Origin: a virus
Taxonomy: Duplodnaviria; Caudoviricetes
DNA: 64,000 nucleotides
Direction: 5' to 3' (one strand)
Virus record (IMG/VR): IMGVR_UViG_3300002092_001784
Coordinates: 32,001-96,000 of that record
In this document: in pieces, positions 1 to 64,000 of the stretch
How positions within the stretch are numbered: the first letter of the stretch is position 1
How the letters are laid out: each line of letters begins with the position of its first letter
Notes under the pieces: model-generated
What the model saw: only the letters and a program-made list of their open reading frames with translations
Databases searched by the model: none
What the model was told of the DNA's origin: nothing
Position numbers and translations under genes: made by a program

Positions 1-1
1 T

Positions 2-370
2 GAAATAGATAAAATTGATACTAGCTCATGGAATATTGAAGATGGTGTCACATATGATCAGTCTGATGAAATCCAATCAATACTTAATAAAGCCATTGGA
101 AATGATAATGGGTTTGCACAAGTAAATGATGAGGGGGCAGTCGAATATATGGTTGGTAATGGTAGTGATGGTGATCCAGAATACACTTTATATATGGGAC
201 CTGACGATAACGGTAAAGGTTGGACTGTAAGTATGGGTGCTAATGGAGATGACCCATCTGAACTTGATGGTAAATATTGGAAAACATTTAGAAATCCAAA
301 AGATGGTATAAAATATATGGCTACGATAGCTAAAAAGCATAAGAAAGATTTGGAATTGGATAATGCTTAA
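2..370 (+). CDS. hypothetical protein, 5'-partial (frame open from the window edge)
   Basis: The frame of ORF 149..370 has no stop back to position 2. Confidence 0.7.
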   Translation, partial: EIDKIDTSSWNIEDGVTYDQSDEIQSILNKAIGNDNGFAQVNDEGAVEYMVGNGSDGDPEYTLYMGPDDNGKGWTVSMGANGDDPSELDGKYWKTFRNPKDGIKYMATIAKKHKKDLELDNA

Positions 371-393
371 TCATAAAAATTAAATAATAATAA

Positions 394-2160
394 ATGTTTC
401 CAAACTTTGAAGAAATACTAACAGAATTAAGTTATAGAATACCGGAAGGTGTGGTTGATTTAAGAAATCCATCACATATTACCGAACTTGCGAATATATT
501 GCGTGAGTTCGGTATTTCTGATGCTTACGAACTTGCTGAATCGGCCGGTTTGGTTTTTGAGCAGTTGGTCGAAGATGTGATGGTGCAGAACAAAAACTCA
601 GGCAAAGTATATAGTGTTAAAAATTTTAACCCAGATAATCACGTTAAGGTAGATACAAATACTGCACACACATCTGATAAATCTAAAACTCCGGCAGCAA
701 ACCCGCCTAAAGGAGATGCCAATGTAGATTCTACCCATAACTCAGGTGATACCATAATTAATGGGAAAGACAAGAGTTTGGAATCTAAAGACCCATTAAG
801 TACATCGGTATATACTTCCGAGTTATCACCAGATGATACTGATTTTGATGCAAAAAATAAAAAGTTTGCAAATCCGATACCACCACCACCATTTAAGTTT
901 CCCAAATCTATTAGTAGTAATCCAAAATATCCAAAAAAATATATAAAACTTTTGGAAAGAATGATGAACACACAACAGATTGGAGATGCTAAAAAAATAT
1001 CGCATTATTGCGATATGAAGGCAGGGCAGGGGGCTATATCGGCTCAGGCCGGTGAGTTAATGACTATGATGGCAGTAACGATGGATGATAAAGAATTTGC
1101 AGAATTTAAAAAATCAATTTCAACACACATAGACTCGTTAACAAAACCAAAAAGAGTAGTAAGTGATACATCTCGAATTATTACTAAAAAATGGTTAACT
1201 GCCGCAGAAGGTAATCGAAAGGGTATATTGAAACGGATAGCTAAGCAATATCCGGGGTATCATATCGTTGCATCGGCTTGGGATACTAAATCTGATGTTG
1301 AGGCTTTGGGTATGAAAGATTATTCGAATAAAGGGGGTACTACCGATGTATATTTGAGATTGGAAAACGATAAAGGTGAAGCAAAATTAGATGAATTATC
1401 ACTGAAGCAAAGTTTGATCGCAAATTTACTTAATTCAGGAGTAGGAAAATTTGATGAATGGATGGGTAAAAACGGAGTTCCAGACAGTATCAATCAGCAT
1501 GTATATGCCCAGAACCAAAGAAGTGTTTTATCAAAATTCTGTAAAGATAATATAGAAAATATTAAAAAATTGGTAAATTCTGATGATGAATTACGGAGAG
1601 TAATGGAGGCGAAGCATCTTGATTTTGAAACGGCGTTGAATGATACCTTAAACGGTAAAGGAAATAGACATAAGTCTAAAGTACTTATTGAAGCAGTAGC
1701 TGCATTACAACGAAATGGTGATAAATCGGCTACTAAGTTAATATCCGATATGGATGCTGCTCATTCCAAATTCGTTTCAAATTGTATTACTGCCATCACC
1801 ACCGATGAGAAGTTAAAGGAGGGTATGCTGAATGAAATAAAATCAGAATTTCCATTAAAATCGGTGGCAGATAGTGAAGAAAGTGTTGTGTTTGGTGAAT
1901 ATGTTCTTGATAAGAGTACTATGAAACAAATATTTGGAACAAGTGATTTTAACCAATTTAAGCAAGGGTTGGTATCCGAACCGGGACCACCACCGTATAT
2001 TGCATACAAAGTTAAGACTGGTGGCAGAATTATACCTATTGCAAACATAGCAGTTAGAGAGGATGGTCGAAATTATGGGGGGATTTTCAAATTTGAAATG
2101 ACACTTAATAAAGAATTGGCTAATGAGATTATAAAAGCAAACAAAGAAGTTTACGGATAA
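394..2160 (+). CDS. probable virion-internal protein with possible PD-(D/E)xK-like nuclease domain
   Basis: 588 aa ORF; N-terminus resembles that of 2253..4211; TDVY...ELSLK motif. Confidence 0.5.
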   Translation: MFPNFEEILTELSYRIPEGVVDLRNPSHITELANILREFGISDAYELAESAGLVFEQLVEDVMVQNKNSGKVYSVKNFNPDNHVKVDTNTAHTSDKSKTPAANPPKGDANVDSTHNSGDTIINGKDKSLESKDPLSTSVYTSELSPDDTDFDAKNKKFANPIPPPPFKFPKSISSNPKYPKKYIKLLERMMNTQQIGDAKKISHYCDMKAGQGAISAQAGELMTMMAVTMDDKEFAEFKKSISTHIDSLTKPKRVVSDTSRIITKKWLTAAEGNRKGILKRIAKQYPGYHIVASAWDTKSDVEALGMKDYSNKGGTTDVYLRLENDKGEAKLDELSLKQSLIANLLNSGVGKFDEWMGKNGVPDSINQHVYAQNQRSVLSKFCKDNIENIKKLVNSDDELRRVMEAKHLDFETALNDTLNGKGNRHKSKVLIEAVAALQRNGDKSATKLISDMDAAHSKFVSNCITAITTDEKLKEGMLNEIKSEFPLKSVADSEESVVFGEYVLDKSTMKQIFGTSDFNQFKQGLVSEPGPPPYIAYKVKTGGRIIPIANIAVREDGRNYGGIFKFEMTLNKELANEIIKANKEVYG

Positions 2161-2201
2161 CTTAAAAATAGTTCGTAAAATACTGAAAAAGATAAAAATT
2201 T

Positions 2202-2209
2202 ATATTTAT
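2202..2209 (+). promoter_or_regulatory. ATATTTAT putative phage (late/middle) promoter box
   Basis: Recurrent intergenic octamer, upstream of 2253. Confidence 0.5.
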
Positions 2210-2252
2210 AGCAATAAAACAATCACGCTATAAATATAAATTTTTTCATTAT

Positions 2253-4211
2253 ATGAAAGTATCTAAACTGATAAATGATATTGTTGCAGAATGGGCATAC
2301 CGAGTACACGATGGTAAGCCAAATCCAAAGAATAAATCACATATTACCGAGTTATCCGCAATCCTGTCCGAAATGGGGTTGAGTGGTATCAAACACGAAT
2401 TAATCCAAAATCTTACAGAAGCGGATGAAAAGCAATTTTCAAATCCGGTTCTTAATAAAAAAATACGGTATAAAAACGAAAAAGGTGAAGACCGTGTTGG
2501 TATTGTTGGAAATCTATTAAGACTACCAAAAACTGCAAAGGGAAGAATTGCCGCAGAAAAGGTAATTCCTAAAGATGATACACCGGAACGTAGGGCAATT
2601 AATAAGGATTTAGGTAAAGAGAAAAAAGGTAGAAACCAATCCATAACAGTACCAAAGAAAGGTGAAGACCAAGAATCACCGGAAGGTGGTCAGCAACCAC
2701 AACAACCATCACCATCCGTAATGTATACAGCAGACCCTGCAATGCAAGCTAGGATGGATACCGAAAAGAAAACATTAGCAAAGATTACCGCCAAAAAGAA
2801 AGAAGCAGAAAAGGCAGCAACTGAAAAGCCGGAAAAGGAAGATATGGATTTCAATCCGATAAACCCGCAGGATATTCACAAGGAAATGCCACATGCTGAT
2901 CCTGATACATTTAGTGGAGATTCTGATATTCCGGAACGAGTTCCACAAGATGAAGCAAGAAAAATCTCAATGAGAATTGATGATTTGGCAAAAGCAACTG
3001 CCGATGCTAAAGCAAAAGGAGAGAAAGCACCGAACTTCAATTTATGTAAGATTACCGTTCCCGGTACTAACTTATATTGTGATGGGAATTTGGGTATACC
3101 AAGAGAAGATATGCCACAATTCAAAGGTAAACCACAACCGGGTTCACCTGCATCAAAAATGCCAACCGATGAAAACGGTGAAGTAGATACTGAAGGGTTA
3201 TTCAAAAAAATGTTGAAAGATAAAGGAATTAAAGTACTTGATACTGAAATCCCATCCGATCAACTAAAAGCAACTCAATCAGAGTTAGTAGGTTCTAAAG
3301 TAGCTGGTATGGCTAAGGCATTGGATAAAGACCCAAACAATCCGGGTATTACAGCACCTATTTATGTAAGTAGAGATGGATATGTTGTAGATGGTCATCA
3401 CAGATGGGCAGCAGTAACATCAAACGCAATTACTCAAGGAAAACCGGCAATAATGAAGGTTCATGTTATTGATGCCGATGCTAAAGATATTATACCGATG
3501 GCAAACAAATTTGCCGAAAACATAGGTGTTGCCGCTAAAAAGGCAGATGCAAACCAAGAAGGACCAAAAGGTGAAGAAGAAACCAACCATGTGAAACGCG
3601 TACATAAAAAAATTGTAAAAGGTATAGAACATTTTTCAAATGAAAACAAAGAATGGTTCTTAAAAAAACAATATGCTCAAAAATCCAAAGAAAGAAGAAC
3701 AATGTCCGAAGCAGTAATGCATAAGGTTAGAGGTTCTTGGGATTCGATTAAACACCACCTAAAAGAAGAAGGTGAAGTATTTAAGCACGCAAGTGTAGGT
3801 GCAGCTAAATTCTTCAGTGGTAAAAAATTGGAAAACCACGAAAAGAAAGCATTAAAATCCGTTGCTGTTAAGGTTGTTATGGGTGCGGCAACTGCGGCAC
3901 TTACTGGTGGGATAGGACACGGTATATCTGCATTTGCACACCATGTTGTTATAAATATGATACCAGATACGATACAGGAATCAATCGCAAAAGGAATTGG
4001 TAAAGCAGCCCTATTTGCTGGAGAAGAAGATGAATCAAAATATATGTTGAAGTTCATAGAAATGATAATAGAAAAATTAAGTACTATGAAAATCACACCG
4101 GATATGATGCTAAAGTATGTAGATTCATTCAATGAAAAGCAAGGAATAAAGGAAGCAAAAGAAATACAGTTAACATCTATGTTAGCTAAGTCATCATTAA
4201 AATACAGATAA
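2253..4211 (+). CDS. probable virion-internal protein with ParB/sulfiredoxin-like domain and C-terminal hydrophobic segment
   Basis: QLKATQSE...PIYVSRDGYVVDGHHRWAA is a ParB-N-like motif. Confidence 0.6.
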   Translation: MKVSKLINDIVAEWAYRVHDGKPNPKNKSHITELSAILSEMGLSGIKHELIQNLTEADEKQFSNPVLNKKIRYKNEKGEDRVGIVGNLLRLPKTAKGRIAAEKVIPKDDTPERRAINKDLGKEKKGRNQSITVPKKGEDQESPEGGQQPQQPSPSVMYTADPAMQARMDTEKKTLAKITAKKKEAEKAATEKPEKEDMDFNPINPQDIHKEMPHADPDTFSGDSDIPERVPQDEARKISMRIDDLAKATADAKAKGEKAPNFNLCKITVPGTNLYCDGNLGIPREDMPQFKGKPQPGSPASKMPTDENGEVDTEGLFKKMLKDKGIKVLDTEIPSDQLKATQSELVGSKVAGMAKALDKDPNNPGITAPIYVSRDGYVVDGHHRWAAVTSNAITQGKPAIMKVHVIDADAKDIIPMANKFAENIGVAAKKADANQEGPKGEEETNHVKRVHKKIVKGIEHFSNENKEWFLKKQYAQKSKERRTMSEAVMHKVRGSWDSIKHHLKEEGEVFKHASVGAAKFFSGKKLENHEKKALKSVAVKVVMGAATAALTGGIGHGISAFAHHVVINMIPDTIQESIAKGIGKAALFAGEEDESKYMLKFIEMIIEKLSTMKITPDMMLKYVDSFNEKQGIKEAKEIQLTSMLAKSSLKYR

Positions 4212-4639
4212 TGCAAAATACATGCCTACTATGTACATTTTCTAATGCTGATGGATTGGATAGTACACTTCAACAGATTAGAGATACATATCATATAGTT
4301 TATTCGTACATATATGTTTTACAAAACAAAGTAAATGTGGACGACCTGTTTATTACATATAATATAGATACTACCTATCAGGTAGATACTCCATTGTATA
4401 ATACTATTTTGATTCACCGCAAAAAGGAATCTAATACCATTTATACTATAAATGCACTTAATCAATTAGTGAGAGAGGAAAATAGTGGAATTATGGACTC
4501 TTCATTCGTATTGGATTGGCAGAAGTATAAAAATTCTATAATTCTGACAACAGCAGGTGGTTTGAAGAAAATTCAAACTAAAGTATACGATATTATATCG
4601 TTTTCACAGTCTGATATTGATAATTATTATAATCGTTAA
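4211..4639 (+). CDS. conserved hypothetical phage protein
   Basis: 142 aa ORF coupled to the upstream stop. Confidence 0.7.
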   Translation: MQNTCLLCTFSNADGLDSTLQQIRDTYHIVYSYIYVLQNKVNVDDLFITYNIDTTYQVDTPLYNTILIHRKKESNTIYTINALNQLVREENSGIMDSSFVLDWQKYKNSIILTTAGGLKKIQTKVYDIISFSQSDIDNYYNR

Positions 4640-4642
4640 ATT

Positions 4643-5245
4643 ATGGACTTAACTAAACTTACGGGTGAAATCCCCGATGAAGTTCTATCTCAATTACAAG
4701 ATAGTAATTTTGAAGAATTTAGTATCAACACACCATTAAGAGTTGCTCATTTTTTGGCACAATGTGACCATGAAAGTGGTGGATTTACGTTGGTGCGTGA
4801 AAATCTAAATTATTCCGTCAAAGGGTTAATGAGTGTATTTGGTAAATATTTTCCAACCATTGAAATTGCCGGTCAATACGCAAGACAGCCGGAAAAGATA
4901 GCAAACCGTGTTTATGCGGACAGAATGGGTAATGGTGATGAAGCAAGTGGCGATGGGTGGAAGTACAGAGGACGTGGATATATTCAGTTGACTGGACATG
5001 ATAATTATGAAGCGTTTGGTGAGGAAATTGGTGTAGATTTATCAGAGAATACAGATTTGGTAGCAACTGATTATCCATTACTATCTGCGGCATGGTTCTT
5101 TAAGAAAAACAGTATTTTGGTAATATGTGATAGAGGTAGTGGATTGGATGTAGTAACTTCGGTAACAAAACGTGTAAACGGAGGTACAAACGGATTAGAC
5201 CAAAGATGGGTTAATTTCCAAAAATATTACAATTTATTAACCTAA
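4643..5245 (+). CDS. glycoside hydrolase family 19 endolysin
   Basis: AHFLAQCDHESGGF and GDGWKYRGRGYIQLTG motifs. Confidence 0.9.
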   Translation: MDLTKLTGEIPDEVLSQLQDSNFEEFSINTPLRVAHFLAQCDHESGGFTLVRENLNYSVKGLMSVFGKYFPTIEIAGQYARQPEKIANRVYADRMGNGDEASGDGWKYRGRGYIQLTGHDNYEAFGEEIGVDLSENTDLVATDYPLLSAAWFFKKNSILVICDRGSGLDVVTSVTKRVNGGTNGLDQRWVNFQKYYNLLT

Positions 5246-5249
5246 CTTA

Positions 5250-5281
5250 TTTGGTAATTCCAATTATTTTCTTTATATTTG
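5250..5281 (+). promoter_or_regulatory. Bacteroidota sigma-70-type promoter (-33 TTTG / -7 TATATTTG)
   Basis: TTTG-N20-TATATTTG upstream of 5289. Confidence 0.75.
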
Positions 5282-5288
5282 TAAACCG

Positions 5289-5486
5289 ATGATAAAACTA
5301 AAATCACTTCTCATAAAGGAAGACCTAATATTCAAAAATAAGGATGAGTTTGACGAATATAATAAAATTCATAAATTACCACCAAATACCAAAGTAACGG
5401 TGTGTGGTAAGAATATGACAGCAGTGGAAGCAGAAACAACACCATTGCCATGTAGTTACATAATACCGCATTGGCAAAATTATTGA
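5289..5486 (+). CDS. small hypothetical protein with MIKLKSLLIKE N-terminal motif
   Basis: 65 aa ORF downstream of a promoter. Confidence 0.6.
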   Translation: MIKLKSLLIKEDLIFKNKDEFDEYNKIHKLPPNTKVTVCGKNMTAVEAETTPLPCSYIIPHWQNY

Positions 5487-5492
5487 TATTCG

Positions 5493-5500
5493 ATATTTAT
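5493..5500 (+). promoter_or_regulatory. ATATTTAT putative phage promoter box
   Basis: Intergenic, upstream of 5517. Confidence 0.5.
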
Positions 5501-5516
5501 ATAAAAATACAAAGAA

Positions 5517-5831
5517 ATGATAAAATTAAAACGACTACTTAAAGAAGCAAAGAAGCCGGAAATGGATACTTATTTTGATTCATTCACTTCAGCCGCACAA
5601 GCCGCAAGAAATATGGCAGAAAAGAAAGGATATGAAATCGATGAAGAAAGCTGGCAAGATGAAGTGGCAATGGGTGGTAAGAATTTACGTTCAAGACCAA
5701 GTGTTGGAAAATATACCAAATTCAGTGTTAGTTTAATTAAAAATGGAAAACCACAAAAGAACAGAGCATTGTTCTTTACAGTGTATGGTATGCCAAGTGG
5801 TAAGTATGAATTAACCGCATATATATCTTAA
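5517..5831 (+). CDS. hypothetical protein with MIKLKRLLKE N-terminal motif
   Basis: 104 aa ORF. Confidence 0.7.
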   Translation: MIKLKRLLKEAKKPEMDTYFDSFTSAAQAARNMAEKKGYEIDEESWQDEVAMGGKNLRSRPSVGKYTKFSVSLIKNGKPQKNRALFFTVYGMPSGKYELTAYIS

Positions 5832-5850
5832 AATTAAAACTCTTAAAAAG

Positions 5851-5880
5851 AAAGGAAGAACTAAAAATTCTTCCTTTTTT
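5851..5880 (+). terminator. intrinsic terminator (possibly bidirectional)
   Basis: AAAGGAAGAA/TTCTTCCTTT 10-bp stem, 7-nt loop, T tract. Confidence 0.65.
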
Positions 5881-5881
5881 A

Positions 5882-5913
5882 TTTGGTAAAACCAAAAATT
5901 ATTCGTATCTTTG
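5882..5913 (+). promoter_or_regulatory. Bacteroidota sigma-70-type promoter
   Basis: TTTG-N20-TATCTTTG; 36/37 nt identical to the tmRNA promoter. Confidence 0.8.
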
Positions 5914-5971
5914 TAACGTATACAAATACAAAAAATCGGAAATAATAAACAAAAAAAAATATCAAAAAAAG

Positions 5972-6003
5972 TTTGTTTTTATCGAAAATTTGTTGTATAT
6001 TTG
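5972..6003 (+). promoter_or_regulatory. Bacteroidota sigma-70-type promoter
   Basis: TTTG-N20-TATATTTG upstream of SSB. Confidence 0.7.
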
Positions 6004-6013
6004 TAGAACTGTT

Positions 6014-6021
6014 ATATTTAT
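6014..6021 (+). promoter_or_regulatory. ATATTTAT putative phage promoter box
   Basis: Intergenic, upstream of SSB. Confidence 0.5.
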
Positions 6022-6095
6022 ATATGTAACGGCGTGTAGGACAGACACGTAAATAAAACCATAAACTCATAAAACAATTTAAAACTTAAAAGAAG

Positions 6096-6926
6096 ATGGC
6101 TATTAACTTAGATGCAATCAGAGGTAGACTGAACAAACTACAAACGACCACAAGGACATCGGTGGAAACTTGGAAACCCGCACCGGGAAAATATCAAATC
6201 CGATTAGTTCCGTATAAGTTCAACAAAGAAAATCCATTCATTGAACTTTACTTTCACTACAACATCAACAACAAAACGTATCTGTCACCAATTTCATTTG
6301 GTAGACCAGACCCTATTGTTGAGTTCGCTGAAAAACTGAAAAGAATGGGTGACAAAGAAGATTGGAAGGCCGCAAAGAAAATGGAGCCGAAACTTCGGAC
6401 ATTCGTACCTGTATTGGTAAGGGGTGAAGAAGGTGAAGGAGTTCGTTTTTGGGGATTTGGAAAAACCGTATACCAAGACCTGCTTGGGTACATTGCTGAT
6501 CCCGATTATGGTGATATTACTGATCCAGAAACAGGTAGGGATATTATCGTTGAAATTGTATCAGCTGAAGATTCTGGTACTTCGTATCAGCAAACCAACA
6601 TTAGGGTTAAACCTAAAGAAACACCATTATCGGAAAAAGCAGAAGATGCCAAACGGTTTCTTGATTCACAAAAAGAGATTACTGAAATGTATTCTGAATT
6701 AACATATTCAGAATTAAAAGGTATTCTTGAAGGTTGGTTAAATCCATCGTCTGAATCTGATGATACTGATGTGCCATCACCATCGGCTGAAGTGTTATCT
6801 TCAAAACCGGCTGAAACCGCTAAAGCAACTCACGTTGCAAATGAAACCGCAAATTCAACACCTACATCTAATAACAAAAAATTAGATGATGTTGGTTCTG
6901 CGTTTGATGAACTGTTTAACAAATAA
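6096..6926 (+). CDS. single-stranded DNA-binding protein (T4 gp32-like)
   Basis: WKP..G...IR..PY, WGFGKTVY and GRDI motifs; acidic tail DDVGSAFDELF. Confidence 0.85.
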   Translation: MAINLDAIRGRLNKLQTTTRTSVETWKPAPGKYQIRLVPYKFNKENPFIELYFHYNINNKTYLSPISFGRPDPIVEFAEKLKRMGDKEDWKAAKKMEPKLRTFVPVLVRGEEGEGVRFWGFGKTVYQDLLGYIADPDYGDITDPETGRDIIVEIVSAEDSGTSYQQTNIRVKPKETPLSEKAEDAKRFLDSQKEITEMYSELTYSELKGILEGWLNPSSESDDTDVPSPSAEVLSSKPAETAKATHVANETANSTPTSNNKKLDDVGSAFDELFNK

Positions 6927-6935
6927 AAACCTTAA

Positions 6936-8039
6936 ATGGCAAAAAAAGAACTTGATTTAGCAGAAGTTCTAGCCGATTCCTTAAACAAACAGTCTAAAGA
7001 TCAAACAATCGCATACTTTTTAGATGCCGGAGATTCACCCGCTAATATAGCAGGGTGGATTTCCACCGGCGCATCTACTTTGGATATTGCGATTTCTAAT
7101 AGACCGTATGGTGGGTTTCCGGTTGGAAGAATTTCTGAGATTACTGGGTTGGAGCAGAGTGGAAAATCGTTACTTTCTGCTCATGCTTTGGCTGAAACTC
7201 AAAAATTAGGTGGGGTAGCTGTAATGATAGATACCGAAGCGGCAGTAAGTAGAGAATTTCTAACTGCCATTGGTGTAGATGTGAGTAAACTATTGTATGT
7301 ATCTACCGATTCTGTTGAACAGATTTTTGAATCAATCGAAACTATTATTGAAAAAGTTAGATTGGCTTCAAAAGATAGGTTTGTTACTATTGTGGTGGAT
7401 TCCGTTGCAGCAGCATCAACTAAGAAAGAGTTGGAAGCTGATTATGGTAAGGATGGATATGCAACTGATAAATCGATTATCATTTCCAAAGCAATGCGGA
7501 AGATTACAAATATGATAGCGAAACAGAAGATTGCAGTAATATTCACAAATCAGTTACGACAGAAAATGAACGCTATGCCGTTTTCAGACCCTTGGACTAC
7601 TTCGGGTGGTAAAGCATTGGCATTTCACGCATCAGTACGGTTACGGTTGAAAACTACTGGAAACATTAAGGTGGGTGACAGAATTGTAGGTATTAAAGTA
7701 CGATGTCAGGTTGTTAAAAACAGAATGGGACCACCGTTACGGTCTGCTGATTTTGATATATTCTTTGATAGGGGTATTGATAACTACGGTGCGTGGATAG
7801 CAATAATGAAAGAATCTGATTTACTGAAGCAGGGTGGTGCGTGGTATACTTATGTTGATACCGATACGGGAGAGGAAATTAAATTCCAAGCGAAGGATTT
7901 TGTAAGTATACTAAATAGTAGACCCGAAATCAAAGAACAGATGTACAATAGAATGTGTGAATGTCAAATAGTTCTTTATAAAAAGAACGGTGAGGCTGAA
8001 CTCATTGAAGATACGGATGTTGTTATTGACGAAGATTAA
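6936..8039 (+). CDS. uvsX: RecA/UvsX-like recombinase
   Basis: Walker A GLEQSGKS; IVVDSVAA; TTSGGKALAFHASVRLRL. Confidence 0.92.
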   Translation: MAKKELDLAEVLADSLNKQSKDQTIAYFLDAGDSPANIAGWISTGASTLDIAISNRPYGGFPVGRISEITGLEQSGKSLLSAHALAETQKLGGVAVMIDTEAAVSREFLTAIGVDVSKLLYVSTDSVEQIFESIETIIEKVRLASKDRFVTIVVDSVAAASTKKELEADYGKDGYATDKSIIISKAMRKITNMIAKQKIAVIFTNQLRQKMNAMPFSDPWTTSGGKALAFHASVRLRLKTTGNIKVGDRIVGIKVRCQVVKNRMGPPLRSADFDIFFDRGIDNYGAWIAIMKESDLLKQGGAWYTYVDTDTGEEIKFQAKDFVSILNSRPEIKEQMYNRMCECQIVLYKKNGEAELIEDTDVVIDED

Positions 8040-8054
8040 AACAAAAAATGTTAC

Positions 8055-9098
8055 ATGAAAGAACTTTATAAAAAGTTATTAACTGAAGTTACTACGGAGC
8101 ATGATACAAATGTATCACGCAACCGTAACGGTAAGGTTCTTGTTATTGACGGCACGAACACCTTCATCCGTTGTTGGACAACCAATCCTAGTATGAACGA
8201 AGATGGTGACCATACGGGTGGGGTTGTTGGTTCGTTAAACTCCATTGGAGCAATAATTAGACAATTTAACCCAACACGAGTAATTTTAGTATTCGATGGT
8301 AAGGGCGGTTCTGATTCAAGAAAAAAGATATTTGAAGGATATAAAGCAGGTAGAACTAAAAACAGATTTAGGGTAAACCGTCAGTATCCGGAAATGATGA
8401 ATGAAGAAGAAGAACACATTTCTATGAGACGGCAATTCGTTTGGTTGGCGGACATATTAGATAGTTTACCAATCACAACGATGGTATATGATGGGATAGA
8501 AGCAGATGATGTAATTAGTTATATTCCTATGGAATTGTTATCTGAAACAGATGAATGTATTATCAATTCAACTGATAAGGACTTTTTACAGCATATCAAT
8601 GACAACATAACCATATATTCCCCAACAAAAAAGAAATTATATACCAAAGATGTATTCTTTGAAGAATTTGGTATGTATCCTCAAAACTTTCTATTGTTTA
8701 GAACATTGGATAGTGATGCATCGGATAACATACCGGGAGTTAAGGGGGTTGGATTGAAAACATTTCTGAAACGATTTCCAGAATTTTCTGAAGATAGACT
8801 TATCACTTTTGATGAGTTTTTTAGTCTATGCGAACAACGTAAGGGTACATATAAAATTTATGATGATATTTTGGAACATAAGAATGATGTACTGCGTAAC
8901 AAAAAAATTATGCAGTTATCTGATTCCGTAATATCGGTTGATCAAAAACTTAAAATTTTGGATAGATTTAATGAACCAAATAAACGGTTTGATAAAATGA
9001 ATTTTCTTAGAGCAGGTTCTAAATATAAAATTCTTCAAAACTGGCGTGATATCAACGACTGGCTAAATTCCACATTTAATAACATTATAGTACAATAA
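8055..9098 (+). CDS. 5'-3' exonuclease / RNase H (T4 Rnh/FEN-like)
   Basis: VIDGTN, VFDGKGG, IEADDVI, STDKDFLQ, DSDASDNIPGVKGVG. Confidence 0.9.
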   Translation: MKELYKKLLTEVTTEHDTNVSRNRNGKVLVIDGTNTFIRCWTTNPSMNEDGDHTGGVVGSLNSIGAIIRQFNPTRVILVFDGKGGSDSRKKIFEGYKAGRTKNRFRVNRQYPEMMNEEEEHISMRRQFVWLADILDSLPITTMVYDGIEADDVISYIPMELLSETDECIINSTDKDFLQHINDNITIYSPTKKKLYTKDVFFEEFGMYPQNFLLFRTLDSDASDNIPGVKGVGLKTFLKRFPEFSEDRLITFDEFFSLCEQRKGTYKIYDDILEHKNDVLRNKKIMQLSDSVISVDQKLKILDRFNEPNKRFDKMNFLRAGSKYKILQNWRDINDWLNSTFNNIIVQ

Positions 9099-9099
9099 G

Positions 9100-10491
9100 A
9101 TGGCTCAATTGGATACATTAGAGAAATATGGTCATAGTTTTCAAGCAAAGGTATTAAGTGCTTTGCTCACCGATGCCAAATTGCTGGACACACTCGAAGA
9201 TATTGTTCATAAAAAGTTCTTTGAATCTGAAGTAAATAAATGGATAGTTGAGAGGATTAAAGAATATTACGAACAGTACAGAAAACCACCAACACTTGAT
9301 GTATTTAAGGTTGAGCTTGAGAAAGAACAAAATCCAACTCTTAAAAAAACAGTAGTAGAACAACTGAGAGTAATATATACTCAAATAGGGCAAGATGACT
9401 TACAATATGTAAAGGATGAATTTTCAGCATTTTGTATAAATCAAAACTTAAAGGAGGCTATAATACAATCCGTTGATTTACTAAAAGCTGGTAATTACGA
9501 TAAGATAAAGGACTTGGTTGACCGTGCTATGAAGGTGGGTAATGAACTACATTTAGGGCATGATTATATTAAGGATTATCTACTTCGAATTAATGAAGCC
9601 GATAGAAATACGGTAAGTACCGGTTGGGATGCTATTGATGAACTGATGGATGGTGGATTGGGGCCGGGAGAATTGGCAGTAATCGTAGCACCGTCTGGAG
9701 TTGGGAAAACTTGGGCATTGGTTGCATTAGGTGCGGCAGCGGTTAGAGCAGGTAAGAGTGTTGTTCATTATAGTTTGGAATTATCTGAGTATTATGTGGC
9801 TCAACGATATGATACGGTTTTTACACATATTCCATCTGCCGAATTGAAAGATAAAACAGATGAGGTGTATAGTAAAATACAAAAGTTATCGGGTAATCTG
9901 TTAATAGAGTATCTTGCCCCAAAAAGTGTATCATCGAAAAAGATACAGATGCATATTGAGCAGATGATAGCAGCCGGAAACAGACCGGATTTAATCATCA
10001 TAGATTACGCAGATTTACTTCTTTCACATTCCAATAAATCAGAAAGTACCTACGGAGAGCAAGGTGGTGTTTATATTGATTTGAGAGGTATGGGTGGTGA
10101 ATTGGGTATACCAATTTGGACGGCATCTCAAACCAATCGTTCTGGTATCGATAGTGAAATTATTGAAGCTGATAAGATTGCGGACAGTTATGCTAAAGTA
10201 ATGAACGCTGACTTTATTATGAGTATTAGTAGAAAGGCAAATGATAAATTGAATAATACTGCTCGTATTCATATAATGAAAAACAGATTCGGTCCTGATG
10301 GTCTTACATATCCATCAAAAATGGATACTAATAAAGGAATATTGGAAGTGTACGACTCCGCTTCAGCTGATGGTATGCTTGCACAAAAAGAAAGCAAAAA
10401 TGGGGTTGAAATGGAACGACAACTATTACATAAAAAATATGTAGAGGTTATGCCTTCCAAAACAGCACCACGTGTTGATGGCATGGGATAA
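9100..10491 (+). CDS. dnaB: replicative DNA helicase (DnaB/gp41-like)
   Basis: APSGVGKT Walker A; IIIDYADLL; WTASQTNR; KNRFG. Confidence 0.92.
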   Translation: MAQLDTLEKYGHSFQAKVLSALLTDAKLLDTLEDIVHKKFFESEVNKWIVERIKEYYEQYRKPPTLDVFKVELEKEQNPTLKKTVVEQLRVIYTQIGQDDLQYVKDEFSAFCINQNLKEAIIQSVDLLKAGNYDKIKDLVDRAMKVGNELHLGHDYIKDYLLRINEADRNTVSTGWDAIDELMDGGLGPGELAVIVAPSGVGKTWALVALGAAAVRAGKSVVHYSLELSEYYVAQRYDTVFTHIPSAELKDKTDEVYSKIQKLSGNLLIEYLAPKSVSSKKIQMHIEQMIAAGNRPDLIIIDYADLLLSHSNKSESTYGEQGGVYIDLRGMGGELGIPIWTASQTNRSGIDSEIIEADKIADSYAKVMNADFIMSISRKANDKLNNTARIHIMKNRFGPDGLTYPSKMDTNKGILEVYDSASADGMLAQKESKNGVEMERQLLHKKYVEVMPSKTAPRVDGMG

Positions 10492-10601
10492 TTGATATAC
10501 TTACTATTTATATTTAATGTATATAGTTGGATTGAATATCAATCCTTAAAAAATATTTTTACATAATGTAAAAATCAAGTTAAATTAAAAAAATAAAGAT
10601 T

Positions 10602-10778
10602 ATGGAAACAACAGAAAGTCAAAAATTATTTGAGCAGATTACAGCGTTATTTACGGAGTTCGAACGGGCTCATAACTCAACCAAAAAAGTTGATAAAGCA
10701 AAAGCCAGAAAGGCAATTGGTTCTATTAAAAAATTAGTAACCGATTATAATAAAGCATCCGTAGCAGAAAATAAGTAA
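10602..10778 (+). CDS. histone H1-like Hc1-family small basic protein (58 aa, not in the ORF track)
   Basis: My translation METTESQKLFEQITALFTEFERAHNSTKKVDKAKARKAIGSIKKLVTDYNKASVAENK resembles the Hc1 core KAAxxRARKAxxxxxKLxxxYRKxSV. Confidence 0.65.
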   Translation: METTESQKLFEQITALFTEFERAHNSTKKVDKAKARKAIGSIKKLVTDYNKASVAENK

Positions 10779-10810
10779 CACAGTATCGTTATTTGTGGTA
10801 AATGTTAAAA

Positions 10811-10901
10811 TTTCGAGAAAATCCCAGTTTCTACTCAAAAAATGAGTAGTTTTATGATTCGACATGATATTTATGTTAGTATTTTGGGATTTTCTCGGAA
10901 T
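10811..10901 (+). promoter_or_regulatory. structured inverted-repeat element upstream of RNR containing an ATATTTAT box (10867-10874)
   Basis: 13-bp perfect arms CGAGAAAATCCCA/TGGGATTTTCTCG enclosing two small hairpins. Confidence 0.6.
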
Positions 10902-10937
10902 ATTTTTTTTACCACAAAACTAAAAAATTTACACATT

Positions 10938-12794
10938 ATGGACATTTCAACGCAAATTTTATCGGATGTGACCGTGTATATGAAGTACGCGAAATACAAA
11001 CCGGAGTTACAAAGAAGAGAAACATGGGAAGAGTTGGTTACCCGAAATATGGAGATGCATATTAAAAAATATCCAAATTTAGAACAAGAAATTAGAGAGA
11101 ACTATAAATACGTTTACAATAAAAAAGTTCTACCGTCAATGAGGTCGATGCAATTTGCAGGAAAACCTATTGAAATATCCCCAAATCGAATTTACAATTG
11201 CGCATTTGCTCCGATAGATGATTGGAGAGTATTCTCAGAAATTATGTTCCTATTGTTAGGTGGTACTGGGGTTGGGTATTCAGTTCAAAAACACCACGTA
11301 GAACAATTACCTGAAATCCGTAAGCCATCGATAGAAAAGACACGTAGATTTTTAATAGGTGATAGTATTGAAGGTTGGGCAGATGCAATATCGGTATTGA
11401 TTAAAGCATATTTCTTCGGAGGATCGAAACCTGTATTTGATTTTAGAGATATTCGTGTTAAAGGCGCAAGATTAGTTACTTCTGGTGGTAAGGCTCCCGG
11501 TCCTCAACCGTTAAAAGAATGTTTGATTAAAATCGAAGGTATTTTAGAATCCAAAAAGAATGGTGATAAACTTAAACCGATTGAAGTACATGATATTGTT
11601 TGTCACATTGCAGATGCAGTATTGGCAGGTGGTATTCGTAGAGCAGCATTGATTTCTTTATTTAGTGCAGATGATCAGGAAATGATTTCATGTAAATCTG
11701 GAGATTGGTGGGAACAAAACCCACAAAGAGGTAGAGCAAACAATTCAGCAGCACTGGTTAGGCATCGTATTACCAAAGAGTTCTTTATGGAACTATGGCA
11801 ACGTATTGAAGCAAGTGGCGCAGGTGAGCCGGGAATTTATCTTACAAATGATAAAGATTGGGGAACTAATCCTTGTGCCGAAATTTCATTAAGACCATTC
11901 CAATTTTGTAATCTATGTGAAGTAAACGTATCTGATGTTGAAACGCAAGAAGATTATAACAACAGAGTTAAAGCAGCAACATTTATCGGTACACTACAAG
12001 CTGGATATACTGATTTTCATTATCTACGTGATATTTGGAAACGTACAACTGAAAAAGACGCCTTAATTGGTGTTTCGATGACAGGTATTGGTAGTGGGGC
12101 AGTTCTAAAATTAGATATGAAGGCCGCAGCAAAAGCAGTAAAAGATGAAAATGCAAGAGTTGCAGAAATTTTGGGTATCAATAAGGCCGCAAGATTATCA
12201 ACTGTTAAACCCGCCGGAACAACTTCATTGGCATTGGGAACATCTTCTGGTGTGCATGCTTGGCACAATGATTATTACAAACGTAGAGTAAGGGTGGGTA
12301 AAAATGAATCAATCTATCATTATTTGGCGGTTAATCACCCAGAATTGGTTGAAGATGAATACTTCCGTCCACATGATACAGCAGTTATCACAATTCCACA
12401 AAAAGCACCAGAGGGAGCAATATTGAGAACTGAAAGTCCTTTCCAACTATTAGAACGTATAAAAAGAATACACGGTGAATGGATTAAACCCGGTCATAGA
12501 ACTGGTAGTAATTCACATAATGTATCGGCTACGGTATCGGTTAGGTCACATGAGTGGAAAGCAGTTGGTGAATGGATGTGGGAGAATCGGGATCATTACA
12601 ACGGTCTTTCGGTATTACCATTTTCAGACCACAGTTATAAACAAGCTCCTTTTGAGGATTGTACCAAAGAAGAATACGATGAATTGGTGAAATCTTTGAA
12701 AAATATCGATTTATCTCAAATAGTAGAGATTGAAGATTTAACTGATTTGAGTGGAGAAATTGCCTGTGGCGCTGATGGATGTGAGGTAAAATGA
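10938..12794 (+). CDS. nrdJ: class II (adenosylcobalamin-dependent) ribonucleotide reductase, monomeric type
   Basis: LPSMRSM, IYNCAF, GTNPCAEI, TVKPAGTTS, C-terminal CGADGC; start refined to ATG 10938. Confidence 0.92.
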   Translation: MDISTQILSDVTVYMKYAKYKPELQRRETWEELVTRNMEMHIKKYPNLEQEIRENYKYVYNKKVLPSMRSMQFAGKPIEISPNRIYNCAFAPIDDWRVFSEIMFLLLGGTGVGYSVQKHHVEQLPEIRKPSIEKTRRFLIGDSIEGWADAISVLIKAYFFGGSKPVFDFRDIRVKGARLVTSGGKAPGPQPLKECLIKIEGILESKKNGDKLKPIEVHDIVCHIADAVLAGGIRRAALISLFSADDQEMISCKSGDWWEQNPQRGRANNSAALVRHRITKEFFMELWQRIEASGAGEPGIYLTNDKDWGTNPCAEISLRPFQFCNLCEVNVSDVETQEDYNNRVKAATFIGTLQAGYTDFHYLRDIWKRTTEKDALIGVSMTGIGSGAVLKLDMKAAAKAVKDENARVAEILGINKAARLSTVKPAGTTSLALGTSSGVHAWHNDYYKRRVRVGKNESIYHYLAVNHPELVEDEYFRPHDTAVITIPQKAPEGAILRTESPFQLLERIKRIHGEWIKPGHRTGSNSHNVSATVSVRSHEWKAVGEWMWENRDHYNGLSVLPFSDHSYKQAPFEDCTKEEYDELVKSLKNIDLSQIVEIEDLTDLSGEIACGADGCEVK

Positions 12795-12801
12795 AAATGA
12801 T

Positions 12802-13002
12802 ATGATTAAAGTATGGGGATATCCGGGGGTTTCGTTTGAGAGCCCCCGTTGGGCGGAAGAGGATGAAAATCCAAGAGTTGAAACCGGTGATTGGGTAGTT
12901 TGTGATGGGGTATTGGTACAATATGATGATAATTTTTATCAGAAAATGCCTAATTACGGTTCAATGGTTAAAGTTAAAAAACCAAATTGGAAACACATAT
13001 AA
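12802..13002 (+). CDS. hypothetical protein
   Basis: 66 aa ORF filling the gap between nrdJ and thioredoxin. Confidence 0.5.
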   Translation: MIKVWGYPGVSFESPRWAEEDENPRVETGDWVVCDGVLVQYDDNFYQKMPNYGSMVKVKKPNWKHI

Positions 13003-13006
13003 AATT

Positions 13007-13267
13007 ATGGTAACAGTAAAGAAATTTTCAGCAAGTTGGTGTGCCCCATGTAGGGTTTTAGCACCAATAATACAACAAGTAAAATCAGAAGTATCAGGTG
13101 TTCATTTTATGGATATTGATGTGGATGATAATCAAGAAATAACAGCAAAGTACGGAGTTCGTTCTGTACCTGTTGTTGTGATTGAAAAAGATGGAACTGA
13201 AGTTGCACGATTTGCAGGAGTTCAATCTAAATTGGCATACGTGAACGCAATTAATGCGGTTCTGTAA
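13007..13267 (+). CDS. trxA: thioredoxin
   Basis: FSASWCAPC active site, cis-Pro RSVP; start refined to ATG 13007. Confidence 0.92.
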   Translation: MVTVKKFSASWCAPCRVLAPIIQQVKSEVSGVHFMDIDVDDNQEITAKYGVRSVPVVVIEKDGTEVARFAGVQSKLAYVNAINAVL

Positions 13268-13289
13268 ACAAACTTAAAGGTTATACCAA

Positions 13290-13493
13290 ATGGGAGTGTT
13301 AAGAGGTGAGTCTCATCCGTCAGCAAAGTTGACGGATGAGCAGGTTTTGCAAATAAGAAAGTTATGGAATATGGGGCATCGAAACCTAAAAGTGATTGCC
13401 CGTAATAATCATGTATCGCCTGCAAATATTATGAAGATTATCCATTTCAAAACTTGGACACATCTAAATGAATTTTGGTCTGGAAGTTTATAA
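13290..13493 (+). CDS. small helix-turn-helix DNA-binding protein (NUMOD-like)
   Basis: RGESHPSAKLTDEQVLQIR motif typical of endonuclease-associated HTH domains. Confidence 0.6.
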   Translation: MGVLRGESHPSAKLTDEQVLQIRKLWNMGHRNLKVIARNNHVSPANIMKIIHFKTWTHLNEFWSGSL

Positions 13494-13508
13494 GTTATAA
13501 AAAATAAT

Positions 13509-13547
13509 ATGAGTTACAAAGGACAAATAAAATTAATGTTTTTGTAA
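13509..13547 (+). pseudogene. orphaned original 5' end of the MTase gene (MSYKGQIKLMFL*)
   Basis: 27/32 nt identical to 14190-14221 (MNYKGQIKLI). Confidence 0.7.
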
Positions 13548-13554
13548 TTTCCTT

Positions 13555-13562
13555 ATATTTAT
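13555..13562 (+). promoter_or_regulatory. ATATTTAT putative phage promoter box
   Basis: Upstream of the HNH gene. Confidence 0.5.
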
Positions 13563-13603
13563 TTATGAAACAGTTTATATACTTTTAATTTTATAAATAA
13601 TAT

Positions 13604-14227
13604 ATGGAAACCGATAAACGCAAATTGTACAATCAAAGCTGGGAAAACCTAAAACTAGGACCAATTGGTGCATCTGAAAAGGCTAAAATCAATGGTATAT
13701 ATAAAAATTGTTTGAATTGTAACAAAGAATTTAGAGTATCACATTCTACCAGCAAAAAGAAATTTTGTAGTAAAGAATGTAAAGCAATAGGTCAATCATC
13801 TGGATTAACTGCACCAATGAGGTATGGAACAGGTAGAACAGCCATTCAAAAAATTATAGCTAATAAATATAATAGATATGTTTCGAAAGATGGTAATATC
13901 GGAATAAGTCGAACTGATTTTATTAAACTGATAGAAAGTGGAGAATGTTATTATTGTGGGTCTACCGTAACTGAAACTTTAGGATTTGATAGAATAGATA
14001 ATACAAAAGGTCATATAATTGGTAATGTCCTTATTTGCTGTGAGTTGTGTAATACAACAAAAGGGCATCGCTATTCAGTCGAACAAATGAAACAGTTGGG
14101 AAATTTAATAAAAACATTTAATTTGGATGGCTGGAGAACAATGGGTGAGTTACAATTGACAAAAATGAAAAAAACAAACGAAACGTTATATGAATTACAA
14201 AGGACAGATAAAACTGATATTGGGTGA
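13604..14227 (+). mobile_element. free-standing HNH-type homing endonuclease gene
   Basis: N-terminal CxxC..FCSxxC zinc finger; CYYCG...GFDRIDN..GH..GNV..CC..CN HNH-like core; flanked by duplicated MTase starts. Confidence 0.8.
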
Positions 14228-15587
14228 TTGTTTAGATAAGCTAAAAGAATTAGATGACAATTCCGTAGATAGTATCGTTACAGACCCACCATATGGATTG
14301 TCAGCAGCCAAAAATAGTGGTAACTCTTCGAAAGGTGGCTTTATGGGAAAATTGTGGGATTATGATGTCCCAACACAGGCCATTTGGGAGGAATGTCTAC
14401 GTGTATTAAAACCCGGAGGTCACCTATTGGCATTTGCAGGTAGTAGAACTTATCACCGAATGGCAGTTAGAATTGAAGATGCTGGGTTTGAAATCCGAGA
14501 TCAGATAATGTGGATATATGGAAGTGGATTTCCTAAGTCTATGGATATATCAAAACAGATTGATAAAAAGGCAGGAGTAGAAAGAGAAGTTATTGGACAA
14601 AAAATTAGAGGAAGTGTTGATTTGGCAAAACAATCTGGATCAACCTACGCCGTAGCAGATGCTAACAAGAATAATAAAGCTATATTTGGATATGGTGTGG
14701 AAAATTTAACTAAACCCGCAACCGATGGCGCAAAGAAATGGGAAGGTTGGGGTACTGCTCTTAAACCGGCACACGAACCAATAGTAATGGCACGCAAACC
14801 GATAGAAGAAAATACTGTTGCTGATAATGTACTAAAGTACGGAACTGGTGGTATAAATATAGATGGGTGTCGTGTTGAAACTGATGATAAATTAGATGGT
14901 GGCGCTACAAATGGTTCTGTATTGGATATTGATGGATTTGACAGACCGTGGATGCATGATGATGAAAAGATGATTGAGTTTCAACAAAAAATGCAAGATA
15001 AGGTCGAACATGCACAGAATTTAGGTAGGTTTCCCGCTAATGTTATTTTGGATGATGTTGCGGGCGAAATAATGGATGAACAAAGTGGTGTTACAAAAAG
15101 TGGAAAAATAAAGGAAGATAAATCGGCATATGATGGAGAATCAACCACTGGATTTTTAAGAGGTGTTAGTAATAGTACCAATCAGCATGGAGATACCGGC
15201 GGAGCATCTCGATTCTTCTATTGCCCAAAAGTATCAAAATCCGAAAGAAACGAAGGATTGGGTGGATTTGAACTAACTTCGGTTGAACCAAAACAAAACT
15301 TTCATCCTACCGTGAAACCAACAGACCTAATGGCATATTTGATTAGATTAGTGACACAACGTGGTGGTATCGTTTTAGACCCATTTATGGGTAGTGGTAG
15401 TACTGGTAAGGCAGCGGTGCGTGAAGGTATGAATTTTATTGGAATTGAAATGGAGCAGGATTATTTTGAACTTGCTGAAGCTAGGATTGATTGGGAAACT
15501 GAAAATCCGATGAAACCGAATAAAAAGAAATCAAATCCATTACTACCAACACCAACAAATAACACAGTTGAAACCGATTATTGGTAA
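14190..15587 (+). CDS. DNA N4-cytosine/N6-adenine methyltransferase (beta class)
   Basis: DSIVTDPPY motif IV; HPTVKP; VLDPFMGSGSTG motif I. Confidence 0.92.
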   Translation: MNYKGQIKLILGDCLDKLKELDDNSVDSIVTDPPYGLSAAKNSGNSSKGGFMGKLWDYDVPTQAIWEECLRVLKPGGHLLAFAGSRTYHRMAVRIEDAGFEIRDQIMWIYGSGFPKSMDISKQIDKKAGVEREVIGQKIRGSVDLAKQSGSTYAVADANKNNKAIFGYGVENLTKPATDGAKKWEGWGTALKPAHEPIVMARKPIEENTVADNVLKYGTGGINIDGCRVETDDKLDGGATNGSVLDIDGFDRPWMHDDEKMIEFQQKMQDKVEHAQNLGRFPANVILDDVAGEIMDEQSGVTKSGKIKEDKSAYDGESTTGFLRGVSNSTNQHGDTGGASRFFYCPKVSKSERNEGLGGFELTSVEPKQNFHPTVKPTDLMAYLIRLVTQRGGIVLDPFMGSGSTGKAAVREGMNFIGIEMEQDYFELAEARIDWETENPMKPNKKKSNPLLPTPTNNTVETDYW

Positions 15588-15591
15588 TTAA

Positions 15592-15623
15592 TTTGGTAAT
15601 GTGAAATATTTTTTGTATATTTG
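15592..15623 (+). promoter_or_regulatory. Bacteroidota sigma-70-type promoter
   Basis: TTTG-N20-TATATTTG. Confidence 0.75.
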
Positions 15624-15638
15624 AATAAATTATACAAT

Positions 15639-15935
15639 ATGGCAAAACAAGCTGATAACAGTAAAGACAAGTATGAATTAATTTTTGAAGATGAACAAGC
15701 CGTTTCCATTTGGAAATATGATCTGTCCAAAACTAAAGGTGGACCAATATCAGTAGAGTACAAATGGAAGGCCAGTTTCTTGAAAGAAGTAGAAGCAATT
15801 CGGAAAGCAGAAAGAGATGCTAAGAAAACGAAAAAATCAACTTTAGAGTTGGCAAGAGAAGCTAAGAAAAAGAAATCATCCGCAGAAAAAAAGCAAGAAA
15901 AGAAAGATAAATTTGACAAAAAGTTTTGGGCATGA
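15639..15935 (+). CDS. hypothetical protein with lysine-rich C-terminus
   Basis: ATG 15639 downstream of the promoter; ATGA-coupled to the next gene. Confidence 0.65.
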   Translation: MAKQADNSKDKYELIFEDEQAVSIWKYDLSKTKGGPISVEYKWKASFLKEVEAIRKAERDAKKTKKSTLELAREAKKKKSSAEKKQEKKDKFDKKFWA

Positions 15936-16732
15936 GAGAAGATGGTAAGAATTATTGTGATGTTTCAAAAGTGTATATTGCTCCAATAGCCAAAAACATT
16001 GCCAAAGATATTATTGTACAAAAGCATTACACACATGCGTGGACAGCATGCCGATACGCATTGGGTATTTACTATAAAGCAGAAGATTCATATACTTTTG
16101 GTGGTGATAAATTGATAGGGTGTCTTATTTACGGATTTCCTGTTGGAGTTCAAGCAGCAACTTCGATTTGTGAAGGACTTAGTAAGGATAATGCATTAGA
16201 ATTAACCCGTTTATATTGTGATGATGGTTATGGCTCAAATATTGAATCATACGCAATCGGACAATCATTCAAATGGCTGAAAGAAAATGATAAAAACATC
16301 AAACTACTTTTATCATATGCAGATGCAGGACAAGAACATTTAGGTGGTATCTATCAGGCTACCAACTGGATATATCAGGGAACATCAGCAGATATAGCAT
16401 TAATGCCTAATTGGAGAATATCATTACACAATGACCCATATGATTGGATTCACAGTAGGACTGTATTCTCAATGTGGGGTAGTGGTAATTTAGACCACCT
16501 AAAAAGGGAGATCGGTAAGCAAGGGTATAAAGAGTTCTGGCGAAAAATGGAATCGCCTAAACACCGTTATATTCAAATACTTGCGCAAGATAAAAAAGAA
16601 AAGAAGGAATTGATGAAGAAACTCAAACACGAAATCAAACCTTATCCAAAGAGTACCGATGAATTTAATACTGAAATAGTTCATCATTTAACAACATACG
16701 AAGTGCCTGCTGGGGCTGAAAACTTTTGGTAA
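15932..16732 (+). CDS. Mom-like GNAT-fold DNA modification protein
   Basis: KHY...GFP...LELTRL...NIES..I..SF..LK...LLSYAD..Q.H.G.IYQATNWIYQG pattern. Confidence 0.75.
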   Translation: MREDGKNYCDVSKVYIAPIAKNIAKDIIVQKHYTHAWTACRYALGIYYKAEDSYTFGGDKLIGCLIYGFPVGVQAATSICEGLSKDNALELTRLYCDDGYGSNIESYAIGQSFKWLKENDKNIKLLLSYADAGQEHLGGIYQATNWIYQGTSADIALMPNWRISLHNDPYDWIHSRTVFSMWGSGNLDHLKREIGKQGYKEFWRKMESPKHRYIQILAQDKKEKKELMKKLKHEIKPYPKSTDEFNTEIVHHLTTYEVPAGAENFW

Positions 16733-16735
16733 CAT

Positions 16736-16791
16736 TTAACATTAACTTAACATTAAAAGTTTGGAAAGTCAAAATAAATGTTGTATATTTG
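16736..16791 (+). promoter_or_regulatory. extended promoter: TTAACA direct repeats plus TTTG-N20-TATATTTG
   Basis: TTAACATTAACTTAACATTAAAAGTTTGGAAAG; same layout as 53267, 57619 and 57729. Confidence 0.75.
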
Positions 16792-16812
16792 AATATAATC
16801 ATTGGGAGTTAT

Positions 16813-17739
16813 ATGGATCATGAATTTTTAAGATTAAGTTACGAAGAACAACAACGATATGTTAATATGGTGGCTGGCTATCTACTGAGCGCTATAAAGC
16901 GTAGTGCAAAGGGTGCAAAAGATAAAGATCGAACTTCTGGTCGAATGGATGCTTTGGCCATTACAATTACATTAGATGATTTAAAAAATAAATTATGGAA
17001 ATCAAATTGCTGTTGTTCCATTACTAGAAAGCCGTTTCCAATTGTAGATAGTTCTGTATATTTTTCGAAGTCCAAGGCACGTTCAATTGGAAACTGTGGG
17101 TTAGAATCTCCATCGGCAGACCGAATTGATTCGGCTGGATTTTATTCAAACGAAAATGTTCAGATAACATATAGGTCAATAAATCTATTAAAATCAACGT
17201 ATTCCAACGAAGAAACAAATACTCATTTATTAAAAATAAACACAAACCCTATGAACGTAAATCAGTTAAAAACAAACACAAATCGTATGAATCATCCAGA
17301 AGTTTTAAGAGAATTGGTATTAACTTTACCATTTGAACAACAAACCCAAGTCATAACTTTAATCGGTCGAAATGATATTGAAAACGCTGATTTTGTGAAT
17401 GGTATGAAAAAGTTGTTTGGTTATATTGGTGTGAATGTAAATCGAATTACTTCGAATGTAACCAATACACATATTAAAAAGTATAAATCAAAAGATGTAA
17501 AACCGATTGTCCGATATATGGAAGACAACTCCAAATTAATATCTAATATTGATAATTCTTATATTAATGTTTCCAAATTACATGTGGGGAAGAACGGTAC
17601 TGATAAATACAGATTGGCATCATCAAAAATAGGTAATCTGATTATGGAAAATAAACCACAACTATTCAAAATTTGGGCAACTAACAATAAATTTGATTTT
17701 TTAATCAAAAAATCAGATTATGATATTTTAATTGGCTGA
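16813..17739 (+). CDS. HNH-like nuclease domain protein with unknown C-terminal half
   Basis: CCSIT...SPSADRIDSAGFYSNENVQITYRSINLLK; start refined to ATG 16813 after the promoter. Confidence 0.6.
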   Translation: MDHEFLRLSYEEQQRYVNMVAGYLLSAIKRSAKGAKDKDRTSGRMDALAITITLDDLKNKLWKSNCCCSITRKPFPIVDSSVYFSKSKARSIGNCGLESPSADRIDSAGFYSNENVQITYRSINLLKSTYSNEETNTHLLKINTNPMNVNQLKTNTNRMNHPEVLRELVLTLPFEQQTQVITLIGRNDIENADFVNGMKKLFGYIGVNVNRITSNVTNTHIKKYKSKDVKPIVRYMEDNSKLISNIDNSYINVSKLHVGKNGTDKYRLASSKIGNLIMENKPQLFKIWATNNKFDFLIKKSDYDILIG

Positions 17740-17768
17740 TACTAAACTAAAACAATTATGAAATATTG

Positions 17769-18884
17769 ATGAATTTTTGGGAAGGTCAAATTAGTAAAGA
17801 TGCTAGAAAAGTGTTGGTGATACCGAATATCACCAACTCTAGCAATATAGAGAAAGATTCATTCGTAGATGTTATTTACAACCACATAAAGGGGTTAGAG
17901 CAATACGGTGAATACTTTTGGAATATCATATTGCCAGAACCGGTTAAGAAGTTGAATTTACCCAATGTAAAGCAACATGTCTTACCATTTTCTGGTGATA
18001 TGATAAAAATGCGTACATATCCACCTGATATGAATCGTATTCTTGAGCAAGTAGACTATGATGTAATATATTCACATTTACCCGATTGGCCGCAGGTTGG
18101 TAGATACCGAAACAATTTTGATACAAAAATAATTGGGTATTGTCATTGGTGGGAAATGAAAACTTGCAATGCGGAAGATCGAAAGAATAAATGGCGATGG
18201 TTACCAGTTGAATTGTTAGGTATATCACAAATGGAAACTTGTTATTTGAATACTCAAGATCAAAAGAATAGAGTTTTAGCCGAAGCAAGTGATACTTTCA
18301 ATAGTGAGTTTGTTGCTAAATTAGACTCAATATTAACAGTATGGAATTTGGGATTACCAAAAGATAAAATAGTTGATAACGCATCAAATGATAAATCTAA
18401 CATAATCGTATTCAATCATAGAGCAGCTGCATATAAGGGATATCCTGATTTTATTAAGTTGATGGTAGAGTATCGTGAAAAAAGACAAGATTTTAGCGTA
18501 TGGGTGCCTCAATTAAATGGTACTCCATCTGAAAATTGGATTGATAATACGAAGATGCCAAAGCATGAATATTATAAACGATTACAGCAATGTAAGGTTG
18601 GTGTGCAGATGAGGCAAACTAATTACGGTTGGAGTGTATCGGGTACAGATTGCATGATGAACGGTACACCTATGATTTTTCAAGATTCCCTTTGTTATAG
18701 AGAAATAGACCCAAATGGTATGTTTTTCAAATACAAAAAAGACTTTTTCGAAATGTTGGACAAAATGTTAGATGATGAATCTTTCAGAAAAGAACATGAA
18801 GTTAGGAGTATAAATAGAGCAATCGAACTTTCAGCCAATGAAGGTATAATGCTTGCTGAATTACACAAAAAACTAAATAGCTAA
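17769..18884 (+). CDS. GT-B fold glycosyltransferase, candidate DNA glycosyltransferase
   Basis: IVFNHR...KG and GWSVSGTDCMMNGTP (GT4-like); coupled to PolB. Confidence 0.7.
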   Translation: MNFWEGQISKDARKVLVIPNITNSSNIEKDSFVDVIYNHIKGLEQYGEYFWNIILPEPVKKLNLPNVKQHVLPFSGDMIKMRTYPPDMNRILEQVDYDVIYSHLPDWPQVGRYRNNFDTKIIGYCHWWEMKTCNAEDRKNKWRWLPVELLGISQMETCYLNTQDQKNRVLAEASDTFNSEFVAKLDSILTVWNLGLPKDKIVDNASNDKSNIIVFNHRAAAYKGYPDFIKLMVEYREKRQDFSVWVPQLNGTPSENWIDNTKMPKHEYYKRLQQCKVGVQMRQTNYGWSVSGTDCMMNGTPMIFQDSLCYREIDPNGMFFKYKKDFFEMLDKMLDDESFRKEHEVRSINRAIELSANEGIMLAELHKKLNS

Positions 18885-21406
18885 TGGCATATCAAAACAT
18901 TTATTTTCAGAGAAATCAAAATCTAATGCACATTTGGGATGATCATCGGGGATATAGGACATTTCCGTATTCTCGTTATGCATATCAAAAAGACCCAAAT
19001 GGACAATTTACGTCTTTATATGGCGATAAACTTACTAAAATTTTCAAATTTTCAAAGGATGATCCAAATTTATTCGAATCCGATGTCCCAGAAACTACAC
19101 GGGTTTTGGTAGATACATATACGGATAGTGATTTACCATCGGAAGGACATATCATTTTAACATATGATATTGAGGTTGAAATGGATTCCGGTCTTCCTGA
19201 TGTTCAGAAGGCTGAAAATGAAATAACTGCTATTGGTTTGCATGATTCTGCTACAAACCATTATTGGGTATTGATTATGGATAAAGCCGGTAAGATGGAT
19301 GGTGTTGAAACTGGAAACCGAACCGTTATACCGTTTAGATACGAAGATGATTTATTATTAAAATACATTGATTTGTATGAGGAAATAAATCCAACAATCG
19401 TTACTGGATGGAATATTGATAATTTTGATACTCCGTTTTTATACAATAGAATAAAAAGATTATTGGGTGAGAAGCAAGCCAATCGTTTATCGCCGATTGG
19501 TGAGGTGTTCTGGTCACCATATCGTAAACGATATTTTATTGCCGGTGTATCTTATTTGGATTACATTGAATTGTATAAGAACTTTACATATTCGGAGTTA
19601 GCAAATTACCGCTTGGACAGTATTGCTAATATCGAATTGGGTAGAGGAAAACTTGAGTATACTGGAAATTTGGATAACCTGTTTAAGACAGACCCTAATA
19701 AGTTTATAGAATACAACATTACTGACGTTGAGTTGGTGGTTAGTATGGATGCTAAATTACAATTCATTGATTTGTGTAGAGGTATATGCCATGCAGGCCA
19801 CGTTCCGTATGAAGATTTTGTATATTCATCGAAATACCTTGAAGGCGCTATTCTTTGTTATTTGAAACGAAGGGGTATTGTTGCTCCTAACAAACCTGCG
19901 GATAGGCAGGAAAGGATGCAGGCTCTTAAAGATAATGAGCAAGAAAAGTTCATTGGTGCATATGTGAAGGCACCGATAGTTGGTAAGTATGAATGGGTGT
20001 ATGACTTAGACTTAACATCGCTATATCCATCTATCATTATGGGTGTAAATATATCACCGGAAACCAAAGTTGCTAAGATTTCGAATTGGGACTCTTCAAA
20101 GTATATGAAGGGCGAGATTGATACATTTAATATTGATGGACAATCCATTACCAACGATAACCTTAAACTGATGTTGCAAGAGGAAAAATATACTATTTCA
20201 TCAAACGGTGTATTATATCGGACAGATAAAGTAGGTTGTATACCTGATATTTTGGATTTATGGTTCAATCAGCGTGTTGAATTTCGTAAGTTAGAAAAGA
20301 AATACGGTGAAGAAGGTGATAAGGTACAACATGCATTTTATAAAAGGAGACAGCATGTTCAGAAGATTTTGCTTAATTCACTTTATGGTGTATTAGGTTT
20401 GCCAGCGTTTCGTTTCTACGATGTTGATAATGCAGAAGCAGTTACAACTTCTGGGCAGATGGTTATTAAATCAACTGCGGATATGGCTAACATCAAATAT
20501 AACAAAGAATTGGGAACGGGTGATGCAGATTATAATATTTACATCGATACGGATTCCATTTTCTTTAGTGCAGTGCCGATTTTGGATTTCCGATATGCGG
20601 ATTGGAGAAGTGGTACTCAAGAAGATATAGCAAAATTGGTTGATACTGTTGCAGGTGAAACGCAAGATTATCTGAATAATTTTTATAACATTTTAGCGGA
20701 GAGGGTATTTAATATTCCAAAAGGTAAACATCGTTTTCAGATTAAGAAAGAGTTTGTATCCAGAAGTGCAATTTGGTTAGCTAAGAAACGATATGCTATG
20801 GCAATTGTAGCTGAAAATGGATTACCAATAAATAGGTTGGATGTAAAGGGATTAGACGTTGTACGTTCATCATATCCTGCACAGTTCCGTAAATTTATGA
20901 GTGAGGTATTGATTGATATTCTGAATGGTAAAACAGAAAATGAGTTGAGTGATAAGATATATTACTTTAAGTTGGACCTTAGAAATATGGATGCCGTTTC
21001 AATAGCTAAAAATTCGGCAGTAAAAGAATTATCGAAGTATATTCCGAAAGGAAAGCAAACGGCAATGTTTCGATTTAATTCCGGTACTCCTGCGCATGTG
21101 AAGGCGGCAATTGCATTTAATCAATTAATTAAACATTTTAATTGTCCTACAAGTATTGAACCAATGCGTGATGGTGATAAGATAAAATGGATGTATCTGA
21201 AACAAAATCCGTATGGGTTGGATGCCGTTGGGTTTAAGGGATACGAAGACCCGACAGAAATAATTGAGTTCATAAAAACATATGCTGATTATGATGAAGT
21301 ATTTGAACGTGAACTTCTAGGTAAGTTGGAAGATTTCTATACCGCATTGAAGTGGGGTTCGCCGTTAGGTAGCACGAAAGTCTCAGAACAATTTTTTCAA
21401 TTTTAA
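18884..21406 (+). CDS. polB: family B DNA polymerase (T4 gp43-like)
   Basis: TYDIEV ExoI, DLDLTSLYPS, KILLNSLYG, YIDTDS, KKRY, KGLDVVR. Confidence 0.97.
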   Translation: MAYQNIYFQRNQNLMHIWDDHRGYRTFPYSRYAYQKDPNGQFTSLYGDKLTKIFKFSKDDPNLFESDVPETTRVLVDTYTDSDLPSEGHIILTYDIEVEMDSGLPDVQKAENEITAIGLHDSATNHYWVLIMDKAGKMDGVETGNRTVIPFRYEDDLLLKYIDLYEEINPTIVTGWNIDNFDTPFLYNRIKRLLGEKQANRLSPIGEVFWSPYRKRYFIAGVSYLDYIELYKNFTYSELANYRLDSIANIELGRGKLEYTGNLDNLFKTDPNKFIEYNITDVELVVSMDAKLQFIDLCRGICHAGHVPYEDFVYSSKYLEGAILCYLKRRGIVAPNKPADRQERMQALKDNEQEKFIGAYVKAPIVGKYEWVYDLDLTSLYPSIIMGVNISPETKVAKISNWDSSKYMKGEIDTFNIDGQSITNDNLKLMLQEEKYTISSNGVLYRTDKVGCIPDILDLWFNQRVEFRKLEKKYGEEGDKVQHAFYKRRQHVQKILLNSLYGVLGLPAFRFYDVDNAEAVTTSGQMVIKSTADMANIKYNKELGTGDADYNIYIDTDSIFFSAVPILDFRYADWRSGTQEDIAKLVDTVAGETQDYLNNFYNILAERVFNIPKGKHRFQIKKEFVSRSAIWLAKKRYAMAIVAENGLPINRLDVKGLDVVRSSYPAQFRKFMSEVLIDILNGKTENELSDKIYYFKLDLRNMDAVSIAKNSAVKELSKYIPKGKQTAMFRFNSGTPAHVKAAIAFNQLIKHFNCPTSIEPMRDGDKIKWMYLKQNPYGLDAVGFKGYEDPTEIIEFIKTYADYDEVFERELLGKLEDFYTALKWGSPLGSTKVSEQFFQF

Positions 21407-21409
21407 TAT

Positions 21410-22372
21410 ATGAAAGTTACAGTTGTAATTAGAACATATAATAGGACTGATTTTTTGAAGCAGTGTCTTGCTTCAGTGAAGTTGCAAACACATACCGATT
21501 GGGAAGTTTTAATATTTGATGATGGTGGTAGTGATGCTAATTTTGAAATATACAATAAATTTAAGGCAGAAAATTCCGATAAACGAATAGTATATCTAAC
21601 AACACACACTGCGTATGAACTATTTTGTAATTCATGGTTACTTGCTCCCAATTTGGCAACGGGTGATATTATGGTTAGGTTGGATGATGATGATCTATTA
21701 GCAGAAGATTGTTTGAGTTACATATCCGATTTATATGAACGAAATGAAGATTTAGATTTCACATACGGAACTGCGGTTACATTTGATGGTGATAATCTTA
21801 TGACTATGATGGATACAATGAATCCACAAGAAGCACCTAAAACTCAAACTGCATGGGCTGGTTATACTATACCAAATAATCATCCATGGAGAGACCCGTT
21901 TTGTTGGTATGAGAATTATTATGAAGAACCTCAACCATTTACATCTATAATCCATTGTAGTAAATCGAATATAATGTGCATTTATCATTTATATTCAATG
22001 AGAACTGAATCGGTCAGACGTGTGAAGGATAAGATTACAGTAACTTCTAAATATGTAGATGATTTGGAATTTTTAGGAAGTTTGGATTATTTGGGATTAA
22101 CACATACATCAATACATAAAATACTTTCTTATGTTAGAGAGCATGATACAGGTAGGGTATCTGATAGGGGTAAGTTAACCGATGGTACTACATTGTGGGA
22201 TGATATACTGAGAATTAGAGATAAAGTAGATTATTTAAGACCTGCTGGATTTCAATCAAGAGTAATACCAATCAACGCAACCAATAATACCAATAACGGT
22301 ATTACCTATGAGTTACAAAATACGTTCTCACACTATTATAGTAGAATAAAATTCAAATCTTTAGTATATTAA
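21410..22372 (+). CDS. glycosyltransferase family 2
   Basis: VVIRTYNR, LIFDDGGSD, RLDDDD. Confidence 0.85.
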   Translation: MKVTVVIRTYNRTDFLKQCLASVKLQTHTDWEVLIFDDGGSDANFEIYNKFKAENSDKRIVYLTTHTAYELFCNSWLLAPNLATGDIMVRLDDDDLLAEDCLSYISDLYERNEDLDFTYGTAVTFDGDNLMTMMDTMNPQEAPKTQTAWAGYTIPNNHPWRDPFCWYENYYEEPQPFTSIIHCSKSNIMCIYHLYSMRTESVRRVKDKITVTSKYVDDLEFLGSLDYLGLTHTSIHKILSYVREHDTGRVSDRGKLTDGTTLWDDILRIRDKVDYLRPAGFQSRVIPINATNNTNNGITYELQNTFSHYYSRIKFKSLVY

Positions 22373-22404
22373 TTTGGAAATACGAATAATTTTTCGTATA
22401 TTTG
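22373..22404 (+). promoter_or_regulatory. Bacteroidota sigma-70-type promoter
   Basis: TTTG-N20-TATATTTG upstream of the clamp gene. Confidence 0.75.
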
Positions 22405-22439
22405 TACAGAATATAAAATTTAACAATAAACTTTGAAAC

Positions 22440-23135
22440 ATGAAAAGAGCAAAACTCGATGGTTTTATTAATCGTTACAATTTGGGTGGCGAAATTGAGT
22501 CTGTTATGATTAAATCAACAGATGAAAAATTATCAGTCCGTATGATTTCGGATGATAAAACATTATTGGGAACAGTATCTATGTTGGATACTGAATTTCC
22601 TACGGGAGAATTTGGAATTTATACAACTTCCCAATTGAAGGGATTACTGAATGTATTGGATGATGGCATCACCGTAGAGGAAGTTACAGGTGCATTAAAA
22701 TTTTCGGATAAGAAAACCAAAATGCAATATATGTTGGCAGCGCCATCGGTTATTCCATCCGTACCAGAACTTAAAGCATTACCTGCATTTGAAGCAGAAA
22801 TTGCATTGAATGATGAATTTGTAAATAAGTTCATTAAATCTACCGGAGCATTATCTGATTCTCTTACATTTACATTCACCTACAAAAAAGGTGTTGGTGA
22901 GATTATTTTAGGATATTCATCTATCAATTCAAATCGTATTGCTATTGATACTGATACGAAATCGGAAGTTGATATTGAACCAATTGCGTTTTCATCAAAA
23001 TATCTGAAAGCTATTCTTAATGCAAATCGGGGTGCTAAAACATCTTCATTGAAGATTTCATCTAAGGGGTTGGCAGCTGTTTCATTTGAGGCAGATGAAT
23101 ATACTACCCAGTATTATCTTGTTGAAGTAAAATAA
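22440..23135 (+). CDS. DNA polymerase sliding clamp (T4 gp45-like)
   Basis: 231 aa; FGIY...L..LL and YMLAAPSVIP patterns; replisome context. Confidence 0.75.
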   Translation: MKRAKLDGFINRYNLGGEIESVMIKSTDEKLSVRMISDDKTLLGTVSMLDTEFPTGEFGIYTTSQLKGLLNVLDDGITVEEVTGALKFSDKKTKMQYMLAAPSVIPSVPELKALPAFEAEIALNDEFVNKFIKSTGALSDSLTFTFTYKKGVGEIILGYSSINSNRIAIDTDTKSEVDIEPIAFSSKYLKAILNANRGAKTSSLKISSKGLAAVSFEADEYTTQYYLVEVK

Positions 23136-23150
23136 TTAAAATCATAAAGT

Positions 23151-24365
23151 ATGAATTTTTGGGATACTGAACCACAAACACCTGTTTTTGATTTTGATAT
23201 TGAAAAACAGAAATTGATTGAAAATATGGATTATCTGTTTGCAATGTCCGTTCAAGAACAGACACTTTATAAAAAATGGGTGGAGCTCCAAGAACCTACC
23301 ATGCAGAAAGATAAATCCCAAATATCCACATATTATGATATGCAATGGAAACCAACCGATATCAATAATAAGGAACTAACGATTGCCGAAATTCAATCGT
23401 TAGAACCTTATGTTGAGATTGTGGATGATAATGCTGCCGAATCTACCAAATGGGCTCAAATCCGTAGAATGATTCATACAATGGATTTTACGGCAAACCC
23501 CGGTAGAAATGTGAAAATCAATGTAAAGGATAGAAAGACGGGTAAGTTATTGGGTCAAATTTCTCTTGCATCGGATGTTACATCATTGGGGGTGCGTGAT
23601 GAATATATTGGGTGGACTAAGGATGACAAATTCAAAAAAGGTAAACTGAATCACACTACCATTGCATCTACTATTGTATGTACACAGCCATTGGGATATA
23701 ACTTTTTGGGTGGTAAACTGATAGCTATGATGTGTACTGTACCTGAAGTTAGAGAACATTGGAAGAAAAAATACGATAATACTTTAATCGCAGTTGGAAC
23801 AACTTCGTTATATGGTATCAATTCTCAGTACACAGGCCTTCCACTTTTCAAAACTTTGGGTGAAAGTAAAGGTAAGATCAGTATAAAACCTGATGATAAA
23901 TTTTATGATCCATGGCACCAATGGTTAAAAGAAAATCGTACAGAGTGGTATAAGAAAAACATAACAGAAGAGCGTGAACGAAATGGCGCTAATATGGGTT
24001 ATGAACGAAATGGACCTGTTAGTGGCATCAAACAAAAGATTCTTACACAAATTTTCAAAGAGTGTGGTATTAAAGCAAATGAATATCATCACGGATTTAA
24101 GCGTGGAATTTATTTGGCTATGATGTACGAAAATGGTAATGATTTTCTTTGTGATAAAATTGGTGAAGACCAACTAAAACTTAGAGATAAGTTTGTGAAG
24201 GGAACAGATTATATTATGGAGTGGTGGAAACGACACGCTATTAGTAGATATACCAAGCTACATACAGAGGGACGTTTGAAACCGGATCATCTTTTTTACA
24301 TCAATGGTATAGGACAAGATTGGGATAGCTTTAAGGCCGAATACTTAGGAGAAGTTGGACGTTAA
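23151..24365 (+). CDS. DUF4338 / Druantia DruA-like protein
   Basis: PGRNVK..VKDRKTGKLLGQISLASDV..L..RD.YIGW and YNFLGGKLIA...TTSLYG pattern. Confidence 0.7.
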   Translation: MNFWDTEPQTPVFDFDIEKQKLIENMDYLFAMSVQEQTLYKKWVELQEPTMQKDKSQISTYYDMQWKPTDINNKELTIAEIQSLEPYVEIVDDNAAESTKWAQIRRMIHTMDFTANPGRNVKINVKDRKTGKLLGQISLASDVTSLGVRDEYIGWTKDDKFKKGKLNHTTIASTIVCTQPLGYNFLGGKLIAMMCTVPEVREHWKKKYDNTLIAVGTTSLYGINSQYTGLPLFKTLGESKGKISIKPDDKFYDPWHQWLKENRTEWYKKNITEERERNGANMGYERNGPVSGIKQKILTQIFKECGIKANEYHHGFKRGIYLAMMYENGNDFLCDKIGEDQLKLRDKFVKGTDYIMEWWKRHAISRYTKLHTEGRLKPDHLFYINGIGQDWDSFKAEYLGEVGR

Positions 24366-24376
24366 AAACAATAATT

Positions 24377-24556
24377 ATGAAACAGTATGTCAGACTATGG
24401 GGTGATGCTAGTGAGCAATATTTATGGTCATATTTAGAAGATTTGGTTAACAAAGGTTATACGATTATTTCAGTAACTCCAACTGAATGGTATACAAAAC
24501 CATTTAGACCAGACCACTATCAGGTAGTTGAAGCAGTCATTATAGTAAGTAAGTAA
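24377..24556 (+). CDS. hypothetical protein (59 aa, not in the ORF track)
   Basis: ATG..TAA ORF MKQYVRLWGD...VIIVSK exactly fills the gap. Confidence 0.55.
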   Translation: MKQYVRLWGDASEQYLWSYLEDLVNKGYTIISVTPTEWYTKPFRPDHYQVVEAVIIVSK

Positions 24557-24561
24557 AACGT

Positions 24562-24873
24562 ATGAAAATGGAAGAAACGATAAAAAAATATACAGATTTA
24601 GGAGTACTGCCTGAGAAAGTAGTATATACGCCGCTTTCCTCATTATGTATATGGTCTATAAGTAGAAAGTGTTTAGTTGGGAGTGATGCGAAGTATCCTG
24701 CCGAAGAGTTGGTTAAGGACGGTAAAAACTATAAAATTACTTATGAAAATAACCGTATGGTATCATTACATATTCATACTACTATAAATGCCGATGAGAT
24801 CAATAAATCGGAAGGTATTATAGTTACAGAGTGTGATACATTTTTTCGTTATGAATTTATACCTACAAAATAA
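24562..24873 (+). CDS. hypothetical protein
   Basis: 103 aa ORF. Confidence 0.55.
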   Translation: MKMEETIKKYTDLGVLPEKVVYTPLSSLCIWSISRKCLVGSDAKYPAEELVKDGKNYKITYENNRMVSLHIHTTINADEINKSEGIIVTECDTFFRYEFIPTK

Positions 24874-24890
24874 AAATTAAGAAATTAAAT

Positions 24891-25316
24891 ATGAAAGTAA
24901 AAATAAAAAAACTATCAAATACAGCAGTAATACCAACATATTCAAAACCCGGAGATGCTGGATTGGATTTAACCGCAACTGGAATTATAAGTAATACGAC
25001 TTTCGAAATTACATATGGAACTGGTATTGCATTACAAATCCCAGACGGATATGTTGGATTGATATTTCCTCGTTCATCTATACGAAAATACGAATTACAA
25101 CTGAGTAATTCAGTTGGTGTAATAGATAGTGGATACAGGGGAGAGATACAGTTTACATTTAATAAAACAAACAAACTTGATTCGTTCTCGTATCGTGTAG
25201 GTGATAGAATCGGGCAGATTATAATATTACCATATCCACAAATTGAATTTGAAGAAACGGATGAACTATCTGATACGGAAAGAGGTGATGGTGGGTTTGG
25301 GCATACTGGAAAATAA
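24891..25316 (+). CDS. dut: trimeric dUTP diphosphatase
   Basis: DAGLDL, FPRSS, VGVIDSGYRGEI, RIGQ, RGDGGFGHTG. Confidence 0.95.
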   Translation: MKVKIKKLSNTAVIPTYSKPGDAGLDLTATGIISNTTFEITYGTGIALQIPDGYVGLIFPRSSIRKYELQLSNSVGVIDSGYRGEIQFTFNKTNKLDSFSYRVGDRIGQIIILPYPQIEFEETDELSDTERGDGGFGHTGK

Positions 25317-25324
25317 TACGAATT

Positions 25325-25858
25325 ATGAGTCAAACAATTAAATTATTAAAAGAAGCATTAAAAGATATAGCCGGAGATACTACCGGCTATAAAATTTACT
25401 GTGATATGGATGGTGTTCTTACGGATTTTGATAAACAATTCAAAGATATAACAGGTATACCTGCTAATGAATTTGAAAAAACACATTCTCAAACTGAATT
25501 TTGGGGAGAAGTTGAAAAGGGCGGATTGGAATATTGGACAAAAATGGAATGGATGCCGGGTGGAAAGCAGTTATGGAATTTTATTAAGAACTATGATGTT
25601 GAAATTCTATCAGCTCCATCAAAATCTAAACTTTCAATTATTGGTAAAAAGCAATGGGTATCTGAAAACCTATCACCTAAACCTAAATTGAATTTGGTTA
25701 GAGCCAAAGAAAAACAGAAGTTTGCAAATTCACACGCAATACTAATCGATGATAGACCACAAAATTTAGAACAATGGAAAGCAGCCGGTGGTATTGCAAT
25801 AAAATGTGTGAATGGTGAGGTTAGTTCAGTAATAGATAAATTAAAAAAATATGTTTGA
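25325..25858 (+). CDS. 5'(3')-deoxyribonucleotidase (HAD superfamily)
   Basis: IYCDMDGVLTDF, ILSAPS, ILIDDRPQNLEQWKAAGG. Confidence 0.85.
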   Translation: MSQTIKLLKEALKDIAGDTTGYKIYCDMDGVLTDFDKQFKDITGIPANEFEKTHSQTEFWGEVEKGGLEYWTKMEWMPGGKQLWNFIKNYDVEILSAPSKSKLSIIGKKQWVSENLSPKPKLNLVRAKEKQKFANSHAILIDDRPQNLEQWKAAGGIAIKCVNGEVSSVIDKLKKYV

Positions 25859-26792
25859 AACAGTAAACGAAAAGAAAAACAACAGTTTATGGACTGAGTC
25901 ATACCGACCAACCAAATTGGCGGATTACATCGGAAATGAACACTTAAAATCAAAAGTAGAGGGGTATTTGGAATCGGGCGATATACCTCATTTACTGTTA
26001 TATGGCAAAGCTGGAACTGGTAAGACTACATTGGCTAAATTGATTGTAAATTCAATCGATTGTGATATGATGATTATCAACGCATCTGATGAAAACAATG
26101 TTGAAACAGTTAGAACAAAGGTGAAGAACTTTGCATCGTCTATGGGATTCAAACCATTTAAGATTGTTATTTTGGATGAGTTTGATTATATGACTGCAAA
26201 CGCACAGGCGATTCTTCGTAACTTAATGGAAACATTTTCACAGCATTGCCGGTTTATCTTAACGTGTAATTATGTTGAAAAGGTAATTGAACCAATTCAG
26301 AGCAGATGTCAGACATTTCAAATCGTACCGCCAACTAAAAAAGATGTTGCAATTCGGATAAGTCAAATATTGAAAGACCAGAACATAAAGTTTGAGTTGA
26401 AGGATTTGGTTCCTGTTATTGATGCAGCATATCCTGATATTCGTAAGATTATTAATACCTGTCAACTTAATTCTATTAAAGGTGAATTGAAGGTTGATGT
26501 TCAAAATCTGTTAGAGAATGATTATAAGACCAAAATTGTGGACATTCTTACATCTAAAAATGATAAAAGAAATAAGTACATGCAATGCAGGCAAACTCTT
26601 ATTGATTCAAAGGTTACAGATTTTACCGAACTATATACGTTACTTTACGATAAAGTTGACGAATACGGCGGTGAAAATACAGCTAATATCATTTTGATAT
26701 TAGGGGAGAGTGTATATAAGAGTGCGTTGGCAATCGACAAAGAAATCATTGCTGCGGCGACAATTATTAGTATCATTAATCTGATAGGATAA
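25851..26792 (+). CDS. clamp loader AAA+ subunit (RFC/gp44-like)
   Basis: LWTESYRP, GKAGTGKT, INASDE, ILDEFD, IQSRC. Confidence 0.93.
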   Translation: MFETVNEKKNNSLWTESYRPTKLADYIGNEHLKSKVEGYLESGDIPHLLLYGKAGTGKTTLAKLIVNSIDCDMMIINASDENNVETVRTKVKNFASSMGFKPFKIVILDEFDYMTANAQAILRNLMETFSQHCRFILTCNYVEKVIEPIQSRCQTFQIVPPTKKDVAIRISQILKDQNIKFELKDLVPVIDAAYPDIRKIINTCQLNSIKGELKVDVQNLLENDYKTKIVDILTSKNDKRNKYMQCRQTLIDSKVTDFTELYTLLYDKVDEYGGENTANIILILGESVYKSALAIDKEIIAAATIISIINLIG

Positions 26793-26812
26793 TCTACTTT
26801 TTTAATTTGGTA

Positions 26813-26909
26813 ATATTTATATATGTAGGGTCACAGCTACATAAATAACGAATTAAAATATACCCATTGGTGAGTAGAGACTGTGACCTCGAAAGCCTAT
26901 GGGTTTTTT
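26813..26909 (+). ncRNA. candidate structured RNA (two hairpins with 8-bp loop-loop complementarity) upstream of the GIY-YIG gene
   Basis: TATGTAG/CTACATA stem with loop GGTCACAG; ACCCAT/ATGGGT stem containing CTGTGACC; T6 tract; ATATTTAT box at 26813. Confidence 0.6.
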
Positions 26910-26915
26910 ATTAAG

Positions 26916-27737
26916 ATGGCATATGTTTATAAACACACACGGTTAGACACTAACGAAGTATTTTATATTGGTATTGGTAACGATTTGGAATATAAAAGAG
27001 CATACGATGTTCGTAATGGGAGAAACGCACATTGGAAACGGGTTATTAATAAAACAGAATATACGGTAGAAATTATTGAGGATTGTATTGATAGAGAAAT
27101 CGCATGTGAACGTGAAAAATATTGGATTAATTTCTATGGTAGACGAGACCTGAATGAAGGAACTTTGGTAAATATGACTGATGGAGGAGACGGTGGGGAT
27201 ACCATTACCGGTCACCCAAATCGAATTGAAATATTGAAAAAGAAATCTGATTCCGCTAAGGGGCGTGTTGTGTCGGATGAGATAAGACTCAAAATATCAA
27301 AAGCACATAAGGGAATTTCAATGATAGATAAATATGGTGAAGAACGTGCTTTGGAAATGAAGAGGAAAATGGCAGAAGCATCTACCGGCCGCATCATCTC
27401 AGAAGAAACCCGCCGTAAACTAAGTGAAGCGAGTAAAAATATATCCGAAAAGACTCGAAGTAAACTAAGTGAAGCCAGTAAATTGTGGCACTCAAATAAC
27501 GAATGTCCAATGACAGGAAAAACTCATTCTGATGAAACTAAACAGAAAATGAGTGATTCTCATAAAGGATATATTAAAAGTGAAGAGCATCGAAAGCATT
27601 TGAGTGAATCCAGAATTGGAATGAAGTTTTCAGACCAGCATATACAAAAATTAAAAGAGTCTCATACTGGTAAGACCGCATCGGAGGAAACAAAACGAAA
27701 AATGAGTGAATCACAAAAAAACAGATATAAAAAATAA
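26916..27737 (+). mobile_element. GIY-YIG homing endonuclease with tandem NUMOD3-like repeats
   Basis: AYVYKH...FYIGIG, R and E motifs, LVNMTDGGDG, repeated GxxxSEETxxKxSEA units; start refined to ATG 26916. Confidence 0.88.
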
Positions 27738-27744
27738 ATAAATT

Positions 27745-28047
27745 ATGGGAAATTTAATAGGAGCCGGCGATACGCCGAATCAACAACAGAAAAAAATAAT
27801 GGCAGACCTTTCGGCATCCAAACCGATGTTATGTGTAGGATGTGGATATGATGTATTCTTACCCGCAATTAAACTACGAAAAATATCCAAACTGATGATA
27901 GGCAGTACAGCAGATCAGATATTACCATTGGATGTGTTTGTATGTGGAAACTGTGGCGCAGTGAACGAAGAACTGTTACCAATTCAAATTAGAACATTAG
28001 AAGCAGCAGAGAAACAACAAAAATCTTCAGTAATCGAACCTGAGTAA
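27745..28047 (+). CDS. zinc-ribbon hypothetical protein
   Basis: CVGC and CGNC pairs. Confidence 0.7.
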   Translation: MGNLIGAGDTPNQQQKKIMADLSASKPMLCVGCGYDVFLPAIKLRKISKLMIGSTADQILPLDVFVCGNCGAVNEELLPIQIRTLEAAEKQQKSSVIEPE

Positions 28048-28536
28048 ATGGCTAAAACTGTAAAGGAAAAAAAAGAAGTTATAAAAACAACAAAAACGTT
28101 GTTCGATCATATTAAAGCGGTTACCAACGATCAAAATCCCAAATATTGGGAAAGTTTGGACGAATCGGATAAAAAGACGTGGTCGAACTATATGATTATA
28201 CGATTTATGACTATGAATCCGGATTGGGTTGAGTTGATTTCTGAAGTACAACCGTATTTGCAAGAAGCTCCGCCTAAAGCAGTTTATAAGGCATTGATTG
28301 GTGTAATACCTAAAAGTAGGGCGTTTTTGAAGTATATGAAAGCCGCATCATCGGAAACCTATGAACAATGGGTAGTTGATTTGGTAGCTAAGTATTATGG
28401 TGTGAGTCTTATGGAAGCAGAAGATTATTTACATATTTTGTATAAGAGCCATACTGGAAAACTTCATATTAAAGAGATAGCTGAATCATTTGGAACTGAT
28501 ACCAAAAGTATCACAAAACTAAAATTAGGAGTATAA
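28048..28536 (+). CDS. probable clamp loader small subunit (gp62-like)
   Basis: Size, NYMIIRFMT motif, position near the gp44-like gene. Confidence 0.55.
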   Translation: MAKTVKEKKEVIKTTKTLFDHIKAVTNDQNPKYWESLDESDKKTWSNYMIIRFMTMNPDWVELISEVQPYLQEAPPKAVYKALIGVIPKSRAFLKYMKAASSETYEQWVVDLVAKYYGVSLMEAEDYLHILYKSHTGKLHIKEIAESFGTDTKSITKLKLGV

Positions 28537-28555
28537 TAATTGAATTATTTTTGTT

Positions 28556-28603
28556 AAAATATCCGGGTAAATTTGTTTATTCGGATATTTTTTTGTATCT
28601 TTG
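28556..28603 (+). promoter_or_regulatory. 16-bp hairpin (terminator-like) overlapping a Bacteroidota promoter whose -33 TTTG forms the loop
   Basis: AAAATATCCGGGTAAA-TTTG-TTTATTCGGATATTTT; TTTG 28572 then N20 then TATCTTTG 28596. Confidence 0.65.
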
Positions 28604-28625
28604 TAATACAAATTAAAAACATAAT

Positions 28626-29492
28626 ATGGCTAAGGTATCGTTTTCGCAGTATAGTACGTTTTCATCATGCCCTCAACAATATAAGTTGAGATATATCGAT
28701 AAATTAGGAGAAAGTTCATCCAATATTCATACGATTTTCGGTTCTTCCATGCATGAAACGATTCAACACTATCTTTCGGTAATGTATGGTGAATCTAAAA
28801 AAGCAGCAGAAGATGTGAATTTAGATAAAATGCTATTAGAACAACTTAAAATAAATTTTTCCAAAGAGAAGGAAAAGATGAGTGAAGGTACTCCCTGTAC
28901 TCAAATTGAGTTGGAAGAGTTTTATGGTGATGGTAGGAGAATGTTGGCTTGGTTTACAAAACACATTAGTAAGTTCTATTCAAAATCAGGTTATCAGTTG
29001 GTGGGTATAGAAATTCCATTAAATGCTGAAGTTAAATCCGGTGTTAGTTTTATCGGATATATTGATGTTGTGATTAAAGATGTAGCAGAAGATTCGATTA
29101 TTATTATTGACTTAAAAACTTCAACCGCTGGTTGGAACAAATATCAAAAGGAAGATAAGTTAAAAAACTCACAGTTATTACTTTATAAAAAATACTATTC
29201 AGAGTTATTTAGCATACCACTTTCCAAAATTAGAATTGAGTATCAGATTTTGAGAAGAAAGATACCCGAAGATACACCATACCCGATTCCTTATGTATCA
29301 AAGCACGTTCCTTCAAATGGAGCTCCATCTGTAAATAAAGTGTACGGTGAGTTTATGGAATTTATCAATTCGGTGTTTGATGATGAGGGTAACTACAAAG
29401 AGGTAGAGTACCCAAAACAACCGGGTAACAATAAAAAGAACTGTAAGTGGTGTGAGTTTAATACCCGAAACATTTGTGATGGCAAAAATTAA
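28626..29492 (+). CDS. PD-(D/E)xK (RecB/Cas4-like) exonuclease
   Basis: VSFSQY...CP, FGSSMHE, E..GYIDVV..IDLKT, QLLLY, CKWC. Confidence 0.85.
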   Translation: MAKVSFSQYSTFSSCPQQYKLRYIDKLGESSSNIHTIFGSSMHETIQHYLSVMYGESKKAAEDVNLDKMLLEQLKINFSKEKEKMSEGTPCTQIELEEFYGDGRRMLAWFTKHISKFYSKSGYQLVGIEIPLNAEVKSGVSFIGYIDVVIKDVAEDSIIIIDLKTSTAGWNKYQKEDKLKNSQLLLYKKYYSELFSIPLSKIRIEYQILRRKIPEDTPYPIPYVSKHVPSNGAPSVNKVYGEFMEFINSVFDDEGNYKEVEYPKQPGNNKKNCKWCEFNTRNICDGKN

Positions 29493-29503
29493 GTAAAAAA
29501 TAT

Positions 29504-29713
29504 ATGGGACAGCGAGATTTACAATTATTTGAAATTAAAGAAAAATTACAGGCCATACAAGAGGCACTTAGCATTGTAAAACAACTTGCTGATAGTAAGT
29601 TAGCAGACACTGATTGTGAAACTGAATACCCAATCGATGATATTGATGAAATCCAACGATTGATAATTAAAGCAAGGGGGGTGATTGCTAGTAGGGGTTG
29701 GGGCTGGTTATAA
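29504..29713 (+). CDS. hypothetical protein
   Basis: 69 aa ORF. Confidence 0.5.
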   Translation: MGQRDLQLFEIKEKLQAIQEALSIVKQLADSKLADTDCETEYPIDDIDEIQRLIIKARGVIASRGWGWL

Positions 29714-29742
29714 TAAAAAATATTGGTTTTTTTGATTTGTAT

Positions 29743-29750
29743 ATATTTAT
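29743..29750 (+). promoter_or_regulatory. ATATTTAT putative phage promoter box
   Basis: Intergenic, upstream of 29778. Confidence 0.5.
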
Positions 29751-29777
29751 ATATAAATTAATTAACCCAATATTATT

Positions 29778-29978
29778 ATGACTCAAGACAACACAAAATT
29801 AACAACTGTAAAGATACTTAAAGATGTTTATTCCGGCTTCAAACGTGTATCGTTTGATTCCGATGTGACTTTACAAAAATTAGTAAATAGAACCGTTGAA
29901 CGATATGTAACGGATGATATGTTTCGTAAGGAAATGAATGAATATTTGAAATTACAAATTAGCGGTTCTCAATTTTAA
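29778..29978 (+). CDS. small putative DNA-binding (ribbon-helix-helix-like) protein
   Basis: LTTVKI...Y..F....TLQKLVNR beta-alpha-alpha-like pattern. Confidence 0.5.
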   Translation: MTQDNTKLTTVKILKDVYSGFKRVSFDSDVTLQKLVNRTVERYVTDDMFRKEMNEYLKLQISGSQF

Positions 29979-29982
29979 TGTT

Positions 29983-30558
29983 ATGAAATTAAAGAAGTTA
30001 TTACCCAAAGACATGTTAGTGGAAAGTAGTGGAGTGCATAATTATGGTTGTGCTATGATGTATTTTGATTTTCCTGCATTGTTTAAGTTGCAAGATGCTA
30101 TAAATCCAAAACACATCTACGAAGACCCAAACGATACGAGTTATGGGTTGGAAGATGAACCACATATTACATTATTATATGGGTTGCATGATGGAGTAAC
30201 TGTTGATGATGTATCTCATATTGTACAGAAGTTTGTATTTACTGAATGTGTTTTATACAATCCATCATTATTTCAGAATGAAAACTATGATGTATTAAAA
30301 TTTGATGTGAGGTATCCAACTAAAGGCGGGGCATTTTTACATAAATGTAATAGGCAATTATGTGAATTACCAAATACAAATTCGTATCCCGATTACCATC
30401 CGCATATGACAATTGCTTATTTGAAACCGGGTATGGGACAACAATATTCAGACCATTTTAATAAAATCGAACCAAACGGATATACATTAGTTCCATCACA
30501 TGTAGTTTACTCCGAACCAAATGGAGAAAAGACAGTAATTAAAATCAGAACAAATTAA
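29983..30558 (+). CDS. 2H phosphoesterase (2'-5' RNA ligase / Acb1-like superfamily)
   Basis: Two HxT motifs: PHITLLYG and PHMTIAY. Confidence 0.85.
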   Translation: MKLKKLLPKDMLVESSGVHNYGCAMMYFDFPALFKLQDAINPKHIYEDPNDTSYGLEDEPHITLLYGLHDGVTVDDVSHIVQKFVFTECVLYNPSLFQNENYDVLKFDVRYPTKGGAFLHKCNRQLCELPNTNSYPDYHPHMTIAYLKPGMGQQYSDHFNKIEPNGYTLVPSHVVYSEPNGEKTVIKIRTN

Positions 30559-30564
30559 TAAGTT

Positions 30565-32001
30565 ATGACAGAATATAAAGTAGGAGACATTAGAAACGGT
30601 AGTGAGGTAATACCTGCGGAGCAGAGAAAGAAGATATTACTTCTATCTGATGATTTGAGAATGGCGAGCGGTATTGCTACAATGTCCAAAGAATTTGTAT
30701 TAGGTACAATTCATAGGTATAATTGGTTTCAAGTTGGTAGTGCTATCAACCACCCAGACCAAGGAAAGATTTTGGATGTAAGCGCTGATACAAAGAACGT
30801 AACCGGTATATCTGATGCAAATCTAAAAATTTTACCGTGGAATGGATATGGAAATGCAGATTTACTACGGCAATTGATTAACGCAGAACGGCCGGATGCT
30901 ATACTTCATTTTACAGACCCACGATATTGGACATGGTTATATGATATTGAACATGAGATAAGACAAAATGTTCCAATCTTATACTACTCAATTTGGGATG
31001 ATTTACCTGACCCAATGTACAATCGTAATTTTTATGAAAGTTGTGATTGGATCGGTTGTATTTCCAGACAGACTTATGGCATTACCAAAAGAATGATGTC
31101 TAAAGCAGATAAATCAACATGGAAACCATTTAAGGAATGGCAAGCAAATTATGTACCACATGGTATCAATACTGATGTTTACAGACCAATAACTGTACCT
31201 GATGAATTTAGAAAAGAAATTTTGGGAGATAAAGAATATGATTTCGTATTATATTGGTCTAACAGAAACATTCGTAGGAAACAACCAGCCGATGTTATTT
31301 ACGCTTTCAAGCTTTTTTGTGATAAAATTGGAAAAGAACAGGCAGATAAGGTTTGTTTATTAATGCACACACAACCTGTGGATGAAAATGGAACAGATTT
31401 ACCAGCAGTTATTGCCGCAGTTGCACCTGATTGTAATATCATTTTTTCGGACAAACGAAGAGGTACTGATCAATTAAATCTACTATATAACATAGCAGAT
31501 GTAACTATTAACATTGCTAATAATGAAGGATTTGGATTAACTACGGCTGAAAGTGTAATGGCAGGTACTCCAATTATAGTAAATGTTACTGGTGGATTGC
31601 AAGATCAATGTGCATTTACTGTAAAAGGTAAGTTATTAACAGCAGAAGATTACATTGAAATCGGTTCTTTACACAACTGGAGAAAGTGGAAATCAAAAGT
31701 TAAGTGGGGTGAGTGGGTAACTCCAATTTGGCCAAAAGCACAATCATTGGCAGGTTCAATCCCAACACCGTATATTTGGGATGATCGCGTTGATATTGAG
31801 GATGTGGCTGAAGCCATTTTAGAGGTATACAAAGTTCCAAGTCCAGAACGAAAAACTGCTGGTCTTAAAGGTAGGGAAGCATTCATTACCAAAATGGGAT
31901 TAAACACTGAAAATATGTGTAAAACAATGGCGGATGGTATTGATACTACTCTTAAAAATTGGAAGCCAAGAGAACGTTATGAACTTTTCAAAATTAGATA
32001 A
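30565..32001 (+). CDS. glycosyltransferase family 4
   Basis: NRNIRRKQ, YNIAD, EGFGLTTAESVMAGTP. Confidence 0.88.
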   Translation: MTEYKVGDIRNGSEVIPAEQRKKILLLSDDLRMASGIATMSKEFVLGTIHRYNWFQVGSAINHPDQGKILDVSADTKNVTGISDANLKILPWNGYGNADLLRQLINAERPDAILHFTDPRYWTWLYDIEHEIRQNVPILYYSIWDDLPDPMYNRNFYESCDWIGCISRQTYGITKRMMSKADKSTWKPFKEWQANYVPHGINTDVYRPITVPDEFRKEILGDKEYDFVLYWSNRNIRRKQPADVIYAFKLFCDKIGKEQADKVCLLMHTQPVDENGTDLPAVIAAVAPDCNIIFSDKRRGTDQLNLLYNIADVTINIANNEGFGLTTAESVMAGTPIIVNVTGGLQDQCAFTVKGKLLTAEDYIEIGSLHNWRKWKSKVKWGEWVTPIWPKAQSLAGSIPTPYIWDDRVDIEDVAEAILEVYKVPSPERKTAGLKGREAFITKMGLNTENMCKTMADGIDTTLKNWKPRERYELFKIR

Positions 32002-32007
32002 TAAGTT

Positions 32008-33291
32008 ATGAATAAACCAATATTAGTATTTCAAGGACCTTGTTTCACTCGTAGCGGATACGGGGACCATTGCAGAGATTTATTGAAATCTCTTAGGAGC
32101 ATGGACAAATATGATGTAAAAATAGTTCCCATGCGATGGGGCAATACTCCACAAAATCAATTAGACCCTTCAACCGAATTTGGACAATGGATGTTGCAAA
32201 ATGTAATAACTCAATTGGATGCAAAACCCGATGTGTTTATGCAAGTTTCTGTTGCAAATGAATTTGAACCAAAGGGTAACTACAATATAGGTATTACTGC
32301 TGGAGTTGAAACTACACTCATTCCTAAAGATTTCATAGATGGTACAAACAAAATGGATTTGGTAATAGTACCATCACAGTTTACGAAACAGGTGTTGGTG
32401 TCTACAATGTACCAGTCCAAAGATAATCGGACAGGCAAAGTAGTAGAAGAAATTAAAGTAACAAAGCCGGTTGAAGTTTTATTTGAAGGGGTTGATACTG
32501 AAATATATTCAGCCGGAAATGGTGTAGATATTCTTAAAGATGTAACGGAAGATTTTGCGTTTTTGAGTGTAGGCCATTGGTTAAAGGGAGATATTGGACA
32601 AGACAGAAAGGATATTGGAATGTTGATAAAAACATTTGCAACGGTATTTCAATATCTTCCAAAAGAAAAAAGACCCGCACTAATATTAAAAACTTCACAT
32701 GCTGGATTTTCAGTAATGGATAGGGAGTTAACCCGTGAGAAGATTGAAACCATATTAAAGGGAATGGGTGATAAATGCCCATCGGTATATTTGCTGCACG
32801 GTGATTTAAGTGATGCTGATATGGCATCATTGTATCATAACCCAAAGGTGAAGGCTATGGTATCGTTTACAAAAGGTGAAGGATATGGTAGACCATTGGC
32901 AGAGTTTACATTAACAGGCAAACCAATATTGGTATCAAATTGGAGTGGACAGTTGGATTTTCTACCGGCCGATAAGGCAGTATTATTGGATGGGCAATTG
33001 ACACAGATTCACGAATCTGCGGCAGACCAATTCATTATTAAGGAAGCCCAATGGTTTACAGTTAATTATAGTAATGCGGCAAACAAAATGTATGATGTAT
33101 ATAAGAACTATCCGACGTACTTAAAAACTTCGGAAAAGCTTAAAGATAATACACTGAATGGGTTTACTTTAGATAAAATGAATACGGTATTTTCAAAAAT
33201 ATTAAATACTTATGTAAAGGAAGCTCCTAAAGTTGTTCCGTTTAGTTTACCAAAACTAAATATGATTAAACCATTAGAAAAAACTGAATGA
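32008..33291 (+). CDS. glycosyltransferase family 4
   Basis: SGYG, RKDIG, GEGYGRPLAE. Confidence 0.85.
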   Translation: MNKPILVFQGPCFTRSGYGDHCRDLLKSLRSMDKYDVKIVPMRWGNTPQNQLDPSTEFGQWMLQNVITQLDAKPDVFMQVSVANEFEPKGNYNIGITAGVETTLIPKDFIDGTNKMDLVIVPSQFTKQVLVSTMYQSKDNRTGKVVEEIKVTKPVEVLFEGVDTEIYSAGNGVDILKDVTEDFAFLSVGHWLKGDIGQDRKDIGMLIKTFATVFQYLPKEKRPALILKTSHAGFSVMDRELTREKIETILKGMGDKCPSVYLLHGDLSDADMASLYHNPKVKAMVSFTKGEGYGRPLAEFTLTGKPILVSNWSGQLDFLPADKAVLLDGQLTQIHESAADQFIIKEAQWFTVNYSNAANKMYDVYKNYPTYLKTSEKLKDNTLNGFTLDKMNTVFSKILNTYVKEAPKVVPFSLPKLNMIKPLEKTE

Positions 33292-33752
33292 TATTTACTT
33301 TGCAATACGATAAAATGATAGAAAGTGAGAAACCAATCGCTAGAAATCGTGTATTGCCAAGAAATATGTACAGAATCAAATCATACACTTACGCGGATGG
33401 ACATCATGAAAATTTAACAGGTATTCATTCTGCGTTAGTGTTTGTTTTTGGTAGAGATCAAGACACTTTATACTGCCTTAAAATTAATGAAGTACGGCCT
33501 ATTAAATTTTTTGATTGGTTGGCTACGATACTCGCTCACAAACATTTCAATTGGGATAATGTTGAAGAATTAAGAGAGGCAATTATTGTATCGGATAGGG
33601 CAGGTAAAGGTATATGGAAACGACAAATACATGGGAAATCCCCATACATATTACCCGCAAGTATATATCGAACTTATAAAATAAGTAGTATATCATTGAT
33701 CCATGAAATTTATTTTAAGACAAATGTACTGAAAAAGAATTTACCAAGATAA
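33288..33752 (+). CDS. hypothetical protein
   Basis: 154 aa ORF, ATGA-coupled. Confidence 0.65.
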   Translation: MIFTLQYDKMIESEKPIARNRVLPRNMYRIKSYTYADGHHENLTGIHSALVFVFGRDQDTLYCLKINEVRPIKFFDWLATILAHKHFNWDNVEELREAIIVSDRAGKGIWKRQIHGKSPYILPASIYRTYKISSISLIHEIYFKTNVLKKNLPR

Positions 33753-33787
33753 AATTGGATAACTTAAAAAATTATCCAATTTTTTTT
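33751..33787 (+). terminator. intrinsic terminator
   Basis: AAAATTGGATAA/TTATCCAATTTT 12-bp stem followed by a T tract. Confidence 0.65.
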
Positions 33788-33806
33788 GTGTTTTCTCAAA
33801 AAATAT

Positions 33807-33814
33807 ATATTTAT
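33807..33814 (+). promoter_or_regulatory. ATATTTAT putative phage promoter box
   Basis: Heads the 33842-47283 glycan operon. Confidence 0.5.
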
Positions 33815-33841
33815 ATATAATAACAATTAAACTAATAAGTT

Positions 33842-34480
33842 ATGAATATTCCAATCACATACGCAATTACCGTTTGCAATGAACTAGAAGAAATCGTTAA
33901 GTTGGTAGATTTCCTCATACCAAAAATTAATACTGAAGATGAAATTCTAATTCAATATGATACCGATGCTGCGACAAAAGAAGTAGTTGATTATTTGAAT
34001 ATTATTTCACAAATTCATTCTAAGTTGATACGAGTAATTAACTTTCCACTGAATAACGATTTTGCTTCTTTCAAAAATAATCTGAAGAATCACGCTAATG
34101 GTATCTATATTTTCCAAGTAGATGCAGATGAAATTCCATCGGAATATCTTGTGACAAATCTTAGTATGTTTTTGGAGCATAATAAAGATGTGGATTTATT
34201 TTTTGTACCACGAATCAATACAGTTGATGGGTTGACAGATGAACACATTAAAAAGTGGGGATGGAATATCAGTCCCAATGATTGGGTGAACTTTCCCGAC
34301 TACCAAACTAGGATATACCGCAGAACATCTGAAATCGAATGGGTTGGTGCAGTACATGAACGTATTGTTGGGTATAACACATTATCAGTACTACCTGCCG
34401 AAGAACAATTTTGCCTATATCACCATAAACAGATAGAACGACAGGAAAAACAAAACGAATACTATTCTACTTTAGCATGA
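33842..34480 (+). CDS. glycosyltransferase family 2
   Basis: YAITVCNE, FQVDADE, PDYQTRIYR, VHERI. Confidence 0.85.
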   Translation: MNIPITYAITVCNELEEIVKLVDFLIPKINTEDEILIQYDTDAATKEVVDYLNIISQIHSKLIRVINFPLNNDFASFKNNLKNHANGIYIFQVDADEIPSEYLVTNLSMFLEHNKDVDLFFVPRINTVDGLTDEHIKKWGWNISPNDWVNFPDYQTRIYRRTSEIEWVGAVHERIVGYNTLSVLPAEEQFCLYHHKQIERQEKQNEYYSTLA

Positions 34481-35463
34481 AAATAGCATTTCTTACAGAA
34501 ATAAAGGGGGCCGGTAAAATTCCAAAAGCGTTTCCCAATATGAGAACAGAATTTGCATGGATGCATACATTAGGTGCAGTTCATCACAATATTGAGTTAT
34601 TTAATTCGGTGGAAGGATATGATCATGTTTTTATTATTTTTCCAAAGGGTAGGGTATTTTTAAGTGCGGAGGGAATTAAAATAGTTAGTGCGGTTAACCC
34701 AGTATCGGAATTATTACAATCTGATATAGTTTCTGTATTAAAAAATAATAATACAAAGGTACATTATATACAGGAAGGACCACATTGGTGGTTCAATGAT
34801 TATGATGTGGCTGACCAAATTTATTTTTTTAATTTATTATCTAAATGTGATAGTATATTCGTACATAATCAGTATGATGTAAATTATTATCAGGGTATGT
34901 TTATGGATAAACCAATTCATGTCATACCTACGTTAATGATTGAAGAATTACTTTCTGATATAATTCCAATTAAGCAAGATAAAGTTATAATTGGTGGAAA
35001 CTTTGCACATTGGTATGGTGGATTTGAAAGTTATGTAGTGGCCGGTACATTGGGGATACCCATTTGGGCTCAGGACTCTCATGCAAAACGTGAATATGAA
35101 TCTGAAGTTCCGAACCTAAACCATTTACCACGGTTAATATGGGTGGATTGGATGAAAACCTTATCTGAATTTAAGTATGCAGTACACCTTATGCCAACCG
35201 TTGCTGCTGGTACATTTTCATTGAATTGTGCATATTTTTCTATACCATGTATTGGCAATGAATTGTTGGATACTCAACGGATATGTCACCCAGAACTTTC
35301 AGTTGATGTTTCTGATTTGAAACGGGCAAATAAACTGATATATCAATTACATACCGATAAAGAATTTTATAATGAATGTAGTAGAACCGCAAAGGAGAAT
35401 TATCATAGGTACTATTCGGAAGTAGTTTGGAAAGATAATATGAATAAAAAATTACAATTATGA
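34477..35463 (+). CDS. probable GT-B glycosyltransferase
   Basis: C-terminal GTFSLNCAYFSIPCIG resembles the GT4 donor-binding helix; operon context. Confidence 0.55.
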   Translation: MKIAFLTEIKGAGKIPKAFPNMRTEFAWMHTLGAVHHNIELFNSVEGYDHVFIIFPKGRVFLSAEGIKIVSAVNPVSELLQSDIVSVLKNNNTKVHYIQEGPHWWFNDYDVADQIYFFNLLSKCDSIFVHNQYDVNYYQGMFMDKPIHVIPTLMIEELLSDIIPIKQDKVIIGGNFAHWYGGFESYVVAGTLGIPIWAQDSHAKREYESEVPNLNHLPRLIWVDWMKTLSEFKYAVHLMPTVAAGTFSLNCAYFSIPCIGNELLDTQRICHPELSVDVSDLKRANKLIYQLHTDKEFYNECSRTAKENYHRYYSEVVWKDNMNKKLQL

Positions 35464-36233
35464 GTATAACAGTTATATTAAACGGTTACAAACGTGGTGA
35501 TCATTTAGACGAGCAACTTAGGGCTTTACAGAATCAAACGATTCAACCAGATGAAATTTTACTATGGTATAATAATCCCGGCGATGATTCGGAAATCAAT
35601 TATAATATTGGTACTCAGATACCTGCGGCATATTGTAACTACAACTTCGGTGTATGGGCACGGTTTACTTTCGCATTAAACGCTCGCAGTGAGTTTGTTT
35701 GTGTGTTTGATGATGATACCATACCCGGTTCAAAGTGGTTAGAAAACTGCCTTAATACGATGAACAAGACGGAAGGATTGTTGGGTACGGTTGGTTTATT
35801 ATACCTCAATCCATTACCACCGGTACAATCATCTTATTATGAACACTATATTCGGTTTGGCTGGCCGGAAAGTGGGAACAACGAACGGACAGTTGAGGTG
35901 GATTTGGTCGGACATAGCTGGTTCTTTAAGAAAGAATGGTTATCTTATATGTTTAGAGAATTGCCAGACCCAAAATATAATACTTGCGGTGAAGATATGC
36001 ACTTTAGTTATATGTTACAAAAATATGCAGGTATAAAAACATTTGTACCGCCACATCCAATTTCAGATAAAGAATTGTGGGGTAGTATAAAGGGGGCAGA
36101 ATATGGTGGAGACCAAAATTCACTATGGGAGAGCAATCAACGAAGTATAGATGGTATACCATTTAGAGCACTAATGAATGATTACTTTTATAATCAACGA
36201 ATGAATGGATGGAGGTTATGTAATGAAAAATAA
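35460..36233 (+). CDS. GT-A / family 2-like glycosyltransferase
   Basis: VILNGYKR, CVFDDD, VDLVGHSWF, GEDMHF. Confidence 0.75.
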   Translation: MSITVILNGYKRGDHLDEQLRALQNQTIQPDEILLWYNNPGDDSEINYNIGTQIPAAYCNYNFGVWARFTFALNARSEFVCVFDDDTIPGSKWLENCLNTMNKTEGLLGTVGLLYLNPLPPVQSSYYEHYIRFGWPESGNNERTVEVDLVGHSWFFKKEWLSYMFRELPDPKYNTCGEDMHFSYMLQKYAGIKTFVPPHPISDKELWGSIKGAEYGGDQNSLWESNQRSIDGIPFRALMNDYFYNQRMNGWRLCNEK

Positions 36234-37227
36234 ATTACCAATATTGATTTGTTTTGGAACAAGGCCAGAATGGTTGAAGGTTAAACCATTGGTGGACATT
36301 ATGAAAGATGATGAATATGTTTTGTTATTTACAGGTCAACACCCTGATTTGTTAAATGAGGTTGGTGTAGATAGACGTATAAAAATCATAGATTATGAAA
36401 ACCGATTAGATGCCGTTATTAGTAGTTGTATGCTACAATTTCCCGAAGGGAAATACAGAGCAGTACTTGTACAGGGAGATACCGCATCTGCCTTCGGATG
36501 TGCGATAGCAGCGTTTAATAGGCAAATTAAAATTCTGTATATGGAAGCCGGATTACGCAGTGGTAATTTGAAGCACCCGTATCCAGAAGAAGGATATAGA
36601 CAGATGATTTCTCGTATATCCGATATTAACTTTGCACCTACTGAATTATCAGAAACAAATTTATACGAAGAAAAGACACATGGTGATACTTTTGTGACAG
36701 GAAATACAATTTTGGACAGTTTAATTGGTTATGGTAACCCAACCTATGGTAATAGAGTATTGGTAACTTTACATCGTAGAGAAAATCATTTTTGGATAGA
36801 CCAATGGTTTGATGAAATTAATAAACTTGCAGTAGATAATCCAGAATTAGAGTTCATAATGCCAATACATCCAAATCCAATGGTAATCGCATTTAGAAAA
36901 CTATTACCAAATGTGACTTTGGTTGACCCTCTTGGACATGATGAATTAATTGGAATATTAAAAGATTGCAAATTAATAATAACCGATAGTGGTGGTTTAC
37001 AAGAAGAAGGCTCGTTTTTCAATAAAAAAGTGATTGTGTGTAGAAAAACAACAGAAAGACCGGAAGGTATTAAAAGTGGACATTTATATATGTGTGATTC
37101 CCCAAATAAACTTAGGAAATTATTTGTTAAATTGAATAAAAAACCGTATATTTGTAGCCCATGTCCATACGGTGATGGAAATGCTGCACAAAACATCTAT
37201 GATATAATACGAAATGAAAAATTTTAA
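36223..37227 (+). CDS. wecB: UDP-N-acetylglucosamine 2-epimerase (non-hydrolysing)
   Basis: GTRPE, TGQH, VQGDT, EAGLRS, VTLHRREN, TDSGGLQEE, TERPE, PYGDG. Confidence 0.93.
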   Translation: MKNKLPILICFGTRPEWLKVKPLVDIMKDDEYVLLFTGQHPDLLNEVGVDRRIKIIDYENRLDAVISSCMLQFPEGKYRAVLVQGDTASAFGCAIAAFNRQIKILYMEAGLRSGNLKHPYPEEGYRQMISRISDINFAPTELSETNLYEEKTHGDTFVTGNTILDSLIGYGNPTYGNRVLVTLHRRENHFWIDQWFDEINKLAVDNPELEFIMPIHPNPMVIAFRKLLPNVTLVDPLGHDELIGILKDCKLIITDSGGLQEEGSFFNKKVIVCRKTTERPEGIKSGHLYMCDSPNKLRKLFVKLNKKPYICSPCPYGDGNAAQNIYDIIRNEKF

Positions 37228-37990
37228 GGAGCATTTTGAATTTTTTACAAAAAAACTGTTAAATAAGGAAAACTTTGCGTTTTCACGATATTCTGATGGT
37301 GAGTTGTATATTCTTCAAAATAAAGAGTTGGTTCTTGGTGATGGTGTAATAAAAATAGGAGATCGGATTCAAAGAGGATTTTATCGAACGGAAGATCATA
37401 AACATTTTGATCCAAATCAACATTCATTTTATAGAGATAAATTAATTGAAGCATACAAACATCGTCAGATAGGTTATTACAAAGGTATAGGTTGTCAATG
37501 TTGTGTGGGTAAAGAAGCGTTTGATTGGCAACTTGAATTACATGGTGGTGATGATGAATCGCTTACGTGGGCAAACCTTTGGGTGAATGGTAATTATCCC
37601 AGTTTTGTAAGTAATATACTACCGATATTTTTTAGTAGAGATTGTGTATTCATTTGTAATGATAAAGCAAATTTGACACGTTTACCATTCGTTGTGAAGG
37701 ATTTTAGAGTAGGATATAATGCAATGGTAAATGATTATAATAAAATTGAAGATATAAAGAAATGGATCGGTGACAACAATATAGTTAATCATATTTTCTT
37801 ATTTTCAGCATCAACATTCAGTAATTTGGCAATATATGAACTCTATAAAGAATATCCAAATAACACTTATATTGATATTGGGACTTGCCTAACTCCGATG
37901 ATGGATATGCCAACGGAACGTAGTTATTTGCAAGAATATTGGAATTACATACAAGGCAATGACCTTCAAAAAATATGTATATGGAATTAG
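37214..37990 (+). CDS. GT-D fold (DUF1792-like) glycosyltransferase
   Basis: FSRYSDGE motif; C-terminal IDIG. Confidence 0.6.
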   Translation: MKNFKEHFEFFTKKLLNKENFAFSRYSDGELYILQNKELVLGDGVIKIGDRIQRGFYRTEDHKHFDPNQHSFYRDKLIEAYKHRQIGYYKGIGCQCCVGKEAFDWQLELHGGDDESLTWANLWVNGNYPSFVSNILPIFFSRDCVFICNDKANLTRLPFVVKDFRVGYNAMVNDYNKIEDIKKWIGDNNIVNHIFLFSASTFSNLAIYELYKEYPNNTYIDIGTCLTPMMDMPTERSYLQEYWNYIQGNDLQKICIWN

Positions 37991-38385
37991 GTAGAATTGA
38001 ATTTAACTTAGTAGAATGTAATACGGAATATTGGGAGTTTGTTAGGGAACTTCGTAATGATAGTAGAGTGATTGGTGGTTTTATAGAAACTACATATATT
38101 ACACCAGAAATGCAAAACGAATATATGAAACTACATCAACATGAATATCGTATTGGTTTACTCTATGGAAAGCCTGTTGGTTATGTTGGTGTAATTGAAG
38201 ATGATATTCGAGTCTGTACCCATCCGAATTATCAGAAATTAGGAGTTGGTAAATTTATGATAAATGAAGCTATGAAGATATGGCCAACTGCGTTTGCGAA
38301 AGTAAAGATTGATAATACTGCAAGTCTAAAATTGTTTGAATCTTGCGGGTTTACACAAAAATATGTAATTTTAACAAAAGATTGA
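37975..38385 (+). CDS. GNAT acetyltransferase
   Basis: YQKLGVG acetyl-CoA motif A; NTASLKLFESCGF. Confidence 0.85.
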   Translation: MYMELGRIEFNLVECNTEYWEFVRELRNDSRVIGGFIETTYITPEMQNEYMKLHQHEYRIGLLYGKPVGYVGVIEDDIRVCTHPNYQKLGVGKFMINEAMKIWPTAFAKVKIDNTASLKLFESCGFTQKYVILTKD

Positions 38386-38386
38386 T

Positions 38387-39013
38387 ATGTTACACAATCC
38401 ATATAAAATAGTAAAAATGTTTGAAGAAGAAATAGCGGCTTATACTGGAGCACCGTATGCTATTTCCGTAGATAGTTGTACTAATGCATTATTTTTAATG
38501 TGTAAGTATTTGGAAGTTGAAGATGTAACAATACCATCTAAAACTTACTTATCAGTACCACAATCGATTATTCATGCCGGTGGTAATGTTATCTTTGATA
38601 AACGACCGGTTACTAATCATTGGAGAGGTATTTATCAGTTAAAACCATATCCAATATGGGATGCAGCTAAACGGTTAACTAAAGATATGTATATACCCGG
38701 TTCATATATGGGATTATCATTTCATATTAAAAAGAGCCTACCAATTTGGAAAGGCGGTATGATTTTAACGGATGACCCTAAAGCTGATGACTGGTTTAGA
38801 AAAGCCAGATATGAAGGTAGAAGTGAAAAGTATTATAAAGAAGATGATATAACCTTTTGTGGTTGGAATATGTATATGACTCCACAACAAGCAGCTCAAG
38901 GATTAGCATTGTTTCAGAATTATCCCGAACATAAAGAAGATACTGCTGAATTGAATGGTTATAGAGATTTAACAGAGTTTACAGTATTCAAAAATAATAA
39001 GGTTATAGAATGA
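38387..39013 (+). CDS. compact DegT/DnrJ/EryC1 sugar aminotransferase
   Basis: VDSCTNAL, IWDAA, SFHIKK (PLP lysine), GGMILTD. Confidence 0.8.
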   Translation: MLHNPYKIVKMFEEEIAAYTGAPYAISVDSCTNALFLMCKYLEVEDVTIPSKTYLSVPQSIIHAGGNVIFDKRPVTNHWRGIYQLKPYPIWDAAKRLTKDMYIPGSYMGLSFHIKKSLPIWKGGMILTDDPKADDWFRKARYEGRSEKYYKEDDITFCGWNMYMTPQQAAQGLALFQNYPEHKEDTAELNGYRDLTEFTVFKNNKVIE

Positions 39014-39637
39014 AACGATGCATTGTAGTGCAAGGACCGACTATAAAAGAAGATGTTGATACGATAAAACAATGTTGGGGTGAGTTTCCTATTATTTTTT
39101 TCCACATGGGAAGATGCTGATAAAAATTGTTATGATCCCAATGATACTGTGATATTCAATATATATCCAGAAACTAACGGATTTCACAACTTTAATTTAC
39201 AAAGAATATCAACTTTAACTGGAATTTTGAAAGCAAAAGAACTTGGATTTGATAGAGTAATCAAGTGGCGTGGTGATTTTATTACAAATAATGCAACCGA
39301 ATTAGTTAAACTATTCAAAGATGATTACTTAAACTTTTATGCATTTATCAATGATCCAACCGGATATGTTACTGATTTTTTTATGGAGGGTGATGTTGAT
39401 GATATGCTGGAGTTGTTTAATATTATGGAAATTCATGGATACCCATTTCCCGAATTTTTAATTACAAAAAGATTGTATACTATGGGCTTAAATAATAAAG
39501 TAAATTTTATATGTAGGCAACTAACACAAGATACTAATATATATTGGAAAAAAATGAATTATTGGTTAACCGATAATAAGCAATACCCAGTTTATACGGA
39601 TTCTTTGCCAGAAATAACAAACCAACAATATCTTTGA
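39010..39637 (+). pseudogene. WavE-like glycan-modifying protein split by a +1 frameshift in a T7 tract (39095-39101)
   Basis: ATGA-coupled start reads MKRCIVVQGP...EFPIIF; removing one T joins it to STWED... of ORF 39080..39637, giving 208 aa with WavE-like VVQGP/IFSTW/NxQ..ST motifs. Confidence 0.75.
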
Positions 39638-39638
39638 T

Positions 39639-40364
39639 ATGAAAATAGCACTTTGTTTACACGGTATGTTCAATTCAACACAAGACCTGAGTTCAAATGG
39701 TTTTGATGGATATGATCATATTAAAAAACATATTTTGGATAAAGGTGATACTGATGTGTTTGTTCATAGTTGGGATATAGATATGCAAGATGTAATTACT
39801 GATTTGTACAAACCAATCACTGCTGTGTTTGAACCACAAAAGGATTTTACCGATTTAATATATGATAGAGATTTGGATTTATTACCAAATACACCTAGGT
39901 CACCTCAATCAGTACTATCACACCTATATAGTGTAACAGAGGTAATGAAATTACCATATAAAACCAATACCGAATATGATATAGTTGTAAAAGCACGATT
40001 TGATTTAGGTAGAATCAATAGAAATACATCAGGACCTGGATTAGGTAATCCGTATCCCGTTCAATGCATTAATTTTCAAACAGATATTCAATTTGATAAA
40101 ATTTATATGGCTGATTGGAATTATTTTAATATGGGGCCTGCTGATATGTGGTTTTATGGTTCTTATAATGTTATGCGTTTGTTTGGTGGGTTATACGAAT
40201 CACTTATTAGCCAAATGGAAATCAATAGTCCATTTTTCAAATTTGCTGTTAATATAGAAGGAAATGCGGGTGACCTTTCCAATTCAATAGCTTTTTATAA
40301 ATACTGGATGATACAGAATGGACTTTGGGAAAAACGAATAAATTTACCTACGTTATGGGAATAA
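39639..40364 (+). CDS. hypothetical glycan-locus protein (paralog family MKIALxxxG...YDxxxxxRxD)
   Basis: MKIALCLHG, DVFVHSW, YDIVVKARFD, DMWFYG. Confidence 0.65.
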   Translation: MKIALCLHGMFNSTQDLSSNGFDGYDHIKKHILDKGDTDVFVHSWDIDMQDVITDLYKPITAVFEPQKDFTDLIYDRDLDLLPNTPRSPQSVLSHLYSVTEVMKLPYKTNTEYDIVVKARFDLGRINRNTSGPGLGNPYPVQCINFQTDIQFDKIYMADWNYFNMGPADMWFYGSYNVMRLFGGLYESLISQMEINSPFFKFAVNIEGNAGDLSNSIAFYKYWMIQNGLWEKRINLPTLWE

Positions 40365-41053
40365 AATGGACTATATTAATTTACACACATTCGGATATGG
40401 CAGATGTGTGGCCGATGTTCTTTGGGCAACTGACTAAATACGGATTGGATACCAAATTTGAGATTTATGTTGCTGTTAATAAAAATGATGAAAGAATACC
40501 GTATACACAACTTTATTACAATGATAAACTATCATATACTGATAGATTAAAATCAATTTTAGAACAAATATCAGATGATACTATATTGTTTATACATGAA
40601 GATATGGTATTATACGATACGCCAAATTTTGGATTATTAAATCGATATTTCAATTATGTATATACTGGATATGCCGATAGTATTAAACTTATTTATGTGG
40701 AGAACGGTATTACTACAACGGATTTGGATGAAACATTGGTTACCAATCCTTATGCAAAGTTTTCAATTCAGCCTACAATAATTAAGACTTCTCGGTTAAA
40801 TTCATTATTAGATATTGTTGGTAGTGTAAGCATTTGGGATTTCGAACACAAAGCACCGTATTCTGAATTAGATTTTATGTCTAAAATTGGTAATGAAAAC
40901 AGAAGAGGTAGTTTACACTATGATAGTTCGGTATTTCCATATATAGCAACTGCTATCACAAAGGGTAAATGGAATTATAATCAATATAAAGTAGAATTAG
41001 ATAATCTTTTTGAACAATATAATATAAATCCATTTGAAAGGGGAATACTATGA
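40325..41053 (+). CDS. hypothetical GT-A-like protein
   Basis: ILFIHED motif; operon context; exact start uncertain. Confidence 0.5.
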   Translation: MGKTNKFTYVMGIKWTILIYTHSDMADVWPMFFGQLTKYGLDTKFEIYVAVNKNDERIPYTQLYYNDKLSYTDRLKSILEQISDDTILFIHEDMVLYDTPNFGLLNRYFNYVYTGYADSIKLIYVENGITTTDLDETLVTNPYAKFSIQPTIIKTSRLNSLLDIVGSVSIWDFEHKAPYSELDFMSKIGNENRRGSLHYDSSVFPYIATAITKGKWNYNQYKVELDNLFEQYNINPFERGIL

Positions 41054-42417
41054 TAAAATTAATAATTTTCGATCTTGATGGTGTGTTGGTATCGGCAAAA
41101 CATATACATTATGAAACACTTAATACCGCAATTGAAACGGTTGCTGGTAAGCAATATGCCATTACTGAAACGGAACATCTGTCTACATATGATGGATTAA
41201 AAACAAATCAGAAATTGGAAATGTTGACAAATTCCAAAGGATTACCATTGGCATTGCATACCGAAATTTGGAGTATGAAACAAAAGTTGACAATAGAAGC
41301 AATATCTGAACTGAAACAAGATGAACGATTGGTCGGTATATTTAACGAATTATCGCATAGAGGCTATAAATTGGCATGTGCTTCAAATTCAATTCGTCGT
41401 TCTGTGCTGGTTATGCTATCCAAAATCGGAGTGATTGAGTATATGGATTTAATACTTTCAAACGAAGATGTGAAGAACTCCAAACCGCATCCGGAAATGT
41501 ATTGGAAGGCAATGAGTATGATGGGAGTGTTACCTGATGAAACTCTTATAGTTGAAGATTCACCAACTGGATTACTTGCCGCAAGTAGAAGTAGAGCAAC
41601 AGTTTTGAGAGTGGACAACCCTGATGATGTGACATTAGAAAAAATCGAAACTAAATTAAAAGATAATAAAATTATGAGTATTCCAAAATGGCAAGGAGGT
41701 AAGATGAATGTTCTCATTCCAATGGCTGGGGCTGGAAGTAGGTTTCAGCAAGCAGGTTATACGTTTCCAAAACCACTAATTGATGTGGCTGGTAAACCAA
41801 TGATTCAAGTTGTAGTTGATAATATTAACATAGATGCAACTTTCATATATGTAGTACAGAAATCTCATAGAGAGAAATACAATTTGGATACGTTATTGAA
41901 TATAATAACACCAAACTGTAAAATAGTTGAGGTTGATGGATTGACTGAAGGTGCTGCTTGTACTACATTATTGGCTAAGGAATTTATAGATAATGACCAA
42001 CCATTACTGATGGCAAATTCTGATCAATTTATTGAGTGGGACAGTAATGAATTTATGTATAAGATGATTGAGCAGAATGCCGATGGGGGTATTCTTACAT
42101 TTTATTCGATTCATCCAAAATGGTCATATGCAAAACTTGATGAAAATGGTTATGTAACGGAAGTTCAAGAGAAAAATCCAATATCAGATAAGGCAACCGT
42201 TGGAATTTACTATTGGAAGCATGGTAGTGATTATGTTAAATATGCTGAACAAATGATAGAGAAAAATATCAGAGTGAATGGGGAGTTTTATACATGCCCT
42301 GTTTATAATGAAGCAATATCAGATGGGTTAAAAATTAAGACATTTGGTATTGAAAAAATGTGGGGAATTGGTGTACCAGAAGATTTACAATATTTTTTAG
42401 AAAATTATAAAAAATGA
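41050..42417 (+). CDS. HAD phosphatase fused to a sugar-phosphate nucleotidyltransferase
   Basis: IFDLDGVL, KPHP, VEDS; then IPMAGAGSRF...PKPLI, ANSDQ, GEFY. Confidence 0.88.
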   Translation: MIKLIIFDLDGVLVSAKHIHYETLNTAIETVAGKQYAITETEHLSTYDGLKTNQKLEMLTNSKGLPLALHTEIWSMKQKLTIEAISELKQDERLVGIFNELSHRGYKLACASNSIRRSVLVMLSKIGVIEYMDLILSNEDVKNSKPHPEMYWKAMSMMGVLPDETLIVEDSPTGLLAASRSRATVLRVDNPDDVTLEKIETKLKDNKIMSIPKWQGGKMNVLIPMAGAGSRFQQAGYTFPKPLIDVAGKPMIQVVVDNINIDATFIYVVQKSHREKYNLDTLLNIITPNCKIVEVDGLTEGAACTTLLAKEFIDNDQPLLMANSDQFIEWDSNEFMYKMIEQNADGGILTFYSIHPKWSYAKLDENGYVTEVQEKNPISDKATVGIYYWKHGSDYVKYAEQMIEKNIRVNGEFYTCPVYNEAISDGLKIKTFGIEKMWGIGVPEDLQYFLENYKK

Positions 42418-43025
42418 GTAAAGTTAGAATGGTATTTGGCGGTCAGTGGAGAGGTACACCTGAAACATGGGAGTGTGTAAAAAAATTCAAAGAATATCAT
42501 AATGCCGATGTATATGTTGCATCGCATCAAAGTTGGAAATTTCCGTTTGAATTTAATTTCGTACAGACACCCGAAAGATTGAACGGTACTATATTTGAAC
42601 AGGTCTATCATGCGCATAATGAAAAATACATATTGCAGTGGTCTGGGTTATATAACAGTTGGAATAATTGGAATTTTAATTGGGATGCTTCGGATATTGT
42701 AGTACGAGTCAGAAATGATTTGGTCTTTCCTATTTTTGAATTGAATCCGGAAGAAAATACATTTCATGTACCGACAAAAGAATTTCATGCCGAACCATTC
42801 CCTACTGATATTTTTTGTAATGACCAAATTTCGTATGGATATAAGGATGTAATGGATACCTATTTTAAGTTGCCATACACATTTAATTGGAAATATCCAA
42901 GAAAACAAAAAGCAATAGAATATCATAACGGAATTTGTGGTATCGAAGAAATACTAAGAACGCATTTGTATGATAATAACATAGAATTAAAAACATTTGA
43001 TTTGATATATGACAGGGGAAAATAA
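42414..43025 (+). CDS. hypothetical glycan-locus protein (same paralog family)
   Basis: GQWRG, DVYVASH, DIVVRVRNDL, NDQISYG. Confidence 0.6.
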   Translation: MSKVRMVFGGQWRGTPETWECVKKFKEYHNADVYVASHQSWKFPFEFNFVQTPERLNGTIFEQVYHAHNEKYILQWSGLYNSWNNWNFNWDASDIVVRVRNDLVFPIFELNPEENTFHVPTKEFHAEPFPTDIFCNDQISYGYKDVMDTYFKLPYTFNWKYPRKQKAIEYHNGICGIEEILRTHLYDNNIELKTFDLIYDRGK

Positions 43026-43716
43026 AATAAAAGTGGATGCTGAAAATAGATATACGGCAATGCAAAAACTAGCATATTCGATTGGAACTACAAATCACGA
43101 TGAGCATAACCAAAATCCTGATTATTGGCATATTCTTTTGGGTGAATTAAATAATACTGATTTGTGGGAGAATAAAGTTGCTCTTGATTTTGGTTGCGGT
43201 AAAGGTAGGAATGTGGTAAATATACACAGTAAATGTAATTGGACTCGAGTAGATGGTATTGATTTATCCGAAGCTAATATTCATTATTGTAAAAATAATT
43301 ACCCATATCTACCAAGTAATTGGTACACAAACAATGGTATTGATGTTTCCGTATTAAACGATAATGAATATGATTTTATATTATCTACTATTACTTTACA
43401 GCATATACCAGTATATGATATTAGAAAGAATATAATAACAGATTTATTTAGGGTATTGAAACCAAACGGTATTTTTTCGTTTCAAATGGCATATGGTGAA
43501 CATATAAATACTAACGAAAACGTAAGTTCATATTTTGAAAACTATTATGATGCACGTGGTACAAATAGTGCAAATGATGTTAGAATTGAAAATATAGAAG
43601 ATGTTGTTAATGATTTACAAGAAATAGGATTTGTAAATGTAAAAACTGAAATAAGAAATTCATATTCAGATGATGGTCATCCATACTGGATTTATGTGAA
43701 ATGTTCTAAAAAATGA
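43009..43716 (+). CDS. class I SAM-dependent methyltransferase
   Basis: ALDFGCGKG, GIDLS, LQHI, RVLKPNG. Confidence 0.9.
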   Translation: MTGENKIKVDAENRYTAMQKLAYSIGTTNHDEHNQNPDYWHILLGELNNTDLWENKVALDFGCGKGRNVVNIHSKCNWTRVDGIDLSEANIHYCKNNYPYLPSNWYTNNGIDVSVLNDNEYDFILSTITLQHIPVYDIRKNIITDLFRVLKPNGIFSFQMAYGEHINTNENVSSYFENYYDARGTNSANDVRIENIEDVVNDLQEIGFVNVKTEIRNSYSDDGHPYWIYVKCSKK

Positions 43717-44384
43717 AAATTGCAATACTTTTAGCAGGACCGTATAGAGGTAGTACTCAAATATTGGAAAATCATTTACAATTCATAGGTGAGTACGATA
43801 TTTATGTTTCTTGCTTTGAACATTATAAAAATGACTGGATAAATAGTGGTTGGCCGATTAAAAAACTGTTTATCACACCAACTATTAATTTTAATGAAAC
43901 AAATTGGTCTAAGTATCGAAACGATTTAGCAGGACAAAGTGGATTTTGGCAATTTTGGAATTTGAGAAATGTAATACTAAATGTAGATAAAGATTATGAC
44001 TGGTATATAAAAAATAGGTGTGATTTACTGTTTAATACCAATGTGATTACTTCTGATTTTTTTGAAAATCTAAAGCCAAATACATTATACGCACCGTCTA
44101 ATATGTTTAATTCAAATACATGGAATGATAATGCGATTAATGATCAGTTTTATATTGGAGATTATACAGTTATGAAGGTAGTATCAGAATTTAGTATTAA
44201 TTACTATGATACATTCAGACATCAACTCAATGCAGGTGGAAATGAAAATTGTTTGAAAAATTGGTTAGATGATAATAATATATTAATTGAACCGGTTTCT
44301 TTTATAAAATATACCAAAGATTTTAATGGATACCAATACCCAACCGGAAACGATATTAACCAATACCAATTGGAAAATTTTTAA
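43713..44384 (+). CDS. hypothetical glycan-locus protein (same paralog family)
   Basis: MKIAILLAGPYR, YDWYIKNRCDL, NDQFYIG. Confidence 0.6.
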   Translation: MKIAILLAGPYRGSTQILENHLQFIGEYDIYVSCFEHYKNDWINSGWPIKKLFITPTINFNETNWSKYRNDLAGQSGFWQFWNLRNVILNVDKDYDWYIKNRCDLLFNTNVITSDFFENLKPNTLYAPSNMFNSNTWNDNAINDQFYIGDYTVMKVVSEFSINYYDTFRHQLNAGGNENCLKNWLDDNNILIEPVSFIKYTKDFNGYQYPTGNDINQYQLENF

Positions 44385-44393
44385 TAAATTACA

Positions 44394-45557
44394 ATGAAAA
44401 AAATAACATTTTGTATACCAACTAAGAATAATTTGAGATACCTTAAAGGGTGTATTCAATCAATACGAGAAAACAGTACATATGATAATGATATTATCGT
44501 ATTTGTAGATTCGGACAATGATGGAACTATTCATTGGTTAAAGGAAAATAGTATAAATTGCCTAATAAATGATAGTGGTACTCCAAAAGGTATTGCGTAT
44601 GGCTATAATCGATGTATTGAATCGGCTAAAACCAATATAGTATGTATGTTTCATGCTGATATGTATATGGCTAAGGGATTTGATACTGCTATACTGAAAC
44701 ATCTAAAACCGTTATCGGTAGTTAGTGGTACTCGTATCGAACCACCATTACACCCAAAGGGACAGGAGAAGGTGGTTGAAGATTTTGGTATGTATCCAGA
44801 AGATTTTAAGAAAGATGAATTTGAAGCATATACTGCCAAATTTAGCACCTTATATGAAGGTGTTACAACGCGCGGTATATTTGCTCCTTGGGCAATCTAT
44901 AAAGAAGATATAACCTCAATGGGTATGCACGATGAGATGTTCCATTCGTATCACGAAGATAGTGACATATTCAATCGTTTTATATTAAATGGGTATGAAA
45001 TAATTCAAACATGGGAGGGGTTGGTATATCATCTAACATGCAGAGGCGGTCAGTTTCAAGACGGAATCGAAAAAGTGACAACTGATACATTTTTTCATAA
45101 AATGAAAAATAATGCGTTCCGTAATTATGTTAGAAAGTGGGGCAGCTTTATTAAGAATGATATTCACCAATATCCAATAATACCTCACAAATATAATATA
45201 GGTCTTTATTTGAAAAATGGAACACCTGAGTTACTTAATATGTTAGAGCCGTGGTGTTCCAGTATATTTGTATCATTGCCAAACTCAGTTATTCAGAAAT
45301 ATATTACCGATGAACAGCCAAATACCAATGTAAACCTAAAAGAAAAAATAAATAGTGTACGCAGTGATAGTAGACCGGATATAACAGTAACGGTCGATGG
45401 TAGTAAATTAACACAACAATCTATTAATTTCATTTTTACATTATGTGAAATTTTGGATGCGAACGATTTGGTAGCCGGTGAATATGATTTTGATATATTT
45501 TCAATCACTGTATATAGAATCAATCATATTGAGAAGAATTTAATTAATAATAAATAA
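44394..45557 (+). CDS. glycosyltransferase family 2
   Basis: FCIPTKNN, FVDSDNDG, FHADMY, HEDSD. Confidence 0.85.
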   Translation: MKKITFCIPTKNNLRYLKGCIQSIRENSTYDNDIIVFVDSDNDGTIHWLKENSINCLINDSGTPKGIAYGYNRCIESAKTNIVCMFHADMYMAKGFDTAILKHLKPLSVVSGTRIEPPLHPKGQEKVVEDFGMYPEDFKKDEFEAYTAKFSTLYEGVTTRGIFAPWAIYKEDITSMGMHDEMFHSYHEDSDIFNRFILNGYEIIQTWEGLVYHLTCRGGQFQDGIEKVTTDTFFHKMKNNAFRNYVRKWGSFIKNDIHQYPIIPHKYNIGLYLKNGTPELLNMLEPWCSSIFVSLPNSVIQKYITDEQPNTNVNLKEKINSVRSDSRPDITVTVDGSKLTQQSINFIFTLCEILDANDLVAGEYDFDIFSITVYRINHIEKNLINNK

Positions 45558-46402
45558 TGAAAACAGTATTAGTTACAGGTGGTTGTGGTTTTATTGGTTA
45601 TGCTTTAACGGGGGAACTTATTAGGAGAGGATATTCTGTTGATGTTATTGATAATCTTTCTATTGGACGTGAAGCTAAAGATGTATCAGATACTGGGGCT
45701 ACATTTTTACATGGTGATGTAAGGGGTATGGAAAACTTAATTATGAGACCACATGATTATGTTTTTCATTTGGCAGCATTAAGTAGAATACAACCATCTT
45801 TTCAAAACCCAACACAAACTTTTTCGGTAAATGTTGATGGTACTCGGCAAGTTATAGAATATGCACATCGTACTAAAGCTAAACTGATATATGCCGGTTC
45901 TTCTTCACGATGGCATAACCCAACATTATCACCATATGCTATGAGTAAACATATGGGAGAAGAGTGGATTAAGATGTATAAAAAGGTATATGGACTAAAT
46001 TCTGAAATAGTTAGGTTTTACAACGTATATGGGCCCGGAGAATTAGTGGATTCGCATATGGCGGCTGTAATTGGATTATGGCGGTCCGCAATTAAAAAAG
46101 GTCAACCGATTTTAATACACAGTGATGGTGAGCAACGTAGAGATTTTACTCACATTGATGATATTATAGATGGATTGATTAAAATTGCAGAAAGTGATGA
46201 AACCCATGAAGATGCGTGGGAATTGGGTACTGGGAAGAATTACTCATTAAACGAAGTTGCTGATATGTTTGGGGCTGACCGGAAATATACAGATGATGTT
46301 AAAGGTAATTATAGAGAAACATTAAGAGTTAATAATGATGCTATTGATAGATTGGGATGGCAACCTAAAGATAGATTAAAACAATATATAGACGGATTAT
46401 GA
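45557..46402 (+). CDS. NAD-dependent nucleotide-sugar epimerase/dehydratase
   Basis: VTGGCGFIG, FHLAA, YAMSK, RFYNVYGP, RDFTHIDD. Confidence 0.92.
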   Translation: MKTVLVTGGCGFIGYALTGELIRRGYSVDVIDNLSIGREAKDVSDTGATFLHGDVRGMENLIMRPHDYVFHLAALSRIQPSFQNPTQTFSVNVDGTRQVIEYAHRTKAKLIYAGSSSRWHNPTLSPYAMSKHMGEEWIKMYKKVYGLNSEIVRFYNVYGPGELVDSHMAAVIGLWRSAIKKGQPILIHSDGEQRRDFTHIDDIIDGLIKIAESDETHEDAWELGTGKNYSLNEVADMFGADRKYTDDVKGNYRETLRVNNDAIDRLGWQPKDRLKQYIDGL

Positions 46403-47283
46403 AAAAAAGTACATTAGTAGTAGTGCATTGTATGCCAACCGAAATAGAAATGCTGGAACGCTTTATGGTACGGTATCGTAAATCACTTTCGCATTTGGAT
46501 AGTAATGATGATGTTACATTAAAAGTGACACTAAACCTAAACCCTAAACTTACAGATTGGGATGTTAGTGAATTGAAGCAGGATTATTTTATAAAACGAT
46601 TTGATACATTGTTTGATGATATTAAAAGTGTAAATGAAATTCAATTGGGTGATTCGTTAATGGGAACTACTCAACAGAAACGAGAAAGTATTGAGTTGGA
46701 TTACGACCAATTTATATTTTGTGATCCAGATGTAATTACGCATGAGTTGTTATTGGCAACTCAAATCCATACATCATACGATATGAACGGTATGTATATC
46801 ATATCACCATCATTACCTAAATGGTGGGATTATACTTGGAATCAGTTATGTCATTCTGATTATGTAAACCGACCATATCAATACGCATATAGCGATGAAT
46901 GTATATTAAACGCAGAAATCCAAACAGTTTCCGATATAACTGTTAAACCTATTAGTAGAATAAAATTTGGATGTGGTATGCATACTTTATATTCCAAAGA
47001 ATTTTGGAAGTTTATCGGAATACCCGAATCGTTGGGGGGTTATGGGCCGGAAGATACATATGCAATGCAAGCAGCATCCTTAGCTATAAAGTTCGGTTAT
47101 GATATTAAACAATTTGTATTGGATGGCATTTACATTACGGAAGATTTGATAAATAAAAAATGTGAAATCGAAAGTAAAATAGTAAAAGTTGATAATAAAT
47201 CAGAACTGTATAAAAATGGTGAAGATAACAGTAAAATAGAATTAGTGAACTTTGGTAAAAAACTATACACTTTTTTGAGATAA
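46399..47283 (+). CDS. hypothetical GT-A-like protein
   Basis: FCDPD DxD motif; GGYGPED. Confidence 0.55.
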   Translation: MKKSTLVVVHCMPTEIEMLERFMVRYRKSLSHLDSNDDVTLKVTLNLNPKLTDWDVSELKQDYFIKRFDTLFDDIKSVNEIQLGDSLMGTTQQKRESIELDYDQFIFCDPDVITHELLLATQIHTSYDMNGMYIISPSLPKWWDYTWNQLCHSDYVNRPYQYAYSDECILNAEIQTVSDITVKPISRIKFGCGMHTLYSKEFWKFIGIPESLGGYGPEDTYAMQAASLAIKFGYDIKQFVLDGIYITEDLINKKCEIESKIVKVDNKSELYKNGEDNSKIELVNFGKKLYTFLR

Positions 47284-47296
47284 ATAAAAAAATTAA

Positions 47297-47304
47297 ATAT
47301 TTAT
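47297..47304 (+). promoter_or_regulatory. ATATTTAT putative phage promoter box
   Basis: Intergenic, upstream of 47368. Confidence 0.5.
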
Positions 47305-47367
47305 AATAAATTAAAAAGTGCGTGAATTGCACACCATTTAGTTTCAACTAATTATATAAAATTCTAC

Positions 47368-47979
47368 ATGCAAATGATTGAAATATATGCAAGTGTGTTA
47401 ATCGCATTAATAACTACTTTGTTTGGCCCGTTGTTTGTCACTTGGGTTCGACATAGAATAGTTAAAAAACCCAAAGATGCATTGGTTGGAGATTTAATTG
47501 AGCTCGAAAAGGTGGATATTGAATTACAAGAAATACTTGATTACCTTAATGCAGATAGAGTGTGGATAACACAACTTCATAACGGTGGCCATTTCTTACA
47601 TTCCAATAAATCTATGAAGAAGTTTTCGGTAATGTATGAAGTTACGTCTGCTGGAATTTCTACCATATCATCTACACTTTCAAATATACCAATGACGTTA
47701 TATTCGGCATTGTTTAAGGAATTATTAACTAACAAAAAGGTAATAGTACATGATGCACTTGCATCCTGCAACACCTATGGATTAAATAATATAGCAACAA
47801 GTTCAGGTACTGTATCATTTTATATTGTGGGTATGTTTGATTTCGGAACAGAATTTCTTATCGGTATGGTTGGTGTTGATTATTTGGAAGAAACCCAACT
47901 AACAGATGAACAGTTGGAATATTTGCAATTTAAGGTAGAAAAAATATCAGGATACCTGTCGGCAAAATATAAAAGATAA
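47368..47979 (+). CDS. single-TM membrane protein with GAF-like domain, possible holin
   Basis: N-terminal hydrophobic helix then ADRV...HNGG...GMVGVDY. Confidence 0.45.
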   Translation: MQMIEIYASVLIALITTLFGPLFVTWVRHRIVKKPKDALVGDLIELEKVDIELQEILDYLNADRVWITQLHNGGHFLHSNKSMKKFSVMYEVTSAGISTISSTLSNIPMTLYSALFKELLTNKKVIVHDALASCNTYGLNNIATSSGTVSFYIVGMFDFGTEFLIGMVGVDYLEETQLTDEQLEYLQFKVEKISGYLSAKYKR

Positions 47980-48512
47980 TGATAGCAAGGAGTTTATTTA
48001 CAGAAGATAAGAAATTGAGAGTGTTTGACTTTGATGATGTTTTGGTCAAAACAACATCATTTGTTTATGTGACTCATAAAAATGGAAGTAAGCAAAAGTT
48101 ATCACCCGCACAATATGCTGTATATAAAGAACAACCGGGTGATATATTTGATTACAAAGATTTTCAGCAGGTATCCAATCCAAAATTGATAAAGGGATAT
48201 GTTGAATTATTAAAAAGAATTGTCAATTCCGGTGGAGACCGTAAAGTCTATATATTAACAGCAAGAAATGCTTATAAACCCGTATATGATTTTATTAGAC
48301 AATTAGGGGTTCGTAATGTTGAAGTAATAGCATTGGGTGATTCAAATCCAGAAAAGAAAGCAGATTGGATTGAAGATCAAATTAAATCCAATGGATATGA
48401 TGATGTGTTTTTTGTAGATGATTCTATTAAAAATGTGGAAGCAGTTCGTAAAAGATTACAAAAATATCCTAGCATAAAGAAAAAAATACAACTGGCAAAA
48501 AGTTCCAGTTAA
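47979..48512 (+). CDS. HAD-family phosphatase
   Basis: VFDFDDVL, ILTARN, K, FFVDDS. Confidence 0.8.
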   Translation: MIARSLFTEDKKLRVFDFDDVLVKTTSFVYVTHKNGSKQKLSPAQYAVYKEQPGDIFDYKDFQQVSNPKLIKGYVELLKRIVNSGGDRKVYILTARNAYKPVYDFIRQLGVRNVEVIALGDSNPEKKADWIEDQIKSNGYDDVFFVDDSIKNVEAVRKRLQKYPSIKKKIQLAKSSS

Positions 48513-48540
48513 TAAACGAATATTAACATTGACACCCATA

Positions 48541-49017
48541 ATGAGTTATATATATTGGTTCACAGGAAACTATGGTGCTGGTAAAACCACAATTGGCACT
48601 AAGTTAAAAGAATTTCTTCAAACCGAAAAACGTAATTGGCGTAAAACGGTATTTTATATTGATGAAACCGAATTACGAAATATCACAAATAACACAGATT
48701 ATTCATCGGAAGGTAATCACAAAATAGTTGTAGATATTCAACTAATAACAAAATTCTTGCATAATAACATATGCGATGTTATTGTGACATCAACCTCACC
48801 AAACAGAGAGTTACGGGAGCAGTTTAAGAATGAAATGGGTGATTCTGTAATTGAGATATATACCCACACTAATCGTAAACGGAAAACGGACGCACTTAAA
48901 GTTGATAATTATGAAATACCGGAATCCAATTTTATAGATATGGATACTACGCATGATAATCCTGCACAATCATTTTCGAACCTGATAACTCACCTAAAAT
49001 CTATAAATAAGTTATAA
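48541..49017 (+). CDS. adenylylsulfate (APS) kinase-like P-loop protein, divergent
   Basis: IYWFTGNYGAGKTT, TSPNRELR, YEIP; canonical LDGD reads IDET. Confidence 0.6.
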   Translation: MSYIYWFTGNYGAGKTTIGTKLKEFLQTEKRNWRKTVFYIDETELRNITNNTDYSSEGNHKIVVDIQLITKFLHNNICDVIVTSTSPNRELREQFKNEMGDSVIEIYTHTNRKRKTDALKVDNYEIPESNFIDMDTTHDNPAQSFSNLITHLKSINKL

Positions 49018-49033
49018 TTAGTATATTAAAGTT

Positions 49034-49576
49034 ATGGAAGATTCAGTATTTGACCCAACGCAAAACTTATCCCTAGCCCCTAAACAACGGTCTAAACGTG
49101 GATTTGCATCACGTCCCCTAATGGAATCAGAAATCAGAGATGTTCAAAAAAGAGCACGTTCTGCTGCCGAAGCCGCAAGATTATTGGGTGTAGTTTATAA
49201 TACCTATAAAAAATATGCACAAATGTATGGTATATTTGAGGACTTAAAAAATCCGTCTTGTATTGGTATTCCTAAAAAATCAAATGGTGGTATTGGTAAC
49301 TACCCGTTAGATGATATATTGGCAGGTAAGCACCCTACTTATGATATATCCAAACTAAAAAAGAGATTACTATTAAATGGGTATTTGGAAGAGAAGTGCT
49401 GTTTGTGTGGTTATGAAGAAAGAAGATTAACAGACCACAGAGTACCATTGGTATTGGATTTTGTGGATGGGGATCGGAAAAATTTCTTATATGATAACCT
49501 ACGCATGCTATGTCTAAACTGTTCATTCCTACACAATGGAAATCTGACAGGACCAAAACAACTCTACTATTATTGA
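49034..49576 (+). CDS. HNH endonuclease-like protein with N-terminal HTH
   Basis: CCLCG...LDFVDGDRKNFLYDNLRMLCLNC. Confidence 0.75.
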   Translation: MEDSVFDPTQNLSLAPKQRSKRGFASRPLMESEIRDVQKRARSAAEAARLLGVVYNTYKKYAQMYGIFEDLKNPSCIGIPKKSNGGIGNYPLDDILAGKHPTYDISKLKKRLLLNGYLEEKCCLCGYEERRLTDHRVPLVLDFVDGDRKNFLYDNLRMLCLNCSFLHNGNLTGPKQLYYY

Positions 49577-49583
49577 TAATAAA

Positions 49584-49615
49584 TTTGGAAAAGTGAAAAA
49601 TTATTAGTATCTTTG
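49584..49615 (+). promoter_or_regulatory. Bacteroidota sigma-70-type promoter
   Basis: TTTG-N20-TATCTTTG. Confidence 0.75.
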
Positions 49616-49646
49616 TATAAATTAAACAATTAAAATAAAAACAGTT

Positions 49647-49859
49647 ATGAGCAAGTATTTTGAAGTTTCAGTTGAAGTTGTCGTATCTACGGCTAAGAAT
49701 GGCAAAGAAAAAAAGAACAAGGAAGTATACCTCGTTGACTCAATGTCAGTTACCGAAGCAGAAGCGCGTGTAGTTAAAGATTTTACCGATGCTGGAGTTG
49801 TGTTAGACTATAAAGTTGTTTCGGTAAAGGAGAGTAGAGTAATTCAAGTAATTGAATAA
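49647..49859 (+). CDS. DUF4494-like protein
   Basis: EVYLVDSMSVTEAEARV resembles the Bacteroidota DUF4494 motif. Confidence 0.6.
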   Translation: MSKYFEVSVEVVVSTAKNGKEKKNKEVYLVDSMSVTEAEARVVKDFTDAGVVLDYKVVSVKESRVIQVIE

Positions 49860-49861
49860 TT

Positions 49862-50110
49862 ATGGAAACAGATATTAAAGAAGAAAAAGTAGTAGTTTTG
49901 AAACGAAACCCGCCCGGTGATAGGTGGAGTTTCGTTTCAGAACCATCTGGCACAGTGTATCCATCATTAACGGCTGGGTTGGATGCGTGGTATCAAACCA
50001 ATGGTAATACGAGTTTTTTTATTGATGCAAGGGCTGGAACAGTAAGTGTTGTTAAATCAGTAGAAGTTGAAAGACCAATTGAAAAGTATTCTTTATACGG
50101 AGAATATTAA
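49862..50110 (+). CDS. hypothetical protein
   Basis: 82 aa ORF. Confidence 0.6.
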   Translation: METDIKEEKVVVLKRNPPGDRWSFVSEPSGTVYPSLTAGLDAWYQTNGNTSFFIDARAGTVSVVKSVEVERPIEKYSLYGEY

Positions 50111-50125
50111 AACAGAACGATGTTT

Positions 50126-50133
50126 ATATTTAT
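50126..50133 (+). promoter_or_regulatory. ATATTTAT putative phage promoter box
   Basis: Within an AACGAT/ATCGTT inverted repeat upstream of 50169. Confidence 0.5.
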
Positions 50134-50168
50134 ATAAAATTATCGTTTAATTGTATAAACCTATTATA

Positions 50169-51020
50169 ATGAGTAAGAAAATCCTAAATGAAATAAAAAG
50201 TATCTCTAATGAACTGAAAGAAATTCGTAAGAGTATGTTGCTTCAAATGATTACAGAAGGTGTTGATGATCCGGGAATCCTAAAATGTGTATTTTTAGCA
50301 GGTGGACCGGGTTCGGGTAAAAGTTATGTGGCCAATGAAATATTTGGTATGACAGATGAAATGAAAAATCAAACATTTTCCGCATCTGGGTTGAAGATAG
50401 TTAATTCAGACCGTGCATTTGAAAAAGTACTTAAAGATTATGGTATAGACCCAAAAGATTTAGCAAAGATTGAAAAAGACGAACCTGAATTTTGGAATAA
50501 CATTGTATTAGGACAACTTAGAACTAAAGCCAAAACTATTACAAATACGCAAAAATCATTTTACGAAATGGGAAGGCTTGGAATGATAATTGATGGTACT
50601 GGTGATGAAGTTTCATCTATACTTGAAAAGAAAGTCAAAGCTGAAAAAATGGGGTATGATTGTTATATGATTTTTGTGAATACTTCTTTGGAAGTTGCTC
50701 TATATCGTAACGCACACCGTTCTAGGCAGTTGAGCGAAAAATTAGTTAAAGAAATATGGCATAAATGCCAAAATAATTTAGGTAAGTTCCAACACATATT
50801 TGGACCAAGATTTACTATTGTTGATAATACATCAGGTGTACCGTTTCATTGGACGGATACGGATACCAAAGGTAGGGAATATGAAATGGATACGGCTGTT
50901 GCACGTGGAGTGCTGGCTGCTGTTAATAAATTCGTTAATGCACCTTTGCAAAATCCAGATGGCAAAAAATGGGTATTGAGCGCTAGGGCATTAAAAAACG
51001 CTAATTTGATAAATAAGTAA
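50169..51020 (+). CDS. zeta-toxin-like / AAA_33 P-loop kinase
   Basis: FLAGGPGSGKS, VNSD, IIDGTG, IFVNTSLEVAL.RN..R.R. Confidence 0.75.
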   Translation: MSKKILNEIKSISNELKEIRKSMLLQMITEGVDDPGILKCVFLAGGPGSGKSYVANEIFGMTDEMKNQTFSASGLKIVNSDRAFEKVLKDYGIDPKDLAKIEKDEPEFWNNIVLGQLRTKAKTITNTQKSFYEMGRLGMIIDGTGDEVSSILEKKVKAEKMGYDCYMIFVNTSLEVALYRNAHRSRQLSEKLVKEIWHKCQNNLGKFQHIFGPRFTIVDNTSGVPFHWTDTDTKGREYEMDTAVARGVLAAVNKFVNAPLQNPDGKKWVLSARALKNANLINK

Positions 51021-51021
51021 C

Positions 51022-51153
51022 ATGGCAAAGAAAGATTCAGCACAGAAAGTTTTCGGTAAATTATCATTCGGTAAGAAAGGGACGGGTAAATTAAAAAAAC
51101 ACCCAAACAGACACGATAGAAGAGAGAAAAATTACAGAGGACAGGGTCGTTAA
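51022..51153 (+). CDS. small basic peptide ending in YRGQGR (43 aa, not in the ORF track)
   Basis: MAKKDSAQKVFGKLSFGKKGTGKLKKHPNRHDRREKNYRGQGR. Confidence 0.7.
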   Translation: MAKKDSAQKVFGKLSFGKKGTGKLKKHPNRHDRREKNYRGQGR

Positions 51154-51170
51154 TCGTTACGAAATCTATT

Positions 51171-51341
51171 ATGAAAAATGAAAAATTTTATATCGAGAAA
51201 TTAATTCTTGATGATGAGTATGCCGATGATATTGTATTGGACAAGACTACAAAAATAAGTAAATTCAAAAGAAACAATCCAAAGAAGCCAAAAAGTAAGC
51301 ATCACCAAAATGTGGAAGTTTTTGAAGATGAATTGGATTAA
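51171..51341 (+). CDS. small charged hypothetical protein (56 aa, not in the ORF track)
   Basis: ATG..TAA ORF MKNEKFYIEK...FEDELD fills the gap. Confidence 0.5.
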   Translation: MKNEKFYIEKLILDDEYADDIVLDKTTKISKFKRNNPKKPKSKHHQNVEVFEDELD

Positions 51342-51353
51342 ATACAAATTAAT

Positions 51354-51812
51354 ATGTTACAACACTACATTTCACATAGAGGAAATTTAGATGGTCGGAT
51401 TCCTGATAAAGAAAACCATCCATCTTATATTAATGACGCTATTGCTTCCGGATATGAGGTTGAGATTGATGTTTGGATGATTGAAGGTGTCCTATTTTTA
51501 GGACACGATGAACCCCAATATGGTATAACTCAACATTGGTTGAATGAACGTTCGGATAGATTATGGATACATTGTAAAAACACTGAAGCAGTTGAATGGT
51601 TCAGTAGTATTACAGGGTTTTGGTGGTTTTGGCATGAATCGGATACACTTACTTTAACATCAGCTGGCCACCGTTGGGTATATCCCGGAAAACAACCAAT
51701 CAATAGAAGTATCGCAGTACTGCCGGAAATACATAACGATGATGTCAGTCAATGTGTTGGTATTTGTTCAGATTATATACAAAACTATAAATACCAGTTC
51801 ACCCACGTATGA
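51354..51812 (+). CDS. PLC-like / glycerophosphodiester phosphodiesterase-fold protein
   Basis: ISHRGN, ENHP, VEIDVW, LGHD, IHCKN, ICSD. Confidence 0.7.
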   Translation: MLQHYISHRGNLDGRIPDKENHPSYINDAIASGYEVEIDVWMIEGVLFLGHDEPQYGITQHWLNERSDRLWIHCKNTEAVEWFSSITGFWWFWHESDTLTLTSAGHRWVYPGKQPINRSIAVLPEIHNDDVSQCVGICSDYIQNYKYQFTHV

Positions 51813-52132
51813 AAATCAATAAATTAGATGAAATGTTTCGTGGTTGGTTTGTTGGTAACTTTGAACCTACATTATACCTTACCAATGATGTTGAAGTGGC
51901 AGTTAAACGATACAATAAAGGAGATTATGAAGCAGCACATTACCATAAAATAGCAACAGAGATAAGTGTTGTTATATCAGGTCGTGTCAGAATGAATGGT
52001 ATTGAATATGGTGCTGGGGATATTATTACAATGGAGCCCGATGAGGCAACCGATTTTGAAGCACTGGAAGATGGTACAGTAAATGTAGTAGTTAAACTAC
52101 CTGGAGCTAACGATGATAAATATTTAGTATGA
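51809..52132 (+). CDS. cupin-domain protein
   Basis: HYHK..TE..V.ISG cupin motif 1. Confidence 0.8.
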   Translation: MKINKLDEMFRGWFVGNFEPTLYLTNDVEVAVKRYNKGDYEAAHYHKIATEISVVISGRVRMNGIEYGAGDIITMEPDEATDFEALEDGTVNVVVKLPGANDDKYLV

Positions 52133-52953
52133 AAATAGCACTTTGTTTTTCTGGCCATATAAATGACTTGAATGATACTAAAGAATATTGGACAGGGCTG
52201 ATTAAAAAATATGATATTGATGTATATGGTTCGTTTTGGGAGGATGAACATATAGAGTTTGGTGATACTGCTGAAAACTTCTTAAACATATATTCGCCGA
52301 AACGGTTTGAAGTTGAGAATTATGAAGCATTTAAGACATCAACTCAAGATTTAGTATCTATGAATATTGATCCACCTGCTGAAATCGAATCATTTTTTAT
52401 GGGTACTACTAAACGGTTTGGTCAGTTATCTATGTATTACAGAATATGGAGATGTAATATGCTTACCAAACAAACCGGTACTAAATACGATTTAGTTATT
52501 AGAGCACGGACAGATACTAAGTTAGATGATAACTTTGAAATAACTTACAATGAAATGTTGAATGTGCCGGTTGGTATTGTGTGTGCATATGTATTGCCTA
52601 ATTCATTTGGGTATAATGATTGCTTTGCGTATGGTACTCCAAAGATAATGGATTATTACAGTTTTCTGTTTTTACGCATGATGGAATACCTTAAAGCAGG
52701 ATATTATGCATTACCGGCTGAACATTTTCTTTTAGTTCATTTTTCAAAAATACACATACAGGTTAGACAGATGGCCAATTATATAACCGTTACACGTACA
52801 TCCAAACGAATGCCGGATGAGGTATATAATCGCACCACATCACCATTCGAAGAAAATGTACAATGGAGCGATTGGTGGGAAGACACTATCTCAAATCCAG
52901 CCCAATTTGGAAATTTTATGAAAGCATCAATTAAAGACGATTTTGTGGTTTAG
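52129..52953 (+). CDS. hypothetical glycan-locus protein (same paralog family)
   Basis: MKIALCFSG, DVYGSFW, YDLVIRARTD, NDCFAYG. Confidence 0.65.
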   Translation: MKIALCFSGHINDLNDTKEYWTGLIKKYDIDVYGSFWEDEHIEFGDTAENFLNIYSPKRFEVENYEAFKTSTQDLVSMNIDPPAEIESFFMGTTKRFGQLSMYYRIWRCNMLTKQTGTKYDLVIRARTDTKLDDNFEITYNEMLNVPVGIVCAYVLPNSFGYNDCFAYGTPKIMDYYSFLFLRMMEYLKAGYYALPAEHFLLVHFSKIHIQVRQMANYITVTRTSKRMPDEVYNRTTSPFEENVQWSDWWEDTISNPAQFGNFMKASIKDDFVV

Positions 52954-52992
52954 TATCGTTTATGATATTTAATTAAAATTAATTATCTTATT

Positions 52993-53151
52993 ATGGACAT
53001 AGCAAATAAAATATCAATTATTATTGAAATGCTTGATGACTCGGTATCTCTTGAAGATTGGGGTATTGTGGAAGATGCAAGACGTGAACTGAATTTTCTT
53101 TACGAAGAAATTGAATCTGATTTTCCATTAGATGATTTCGATCAGGATTAA
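52993..53151 (+). CDS. small highly acidic protein (52 aa, not in the ORF track)
   Basis: MDIANK...DFPLDDFDQD; 17 D/E versus 3 K/R. Confidence 0.55.
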   Translation: MDIANKISIIIEMLDDSVSLEDWGIVEDARRELNFLYEEIESDFPLDDFDQD

Positions 53152-53189
53152 TTAAAATTACAACTTTTATAAAGAAAAATCACAAAAAA

Positions 53190-53221
53190 TTTGGAAAGTT
53201 CAAATATTATTCGTATATTTG
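53190..53221 (+). promoter_or_regulatory. Bacteroidota sigma-70-type promoter
   Basis: TTTG-N20-TATATTTG. Confidence 0.7.
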
Positions 53222-53266
53222 GACTTCAGATTAGGTGTGATATGGATAAAAATTACTTATTACGAT

Positions 53267-53340
53267 TTAACAATTTCTTAACATTAAATATTTGGAAATT
53301 CGTTAAAAAATACCTATCTTTGTGTATTGAGTTTTGAGAG
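53267..53340 (+). promoter_or_regulatory. extended promoter: TTAACA repeats, TTTG-N20-TATCTTTG and downstream GTATTG..TTTGAGAG
   Basis: Near-copy of 57619-57694 and 57729-57804. Confidence 0.8.
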
Positions 53341-53362
53341 TTATTAATTTAATCCCTTTCTT

Positions 53363-55633
53363 ATGAAAGTTTCTTCAAAAGATGTTTCTAAAAAAAGTTC
53401 GTATGGTGCTTCCGCTTGGTGGATGGATGATTTCGATACCAGTTACGCTGATTCGTATCTATCTGATACCGATAAACATGCCACCGATTTGTATAAAATG
53501 GCTTCCCATCGTAGGGCTATCGCCAACTTTGTTGGTATTGTAACCAACAAATCTATTCCTGTTAAATTTGTTTCCAAAGGTGATTCGTTTACAGATGGTA
53601 AGAGTGTTACTATTTCTTCCAAAGTAAGTGACCCAAAGGAGTTTGACTCAACGGTTGGTTTGGCTTTGCATGAAGGTTCTCACATTAAACTTTCAGATTT
53701 CGGTATTCTGAAAGACCTTAGTGTTAATATCCACTCACTTATTAGTTATGATAAACGTGCGGAACTTACTGAACTTTCCACTGTTAAAAAAGTTGATTTT
53801 TATTATACTGTAAAAAGTATTCTTAATTGGGTTGAAGACCGTAGGATTGACCAATATGTTTTCAATCAGGCCCCTGGCTATCGTGATTACTATCGGGCAA
53901 TGTATGATAAATACTTCAATGACCCTATTATTGAAAAGGCGTTGGCTAGTAATGAGTTTACAAAGGAAACCATTAAATCGTATATGTTTCGTTTGATTAA
54001 TCTACATTCCAAATCAACCCGACTTGATGCTTTGAAATCACTTCGTAAGATTAGTAATGTAGTTGACCTATCAAATATCAGTAGGTTACAATCATCCAAA
54101 GATGCGTTGGGTGTGGCGCTTGAGATTACAGAAATCATTCTTAATTCGATTGTGTTGCCCGAACCGCCTAAACCAAAAGAGCCGGAACAAAAATCTGAAC
54201 AAACCGATGGTGGTGGTTCTGGTGCGGGTGATGGTTCTGATGAAAGTGAATCTGATGAATCTGATGAGAAATCGGGTTCTGACAGTAAAAGTGGTAAATC
54301 GGACGATGATTCTGACGAAGATGATTCTGAGGGTGGTGAATCGGGTGGTATATCTGATGACGAATCGGATGATTTTGGTGAGTATGGTTCTGAAAAGCCA
54401 GAACAAACTTCAGATAAAACCAATGGTACTTCTCCTGATGTTGAAAATGATACTGATGATACTGATAGTGAGGGTGGTATGAGTTCTACCGGTGCTGGTT
54501 CTGAGGCTGAACCGTTTAACGATGGTTCTGACTCCAACTCCGCTGATAATCGTTTGACTGATAAACAAATGAAACAGTTGGAGAAGAAACTGAAATCGCA
54601 GGAAGATTTTGTTAACGGTGACGTTAAGAAATCTACGGTTACCAAAACAGAACAGCAATCTCTAAAGAATATTGAAGAATCGGGCGCTGAACTTTCAGTA
54701 GTTGGTAAAGATATTCCAACTTACGGTGGACCTCTTAAAGGTATTGAATGTGTTGTGGTTAAAAAAATGACCGAATCGGTTATGCTTGAGAAATCGTTTC
54801 CATTAACACACAAATCTTACAATTATAAGACAGGTACTTATGATATGAAATCTTTTTCAGATTCGGCTGTTGAGGCTGGTATTCGGTTGGGAACTATGCT
54901 TGGTAAAAGGTTGCAGGTTCGTTCTGAAGCAAGAGAAACGGTTTACAATCGCCAGTTAGTTGGTAGGTTGGATAAACGAATGGTTTCTTCGCTTGGGTTT
55001 GGTAATGAGCATGTGTTTTTCACCCGTGAGATTGACAAATACAACAAAGCTAACTTACATATTTCAATTGACGCTTCCGGTTCTATGGCCGGTTCAAAGT
55101 GGGACTCTACTATGACTAATGTAGTTGCTTTGGCTAAAGCAGTTGATATGATTCCAAATCTTCAGATTCAGATTTCATTCAGAACTACGCAAGGTAATTC
55201 ACCTTATGTGGTTATTGCTTACGATAGTAGGGTTGACAAGTTTGTTAAAATCAAAAGTTTGTTCAGATATTTAAGACCAGAAGGTCTTACACCTGAAGGA
55301 CTTTGTTTTGAAGCAATTCTGAAATATATGGTTTCGTCTGGAACTGATATTGATTCTTACTTTGTGAATATTTCAGATGGTGAACCTTATTTCACCGCTC
55401 AAAGTGGTTTGTATTATACTGGGGCTACCGCTTCCAAACATACCCGAACTATGGTGGACAATATTTCTAAAATGGGAATCAGAGTTTTATCTTACTTCGT
55501 TAGTAGTGGTAACAACGAACGGGTGATGGCTACTTTCAGAGAGTGTTACGGTAAGGCCGCTTCGTTTATTAATGTTACTAATATGGTAGAAGTTTCCCGT
55601 ACTATGAACGCCTTATTTATGACTAAGGCGTAA
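53363..55633 (+). CDS. vWA-domain protein with N-terminal HExxH metallopeptidase-like domain and acidic linker (MoxR partner)
   Basis: LHEGSH, WVEDRRID, D/E/S/G-rich linker, MIDAS IDASGSM, GLTP, ISDG. Confidence 0.85.
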   Translation: MKVSSKDVSKKSSYGASAWWMDDFDTSYADSYLSDTDKHATDLYKMASHRRAIANFVGIVTNKSIPVKFVSKGDSFTDGKSVTISSKVSDPKEFDSTVGLALHEGSHIKLSDFGILKDLSVNIHSLISYDKRAELTELSTVKKVDFYYTVKSILNWVEDRRIDQYVFNQAPGYRDYYRAMYDKYFNDPIIEKALASNEFTKETIKSYMFRLINLHSKSTRLDALKSLRKISNVVDLSNISRLQSSKDALGVALEITEIILNSIVLPEPPKPKEPEQKSEQTDGGGSGAGDGSDESESDESDEKSGSDSKSGKSDDDSDEDDSEGGESGGISDDESDDFGEYGSEKPEQTSDKTNGTSPDVENDTDDTDSEGGMSSTGAGSEAEPFNDGSDSNSADNRLTDKQMKQLEKKLKSQEDFVNGDVKKSTVTKTEQQSLKNIEESGAELSVVGKDIPTYGGPLKGIECVVVKKMTESVMLEKSFPLTHKSYNYKTGTYDMKSFSDSAVEAGIRLGTMLGKRLQVRSEARETVYNRQLVGRLDKRMVSSLGFGNEHVFFTREIDKYNKANLHISIDASGSMAGSKWDSTMTNVVALAKAVDMIPNLQIQISFRTTQGNSPYVVIAYDSRVDKFVKIKSLFRYLRPEGLTPEGLCFEAILKYMVSSGTDIDSYFVNISDGEPYFTAQSGLYYTGATASKHTRTMVDNISKMGIRVLSYFVSSGNNERVMATFRECYGKAASFINVTNMVEVSRTMNALFMTKA

Positions 55634-55653
55634 TTAAACTTAAATTATTAAAA

Positions 55654-55932
55654 ATGGCAGAATTAAAAGGAAAAGTGATTGCAGGTAAGGTTTTGATACA
55701 GCCTGAACAATCTGTTACTAAAACGAGCGGGGGTATTATTATCCCCGACTCTGCAAAAGAAAAACCAAACTCCGGCAAAGTTATACTTGTCGGTTTGGCT
55801 AAATCTGATGAAATAGTGGAAGTATCCATTGGGGATACTGTTTTTTATCCAAAATATGTGGGTACTGAAATTAGTATTGATGGTACTGATTATTTACTCA
55901 TATCTCAATCGGATATACTATTCATCGCTTAA
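55654..55932 (+). CDS. groS: co-chaperonin GroES
   Basis: KTSGGIIIPDSAKEKP mobile loop; GDTV; DIL. Confidence 0.95.
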   Translation: MAELKGKVIAGKVLIQPEQSVTKTSGGIIIPDSAKEKPNSGKVILVGLAKSDEIVEVSIGDTVFYPKYVGTEISIDGTDYLLISQSDILFIA

Positions 55933-55949
55933 ATTTTAATTAAAAATAA

Positions 55950-57578
<1,629 letters not shown>

Positions 57579-57590
57579 TAGACATGAGAT

Positions 57591-57620
57591 TGAAACCGGC
57601 TTCGGCCGGTTTCATTTCTT
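57591..57620 (+). terminator. intrinsic terminator with UUCG tetraloop
   Basis: TGAAACCGGC-TTCG-GCCGGTTTCA then TTTCTT. Confidence 0.85.
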
Positions 57621-57804
57621 AACAATTTATTAACATTAAAAATTTGGAAATTAGAATTGAATTTTGTATCTTTGAGTATTGTTCTTTGAGAGAGTTGAGT
57701 TTTTCAGTCTGATGTTATTTTTGTTGATTTAACAATTATTTAACATTAAAAGTTTGGAAAGTTCATTTTTATTTCTTATATTTGTGTATTGATTTTTGAG
57801 AGAG
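57619..57804 (+). promoter_or_regulatory. two tandem extended promoters, 110 bp apart, upstream of MoxR
   Basis: TTAACAATTnnTTAACATTAAAAnTTTGGAAA-N-TAtcTTTG-n-GTATTG..TTTGAGAGAG at 57619 and 57729. Confidence 0.8.
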
Positions 57805-57843
57805 ATATTATTTTTTATTCGTTTTATTTAACCCCATATTATT

Positions 57844-59040
57844 ATGAAGAATTTAGATTCGGTTTCGGTTTTTAAGGTTGTTAAAGTTTCTGGAGCTTTC
57901 AAACTCCAAAGTGTTAATGGTGAAATCGTTGGTACGGCTGGTATCAACACCGGTACTCGTCGTAAGGCGTTTGATACCGATAAGGCCCTCAAACAGGTAG
58001 TTGGTAAGACCGGTAAGGTTTCCTACCGTTTAGTTGAAATGGATGAGTATTCCAAATTGGTTGCTCCACTAAAAGAACAGGCCGAAGTTAATTCGGAACC
58101 TGTTAAATCTCACGCTGAGATTACCGATTTCATTCACAACCGTTCGTTGGAACTGAAACCTGTACATTTGGTGATGACCCCACTCAAATGGAAGTATCTA
58201 ATCCGTTCGGCAGTGAGAGCTAAGAATATTATGATGACCGGACCTGCCGGTTGTGGAAAAACGTTGGCCGCCAAAACATTGGTTACGGCTCTTAACCGAC
58301 CTGATTACTATTTCAACTTAGGAGCAACGCAGGATGCTAGAGCAACTCTTATTGGTAACACCCACTTTGATTCTAAAAACGGTACGTTCTTCTCAGAATC
58401 GGCATTCGTTAAGGCTATCAGAACACCAAACGCGGTTATCCTATTGGATGAGTTGAGTAGAGCACACCCTGATGCTTGGAATATTTTGATGACTGTGTTG
58501 GACCAGGGACAACGTTACCTTCGTTTGGATGAGGCTGAAAATTCACCGATTGTGAATGTGGCTGAGGGTGTTACTTTCATCGCTACCGCCAATATCGGTA
58601 ATGAGTATACATCGACTAGAGTTTTGGATAGGGCATTACTTGACCGTTTCACTACTATTGAAATGGATGTTCTGAACGCAACAGAAGAACTTGACCTTCT
58701 GAAATATATGTACCCTGATGTTGATGTTTATGATTTGAACGCTGTGGCTGAAATTGCTCACCACACCCGTGAGATGAGCAAATCTGAGAGTGGTAAATTA
58801 ACTAATATGGTTTCGACCAGAGCAAGTGTTGAAACGGCTGGTTTACTTTATGACGGGTTTACACTTACTGAGGCGGCTGAAATCGCTATCTTCCCTTTCT
58901 TCTCTACTGATGGTGGTGTGGACTCCGAAAGGACTTACATCAAACAGTTAGTTCAGAAATACCAACGTGAAGAGAAATCAGAACCGTTGTTTACGGCCGA
59001 AGCAAAACCCGCCGATACCGATAGTAAAATCATTTGGTAA
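57844..59040 (+). CDS. MoxR/CbbQ/NirQ-family AAA+ ATPase
   Basis: GPAGCGKT, ILLDELSRA, FIATANIG, LDRALLDRF, STRA. Confidence 0.92.
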   Translation: MKNLDSVSVFKVVKVSGAFKLQSVNGEIVGTAGINTGTRRKAFDTDKALKQVVGKTGKVSYRLVEMDEYSKLVAPLKEQAEVNSEPVKSHAEITDFIHNRSLELKPVHLVMTPLKWKYLIRSAVRAKNIMMTGPAGCGKTLAAKTLVTALNRPDYYFNLGATQDARATLIGNTHFDSKNGTFFSESAFVKAIRTPNAVILLDELSRAHPDAWNILMTVLDQGQRYLRLDEAENSPIVNVAEGVTFIATANIGNEYTSTRVLDRALLDRFTTIEMDVLNATEELDLLKYMYPDVDVYDLNAVAEIAHHTREMSKSESGKLTNMVSTRASVETAGLLYDGFTLTEAAEIAIFPFFSTDGGVDSERTYIKQLVQKYQREEKSEPLFTAEAKPADTDSKIIW

Positions 59041-59068
59041 TCGGTAAGGGGTTAACGATTATCATTAG

Positions 59069-59097
59069 AGTAGTGGGGGAAACTCCACTACTTTTTT
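59069..59097 (+). terminator. intrinsic terminator with GAAA tetraloop
   Basis: AGTAGTGGGG-GAAA-CTCCACTACT then T tract. Confidence 0.85.
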
Positions 59098-59124
59098 ATA
59101 ACTTTGAAATTTAATATAAATCAT

Positions 59125-59298
59125 ATGAGTACTAATAAAAAAGGTGATTGGATTGACCGGTTGATGAAATCATACCGAGTACCAGCAGAAACACCATCGG
59201 ATGTGAATAAAAAGAAAAGTATATTGAGAGAGTCACAATTAAAAATTATTAACCAAAGTAAAGCAAAAAATGAAAGAAACATTAAAACTGGTAACTAA
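59125..59298 (+). CDS. hypothetical protein
   Basis: Small ORF; ATG start preferred over TTG 59104. Confidence 0.45.
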   Translation: MSTNKKGDWIDRLMKSYRVPAETPSDVNKKKSILRESQLKIINQSKAKNERNIKTGN

Positions 59299-59569
59299 TT
59301 TTGATGTTACCAATTTTGATAAATTACAGTTTGTAGAGAGAAATAGCTTTTCAAATATGAAGCAGGCAATTGTTGAGTATGCAAACGGATATGGTGCAAG
59401 TATAATCATCGATGACAATTCATACGGTGGGTTGGCTGGTTTATATGAAATTGCGGTATTAGGTAAGAATGGTGAAATCGTATATAATACACCAATTACG
59501 AATGATGTGTTGGGGTATTTATCAGAACAAGAAGTAACAGAAACATTAATTAAAATTAAGAACCTTTAA
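59270..59569 (+). CDS. conserved hypothetical phage protein
   Basis: NGYGASII...YG...GLYEIAVL pattern. Confidence 0.65.
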   Translation: MKETLKLVTNFDVTNFDKLQFVERNSFSNMKQAIVEYANGYGASIIIDDNSYGGLAGLYEIAVLGKNGEIVYNTPITNDVLGYLSEQEVTETLIKIKNL

Positions 59570-59580
59570 GTTTTCAAAAG

Positions 59581-59856
59581 ATGGAAGTTGTAAAAAGTAG
59601 GTATGGTGCAGACCGTTCAGTGGAACGTGTTGATTTTGGTAAGGTATTGGTAATGGGTGAATCGGAGTTCAGCCGCCAATCAGTTAATAACAAAGGGGTC
59701 ACTACTCTATTTGATTTTGAGGGTGGACCTTGCTATACGCTAGGTGGTAAAATCGCCTTTGAAGGGTTGAATTGGAAGATTACTTCCATTGGTTCACAGG
59801 AGACCAACCACAATGGTTTGGTTAAGTGTGTATTGGGTGTTGAACCTCTATACTAA
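59581..59856 (+). CDS. hypothetical protein
   Basis: 91 aa ORF. Confidence 0.6.
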   Translation: MEVVKSRYGADRSVERVDFGKVLVMGESEFSRQSVNNKGVTTLFDFEGGPCYTLGGKIAFEGLNWKITSIGSQETNHNGLVKCVLGVEPLY

Positions 59857-59865
59857 ACCTAAAAT

Positions 59866-59900
59866 TCGGTGGATTTGATACGTTAAGTCCACCGATTATT
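59866..59900 (+). terminator. hairpin, probable terminator
   Basis: TCGGTGGATTT/AAGTCCACCGA 11-bp stem. Confidence 0.55.
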
Positions 59901-59967
59901 CATGTCCTAACAGATAGTTTAATTAAAAAAAATAACCTCTTAAATGGGGTTAAAATGAAAATAAACA

Positions 59968-60582
59968 ATGGTCAATAATTCAGAACAAATAAAAAGTATG
60001 CTATCCTTCGGTACTGATGATTTTTACTTTGTTGAAATAATAAAACGTAGAAAAGATAATCCAGAGTTGGACAGAAGTGAAAAGGTTATTCGTAATTTTT
60101 ATATTGAATCGTTTGAGCAGTATGATAAATTACTACCGATAATTACTAAAGTATGTGATTATGAGAACGCAAGGGCATATTTTCGTATCAATCGACGTAA
60201 TTATAAGAAGTTAGCATTGCACATCAACAAACGAATAGCAGAATATTTGATAAATGGTTCTGAAAAATCAATCAGAACTGTATTTGATTCTGTTGCCGGT
60301 GAAATTCATTCTGATGATGACACTAAATGGATTGTGGATATTGATAACTTATCATTTGACGATAAATTTTCATCAGTAATGGGATTGGGTACACGTCCTA
60401 TGTATTATTCATACTTGGAAAAACTTCAGATTGAAGCAAATAGAGTGCCATTGATGCACGTATTACCTACTAAAAGTGGTATTCATATTGTTACAAGACC
60501 ATTTAATTTGCAAAAATTCAAAGAAGTGCATCCGGAGATTGATGTACATAAAGATAATATGGTAGTTTTATACTGCCCATAA
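59968..60582 (+). CDS. hypothetical protein, possible AEP (primase-polymerase) fold
   Basis: WIVDID (DxD) and TKSGIHI (sGxH) motifs. Confidence 0.5.
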   Translation: MVNNSEQIKSMLSFGTDDFYFVEIIKRRKDNPELDRSEKVIRNFYIESFEQYDKLLPIITKVCDYENARAYFRINRRNYKKLALHINKRIAEYLINGSEKSIRTVFDSVAGEIHSDDDTKWIVDIDNLSFDDKFSSVMGLGTRPMYYSYLEKLQIEANRVPLMHVLPTKSGIHIVTRPFNLQKFKEVHPEIDVHKDNMVVLYCP

Positions 60583-60595
60583 TTTAATCGATAGT

Positions 60596-60934
60596 ATGAC
60601 GAGATTATTGTTTTTAGTGTTGATGTTGTTTACATTGGGATTATCCGCACAAACCAGAGATACTACAAAAATAAATGCGGACGAACAAATTAGATTCGAT
60701 AGAATTGATTCTACGCTGCATGAATATGGTAAGCAACAAACTGTTGCAAATAAAATTACAGTTGTATCGATATTGTTTGTAGTTGGTGGAACTGTAATTG
60801 GAGTTCCAACAATGCCGCTATTGGTAGCAACTTCAATGTGTGATTTGGCAACGTTGATTGTAAGTAGTAAAGCAAATAAAAGATTATCAGGAAATACACC
60901 AAAAAGAAAACGAAAGCATGAAAATAACAGATAA
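60596..60934 (+). CDS. hypothetical membrane/secreted protein
   Basis: Signal-peptide-like N-terminus and a hydrophobic segment. Confidence 0.55.
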   Translation: MTRLLFLVLMLFTLGLSAQTRDTTKINADEQIRFDRIDSTLHEYGKQQTVANKITVVSILFVVGGTVIGVPTMPLLVATSMCDLATLIVSSKANKRLSGNTPKRKRKHENNR

Positions 60935-61394
60935 GTATGTATTCTTCTACAATGATGAGTTTTCCCAATGGCATAGAGCTCCAATGTTAATTGATGGTAT
61001 TCGATATAACTGCGCAGAGCAGTATATGATGCATCAAAAGGCATTGCTGTTTGATGATACGGAAATAGCCGGACTCATTATGAGTGCAGATTTTGCGGCG
61101 GTTCAAAAGAAGTTAGGTAGAGCGGTAAAGGGCTTCCATCAAACTAAATGGGACCGGTATTGCCTATCCATAGTTTATAAGGGAAATTTGGCAAAGTTTT
61201 CACAGAACCCGGAATTACGCAAACTTATACTTTCGTTTGGTGACAGAGTTTTTGTTGAAGCATCCAAATTTGATTCGGTGTGGGGTGTTGGTTTTAGTGA
61301 ATATGATGATGAAATACTAAATCCCGAAAATTGGCGTGGTACTAATCTATTAGGAACTGTATTGACAATGGTTCGGAATGAATTAAAAGGATAA
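60918..61394 (+). CDS. NADAR (YbiA-like) family protein
   Basis: FSQW, AEQYMM.QKA.LF.D, QKKLGR.V, AKFSQN, VEAS..D.VWG.G, GTNLLG..L..VR. Confidence 0.92.
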   Translation: MKITDKYVFFYNDEFSQWHRAPMLIDGIRYNCAEQYMMHQKALLFDDTEIAGLIMSADFAAVQKKLGRAVKGFHQTKWDRYCLSIVYKGNLAKFSQNPELRKLILSFGDRVFVEASKFDSVWGVGFSEYDDEILNPENWRGTNLLGTVLTMVRNELKG

Positions 61395-61396
61395 AA

Positions 61397-61903
61397 ATGG
61401 CAAACTATAAAGAAATTGAAGGTGATTTGATACAACTAGCTAAACAGGCTAAGTTTGATGTTATCGCTCACGGATGTAATTGTATGAGTAATATGGGAGC
61501 TGGTATTGCAGTTCCAATGGCATTAACATTTGGGTGTAACCGATTTGAAATGGAAAGATGGGGCCGAACTATTCAAAAACTTGGTTGTATTGATTTTCAA
61601 ACATTCGTATTGGGCGAAAACGCAATGTGGAATTTGGAAAACGGTAAAAATCATAAAGATGAACCAGAACTTATAGTTGTTAATGCATATACTCAAGTTT
61701 TTCCAAGAGCAGACCTCAAACCATTGGATTATGAAGCATTGACATTGTGTATGCGTAAAATGAATGTGGTGTTCAGAGGTAAACATATAGGATTGCCGAA
61801 AATTGGAGCCGGATTGGCAGGTGGGGATTGGGAACGAATTAAAACAATCATACAGACCGAATTAAAAGATTGTGATATAACGGTTGTAATATATAAAAAA
61901 TAA
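61397..61903 (+). CDS. macrodomain (ADP-ribose hydrolase-like) protein
   Basis: IEGDL, IAHGCNC..NMGAGIA, VNAYTQ, PKIGAGLAGGDW. Confidence 0.9.
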   Translation: MANYKEIEGDLIQLAKQAKFDVIAHGCNCMSNMGAGIAVPMALTFGCNRFEMERWGRTIQKLGCIDFQTFVLGENAMWNLENGKNHKDEPELIVVNAYTQVFPRADLKPLDYEALTLCMRKMNVVFRGKHIGLPKIGAGLAGGDWERIKTIIQTELKDCDITVVIYKK

Positions 61904-62280
61904 TGAGTAACGGAGTTACAATTCAAGGTTGGAAAAAACTAAATGGTATGGGGTGTTTCATATGCACTATGCCACTTACATTTGGAAAAGCTGATATAAT
62001 TAATGAGTTGTATACTGTTGAGTTGTTATCCGATAAAAAATCAATATTACAGGTAGATATTTGGGCAGATGATATGCTTATGGAAGTTAGAGCAAAATCC
62101 ACAATACTACATACTGTACCAGTTCTTCGTTCTGATATAAACCCAAAGGATATAGCAAGCCCTATACATTTTATAAATAAACTGGATAGTATTGTTAACT
62201 CAAACAAACCATTTCAATCATACCTATATTTAGTGGCTGAAATTGAAAACGATGCACCAACATTAAGTAATCCACATTAG
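61903..62280 (+). CDS. hypothetical protein
   Basis: 125 aa ORF coupled to the upstream stop. Confidence 0.5.
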   Translation: MSNGVTIQGWKKLNGMGCFICTMPLTFGKADIINELYTVELLSDKKSILQVDIWADDMLMEVRAKSTILHTVPVLRSDINPKDIASPIHFINKLDSIVNSNKPFQSYLYLVAEIENDAPTLSNPH

Positions 62281-62284
62281 CATA

Positions 62285-62292
62285 ATATTTAT
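62285..62292 (+). promoter_or_regulatory. ATATTTAT putative phage promoter box
   Basis: Intergenic, upstream of 62308. Confidence 0.45.
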
Positions 62293-62307
62293 ATTAAAGT
62301 ATTGAAA

Positions 62308-62634
62308 TTCATGGAGCCAAAAAAAATATTCATAGAGGGAAAGCCGCAGATTCATAAATGGGCAGATGAAAATCGCAGTATCATAATGGAATGTCTTTAT
62401 GATAATGTGTTCGATTTTGTTAAAAAAAATGAAGATGTCAGAGTGGTTTTGAAGCTTGTTACGGGTGGAGAAAAGCCATCACGTGGTCGTATGAAACAAA
62501 ACGGTTATAATATCGAGTTTACTATATCTAAAGATGATATTGTGGAAACTATTGATAATTTATTAACTTATATGATCGAAACAGAAGAATATGAAAAGTG
62601 CGGAGAATTGACAGATTTGAAAAAAATGATTTGA
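62308..62634 (+). CDS. hypothetical protein with C-terminal UVR-like motif
   Basis: EEYEKC..L..L motif. Confidence 0.55.
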   Translation, partial: FMEPKKIFIEGKPQIHKWADENRSIIMECLYDNVFDFVKKNEDVRVVLKLVTGGEKPSRGRMKQNGYNIEFTISKDDIVETIDNLLTYMIETEEYEKCGELTDLKKMI

Positions 62635-62652
62635 AAAAAATAACATATTTAT

Positions 62653-62874
62653 ATGAATAGAGAGTACTTTGAAAAAATATCAAATAGGCAAGAGGTCTTA
62701 AAAAAAGAATTGCAGTATTGGGTCAATTTTGTACCATCTGGTGGAATGGGTCATTACGCTAAAAATATAAAGATTGAAACTATTACTGAAAAGTTGGAAA
62801 AAATTGAAAGTAAACTTGGAGATAAATATGTTGTAGATTTTAACGAATTATTAGAATTGATAAAAGATGTATAG
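62653..62874 (+). CDS. hypothetical protein
   Basis: 73 aa ORF. Confidence 0.55.
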   Translation: MNREYFEKISNRQEVLKKELQYWVNFVPSGGMGHYAKNIKIETITEKLEKIESKLGDKYVVDFNELLELIKDV

Positions 62875-63577
62875 AACAAATAAAGTGTTAGATGAAGTAT
62901 CCTTAAATCGAATATATCAGCATGTTGTTGATAAAAAAGTACCGTCTTGGGGTATCATCACTGCTTATAGAAACGGTAATAGCAAAAAGAAAAACATTGA
63001 AAAAAACAATGAATTGGCAGCCAAACTCAGAGAAATGGGATATGGTTTTGCTAAAATGAAGGGAGCTTGGAAAGAATGTCAAGACCAATCCGTACCGTAT
63101 AGTAAATGTCCTCCTGAGAAATTAGTAGATGCACATGAAATTACATATTTTGTTCCAAATCTAAAGAAAGATCAATTACATAAATTATGTAATGAGTTTG
63201 AACAAGATGCGGTTATTTATGGGGATGAAACAACCAAAGGTAATGCACATCTAATGTTTCAAGATGGTTCATCTGAAAATATTGGTAAGTTCCACCCAGA
63301 TACAATTGCTGCAAACTATACCAAACTCAATAACAATAGAAACTTTACATTTGCTAAACGCAAACAAAAACAAAAAGTAGAGCCAACTACCGCAACCGTT
63401 CAAAAACCGGAGAAAACTACATTGAAGAGTTTACTACCAACCGGAGTATTGAATAGTATGATTAAGAACCCAGAAACAGGTCGTAATGTGAAAGTTAAAT
63501 CAGCATTACGATATGATAAAGATTCACAAGCGTATAAAGCAGCAAAGCAAAAAATATCAAACGCAATCAAAAAATAA
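62867..63577 (+). CDS. hypothetical protein (DUF3293-like core) with C-terminal KNPETGR module
   Basis: WGIITAYR..N...N..L...L...GY....G.W.E pattern. Confidence 0.6.
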   Translation: MYRTNKVLDEVSLNRIYQHVVDKKVPSWGIITAYRNGNSKKKNIEKNNELAAKLREMGYGFAKMKGAWKECQDQSVPYSKCPPEKLVDAHEITYFVPNLKKDQLHKLCNEFEQDAVIYGDETTKGNAHLMFQDGSSENIGKFHPDTIAANYTKLNNNRNFTFAKRKQKQKVEPTTATVQKPEKTTLKSLLPTGVLNSMIKNPETGRNVKVKSALRYDKDSQAYKAAKQKISNAIKK

Positions 63578-63609
63578 TTTGGTAAATCCAAAAATTATTC
63601 GTATCTTTG
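63578..63609 (+). promoter_or_regulatory. Bacteroidota sigma-70-type promoter driving the tmRNA
   Basis: TTTG-N20-TATCTTTG, ending 14 nt before the mature 5' end. Confidence 0.8.
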
Positions 63610-63623
63610 TAACATCAAAATAT

Positions 63624-64000
63624 GGGGCTGACAGGTATTGACAGCGTATGACGAGGGTATATTGATGCAAGCGGGGTTAGATGGAAACCCTTGAACACCT
63701 ATCAAACAATAAAAGGCGTTAATAACTACGCATTAGCAGCGTAACCCATAGGGTTAACATAGCTTGGGGTCGTTGAACATATAACCTCGCAACAGAAGTT
63801 CATAAGGTGATGATACTACCAGCTAAGTGTATTGTGGGTGCAGGCGGAGCTCATATAAAATAATTCCAGCCAAGTTGTTTATCGGTGGGTTTCTCACATA
63901 CATCAAACCGTTTTATTTGTCAGTAAGAAACAACTGAATAAGCTTGTGAACGATGTGTATTTAAGCTATGTCTGGACGAGGATTCAACTTCCTCCAGCTC
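63624..64000 (+). ncRNA. ssrA: tmRNA (3' end truncated by the window edge)
   Basis: 5' GGGGCTG pairs with 3' CAGCTC including G3.U; T-arm GAGGA-TTCAACT-TCCTC; tag reading frame 63715-63744 GVNNYALAA*. Confidence 0.95.

Follow-up and report, generated by a model that had tools for sequence, protein, structure and literature searches.

A putative HNH homing-endonuclease cassette at the duplicated start of a phage DNA methyltransferase gene

Why does the start of a phage DNA methyltransferase (MTase) gene stand twice in the DNA, with a complete HNH endonuclease gene between the two copies, and how does the MTase gene stay whole? The locus lies in a stretch of 64,000 nucleotides, hereafter the window, which covers bases 32001-96000 of the 266-kb virus record of a freshwater jumbo phage. 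Its surroundings are a replication and nucleotide-metabolism gene block with the order class II RNR, a 66-aa ORF, thioredoxin, a 67-aa ORF (13290-13493), the duplicated start with its HNH gene, the MTase, a 104-aa ORF and a Mom-like gene. The features on which the analysis turns are as follows.

13290-13493, plus strand: 67-aa gene, the conserved upstream flank, outside the cassette, with 96% nucleotide identity to the HNH-less relative L091
13500-13547, plus strand: stub of the resident MTase start, comprising pre-ATG bases, the ATG at 13509, 10 2/3 MTase codons to 13540, a junction-derived FL and a stop at 13545-13547
13541-13603, plus strand: cassette leader, a T-run and then ATTTCCTTATATTTAT (13547-13562); promoter-like
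13604-14227, plus strand: HNH endonuclease gene, 207 aa, intact, with a PacI-like beta-beta-alpha-metal core and an N-terminal CxxC...CxxxC zinc finger
14146-14163, plus strand: third, partial copy of the MTase start, within the HNH 3' end, with a 16/18 match to 13510-13527
14181-14221, plus strand: replacement MTase start, the functional copy, overlapping the HNH 3' end out of frame
14190-15587, plus strand: N6/N4 DNA MTase, 465 aa, intact (PF01555, E 4e-35, full profile length)
14304-14339, plus strand: 36-nt in-frame insert (AAKNSGNSSKGG) directly after DPPYGLS, a candidate target-site disruptor accompanying the HNH gene

The duplicated start and its empty counterpart

The original prediction, made from this DNA alone, had read 13509-13540 and 14190-14221 as two versions of one MTase start, and the two stretches are indeed as it gave them, 27/32 identical. 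With the pre-ATG bases included, a repeat search extends the match to 41 nt at 80% identity (13500-13540 and 14181-14221). The second-best match of the 32-mer in the whole 64 kb is 22/32, and across 3000 Markov-simulated 1-kb upstream regions the maximum was 23/32, with 0/3000 reaching 24; because 27/32 stands against a background maximum of 22-23/32, a chance match is excluded. Nor is the stub-HNH-start structure an assembly artefact, because the same arrangement is found in independent assemblies and in a near-identical strain (L092), in which both start copies are unchanged. The identical MTase is carried by 15 contigs from several independent assemblies (ENA, Logan and JGI), with the HNH gene upstream wherever a contig extends that far, and the DNA of the window is present, as contigs, in five freshwater metagenome runs. 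A distant blastn search of the GenBank phage collection returned remote MTase matches only and no relative of the locus.

The upstream copy is translated as MSYKGQIKLMFL before its stop, whereas the MTase, which carries DPPY and FMGSGS motifs, is one 465-aa ORF; the host protein is unsplit and the stub encodes 12 residues only. The HNH ORF (13604-14227) and the MTase ORF (14190-15587) overlap by 38 nt in different frames. All five differences between stub and replacement are transitions, comprising S2N, a synonymous CAA>CAG, a synonymous TTA>CTG (two changes) and M10I.

The HNH gene had been predicted to sit within the MTase 5' coding end, with the upstream copy as the displaced start, and relatives lacking it were expected to show a single start joined directly to LGDC. 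Such empty alleles are found in two HNH-less relatives, L091 and L089, each with one start rather than both copies, so that the predicted insertion is borne out. L091 is syntenic with the window, with flanks 82-96% identical, and its single MTase start, MSYDKQIKLMLGDC, lies 15 nt past the stop of the 67-aa gene, at the exact position of the stub ATG; in the window and in L091 alike, the 67-aa gene stops 15 nt ahead of an MTase-type ATG. The MTase of L089 starts with MSYNGQIKLMLGNC. Read from the alignment, the stub matches the HNH-less starts at 30/32 (L089) and 27/32 (L091), and the functional copy at 25/32 and 24/32, respectively. The stub is closer than the functional copy to the empty alleles, and therefore the functional copy holds derived changes; judged against L089 and L091, it has the derived state at 4/5 differing sites. 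Homology of the stub to the empty alleles stops after ...ATGTT at 13540, and cassette sequence follows from there on. Comparison with these alleles shows that the upstream copy is the displaced ancestral start and stands where it originally stood.

The nearest empty allele is the one with flanks 82-96% identical; contig-level run data and IMG/VR yielded no near-identical HNH-less variant of the window phage, and among the contigs of the five freshwater metagenome runs holding the stretch no HNH-less joint was seen. An IMG/VR search for an intact allele with the stub-type start (MSY..QIKLMLG) gave no match. In one assembly the sequence breaks off at the left junction, within 13524-13578, an observation that is suggestive only. 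Against PHROGs, the 67-aa gene weakly matches the C-terminal portion of HNH endonucleases (E 2e-4). A 75-aa ORF upstream of the MTase in L089 was considered as an HNH remnant and rejected, as it resembles, by eye, the gene downstream of the MTase in the window.

The flanks and the MTase gene tell discordant histories. By flank identity, L091 (82-96%) is a much nearer relative of the window than L089 (46-72%), whereas MTase distances among window, L091 and L089 are nearly equal (75/69/73%). The MTase body (14561-15300) groups with HNH-less L091 and L089 at 13/19 informative sites, and therefore the insert arrived in a gene of that lineage. Around the 36-nt insert, four of 8 informative sites match the HNH-linked type and three the empty type, too few to map a donor tract. 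The replacement start of the window has a lineage-specific MxYKGQI extension, unlike the short start, MKLLLGDC, of other cassettes; because of this, either an unsampled phage from within this MTase lineage must have been the direct donor, or the start was re-copied from parental sequence. The third, partial start copy, whose 16/18 match was attained in 2/400 simulations, stands where all other HNH homologs have conserved EKSIN codons, and the last 16 HNH residues are unique to the window copy, arising from reading into the new MTase start.

The HNH endonuclease and the mobility of its cassette

A profile of 12 HNH homologs matches PacI (3ldy) with E 3e-7, and a PHROG 1271 HNH endonuclease match was obtained with E 1.3e-16; a Pfam search with the HNH protein gave no HNH family at threshold, with sub-threshold zinc-finger matches only. 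The AF2 model reaches pLDDT 86-91 over residues 81-150, where strands 126-130 and 142-146 are followed by a helix, and a Foldseek search with this model returned PacI as the top match (E 5.5e-5), followed by the Gme HNH nickase. Invariant among the homologs are C115, C118, C146, C149, D129, R130, H137, N141 and N150. By sequence and modelled fold, the protein is a PacI-like member of the HNH (beta-beta-alpha-metal) endonuclease superfamily and a predicted nuclease. PacI (PDB 3ldy) gives the best profile and fold match of the core, including the LGxDRxD...N...C.xCN..K pattern; however, identity is about 21%, the HNH protein possesses, in addition, a zinc finger at the N-terminus and a helical region at the C-terminus, and its context is a mobile cassette rather than a stable restriction-modification pair.

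The cassette opens with a conserved leader that includes a ATATTTAT box at 13555-13562 and is kept at the left end of the HNH cassette in L004, L093, L096, L100, L102-L107, L111 and L117. The 16-mer ATTTCCTTATATTTAT is unique in the window, while a shorter TATATTTAT box with an upstream T-run recurs ahead of six other plus-strand genes; because of this recurrence, the leader looks like the promoter type used by these phages.

The HNH gene is single-copy in the 266-kb genome, and in IMG/VR a homolog was found at 1/80 related MTase loci, with 79/80 lacking it. Homologs 57-60% identical stand directly ahead of this MTase family behind three different upstream genes, namely DNA polymerase (L004, L113), DnaB (L093, L096, L111, L117) and the 67-aa gene (window), and every context has HNH-less counterparts: L091 for the 67-aa gene, L006, L001, L020 and L038 for L004, and L029 and L030, at 86-93% nucleotide identity, for L096. 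Between L096 and empty L029, the flanks are about 90% and the MTase 3' part 93-100% identical while the first ~540 nt of the MTase diverge, a pattern resembling a co-conversion tract. For the window, co-conversion is hinted at by the discordant MTase distances and the shared 36-nt insert, with too few informative substitutions near the insert to map a tract.

Several copies are degenerate or lost. The otherwise identical strain L092 has lost 72 nt of the HNH gene and acquired a nonsense codon in it; of the HNH gene of L114, only the final ~70 nt survive; the first codons of the L116 MTase match the HNH V-M-S-E codons at 12/12 nt, a scar of loss that has become an N-terminal extension; and L100 retains the HNH gene and a 75-nt MTase stub with no MTase downstream. 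An apparent 201-aa HNH variant (L086) is not a real allele, being a scaffold gap of Ns, and long tblastn spans at several MTase loci, considered as interruptions, proved to be tandem MTase genes. Three marks of a free-standing homing endonuclease gene, namely presence/absence polymorphism at the locus, the same target in unrelated contexts and degenerate or lost copies, are found here, and distribution and decay fit the life cycle of a homing endonuclease gene. The proposal that the MTase is kept whole with neither intron nor intein also holds: a group I intron scan of 13200-14500 against Rfam (E<=1) found nothing, a stop at 13545 closes the stub frame, and the HNH gene and the MTase are read in different frames.

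Variable left junctions and a linked insert

Independent remnants of the resident start, differing in length, are found at the left ends of the cassettes in L096, L093, L102, L104, L111, L117 and L100; the remnants read from individual loci, including two with none, are listed here.

L096: resident MTase start remnant ATGAAATTATTA
L111: resident MTase start remnant ATGAAACTAATATG
L102: all 24 nt of the resident MTase start, through GDC
L104: about 23 nt of the resident MTase start
L117: the ATG of the resident MTase start only
L100: 25 codons of the resident MTase start, ending just before DPPY
L004 and L113: nothing of the resident MTase start

Stub lengths by lineage are thus 0, 3, ~13, ~24, 32 and 75 nt. 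In every listed locus, the same leader (T-run and ATTTCCTTATATTTAT) comes next after the remnant, and the right end is constant in the other cassettes, where the HNH stop overlaps the MTase ATG. This variability does not bear out the precise homing into a site that had been proposed. The companion proposal, that the recoded start destroys the cleavage site, is likewise unsupported: the stub of L111 is 13/13 identical to its new start, the T/C differences between stub and replacement in L104 run opposite to those in the window, and occupied L004 is identical to empty L001 over the first 24 nt of the start, and therefore that stretch alone cannot be the target. The same three loci led us to reject the Leu-codon T>C change as a shared immunity mutation. 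Divergence between donor and recipient is the better reading of the five differences in the window.

A second feature distinguishes HNH-linked alleles. The 36-nt insert of the window, 12 codons free of stops, is absent from the syntenic empty L091 and L089 and has 75-83% identity with the inserts found in other HNH-linked alleles. In a set of 61 distinct MTase 5' alleles, 6/7 HNH-linked and 0/54 HNH-less ones contain it, an association with 1e-7 in Fisher's test, ignoring shared ancestry. Five more insert-bearing MTases, picked blind to context, turned out to have an HNH gene (L111, L113, L117), its remnant (L114) or its scar (L116). The linked insert is hence a better candidate than the recoded start for target disruption.

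More distant HNH homologs, of 44-50% identity (L106-L109, L118, L123), precede MTases whose frame is broken right after the Gly codon of DPPYG; the break reads TAY GGT TGA, and the MTase resumes directly in a different frame. When IMG/VR was scanned for DPPYG immediately before TGA, 21 matches were obtained, all in MTase context and from ~8 families, and DPPYG followed by TAA or TAG lay in MTase context in 8/12 matches; the control, DPPYGL followed by TGA, gave 11 matches, 0 in MTase. Most stop-bearing families have a GGN codon within 2-13 nt in the continuing frame, where a Gly-to-Gly hop would restore the family consensus, e.g., DPPYG-LAFMGK in L121. L144 and L147 have a second stop inside the gap, and in L144 the hop would give DPPYG-IEFMGK. 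In a protein tree, the insert type tracks the HNH lineage.

It is possible, though somewhat short of probable, that the 36-nt insert serves as the immunity device of the cassette, such that the HNH protein would cut the uninterrupted DPPYG(LS)/FMGK site of rival alleles and the cassette would spread with a site-breaking spacer. By the same tentative reading, the spacer of this clade would be in frame and translated. The stop-bearing spacers that distant relatives carry at the same codon measure 2-16 nt and would be expressible only by recoding, as in Gly-to-Gly ribosome hops, or as a split enzyme. If true, the window would hold a simple in-frame equivalent of the gap in T4 gene 60, and ordinary insertions and bypass elements would be linked in one evolving family.

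Origin of the arrangement and its relation to known systems

Taken together, the comparisons make it likely that the resident MTase gene was invaded, in this phage lineage, by a free-standing cassette coding for an HNH homing endonuclease. Besides the HNH gene, the cassette would comprise a promoter-like leader of its own and an MTase 5' end taken from a donor, with the 36-nt in-frame insert in it. The nuclease is predicted to break HNH-less MTase alleles in a conserved 5' region, most likely at the DPPYG(LS)/FMGK coding site, and the break may then be repaired from a cassette-bearing phage in co-infection. The right side would be repaired via homology within the MTase; on the left side, with little or no shared homology, an illegitimate join could form by microhomology at the T-run, after variable resection or later deletion. 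A join within the first codons of the recipient would leave a stub of the old start, and the MTase start of the cassette, overlapping the HNH stop region, would keep the gene whole. The ancestral start in place, the presence/absence polymorphism, the mobility between contexts, the HNH decay and the insert linkage are shown by the allele comparisons above, and from these we infer nuclease activity, the cut site, the repair pathway and insert-conferred immunity. One-sided, microhomology-mediated repair is proposed because the left joins vary while the right side is homologous, and such illegitimate double-strand-break repair is documented for T4 homing (reviewed in PMC2988022). Later shortening of a longer stub would yield the same picture of variable junctions.

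Precise homing between MTase codons 10 and 11, with the recoded start removing the cleavage site, would account for the left junction of the window (after AAATTAATGTT), which is equivalent to that of L096 in the DnaB context (after AAATTATTA, continuing into the T-run), for a junction in L111 only about one nt further on (AAACTAATATG), and for the T>C in the first Leu codon that the replacement starts of the window, L096 and L102 share relative to their own stubs. The stubs of 0, 3, ~24 and 75 nt in other lineages and the starts of L111, L104 and L004 described above nevertheless make this reading unlikely, and it is the other linked feature, the 36-nt insert, that tracks the HNH gene. A chance match, or a local duplication (by slippage in replication or by unequal crossing-over) that has nothing to do with the HNH gene, could be imagined in AT-rich, low-complexity sequence where short repeats are common; yet the excess of the match over background, the placement of the stub exactly at the start position of the empty alleles and the recurrence of the stub-cassette-start layout in unrelated genome contexts render it extremely improbable.

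The two genes might instead be a cooperating pair, i.e., a PacI-type restriction-modification or phage-competition module in which the insert-bearing MTase is the cognate protective methylase and the duplicated start an incidental scar. The homology of the HNH protein to a restriction endonuclease, the tight translational overlap of HNH and MTase genes (ATGA or 38 nt) and the linkage of the HNH gene to one MTase variant with an insert beside the catalytic loop would suit such a pair. However, most MTases of the family have no HNH gene (79/80 related loci), an intact MTase outlasts a decaying HNH gene (L092, L114, L116), the HNH gene persists in L100 without a downstream MTase, and distant HNH relatives are linked to MTases with the frame broken at the same site; an obligate type II pairing is not what the loci display, and we regard cooperation as improbable, a shade more so than precise homing.

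The putative homing-endonuclease cassette has its closest parallel, by layout, in the mobA/gene 60 cassette of phage T4 (bioRxiv 10.1101/2022.08.31.505936 and work cited therein). In both, an HNH gene lies within coding sequence with no intron or intein; a diverged version of the displaced segment comes with the element (homR is 67-81% identical to the parental segment, here 27/32); the nuclease ORF and the new N-terminus overlap in different frames (by 8-32 nt in MobA elements and by 38 nt here); the target gene holds, slightly farther downstream, a linked short insert, which in T4 blocks the nuclease (bioRxiv 10.1101/2022.08.31.505936); the nuclease decays or is lost once inserted; and independent insertions have closely related empty alleles. 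Unlike in T4, the insertion here is at the extreme 5' end and leaves the host protein unsplit, with a 12-codon stub only; the parental segment survives instead of being deleted; the linked insert, of 12 codons, keeps the frame and requires no ribosomal bypass; and the target is a DNA methyltransferase, not a topoisomerase. Of the mobA/gene 60 hallmarks, nuclease, replacement segment and linked insert are thus present, whereas host split and a coding gap with bypass are absent; stop-bearing inserts are found solely in more distant cassette relatives, outside the window.

Fungal mitochondrial mORFs likewise come with a foreign end for the invaded gene, whose native end persists as a relic, as in atp6 of Allomyces macrogynus and atp6, atp9, cox2 and nad3 of Glomus (PMC3630166). 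As here, the endonuclease ORF travels with a replacement terminus, the native terminus stays nearby as an unexpressed duplicate, the gene becomes a hybrid, and the two copies diverge far more in DNA than in protein; in contrast, the fungal elements replace 3' ends, encode LAGLIDADG or GIY-YIG enzymes and reside in mitochondria, whereas this one replaces a 5' end with its start codon, encodes an HNH enzyme and resides in a phage. The free-standing seg and mob endonucleases of T-even phages, for which intronless homing, co-conversion and distal cut sites are described (PMC2988022), resemble the cassette in their intergenic or gene-boundary position by the target gene and their sporadic distribution; co-conversion of flanking target sequence and one-sided illegitimate repair as a route to new sites are probable further points in common. 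However, classical seg/mob genes lie cleanly between genes, whereas here the left junction is inside the target CDS and the start is duplicated, and seven free-standing T4 endonucleases are promoter-less, whereas a conserved promoter-like leader is present here.

The locus clearly illustrates, in a phage, a trick already described for T4 and for the mitochondria of fungi, and it extends the logic of mobA/gene 60 and of the fungal mORFs to the 5' end of a widespread phage methyltransferase. It offers natural before and after alleles of a homing endonuclease that enters a coding gene without intron or intein, the gene working because its front end is brought along, and the sloppy left joins record each invasion as a stub of its own length. 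For annotation, short duplicated gene starts beside nuclease genes may be read as invasion scars, and some MTase N-terminal extensions (e.g., MSEV...) as leftovers of lost nucleases. The DPPYG(LS)/FMGK site is a directly testable candidate for both target and immunity element, and bears on why T4 gene 60 has an untranslated gap.

Scars and remnants at the cassette site

Two related loci, L116:1990-2030 and L114:2400-2500, are scars of HNH loss. At the former, the 5' end of the N6/N4 DNA methyltransferase (MTase) gene consists of the HNH V-M-S-E codons (12/12 nt), giving the protein an MSEV N-terminal extension, and at the latter the last ~70 nt, upstream of the MTase, are the sole part of the HNH gene left. 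In a further related locus, L100, the MTase itself is lost: a 75-nt MTase stub (L100:1351-1425; 25 codons, the last one just short of the DPPY motif) is followed by the HNH cassette and then by an unrelated 155-aa gene.

Within the 3' end of the HNH gene, window 14146-14163 holds a third partial copy of the MTase start (16/18), which stands in place of the EKSIN codons, conserved across all HNH homologs. Gene conversion could have produced this copy, or it could be the trace of an older junction.

Assemblies of two public freshwater metagenome runs break around the HNH gene, that of X4 at window 13524-13578, which is the left cassette junction, and that of X3 at window 13824-13843, near the site of the 72-nt HNH gene deletion in the near-identical strain L092. 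The breaks hint that strains differ in the vicinity of the HNH gene.

Interrupted and tandem MTase genes

Two or three tandem genes of the window MTase family are frequent in relatives (L005-L008, L011-L014, L022-L023 and others). At L102:1120-1995, the MTase adjoining an HNH cassette is also interrupted in frame, between MWIYG and SGFPKS, by an intein-like insert with CLSEDTE as its first residues and FITGN|S as its last; a canonical HNH ORF (1223-1921) lies within the middle of this insert in a different reading frame.

Many phage MTases from IMG/VR and metagenome loci (L106:2470-2540, L107:1580-1640, L109 and L118-L150) carry a stop codon immediately 3' of the Gly codon of DPPYG, and the MTase sequence carries on either at once in another frame or in frame past a second stop. 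These interruptions are 2-16-nt inserts, often with Gly codons on both sides. A control pattern with the stop shifted one codon beyond the DPPYG site gave 0 MTase matches. Distant homologs of the window HNH protein sit upstream of some of the interrupted MTases.

Other endonuclease-like ORFs and a promoter-like box

A second endonuclease-like ORF (window 16726-17739; PHROG endonuclease, E 6e-8; DRID-type motif) separates the Mom-like gene from the gene that follows it, and has no counterpart in the corresponding region of L093, an HNH-bearing locus in a DnaB context. This ORF may represent a further homing endonuclease of the free-standing type. A 67-aa ORF (window 13290-13493) shows weak PHROG likeness (E 2e-4) to HNH endonucleases, in their C-terminal DNA-binding part, with 96% conservation of the ORF in L091, a syntenic HNH-less relative.

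The TATATTTAT box, usually with a T-run 5' of it, lies upstream of six plus-strand genes.

Positions of the box in the window
2201, 6013, 13554, 29742, 33806, 50125: TATATTTAT box, preceding plus-strand genes

One such box is carried by the HNH cassette, and the box likely represents a phage promoter type.

Follow-up and report, generated by a model that had tools for sequence, protein, structure and literature searches.

A terminal Phe-Trp/Phe-Phe tag common to DNA-modifying enzymes and the DNA polymerase of large marine phages, a probable sliding-clamp docking motif

The C-terminal tails of the polymerase gp43 and of gp55 and gp33 of phages T4 and RB69 are interchangeable (PMC2988020), and the clients of the sliding clamp gp45 also include the DNA ligase, which uses an internal LDFLF loop (PMC2988020; PMC6212786). 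The T4 termini, as we read them, are ...SLDFLFG in gp43, ...SLDFLYEAND in gp55 and ...TLDFLL in gp33. The T4 alpha-glucosyltransferase co-purifies with gp45, an association confirmed by pull-down (PMC13216743, citing Sommer et al. 2004), and glucosylation levels in vivo were found not to depend mainly on this binding (PMC13216743). No LDFLF-like tail was found when the ends of this enzyme were read. To our knowledge, no terminal motif has been defined for it. In eukaryotes, the PIP box of DNMT1 binds PCNA, recruiting this DNA methyltransferase to the replication fork.

In a 266-kb marine phage and hundreds of its relatives, a clade of large marine phages, probably of Flavobacteriia, several unrelated DNA-modifying enzymes have at one terminus a very small conserved tag, Phe-Trp or Phe-Phe, that corresponds to the tail of the DNA polymerase (PolB) of the phage. 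Table 1 lists the genes concerned within the window, that is, the whole 64,000-nucleotide stretch of phage DNA that was analysed. The tag has two forms: at C-termini [K/N/Q]-[F/Y]-[F/W], either at the protein end or followed by x-F, and at N-termini M-x-F-[F/W]-[D/E]. FW predominates among the proposed clients of this genome, and PolB carries FFxF. In the absence of binding data, we put at about 0.68 the probability that these tags are variants of one motif, by which DNA modifiers become clients of a gp45-type clamp. Most likely, the tagged enzymes hook onto the phage's own clamp and modify DNA during copying, a binding that remains untested.

Table 1. Coordinates and terminal peptides of tagged and neighbouring genes in the window.
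Feature	Length (aa)	Coordinates	Strand	Terminal peptide (codons)	Evidence and remarks
Conserved protein	67	13290..13493	+	C-terminal N[EQ]FWSGSL	weak HNH-related PHROG match only
N6/N4 DNA methyltransferase (MTase)	465	14190..15587	+	C-terminal ...VETDYW (DYW, 15576-15584)	PF01555, 122 bits, residues 26-430
Lysine-rich protein (p15639)	98	15639..15935	+	C-terminal ...DKKFWA (KKFWA, 15921-15932)	no assigned function; doubtful member
Mom-family DNA base-modifying enzyme	266	15932..16732	+	C-terminal ...AENFW (NFW-COOH, 16721-16729)	PF25680, 153 bits, residues 14-240
HNH protein		16813..17739
GT-B-type glycosyltransferase	371	17769..18884	+	N-terminal MNFWEG (MNFWE, 17769-17783)	weak GT4/GT1 Pfam matches below cut-off
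T4 gp43-like family B DNA polymerase (PolB)		18884..21406	+	C-terminal ...SEQFFQF (EQFFQF, 21386-21403)	PF00136/PF03104; phmmer to T4 gp43 5e-75
GT2 glycosyltransferase		21410..22372
gp45/PCNA-type sliding clamp	231	22440..23135	+		phrog_223, E 6.5e-11; proposed tag receptor
DruA/DUF4338-like protein	404	23151..24365	+	N-terminal MNFWDT (MNFWD, 23151-23165)	PF14236, 77 bits; no assigned function
gp44-like clamp-loader large subunit		25851..26792	+	N-terminal MFETV	phmmer to T4 gp44 9.5e-38
gp62-like clamp-loader small subunit		28048..28536	+		phrog_225, E 5.6e-17; phmmer to T4 gp62 3.3e-6; context only

An earlier, sequence-only reading had pointed to the termini of the MTase, p15639, the Mom-family enzyme, GT-B, the DruA-like protein and PolB, and all six are exactly as it gave them. 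With a match defined as [FY]W in which W is last or next to last, or which begins within residues 2-4, the motif occurs in five of the nine genes between 14190 and 24365 and in only 2 of 348 other plus-strand ORFs of the whole 266-kb genome (Fisher p = 5.5e-8; 5.7e-9 by a binomial from the proteome dipeptide frequency). These p-values are approximate because the motif was drawn up only once the pattern had been seen. The motif is rare at other termini, a point on which the proposal could have failed; the two outside matches are a doubtful thioredoxin start and a 63-aa ORF. Among proteins of at least 80 aa, the N-terminal pattern M.{0,2}F[FW][DE] picks out only GT-B and the DruA-like protein in this genome, and only the clamp loader in the relative G001. 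The claim that every candidate modifier is tagged was slightly overstated, because the HNH protein and GT2, both among the nine genes, lack the motif. As the same reading had held, none of the glycan-locus proteins bears the motif at its termini. The sole look-alike there, ORF 48529 (start MSYIYWFTG; the G001 orthologue begins likewise, MIYWFTG), was rejected, and we take its start, without a family search, to resemble the first strand ahead of a kinase P-loop, not a tail. Elsewhere, a T4-type baseplate protein of the T4-like phage G003 ends in LQDFF; chance matches, therefore, do occur.

The tags are conserved in orthologues of three of these proteins. The 26-aa tail of the Mom-family enzyme falls outside its Pfam domain, and x[FY]W is the C-terminus, after a variable linker, in 119 of 120 orthologues (66-100% identity). 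About 10 residues ahead of FW vary among these 120 tails, where nothing recurs but the two aromatic residues and, before them, a K, N, S, T or Q; YW, and D at -3, do occur, though rarely. A M-x(0-2)-FW-[EDNG] start is found in 119/120 GT-B homologues (69-100% identity), with a short variable linker between the tag and the first Rossmann strand (VLVIPNITNS); the substrate of this enzyme is unassigned, since its GT4/GT1 matches are only sub-threshold. The DruA-like homologues of at least 80% identity all begin M[SNE]FW[DE][ST]EP (120/120), and a 54% homologue begins MGFNDFFDEP. Residues 1-11 of the DruA-like AF2 model have a pLDDT of 31, and its best PDB fold matches are all GNAT-type, but with E > 0.1 and a model pLDDT of 62. 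The expected conservation fails for p15639, whose tail is atypical: it has no Pfam or PHROG match, and its homologues in other phages (54-70 aa) end in RGR or TAKS without KFWA. The 67-aa protein, whose tail is kept in L005, L012/L013 and L140, is one more candidate, still unproven, for carrying the FW epitope. Related sequences inherit their tails by descent, so orthologue counts are not independent events.

The strongest evidence is co-variation: in the MTase family, the tail is interchangeable with that of the PolB encoded by the same phage and varies along with it. Residues 431-465 of the MTase form a 35-aa P/K/N/T-rich tail beyond the catalytic domain, and 80 homologues include 24 with xFW(x) ends and 25 with xFF(x0-3) ends. 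At 12 loci where PolB ends in AEKFF[SN]F, the adjacent MTase ends in NKFF[SN]F in four and in xKFW or SNFW in eight. In G003, the PolB tail is TLEDFFS and the MTase tail PLMEFFS, and GLEKFY lies close to the end of gp55. A PolB, clamp or RFC of this clade lies in the same locus for 21 of 49 FF/FW-tailed MTases and for none of 31 with other tails (p = 4e-6). MTase homologues on small phage contigs (18-19 kb, with an estimated completeness of 47% where checked) end in QEKTLF or EQQLF, like the beta-clamp motif. The window's own DYW tail is atypical, and a second MTase elsewhere in the genome ends in LTFF, a tail missing from two relatives of 74% identity.

Further carriers agree with the same code. 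In a sister clade, 79 of the 81 DpdA-like tails read end in xFFK[FLT] and two more have one extra residue after FFKF; the PolB beside this enzyme ends in KFFSFG(K), or at a few loci KFFKF. The TAGT glycosyltransferase ends in NKFW, and the clamp-loader large subunit begins M[GA]FFE[EDQ] in 16 of 18 clade orthologues. Recognised DNA-modification domains are present in the MTase and the Mom-family enzyme and, among relatives, in the TAGT (PF20691) and the TGT/DpdA-like enzyme (PF01702). The comparisons show that the motif exists, that it is terminal, conserved and particular to these proteins, and that it co-varies with the tail of PolB; judged from these alignments, the tags are under selection.

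The sliding-clamp gene proposed by the sequence-only reading is real and encodes a gp45/PCNA fold: the AF2 model (pLDDT 97.0, pTM 0.92) is matched by Foldseek to PCNA and T4 gp45 (6drt, 1czd, 3u61) with a probability of 1.00 and TM of 0.72-0.78. By analogy with T4/RB69, we take the PolB tail EQFFQF, represented in orthologues by AEKFF[SN]F, KFFNFK and KFFSFGK, as the putative reference clamp-binding epitope. Four features of gp45 clients, namely a terminal epitope, a flexible linker, a polymerase-like epitope and an encoded cognate clamp and loader, are present. The idea of a docking code shared with the polymerase is supported in silico, with clamp binding inferred by homology with gp43 of T4/RB69; that the clamp would be the receptor is likewise an inference from gp43, gp55 and gp33, and that FW and FFxF forms occupy the same clamp pocket is also inferred.

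The suggested complex prediction was run as one set only, for the Mom tail. The clamp with Mom residues 230-266 gave ipSAE values of 0.57, 0.47 and 0.46 (score 0.47) against 0.00 for the best of three controls; partner pLDDT was about 45 (at least 44), the runs had at least 52% of contacts in common, and no interface is reported. The mark used is passed by 58 of 80 solved complexes and 2 of 110 mismatched pairs, but among scores of 0.60 or less it is reached by 7 of the 80 solved complexes and by both passing mismatches. The model may favour binding, as weak support.

Perhaps, instead, the docking code is real but addresses another replisome hub, such as a gp32-like SSB, helicase, clamp loader or replication-compartment scaffold, to which PolB and the modifiers are recruited together. 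The code shared with PolB fits any common receptor equally well, the clamp prediction is only weak, and there is no internal control in this genome, in which no gp55 or gp33 homologue was detectable and no tagged RNase H homologue was found. We nevertheless consider this unlikely: PolB is a homologue of gp43, whose C-terminal tail serves T4/RB69 as the clamp epitope (PMC2988020), the N-terminal form is present on the clamp loader of relatives, which certainly binds the clamp, the carrier genes cluster round the clamp gene, and the prediction controls scored 0.00.

Less probable again is that the FW termini serve each enzyme itself, as an active-site lid, in oligomerisation or by stacking on DNA or a flipped base, their likeness to PolB being superficial. 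Trp and Phe are able to stack on bases, FW is not identical to FFxF, and the Mom-family, GT-B and DruA-like proteins show only FW, never FFSF, in their 120 nearest homologues each; yet the same dipeptide is found, beyond linkers that are not conserved, at one or the other terminus of at least three unrelated folds, FW swaps with a tail identical to that of PolB at one position within the MTase family, and the tail shifts to LxEFFS where PolB does. Untagged paralogues, moreover, retain the catalytic domain: a Mom paralogue adjoining PolB has no tag, and a 32%-identical GT-B paralogue type next to PolB in L013/L140 lacks the N-terminal extension. It is hardly credible that the pattern merely reflects signals in the DNA itself, or chance in a genome rich in A and T, for while TTTTGG includes the TTTG -33 element of Bacteroidota promoters, promoter-like TTTG-N17-21-TAnnTTTG sequences lie just after the MTase (15592) and Mom (16760) genes and just before the clamp gene (22373), and the F codon is nearly always TTT, the real -33 boxes are separate and downstream of the stop codons, the motif is found at N-termini too, the enrichment has a p of ~1e-8, and the substitution pattern at the amino-acid level, in which YW (TAT/TAC), FF, FFSF and FFKF variants stay aromatic while the DNA word changes, largely refutes this explanation.

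To return to the proposed clamp-client motif, it is borne on flexible linkers at the termini of the T4-type PolB and, in most relatives, the clamp loader, as well as on a changing set of unrelated modifiers (N6/N4 methyltransferase, Mom-family, GT-B, TAGT and DruA-like, with a DpdA-like transglycosylase in the sister clade) whose genes are grouped around polB and the clamp gene. Through the tag, each enzyme would be tied to clamps of the gp45 type on freshly copied DNA, and such tethering would make modification replication-coupled and processive; any biological benefit is inferred. Modification at the fork ahead of host nucleases, as put forward in the sequence-only reading, would be a hypothetical consequence. 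It is tempting to speculate, at somewhat short of even odds, that a copy of the polymerase's clamp peptide at a terminus is a general, portable "address label" on DNA modifiers acquired by clamp-encoding viruses, perhaps retuned from clamp to clamp, as FW/FFSF in the present phages, LxEFFS in T4-like cyanophage types and Q..LF with a beta clamp. If so, the label would mark unknown proteins, including the DruA/DUF4338-like protein and this GT-B, as replication-fork DNA modifiers, with consequences for the role of DruA in Druantia defence, and could be used to mine for new DNA modification chemistries.

Like the clients of T4/RB69 gp45, the proteins described here have a short epitope, hydrophobic or aromatic, at the very terminus, joined on by a flexible linker of divergent sequence (PMC2988020; PMC6212786), an architecture that the conserved tags behind variable linkers have in common with the clamp epitope of T4 gp55 (PMC2988020). 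In both systems the epitope is interchangeable and common to polymerase and non-polymerase clients, and there is a cognate gp45-type clamp. The differences are that LDFL[FYL] is replaced by [KNQ]-F-[FW], with Trp-COOH in many clients and an N-terminal form M-x-F-[FW]-[DE], and that DNA-modifying enzymes take the place of transcription factors as clients. The canonical PIP box (QxxΨxxFF) and the beta-clamp motif QL[SD]LF also use an aromatic pair as anchor, but the FW tails have no conserved upstream Q or aliphatic position, are minimal (3-4 residues) and follow variable linkers. Neither was accepted as the motif: the 120 Mom tails conserve neither the Gln (position 1) nor the aliphatic residue (position 4) of a PIP box, and QL[SD]LF is absent from the window's proteins, its like being seen only in the small-contig MTase homologues. 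Like the tagged enzymes as pictured here, the T4 alpha-glucosyltransferase modifies DNA, is encoded by a phage and binds that phage's clamp, and it offers a precedent for replication-coupled modification; it is a single enzyme, whereas here a recognisable tag is common to five or six unrelated enzyme families. DNMT1 is likewise a DNA methyltransferase with a clamp-binding peptide, but its PIP box is a canonical, internal QxxΨxxFF-like one, its role is eukaryotic maintenance, and it has no relation to these proteins in sequence or lineage. The proposed clamp tags of these DNA modifiers have T4 alpha-glucosyltransferase/gp45 and DNMT1/PCNA as their precedents.

To evade restriction and other nucleases, a phage has to modify each copy of its DNA quickly enough, and how post-replicative modifiers keep up with a T4-type replisome is, to our knowledge, largely unstudied beyond the pull-down of the T4 alpha-glucosyltransferase with gp45. 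The sequence-only reading of the nine-gene run around polB and the sliding-clamp gene proposed that the modifying enzymes share a clamp-docking code, in the form of short aromatic peptides ("tags") at their termini. Our in silico analysis supports this interpretation, and we put docking of the tags on the clamp at about two chances in three, in the absence of any binding data. The termini on which the proposal was built are all correct as written (see table).

Support comes from conservation, surveyed for three families in a collection of 5.8 billion proteins. The Mom-like protein ends in x-[F/Y]-W-COOH in 119 of its 120 nearest homologues (66-100% identity), with KFW (51) and NFW (43) alongside SFW, TFW, RFW, KYW and NYW, and the roughly ten residues ahead of the aromatic pair vary freely. 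The GT-B glycosyltransferase starts M-x(0-2)-F-W-[E/D/N/G] in 119/120 homologues (69-100% identity), followed by a variable stretch and then the conserved first strand VLVIPNITNS. The DruA-like protein opens with M[S/N/E]FW[D/E][S/T]EP in all 120 homologues of at least 80% identity, and MGFNDFFDEP opens a homologue of 54% identity. The T4 gp55 clamp epitope is built in the same way, sitting at the protein's end after a linker that diverges (PMC2988020). In addition, paralogues without the tag, namely another Mom and, adjoining PolB in two related loci (L013 and L140), a GT-B of 32% identity, retain the catalytic domain, so that the tag behaves as an add-on module.

The motif is also rare elsewhere in the genome. 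A terminal [FY]W was found in five of the nine genes of the run as against 2 of 348 other + strand ORFs genome-wide (Fisher 5.5e-8), and both of the latter ORFs are dubious. Among proteins of at least 80 aa, an M-x(0-2)-F-[FW]-[DE] start is confined to GT-B and the DruA-like protein in this genome, and to the clamp loader in a related 276-kb phage (G001). As the motif was defined after the data had been seen, conservation weighs more than these p-values. Chance matches do occur, for example in a baseplate protein ending LQDFF in the T4-like phage G003, and a 1627-aa RNA-repair-like protein ending GIFFSK was likewise rejected as a chance match of a loose scan. ORF 48529 shares its IYWFTG start with its orthologue in G001, and this segment probably belongs to the fold itself. 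One proposed member is unsupported: homologues of p15639 are 54-70 aa long and lack the KFW tail, and the KFWA of p15639 may have been acquired recently or be a coincidence. A blind scan found a second DNA methyltransferase (phrog_67, 4e-45) outside the window; its two relatives at 74% identity are nine residues shorter at this end and have no LTFF tail, and its conservation is therefore not shown.

The methyltransferase (MTase) family supplies the key evidence for a link between tag and polymerase tail. We read the tails of 80 homologues from IMG/VR (45-61% identity), for which the alignment ends about 20 residues before the C-terminus. Tails of the form xFW(x) were seen in 24 (NKFW, KKFW, QKFW, RKFW, SNFW, TNFWS), FF(x0-3) in 25 (NKFFSF, NKFFNF, NKFFG, NKFF, NQFFE and others) and Q..LF or L.DF-like tails in 13; the remaining 18 fall outside all patterns, five of them ending NQFFDLKN, an FF pair plus four residues. 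In 12 loci with the MTase beside PolB, PolB ends AEKFF[SN]F and the MTase has either the same core, as NKFF[SN]F, or an xKFW end. The T4-like phage G003, which has gp55, gp33, gp45, gp59 and RNase H homologues, pairs TLEDFFS on PolB with PLMEFFS on the MTase, and its gp55 carries LEKFY (in GLEKFY) near the end; no gp55, gp33 or RNase H homologue was found by phmmer in the genome studied here. Two homologues have T4 gp43-like ends, TLMDFNA (L065) and SLLDFLGGV (L103, one of the 18 unclassed). In small phage contigs (L088-L102), the tails QEKTLF, EQQLF and QQKLF resemble the bacterial beta-clamp motif. The MTase tail seems to be retuned to whichever clamp is in use. PolB was not found in ten small MTase-bearing contigs with Q..LF or LDFL-like tails, which is uninformative because these contigs (18-19 kb, estimated 47% completeness where checked) are fragments. 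PolB, clamp or RFC genes of this clade lie in the same locus as the MTase in 21/49 cases with an FF/FW tail versus 0/31 with other tails, a co-occurrence that is partly a phylogenetic effect. The DYW tail of the MTase in the window is atypical, yet within the range of Mom tails (YW 6/120, DFW 1/120).

Further carriers were detected in related loci. A TET-associated glycosyltransferase (TAGT, PF20691) lying between Mom and GT-B in locus L010 ends NKFW, as does its 83% homologue. In a sister clade, whose clamp is 37% identical, a TGT/DpdA-like protein (PF01702) is encoded directly upstream of the clamp gene and, of 81 tails read, 79 end x-[F/Y]-F-K-[F/L/T], the other two having one extra residue after FFKF. 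The PolB end in that clade is KFFSFG(K), replaced by KFFKF at a few loci. The gp44-like clamp loader, which certainly binds the clamp, opens with M[G/A]FFE[E/D/Q] in 16/18 orthologues of the present clade; this extension is missing from more distant clamp loaders and has shrunk to MFE in this genome. N-terminal tags mostly have an acidic residue directly behind the aromatic pair, a position filled by the free carboxylate in C-terminal FW tags; we infer that a single pocket making a basic contact would accommodate both. The conserved 67-aa protein p67, directly upstream of the Mom genes, ends HLN[EQ]FWSGSL in all relatives seen, and may likewise carry FW as a tag or have it as part of its fold. 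The acidic-aromatic tip of the gp32-like SSB (AFDDLFNN in locus L005) is unlike the FW/FF tag; its probable role is in contacts between SSB and its partners.

The 22440 gene encodes a sliding clamp, as seen from PHROG ("DNA polymerase processivity factor", 6.5e-11) and from an AF2 model (pLDDT 97) that Foldseek matches to PCNA and T4 gp45 (6drt, 1czd, 3u61; probability 1.00). Complex prediction with a clamp monomer (147-row alignment) and Mom residues 230-266 (20-row alignment) lent the docking proposal only weak support, with ipSAE of 0.57, 0.47 and 0.46 against 0.00 for all three controls. The runs share at least 52% of contacts, with partner pLDDT of at least 44, and no interface was reported. 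The mark was reached by 58/80 solved complexes and 2/110 mismatched pairs; just 7/80 of the solved complexes reached it with scores of 0.60 or below, as did the two mismatches that passed. The predicted complex is therefore compatible with docking, yet is no evidence on its own.

For the DruA-like protein, the predicted structure is of low quality (pLDDT 62) and gave no significant match in the PDB; the top look-alikes of its core are all GNAT-fold acetyltransferases (E 0.16-0.6), and a weak Atlas hint (0.83) points to "GNAT-phage-like". It may be a base modifier of acyl-transfer type like Mom, though this is unproven, and an hhalign comparison of the two profiles (probability 0.9%, shallow alignments) showed no relationship. 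A scan of cellular genomes for relatives returned only two MAG contigs. A search of the genome for the Tet/JBP family gave no match, as did its controls, and is uninformative.

The window spans bases 32001-96000 of a 266,153-bp IMG/VR record judged complete, and nearly all its genes lie on the + strand. The tagged run sits inside a T4-like replication module, in which PolB is a gp43 homologue (phmmer 5e-75 against T4 gp43), 50% identical to its counterpart in Microcystis phage Mel-JY01. The closest relative (L140 6947-8779, compared with window 15621-17739) has the order p67, Mom paralogue, 84-aa ORF, Mom, GT-B, PolB, clamp, DruA-like. Here, an HNH gene, the MTase and p15639 take the place of the first Mom paralogue, and a second HNH gene and GT2, both untagged, are regarded as insertions because relatives lack them; genes of the modification cassette are thus being shuffled while the polB-clamp core stays fixed. 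At the MTase, the initial codons occur twice (29/40 nt identical) with an HNH gene between the copies, which looks like a homing-endonuclease insertion that may have rebuilt the gene start. A database name of one orthologue, "Polaribacter phage", and 17 Bacteroidota-type promoter-like boxes (TTTG-N17-21-TAnnTTTG), several just upstream of genes (p15639, the second HNH, the clamp), suggest a Bacteroidota host, the boxes also a host RNA polymerase of Flavobacteriia type. GroES- and GroEL-like genes, judged from termini and sizes, are also encoded. Outside the window, a 428-aa open frame matching the thymidylate synthase family in two pieces (PF00303, 1e-86) could encode either an insertion-bearing ThyA or a pyrimidine hydroxymethylase that supplies the glycosyltransferases.

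Features of the tagged run and its surroundings (window coordinates unless prefixed G000, the whole genome)
Feature	Position	Strand	Remark
gp32-like SSB	6096-6926		upstream of run; ends AFDELFNK
UvsX, 5'-3' exonuclease, DnaB-type helicase, class II RNR, thioredoxin			upstream of run
p67	13290-13493
MTase start, first copy	13509-13545		MSYKGQIKLM, then stop
HNH between copies	13604-14227
MTase start, second copy	14190-14227		MNYKGQIKLI
MTase	14190-15587		ends VETDYW
p15639	15639-15935		ends DKKFWA
Mom-like	15932-16732		ends AENFW
Second HNH	16813
GT-B	17769-18884		starts MNFWEG
PolB	18884-21406		ends SEQFFQF
GT2	21410
Clamp	22440-23135
DruA-like	23151-24365		starts MNFWDT
dUTPase, 5'-deoxyribonucleotidase			after run
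gp44-like clamp loader	25851		after run
gp62-like clamp loader	28048		after run
Promoter-like boxes	15592, 16760, 22373; also 5250, 28572, 53190 and others	+
GroES- and GroEL-like	55654-57578
Second MTase	G000:99422-100300		ends DNDLTFF
Thymidylate synthase family	G000:186218-187453

If docking is true, a tag common to MTase, Mom, glycosyltransferase, TAGT, DpdA-like and DruA-like proteins, and following the polymerase tail from clade to clade, would offer a simple way to couple hypermodification to replication and a sequence rule to flag unknown proteins as DNA modifiers. The peptides and point mutants would be open to direct testing, and the phage clamp "tool-belt" would come to include epigenetic protection besides replication and late transcription.

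The closest known system is that of the T4/RB69 gp45 clients, which carry similar C-terminal epitopes that can replace one another (PMC2988020); in T4 ligase, an LDFLF lies internally (PMC6212786). A DNA-modifying clamp client is already known in T4 alpha-glucosyltransferase, which co-purifies with gp45, although a 2026 study found that the alpha/beta glucosylation ratio is not set by this interaction (PMC13216743). The tags match neither the canonical PIP box nor the bacterial beta-clamp pentapeptide. In open-access text, we found no account of phage modification enzymes that have a tag in common, and the only clamp-bound DNA modifiers found there were the single T4 case and the eukaryotic DNMT1-PCNA. 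What is new is the tag sequence itself, often Trp-ended, its use at either protein end, its occurrence in five or six unrelated families of modification enzymes grouped around polB and the clamp gene, and its co-variation with the polymerase tail.

What the first reader, a model, noticed from the sequence alone, without database searches (positions are those of the whole stretch)
14190..25858. Multi-layer DNA hypermodification cassette embedded in the replisome operon
Seen: N4/N6 MTase, Mom-like GNAT, GT-B directly before PolB, GT2 directly after PolB, DUF4338, dUTPase and a 5'-deoxyribonucleotidase are interleaved with PolB and the clamp. Known: Mu Mom modifies adenine through a GNAT fold, and T-even phages glucosylate hmC with GT-B enzymes. 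No hmC/hmU synthase or TET/JBP gene is visible in this window. Inference: possibly an uncharacterised base, such as an acylated adenine that is then glycosylated, or the precursor enzyme lies outside the window.
Basis: partly seen in the sequence, partly recalled or inferred. Interest (0 to 1): 0.7.

Follow-up and report, generated by a model that had tools for sequence, protein, structure and literature searches.

The report
Conserved DNA-modifier genes beside phage polymerase
A giant lake phage keeps a Mom-type adenine modifier, a second enzyme of the same fold (DruA-like) and a sugar-adding enzyme next to its DNA polymerase. Relatives conserve these three genes more tightly than the polymerase, which points to an undescribed DNA decoration, while the other enzymes listed in the finding are unrelated add-ons.

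Summary
The listed genes are all present at the stated coordinates. They are not one cassette.

**Conserved core.** In 80 related IMG/VR loci, a Mom-family protein, a DruA/DUF4338 protein and a GT4-like GT-B glycosyltransferase travel with PolB.
- The DruA-like protein has a GNAT fold, and Mu Mom is its top structural match.
- All three are more conserved than PolB (GT-B 64/66 loci, DruA-like 57/57, Mom 41/41).
- Relatives usually carry two Mom copies.
- The GT-B family is rare. Its distant homologs (31-44% identity) in unrelated phage contexts again sit beside a DruA-family gene in 6 of 8 informative cases.

**Add-ons.** The MTase, GT2, NT5C and three homing-type endonucleases are absent from those 80 loci. 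GT2 also follows PolB in a relative that lacks the trio near PolB. dUTPase and NT5C look like ordinary nucleotide metabolism.

**Pyrimidine routes.** The complete 266-kb genome has one ThyA with canonical residues beside DHFR, and no DpdA was found. The Tet/JBP search was blank but its controls were silent.

**Reading.** This is a replication-linked purine modification module: Mom acts on adenine N6, and the DruA-like GNAT and GT-B act as a coupled pair, possibly on a glycosylated adduct. The chemistry is inferred, not shown.

First-stage notes of this scan flagged a GT-B glued to PolB, and DUF4338 abutting PolB, in other genomes.

The parts
13290..13493 (+). Small conserved gene (67 aa) that always precedes the Mom/MTase slot; function unknown
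   Evidence: 60-79% identity in 38 related loci, always between thioredoxin and Mom2
13604..14227 (+). HNH endonuclease with an N-terminal zinc-finger-like Cys cluster; lineage-specific insert next to the MTase
   Evidence: HNH-type Cys/His/Asn motif visible in the translation; no counterpart in 80 loci
14190..15587 (+). Beta-class N6-adenine-type DNA methyltransferase with a long insert between DPPY and the SAM motif; ends in ...DYW; occupies the slot that holds the second Mom paralog in relatives
   Evidence: PF01555 E 4e-35, CcrM-like NCBIfam hits; DPPY and FMGSGS; absent from 80 loci but present in the closest ENA relative
15621..15935 (+). Lys-rich small protein conserved just upstream of Mom; ends ...FWA; function unknown
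   Evidence: 37-47% identity in 10 loci; C-terminus
15926..16732 (+). Mom-family GNAT (adenine N6 modifier); invariant C-terminal [FY]W
   Evidence: PF25680 153 bits; Mu residues H58 Y59 R111 S124 D149 Y159 W181 conserved, R151 replaced by Gly (PMC13219725); [FY]W end in 49/49 orthologs
16726..17739 (+). HNH-like endonuclease in the variable slot between Mom and the GT-B
   Evidence: phrog_3322 E 6e-8; in relatives this slot holds GmrSD_N-like or HATPase_c_3 proteins
17766..18884 (+). GT4-like GT-B glycosyltransferase abutting PolB; core member, partner of the DruA-like gene
   Evidence: AF2 pLDDT 91; VIA Z 28.6, rmsd 3.0 over 335 aa to 6kih, also MshA and BshA; 69-82% identity in 80 loci; rare family, 157 representatives
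18884..21406 (+). Family B DNA polymerase; C-terminus FFQF
   Evidence: PF00136 and PF03104; 50% identity to Microcystis phage Mel-JY01 PolB; FFxF end in 61/62 loci
21410..22372 (+). GT2 (GT-A type) glycosyltransferase; sub-clade insert, not linked to the core trio
   Evidence: PF00535 E 5e-20; absent from 80 loci; follows PolB in a contig without Mom, GT-B or DruA near PolB and sits in an unrelated context in L086
22440..23135 (+). Sliding clamp (gp45-like)
   Evidence: phrog_223 E 6.5e-11; 43-76% identity in 66 loci
23151..24365 (+). DruA/DUF4338-family protein with a GNAT core; core member
   Evidence: PF14236 77 bits, PADLOC DruA E 1.6e-16; model top VIA hit Mu Mom 8bv8, Z 9.0 over 174 aa, all other rows GNATs; 61-86% identity, present in 29/29 well-flanked loci
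24891..25316 (+). dUTPase; ordinary nucleotide metabolism
   Evidence: PF00692 E 5e-26; also in Mel-JY01, which lacks the trio near PolB
25325..25858 (+). 5'-deoxyribonucleotidase (NT5C); sub-clade insert
   Evidence: PF06941, phrog_2643 E 1e-25; absent from 80 loci; present with GT2 in the contig lacking the trio near PolB
25851..26792 (+). Clamp loader AAA+ subunit (gp44-like)
   Evidence: PF00004, PF13177
26883..27737 (+). GIY-YIG/NUMOD3 homing endonuclease insert
   Evidence: PF07460, PF01541; absent from 80 loci
28048..28536 (+). Clamp loader A subunit (gp62-like)
   Evidence: PF16790 E 2.7e-5, below cut-off; syntenic in relatives
28556..28591 (+). Intrinsic-terminator-like hairpin ending the replisome unit
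   Evidence: 16-bp stem followed by a T run, directly after clamp loader A

Best explanation
The stretch is a replisome operon with two kinds of passengers.

**(1) A conserved core module, most likely for post-replicative DNA base modification.**
- It contains a Mom-family GNAT, a DruA/DUF4338-type GNAT, and a GT4-like GT-B glycosyltransferase that is the DruA-like gene's regular partner.
- The Mom-family enzyme would, by homology to Mu Mom, move an aminoacyl group from charged tRNA to adenine N6 in duplex DNA.
- I propose that Mom modifies adenine directly.
- I propose that the DruA-like GNAT puts an acyl or aminoacyl adduct on DNA, and that the GT-B then glycosylates that adduct from an NDP-sugar.
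- Co-transcription with PolB, clamp and clamp loader would time this to new DNA.
- Mom1's invariant C-terminal [FY]W may tether it to the clamp, as PolB's FFxF tail presumably does.

**(2) Lineage-specific add-ons that act on their own.**
- An N6-adenine methyltransferase arrived with an HNH endonuclease and replaced the second Mom paralog.
- The other add-ons are a GT2, an NT5C nucleotidase and two further homing-type endonucleases.

**Shown:** gene identities, folds, synteny, conservation ranks, the DruA-GT-B pairing, and the lack of found pyrimidine-precursor enzymes.

**Inferred:** DNA as the substrate of DruA-like and GT-B, the order of steps, the donors, and clamp tethering.
For: **Synteny and conservation.**
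- In 80 IMG/VR loci the GT-B abuts PolB or sits between DruA and the clamp loader. Mom, a second Mom paralog and DruA-like lie alongside in three arrangements.
- Identity to the window exceeds that of PolB in 64/66 loci (GT-B), 57/57 (DruA-like) and 41/41 (Mom).
- Of 29 loci with at least 6 kb on both sides, DruA is in 29, Mom in 24, and two Mom copies in 21.

**The DruA-GT-B pair.** Distant GT-B homologs (31-44% identity) lie directly beside PF14236 genes in contexts with a terminase, a DnaB or another PolB. That holds for 6 of 8 informative cases.

**Mom.** It keeps seven Mu active-site residues that were validated by mutagenesis (PMC7261163, PMC13219725).

**DruA-like.** It is a GNAT whose top structural hit is Mu Mom. 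DUF4338 has been called a GNAT independently (PMC10853773).

**GT-B.**
- It has a GT4 fold with Z 28.6.
- It keeps the D-V-I-x-S-H and H-R-x3-Y-K-G motifs.

**The neighbourhood is about DNA.**
- The variable slots hold GmrSD_N-like nucleases, a HATPase_c_3 protein and another N6_N4 MTase.
- In this lineage an adenine MTase sits exactly where Mom2 sits in relatives.

**C-terminal motifs.**
- Mom1 ends in [FY]W in 49/49 loci, and PolB ends in FFxF in 61/62.
- In this genome only 5 of 358 ORFs end in [FYW]W(x). Three of them are the adjacent MTase, the small ORF and Mom.

**Pyrimidine routes.**
- One ThyA with L143, D169 and N177 lies beside DHFR.
- No ThyX and no TGT/DpdA were found (PMC13326640).
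Against: - No data on the DNA itself exist. Only 2017 contigs are public for this phage.
- Mu's essential R151 is Gly here, and the dimer residue W48 is not kept. The donor or target may therefore differ from Mu's.
- The first Glu of the GT4 EX7E motif is Tyr and the second is Asp.
- The nearest structural neighbours of the GT-B act on small molecules or lipids (MshA, BshA, SPS). Known DNA glycosyltransferases rank lower (HY126 rank 17, T4 AGT rank 34).
- DruA-like genes occur widely without any GT-B in Pelagibacter and Synechococcus myophages.
- GT-B and DruA-like lack the C-terminal aromatic motif.
- The Mom product has no hydroxyl, so a sugar would need an N-linkage or a different adduct.
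- A large sugar cluster at 30.5-49 kb shows that this phage also does glycan chemistry, which need not involve DNA.
Confidence: 0.5

Rival explanations
1. Only Mom and the methyltransferase act on DNA. The DruA-like GNAT and GT-B pair modifies something else: a replisome or host protein, a tRNA, or a small molecule such as a nucleotide or cofactor. It sits in the replisome operon only for early expression.
For: - The closest structural neighbours of the GT-B use small-molecule or lipid acceptors (MshA, BshA, tetrahydrobiopterin GT).
- Most GNATs acylate proteins or metabolites. The Z scores for Mom and for other GNATs are within about 1 of each other.
- GT-B and DruA-like lack the C-terminal aromatic motif shared by Mom1, the MTase and PolB.
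- In Pelagibacter phage Mosig the DruA-like gene sits among MazG, deformylase and 2OG oxygenase genes, not replisome genes.
Against: - The pair recurs next to PolB, DnaB or PolA genes in unrelated phages.
- It sits inside the clamp-loader operon of cyanophage S-SCSM2R.
- It is flanked by Mom paralogs, MTases and GmrSD-like nucleases.
- In bacteria, DruA belongs to Druantia, a DNA-directed defence (PF14236 description, PADLOC hit).
Confidence: 0.27
2. There is no pathway. The replisome operon is simply a permissive landing site, helped by homing endonucleases, for unrelated accessory genes. Each acts alone: Mom makes N6-carbamoylmethyl-dA, the MTase makes m6A, and the glycosyltransferases serve virion or host glycans fed by the 30-49 kb sugar cluster.
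For: - Three homing-type endonucleases lie in the stretch.
- MTase, GT2 and NT5C are sub-clade inserts.
- Gene order of the trio varies among clades.
- The nearest isolate, Mel-JY01, has the bare backbone.
- A conserved GT1 follows the operon even in Mel-JY01.
Against: - The trio is more conserved than PolB, the clamp and the clamp loader. That is unlike a set of morons.
- DruA-GT-B adjacency survives down to 31-44% identity in unrelated genomes.
Confidence: 0.15
3. The DruA-like protein is a decoy or dominant-negative mimic of host DruA that blocks Druantia type I defence, and the GT-B is an unrelated neighbour.
For: - It matches the bacterial DruA models (PF14236 77 bits; PADLOC E 1.6e-16).
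- No DruE-type MZB domain is found anywhere in the genome, so it is not a complete Druantia system.
Against: - A 61-86% conservation that exceeds PolB, with many invariant polar residues around the GNAT core, fits an active enzyme rather than a mimic.
- The regular pairing with the GT-B is unexplained by this reading.
- Homologs are widespread in SAR11 and Synechococcus phages.
Confidence: 0.05

Closest known systems
Phage Mu Mom (PF25680), a Gly-tRNA(Gly)-dependent GNAT that makes N6-carbamoylmethyl-dA (PMC13219725; structure 8bv8)
   Same: - The window's Mom scores 153 bits on the family model.
- It keeps H58, Y59, R111, S124, D149, Y159 and W181, and the region of the helix-turn-helix-like insertion.
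- Several Mom copies in one large phage are already known (PMC7824862).
   Different: - R151, essential in Mu, is Gly here, and W48 is not kept.
- There is no Com-type zinc-finger regulator.
- The gene sits in the replisome operon rather than at a late-gene end.
- It carries an invariant C-terminal [FY]W.
- It travels with a DruA-like GNAT and a GT-B.
DruA (DUF4338, PF14236) of Druantia type I defence
   Same: It matches the Pfam and PADLOC DruA models over about 270 residues. It has a GNAT core, as noted for DUF4338 in PMC10853773.
   Different: - It is encoded by a phage.
- No DruB-E genes are present, and no MZB/DUF1998 helicase domain is found in the genome.
- It is paired with a GT-B glycosyltransferase that matches no PADLOC Druantia model.
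- The biochemical function of DruA itself is not described in the papers I could search.
T-even and RB69-type DNA glycosylation: T4 AGT/BGT on 5hmC, and arabinosyltransferases on 5hoC (PMC13326640)
   Same: A GT-B-fold enzyme is encoded in a T4-like phage. The model aligns with T4 AGT (1xv5) and with the phage HY126 glycosyltransferase (9iqz).
   Different: - There is no ThyA-type hydroxymethylase or 5-hydroxylase. The single ThyA has L143, D169 and N177.
- There are no Pfam AGT or BGT hits.
- The GT-B is closer to GT4 enzymes such as MshA, BshA and SPS.
- Its constant partner is a GNAT, not a ThyA homolog.
Microcystis phage Mel-JY01 replisome operon (nearest sequenced isolate)
   Same: The backbone is shared: thioredoxin, dUTPase, PolB (50% identity), clamp, clamp loader, clamp loader A, PD-(D/E)XK nuclease, then GT1.
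   Different: The fetched 20.5-kb stretch around the Mel-JY01 PolB has no Mom, DruA-like gene, GT-B, MTase, GT2 or NT5C.

Membership tests
Mom family (PF25680) | Family HMM above the gathering score | tested here: met
   153.1 bits against a cut-off of 27.1; phrog_1384 E 2e-46
Mom family (PF25680) | Active-site residues H58, Y59, R111, S124, D149, Y159 (241-aa numbering), validated by mutagenesis in Mu | tested here: met
   All are invariant in the alignment with Mu Mom, the window's Mom and four relatives (residues from PMC7261163 with a +10 offset, and from PMC13219725)
Mom family (PF25680) | R151, essential in Mu (R151A is inactive) | tested here: not met
   The aligned position is Gly in Mom1 and Asn in Mom2; the loop alignment could be shifted
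Mom family (PF25680) | Use of Gly-tRNA(Gly) as donor and duplex-DNA adenine as acceptor | not testable with these tools
   Needs a biochemical assay or nucleoside mass spectrometry
DruA / DUF4338 (PF14236) | Family HMM above the gathering score | tested here: met
   77.4 bits against a cut-off of 27; PADLOC DruA E 1.6e-16
Druantia type I system | DruA together with DruB-D and the DruE helicase (MZB/DUF1998) | tested here: not met
   No PF09369 match in the 266-kb genome, with controls positive; the neighbours are replisome genes
GNAT superfamily (for the DruA-like protein) | GNAT core fold | tested here: met
   All 50 top VIA rows are GNAT-fold proteins. Mu Mom 8bv8 is first at Z 9.0, rmsd 4.2 over 174 aa. 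Model pLDDT is only 73
GT-B fold / GT4-like glycosyltransferases | Two-Rossmann GT-B fold | tested here: met
   pLDDT 91; Z 28.6, rmsd 3.0 over 335 aa to 6kih; MshA Z 28.2
GT-B fold / GT4-like glycosyltransferases | Pfam GT4/GT1 models above their cut-offs | tested here: not met
   PF13439 21.4 bits (cut-off 28.5); PF00534 18.9 bits (cut-off 26.4)
GT-B fold / GT4-like glycosyltransferases | Donor-binding R/K motif and EX7E motif (features recalled from my knowledge of GT4 enzymes) | tested here: inconclusive
   H218-R219-x3-Y-K224-G and E313 are conserved. The EX7E positions read Y287 and D295
T4 AGT/BGT DNA glucosyltransferases | Family HMMs PF11440 and PF09198, plus a dCMP hydroxymethylase in the genome | tested here: not met
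   No family match, though the controls were silent. The only ThyA homolog is a canonical TS
5hoC glycosylation systems (RB69/DLP3 type) | ThyA homolog with D169N | tested here: not met
   The motif reads Q-R-S-V-D, with Asp at the position of E. coli D169, and N177 is kept (criterion from PMC13326640)
Beta-class N6/N4 DNA methyltransferases (PF01555) | DPPY catalytic motif before the FxGxG SAM motif | tested here: met
   DPPY at 32-35 and FMGSGS near residue 400; E 4e-35
GT2 glycosyltransferases (PF00535) | Family HMM above the cut-off | tested here: met
   72.4 bits against a cut-off of 23.3

The most novel reading that the evidence does not exclude
The DruA/DUF4338-type GNAT installs an acyl or aminoacyl adduct on a DNA base, and its obligate GT-B partner glycosylates that adduct.
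- This would give a sugar-bearing hypermodified base that does not descend from hydroxymethyl- or hydroxy-pyrimidines.
- By extension, bacterial DruA would be the DNA-marking enzyme of Druantia type I. It would play the part that the methylase DruM plays in type II (my recollection of the type II composition, not checked here).
Probability: 0.22. Interest if true: 0.9.

Novelty: new variant of a known kind. Interest (0 to 1): 0.66.

Why it matters
- Every glycosylated phage DNA base described in the papers I read starts from a ThyA-made 5-hydroxymethyl or 5-hydroxy pyrimidine. Here a sugar transferase is locked to GNAT enzymes of the Mom/DruA type, in a genome where I found no such precursor enzyme. 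A different chemistry is therefore likely.
- The module is core equipment of an abundant clade of lake phages. The clade yields thousands of DruA-like proteins in metagenomes, from contigs up to about 300 kb.
- The module is conserved above the polymerase, so it is probably essential for these phages.
- It offers a tractable handle on DruA, a Druantia component whose activity I could not find described.
- It corrects a published annotation: the 'mom' of cyanophage S-SCSM2R is a DUF4338 protein.

Tried and rejected
- **Megablast of the region against 50,697 phage genomes:** no match.
- **tblastn of the GT-B against the same set:** no match, so no cultured phage can serve as a model.
- **Profile-profile comparison of the DruA-like and Mom alignments:** nothing (probability 0.1, Neff 1.7). 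The link rests on fold only.
- **Complex prediction of DruA-like with GT-B:** no verdict.
- **The look-up of sequencing runs:** five DNA holders, all 2017 freshwater runs kept as contigs, and no RNA holder listed. Read-level signs of modification or expression could not be examined, and read laying was not used.
- **The search for related loci for GT2 in IMG/VR:** nothing. The protein search then showed many relatives at about 60% identity.
- **Wide GT-B alignment for the genome scan:** too divergent. A narrower alignment worked.
- **Tet_JBP, T4 AGT and T4 BGT family searches of the genome:** blank, but their controls were silent too.
- **Sigma-70 promoter scan:** not above shuffles.
- **Isoelectric points:** uninformative.
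- **Considered and dropped:**
  - The 207-aa ORF as a Com-like regulator; it is an HNH endonuclease.
  - The 424-aa ThyA as a hydroxymethylase or 5-hydroxylase; its diagnostic residues are canonical.
  - The claim that all candidate modifiers share a terminal aromatic peptide; only Mom1, the MTase and a small ORF do.

Full report
**What is there.** The window is part of a complete 266,153-bp virus record from freshwater metagenomes.
- a beta-class N6/N4 methyltransferase at 14190-15587, with DPPY and FMGSGS;
- a Mom-family protein at 15926-16732 (153 bits);
- a 372-aa protein at 17766-18884 with only sub-threshold GT4/GT1 hits;
- PolB at 18884-21406;
- a GT2 at 21410-22372;
- the sliding clamp at 22440-23135;
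- a DruA/DUF4338 protein at 23151-24365 (77 bits);
- dUTPase at 24891-25316;
- NT5C at 25325-25858;
- the clamp loader subunits further on.

Three homing-type endonucleases were not listed: an HNH at 13604-14227, an HNH-like gene at 16726-17739 and a GIY-YIG at 26883-27737. The only convincing + strand terminator follows clamp loader A at 28556-28591.

**The 372-aa protein is a glycosyltransferase by fold.**
- I built an alignment of 38 homologs from an exhaustive search. That search found only 157 related clusters among 1.84 billion representatives.
- The resulting model has pLDDT 91.
- It superposes on GT4 retaining glycosyltransferases: sucrose-phosphate synthase 6kih at Z 28.6 (rmsd 3.0 over 335 residues), and MshA, BshA, GlgM and PglA.
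- T4 alpha-glucosyltransferase and the phage HY126 glycosyltransferase also align, at lower rank.
- The family keeps a D-V-I-x-S-H motif in the N-terminal domain and H-R-x3-Y-K-G plus a late Glu in the C-terminal domain. The two Glu positions of the usual EX7E motif read Tyr and Asp.

**The DruA-like protein has a GNAT core.**
- Its model is weaker (pLDDT 73), but all top structural matches are GNAT-fold proteins.
- The crystal structure of Mu Mom (8bv8) ranks first in the re-alignment, at Z 9.0 with rmsd 4.2 over 174 of 202 residues. Other GNATs lie within about one Z unit.
- DUF4338 was independently called a GNAT domain (PMC10853773).
- Profile-profile comparison with Mom found nothing, so the tie to Mom specifically is by fold only.
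- The gene annotated 'methylcarbamoylase mom' in cyanophage S-SCSM2R (PMC12801897) is a homolog of this protein and a PF14236 member. It is not a PF25680 Mom.

**Mom.**
- Aligned with Mu Mom, the window's protein and its relatives keep H58, Y59, R111, S124, D149, Y159 and W181. These residues are needed for activity in Mu (PMC7261163; PMC13219725).
- R151 is essential in Mu and is Gly here. The dimer residue W48 is not kept.
- Mom is now known to transfer glycine from Gly-tRNA(Gly) to adenine N6 in duplex DNA, after which the adduct rearranges to N6-carbamoylmethyl-dA (PMC13219725).

**Comparative genomics separates a core from add-ons.**
- The nearest isolate is Microcystis phage Mel-JY01 (PolB 50% identical). 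Its PolB region, a fetched 20.5-kb stretch, has the bare backbone: thioredoxin, dUTPase, PolB, clamp, clamp loaders, PD-(D/E)XK nuclease, GT1. None of the modifiers are there.
- A scan of IMG/VR with the GT-B returned 122 relatives, and 80 loci were kept.
- In those loci the GT-B is 69-82% identical to the window's copy, against 47-79% for PolB and 43-76% for the clamp.
- Identity exceeds that of PolB in 64 of 66 loci (GT-B), 57 of 57 (DruA-like) and 41 of 41 (Mom).
- Three arrangements occur:
  - thioredoxin, small gene, Mom2, Mom1, (variable gene), GT-B, PolB, clamp, DruA;
  - Mom2, Mom1, DruA, GT-B, PolB;
  - PolB, clamp, DruA, GT-B, clamp loader.
- Of 29 loci with at least 6 kb on both sides, all have DruA, 24 have Mom, and 21 have two Mom copies. 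None has the MTase, GT2, NT5C or the endonucleases of the window.
- The window's genome has a single Mom and a single DruA-like gene. The HNH endonuclease and the MTase occupy the place of Mom2. A closer ENA relative shares this layout, including GT2 and NT5C.

**The DruA-like/GT-B pair is older than this clade.** Distant GT-B homologs (31-44% identity) sit directly beside PF14236 genes in several unrelated settings:
- a 35-kb contig near a terminase;
- a 7.6-kb contig;
- a contig with DnaB;
- two short contigs binned into MAGs (L097 and L099), with a third case within 3 kb (L098).

Two homologs show no DruA nearby, and two loci are cut at the relevant side. The reverse does not hold: DruA-like genes are common in Pelagibacter and Synechococcus myophages that have no GT-B. 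In S-SCSM2R the gene sits between the two clamp-loader genes. This one-way dependence is what one expects if the GT-B acts on the product of the DruA-like enzyme.

**GT2, NT5C and dUTPase are not part of it.**
- GT2 has many relatives at about 60% identity.
- In a 150-kb contig it follows PolB and precedes the clamp, dUTPase and NT5C, but no Mom, GT-B or DruA is present in the neighbourhood.
- Elsewhere it sits among unrelated small genes.
- dUTPase occurs in Mel-JY01 too.
- With RNR, thioredoxin, ThyA and DHFR, these are ordinary dNTP supply genes.

**No pyrimidine precursor route was found.**
- The whole genome has one ThyA-family gene, beside DHFR. It scores as a thymidylate synthase equivalog (292 bits against a cut-off of 108).
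- It carries L143, D169 and N177. Per PMC13326640, these residues separate thymidylate synthases from hydroxymethylases, 5-hydroxy-dCMP synthases and dCMP-specific enzymes.
- There is no ThyX and no TGT/DpdA.
- Tet/JBP, T4 AGT and T4 BGT searches were blank, but their controls were silent.

**The neighbourhood is a DNA-conflict hotspot.**
- In relatives, the slot between Mom1 and the GT-B holds GmrSD_N-like proteins (three loci) or a HATPase_c_3 protein.
- The slot between the two Mom genes can hold another N6_N4 methyltransferase or a RimK-type ATP-grasp ligase.
- In the contig, an Asn-synthase, radical-SAM and PLP-enzyme set plus a long MTase-like gene lies upstream of PolB.

**A C-terminal signal.** I followed a first-stage note (e1-5361909).
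- Mom1 orthologs end in [FY]W in 49 of 49 loci, while the residues before that vary.
- PolB ends in FFxF in 61 of 62 loci.
- The motif is seen in 1 of 37 Mom2 copies, 0 of 79 GT-B copies and 0 of 62 DruA-like copies.
- In this genome only 5 of 358 + strand ORFs end in [FYW]W(x). Three are the adjacent MTase, the small ORF and Mom.
- By analogy with the clamp-binding tail of T4/RB69 polymerases (my own knowledge), this may tether Mom1 and the MTase to the clamp.

**Conclusion.**
There is a genuine, strongly conserved, polymerase-linked module, but it consists of Mom (usually two copies), a DruA-type GNAT and a GT4-like GT-B.
- The MTase is a separate layer that replaced Mom2 in this sub-lineage.
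- GT2, NT5C and dUTPase are unrelated to the module.
- That the module modifies DNA is well supported for Mom. For the DruA-like/GT-B pair it is inferred from context.
- That a sugar ends up on a GNAT-made adduct is a hypothesis, at roughly one chance in four.
- I found no paper describing the DruA-like/GT-B pair.

Noticed in passing
window 30565-49017: An 18-kb sugar-chemistry cluster follows the replisome unit.
- GT1/GT4-conflict glycosyltransferase, and GT2 genes at 33842, 35460 and 44394.
- UDP-GlcNAc 2-epimerase, a GNAT, and a short DegT aminotransferase.
- A HAD plus nucleotidyltransferase fusion at 41050-42417.
- A SAM methyltransferase, an NAD epimerase/dehydratase, a second HAD, and an APS-kinase-like protein.

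The cluster could supply NDP-sugar donors for the GT-B or GT2, or it could serve virion or host glycans. The HAD/nucleotidyltransferase pairing recalls the UDP-arabinose route of RB69-type phages (PMC13326640).
   Followed up: partly
genome C1:186218-187453 (locus L002 1468-2742), outside the window: The thymidylate synthase is 424 aa, about 110-160 aa longer than solved thymidylate synthases, and matches in three separate stretches. It therefore carries insertions. It lies between a UvsE-type UV endonuclease and DHFR.
   Followed up: partly
relatives L013 6310-8004, L038 6459-8000, L065 6304-8004, L055 3229-4749, L017 4556-5440: The variable slots of the module in related phages carry GmrSD_N-like proteins, a HATPase_c_3 protein and a RimK-type ATP-grasp ligase. 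The ligase sits between the two Mom genes and might extend an aminoacyl adduct.
   Followed up: no
ENA contig of 149,854 bp (no DNA available): Upstream of a PolB split by a GIY-YIG gene lie an Asn-synthase, a radical-SAM enzyme, a PLP enzyme, a 541-aa unknown and a 523-aa MTase-like gene. This is possibly a different DNA-modification set in the same position.
   Followed up: no
Synechococcus phage S-SCSM2R, L093 6707-7828: The published 'methylcarbamoylase mom' (ORF152) is a PF14236 DruA/DUF4338 protein, not a PF25680 Mom. It sits between the two clamp-loader genes.
   Followed up: yes
window 14190-16732, and 80 related loci: Mom1 has an invariant C-terminal [FY]W (49/49 loci). The window's MTase and the small ORF between them have it too. 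PolB ends in FFxF (61/62 loci). This is a possible clamp-docking peptide.
   Followed up: partly
window 29983-30558: A 2H-phosphoesterase (LigT-like) protein with a weak Acb1 (anti-CBASS) match is conserved at 44-46% identity in several relatives.
   Followed up: no
window 55953-57578: A phage-encoded GroEL-type chaperonin. A phage contig that carries a 59%-identical GT2 homolog (L086) carries a Cpn10 gene.
   Followed up: no
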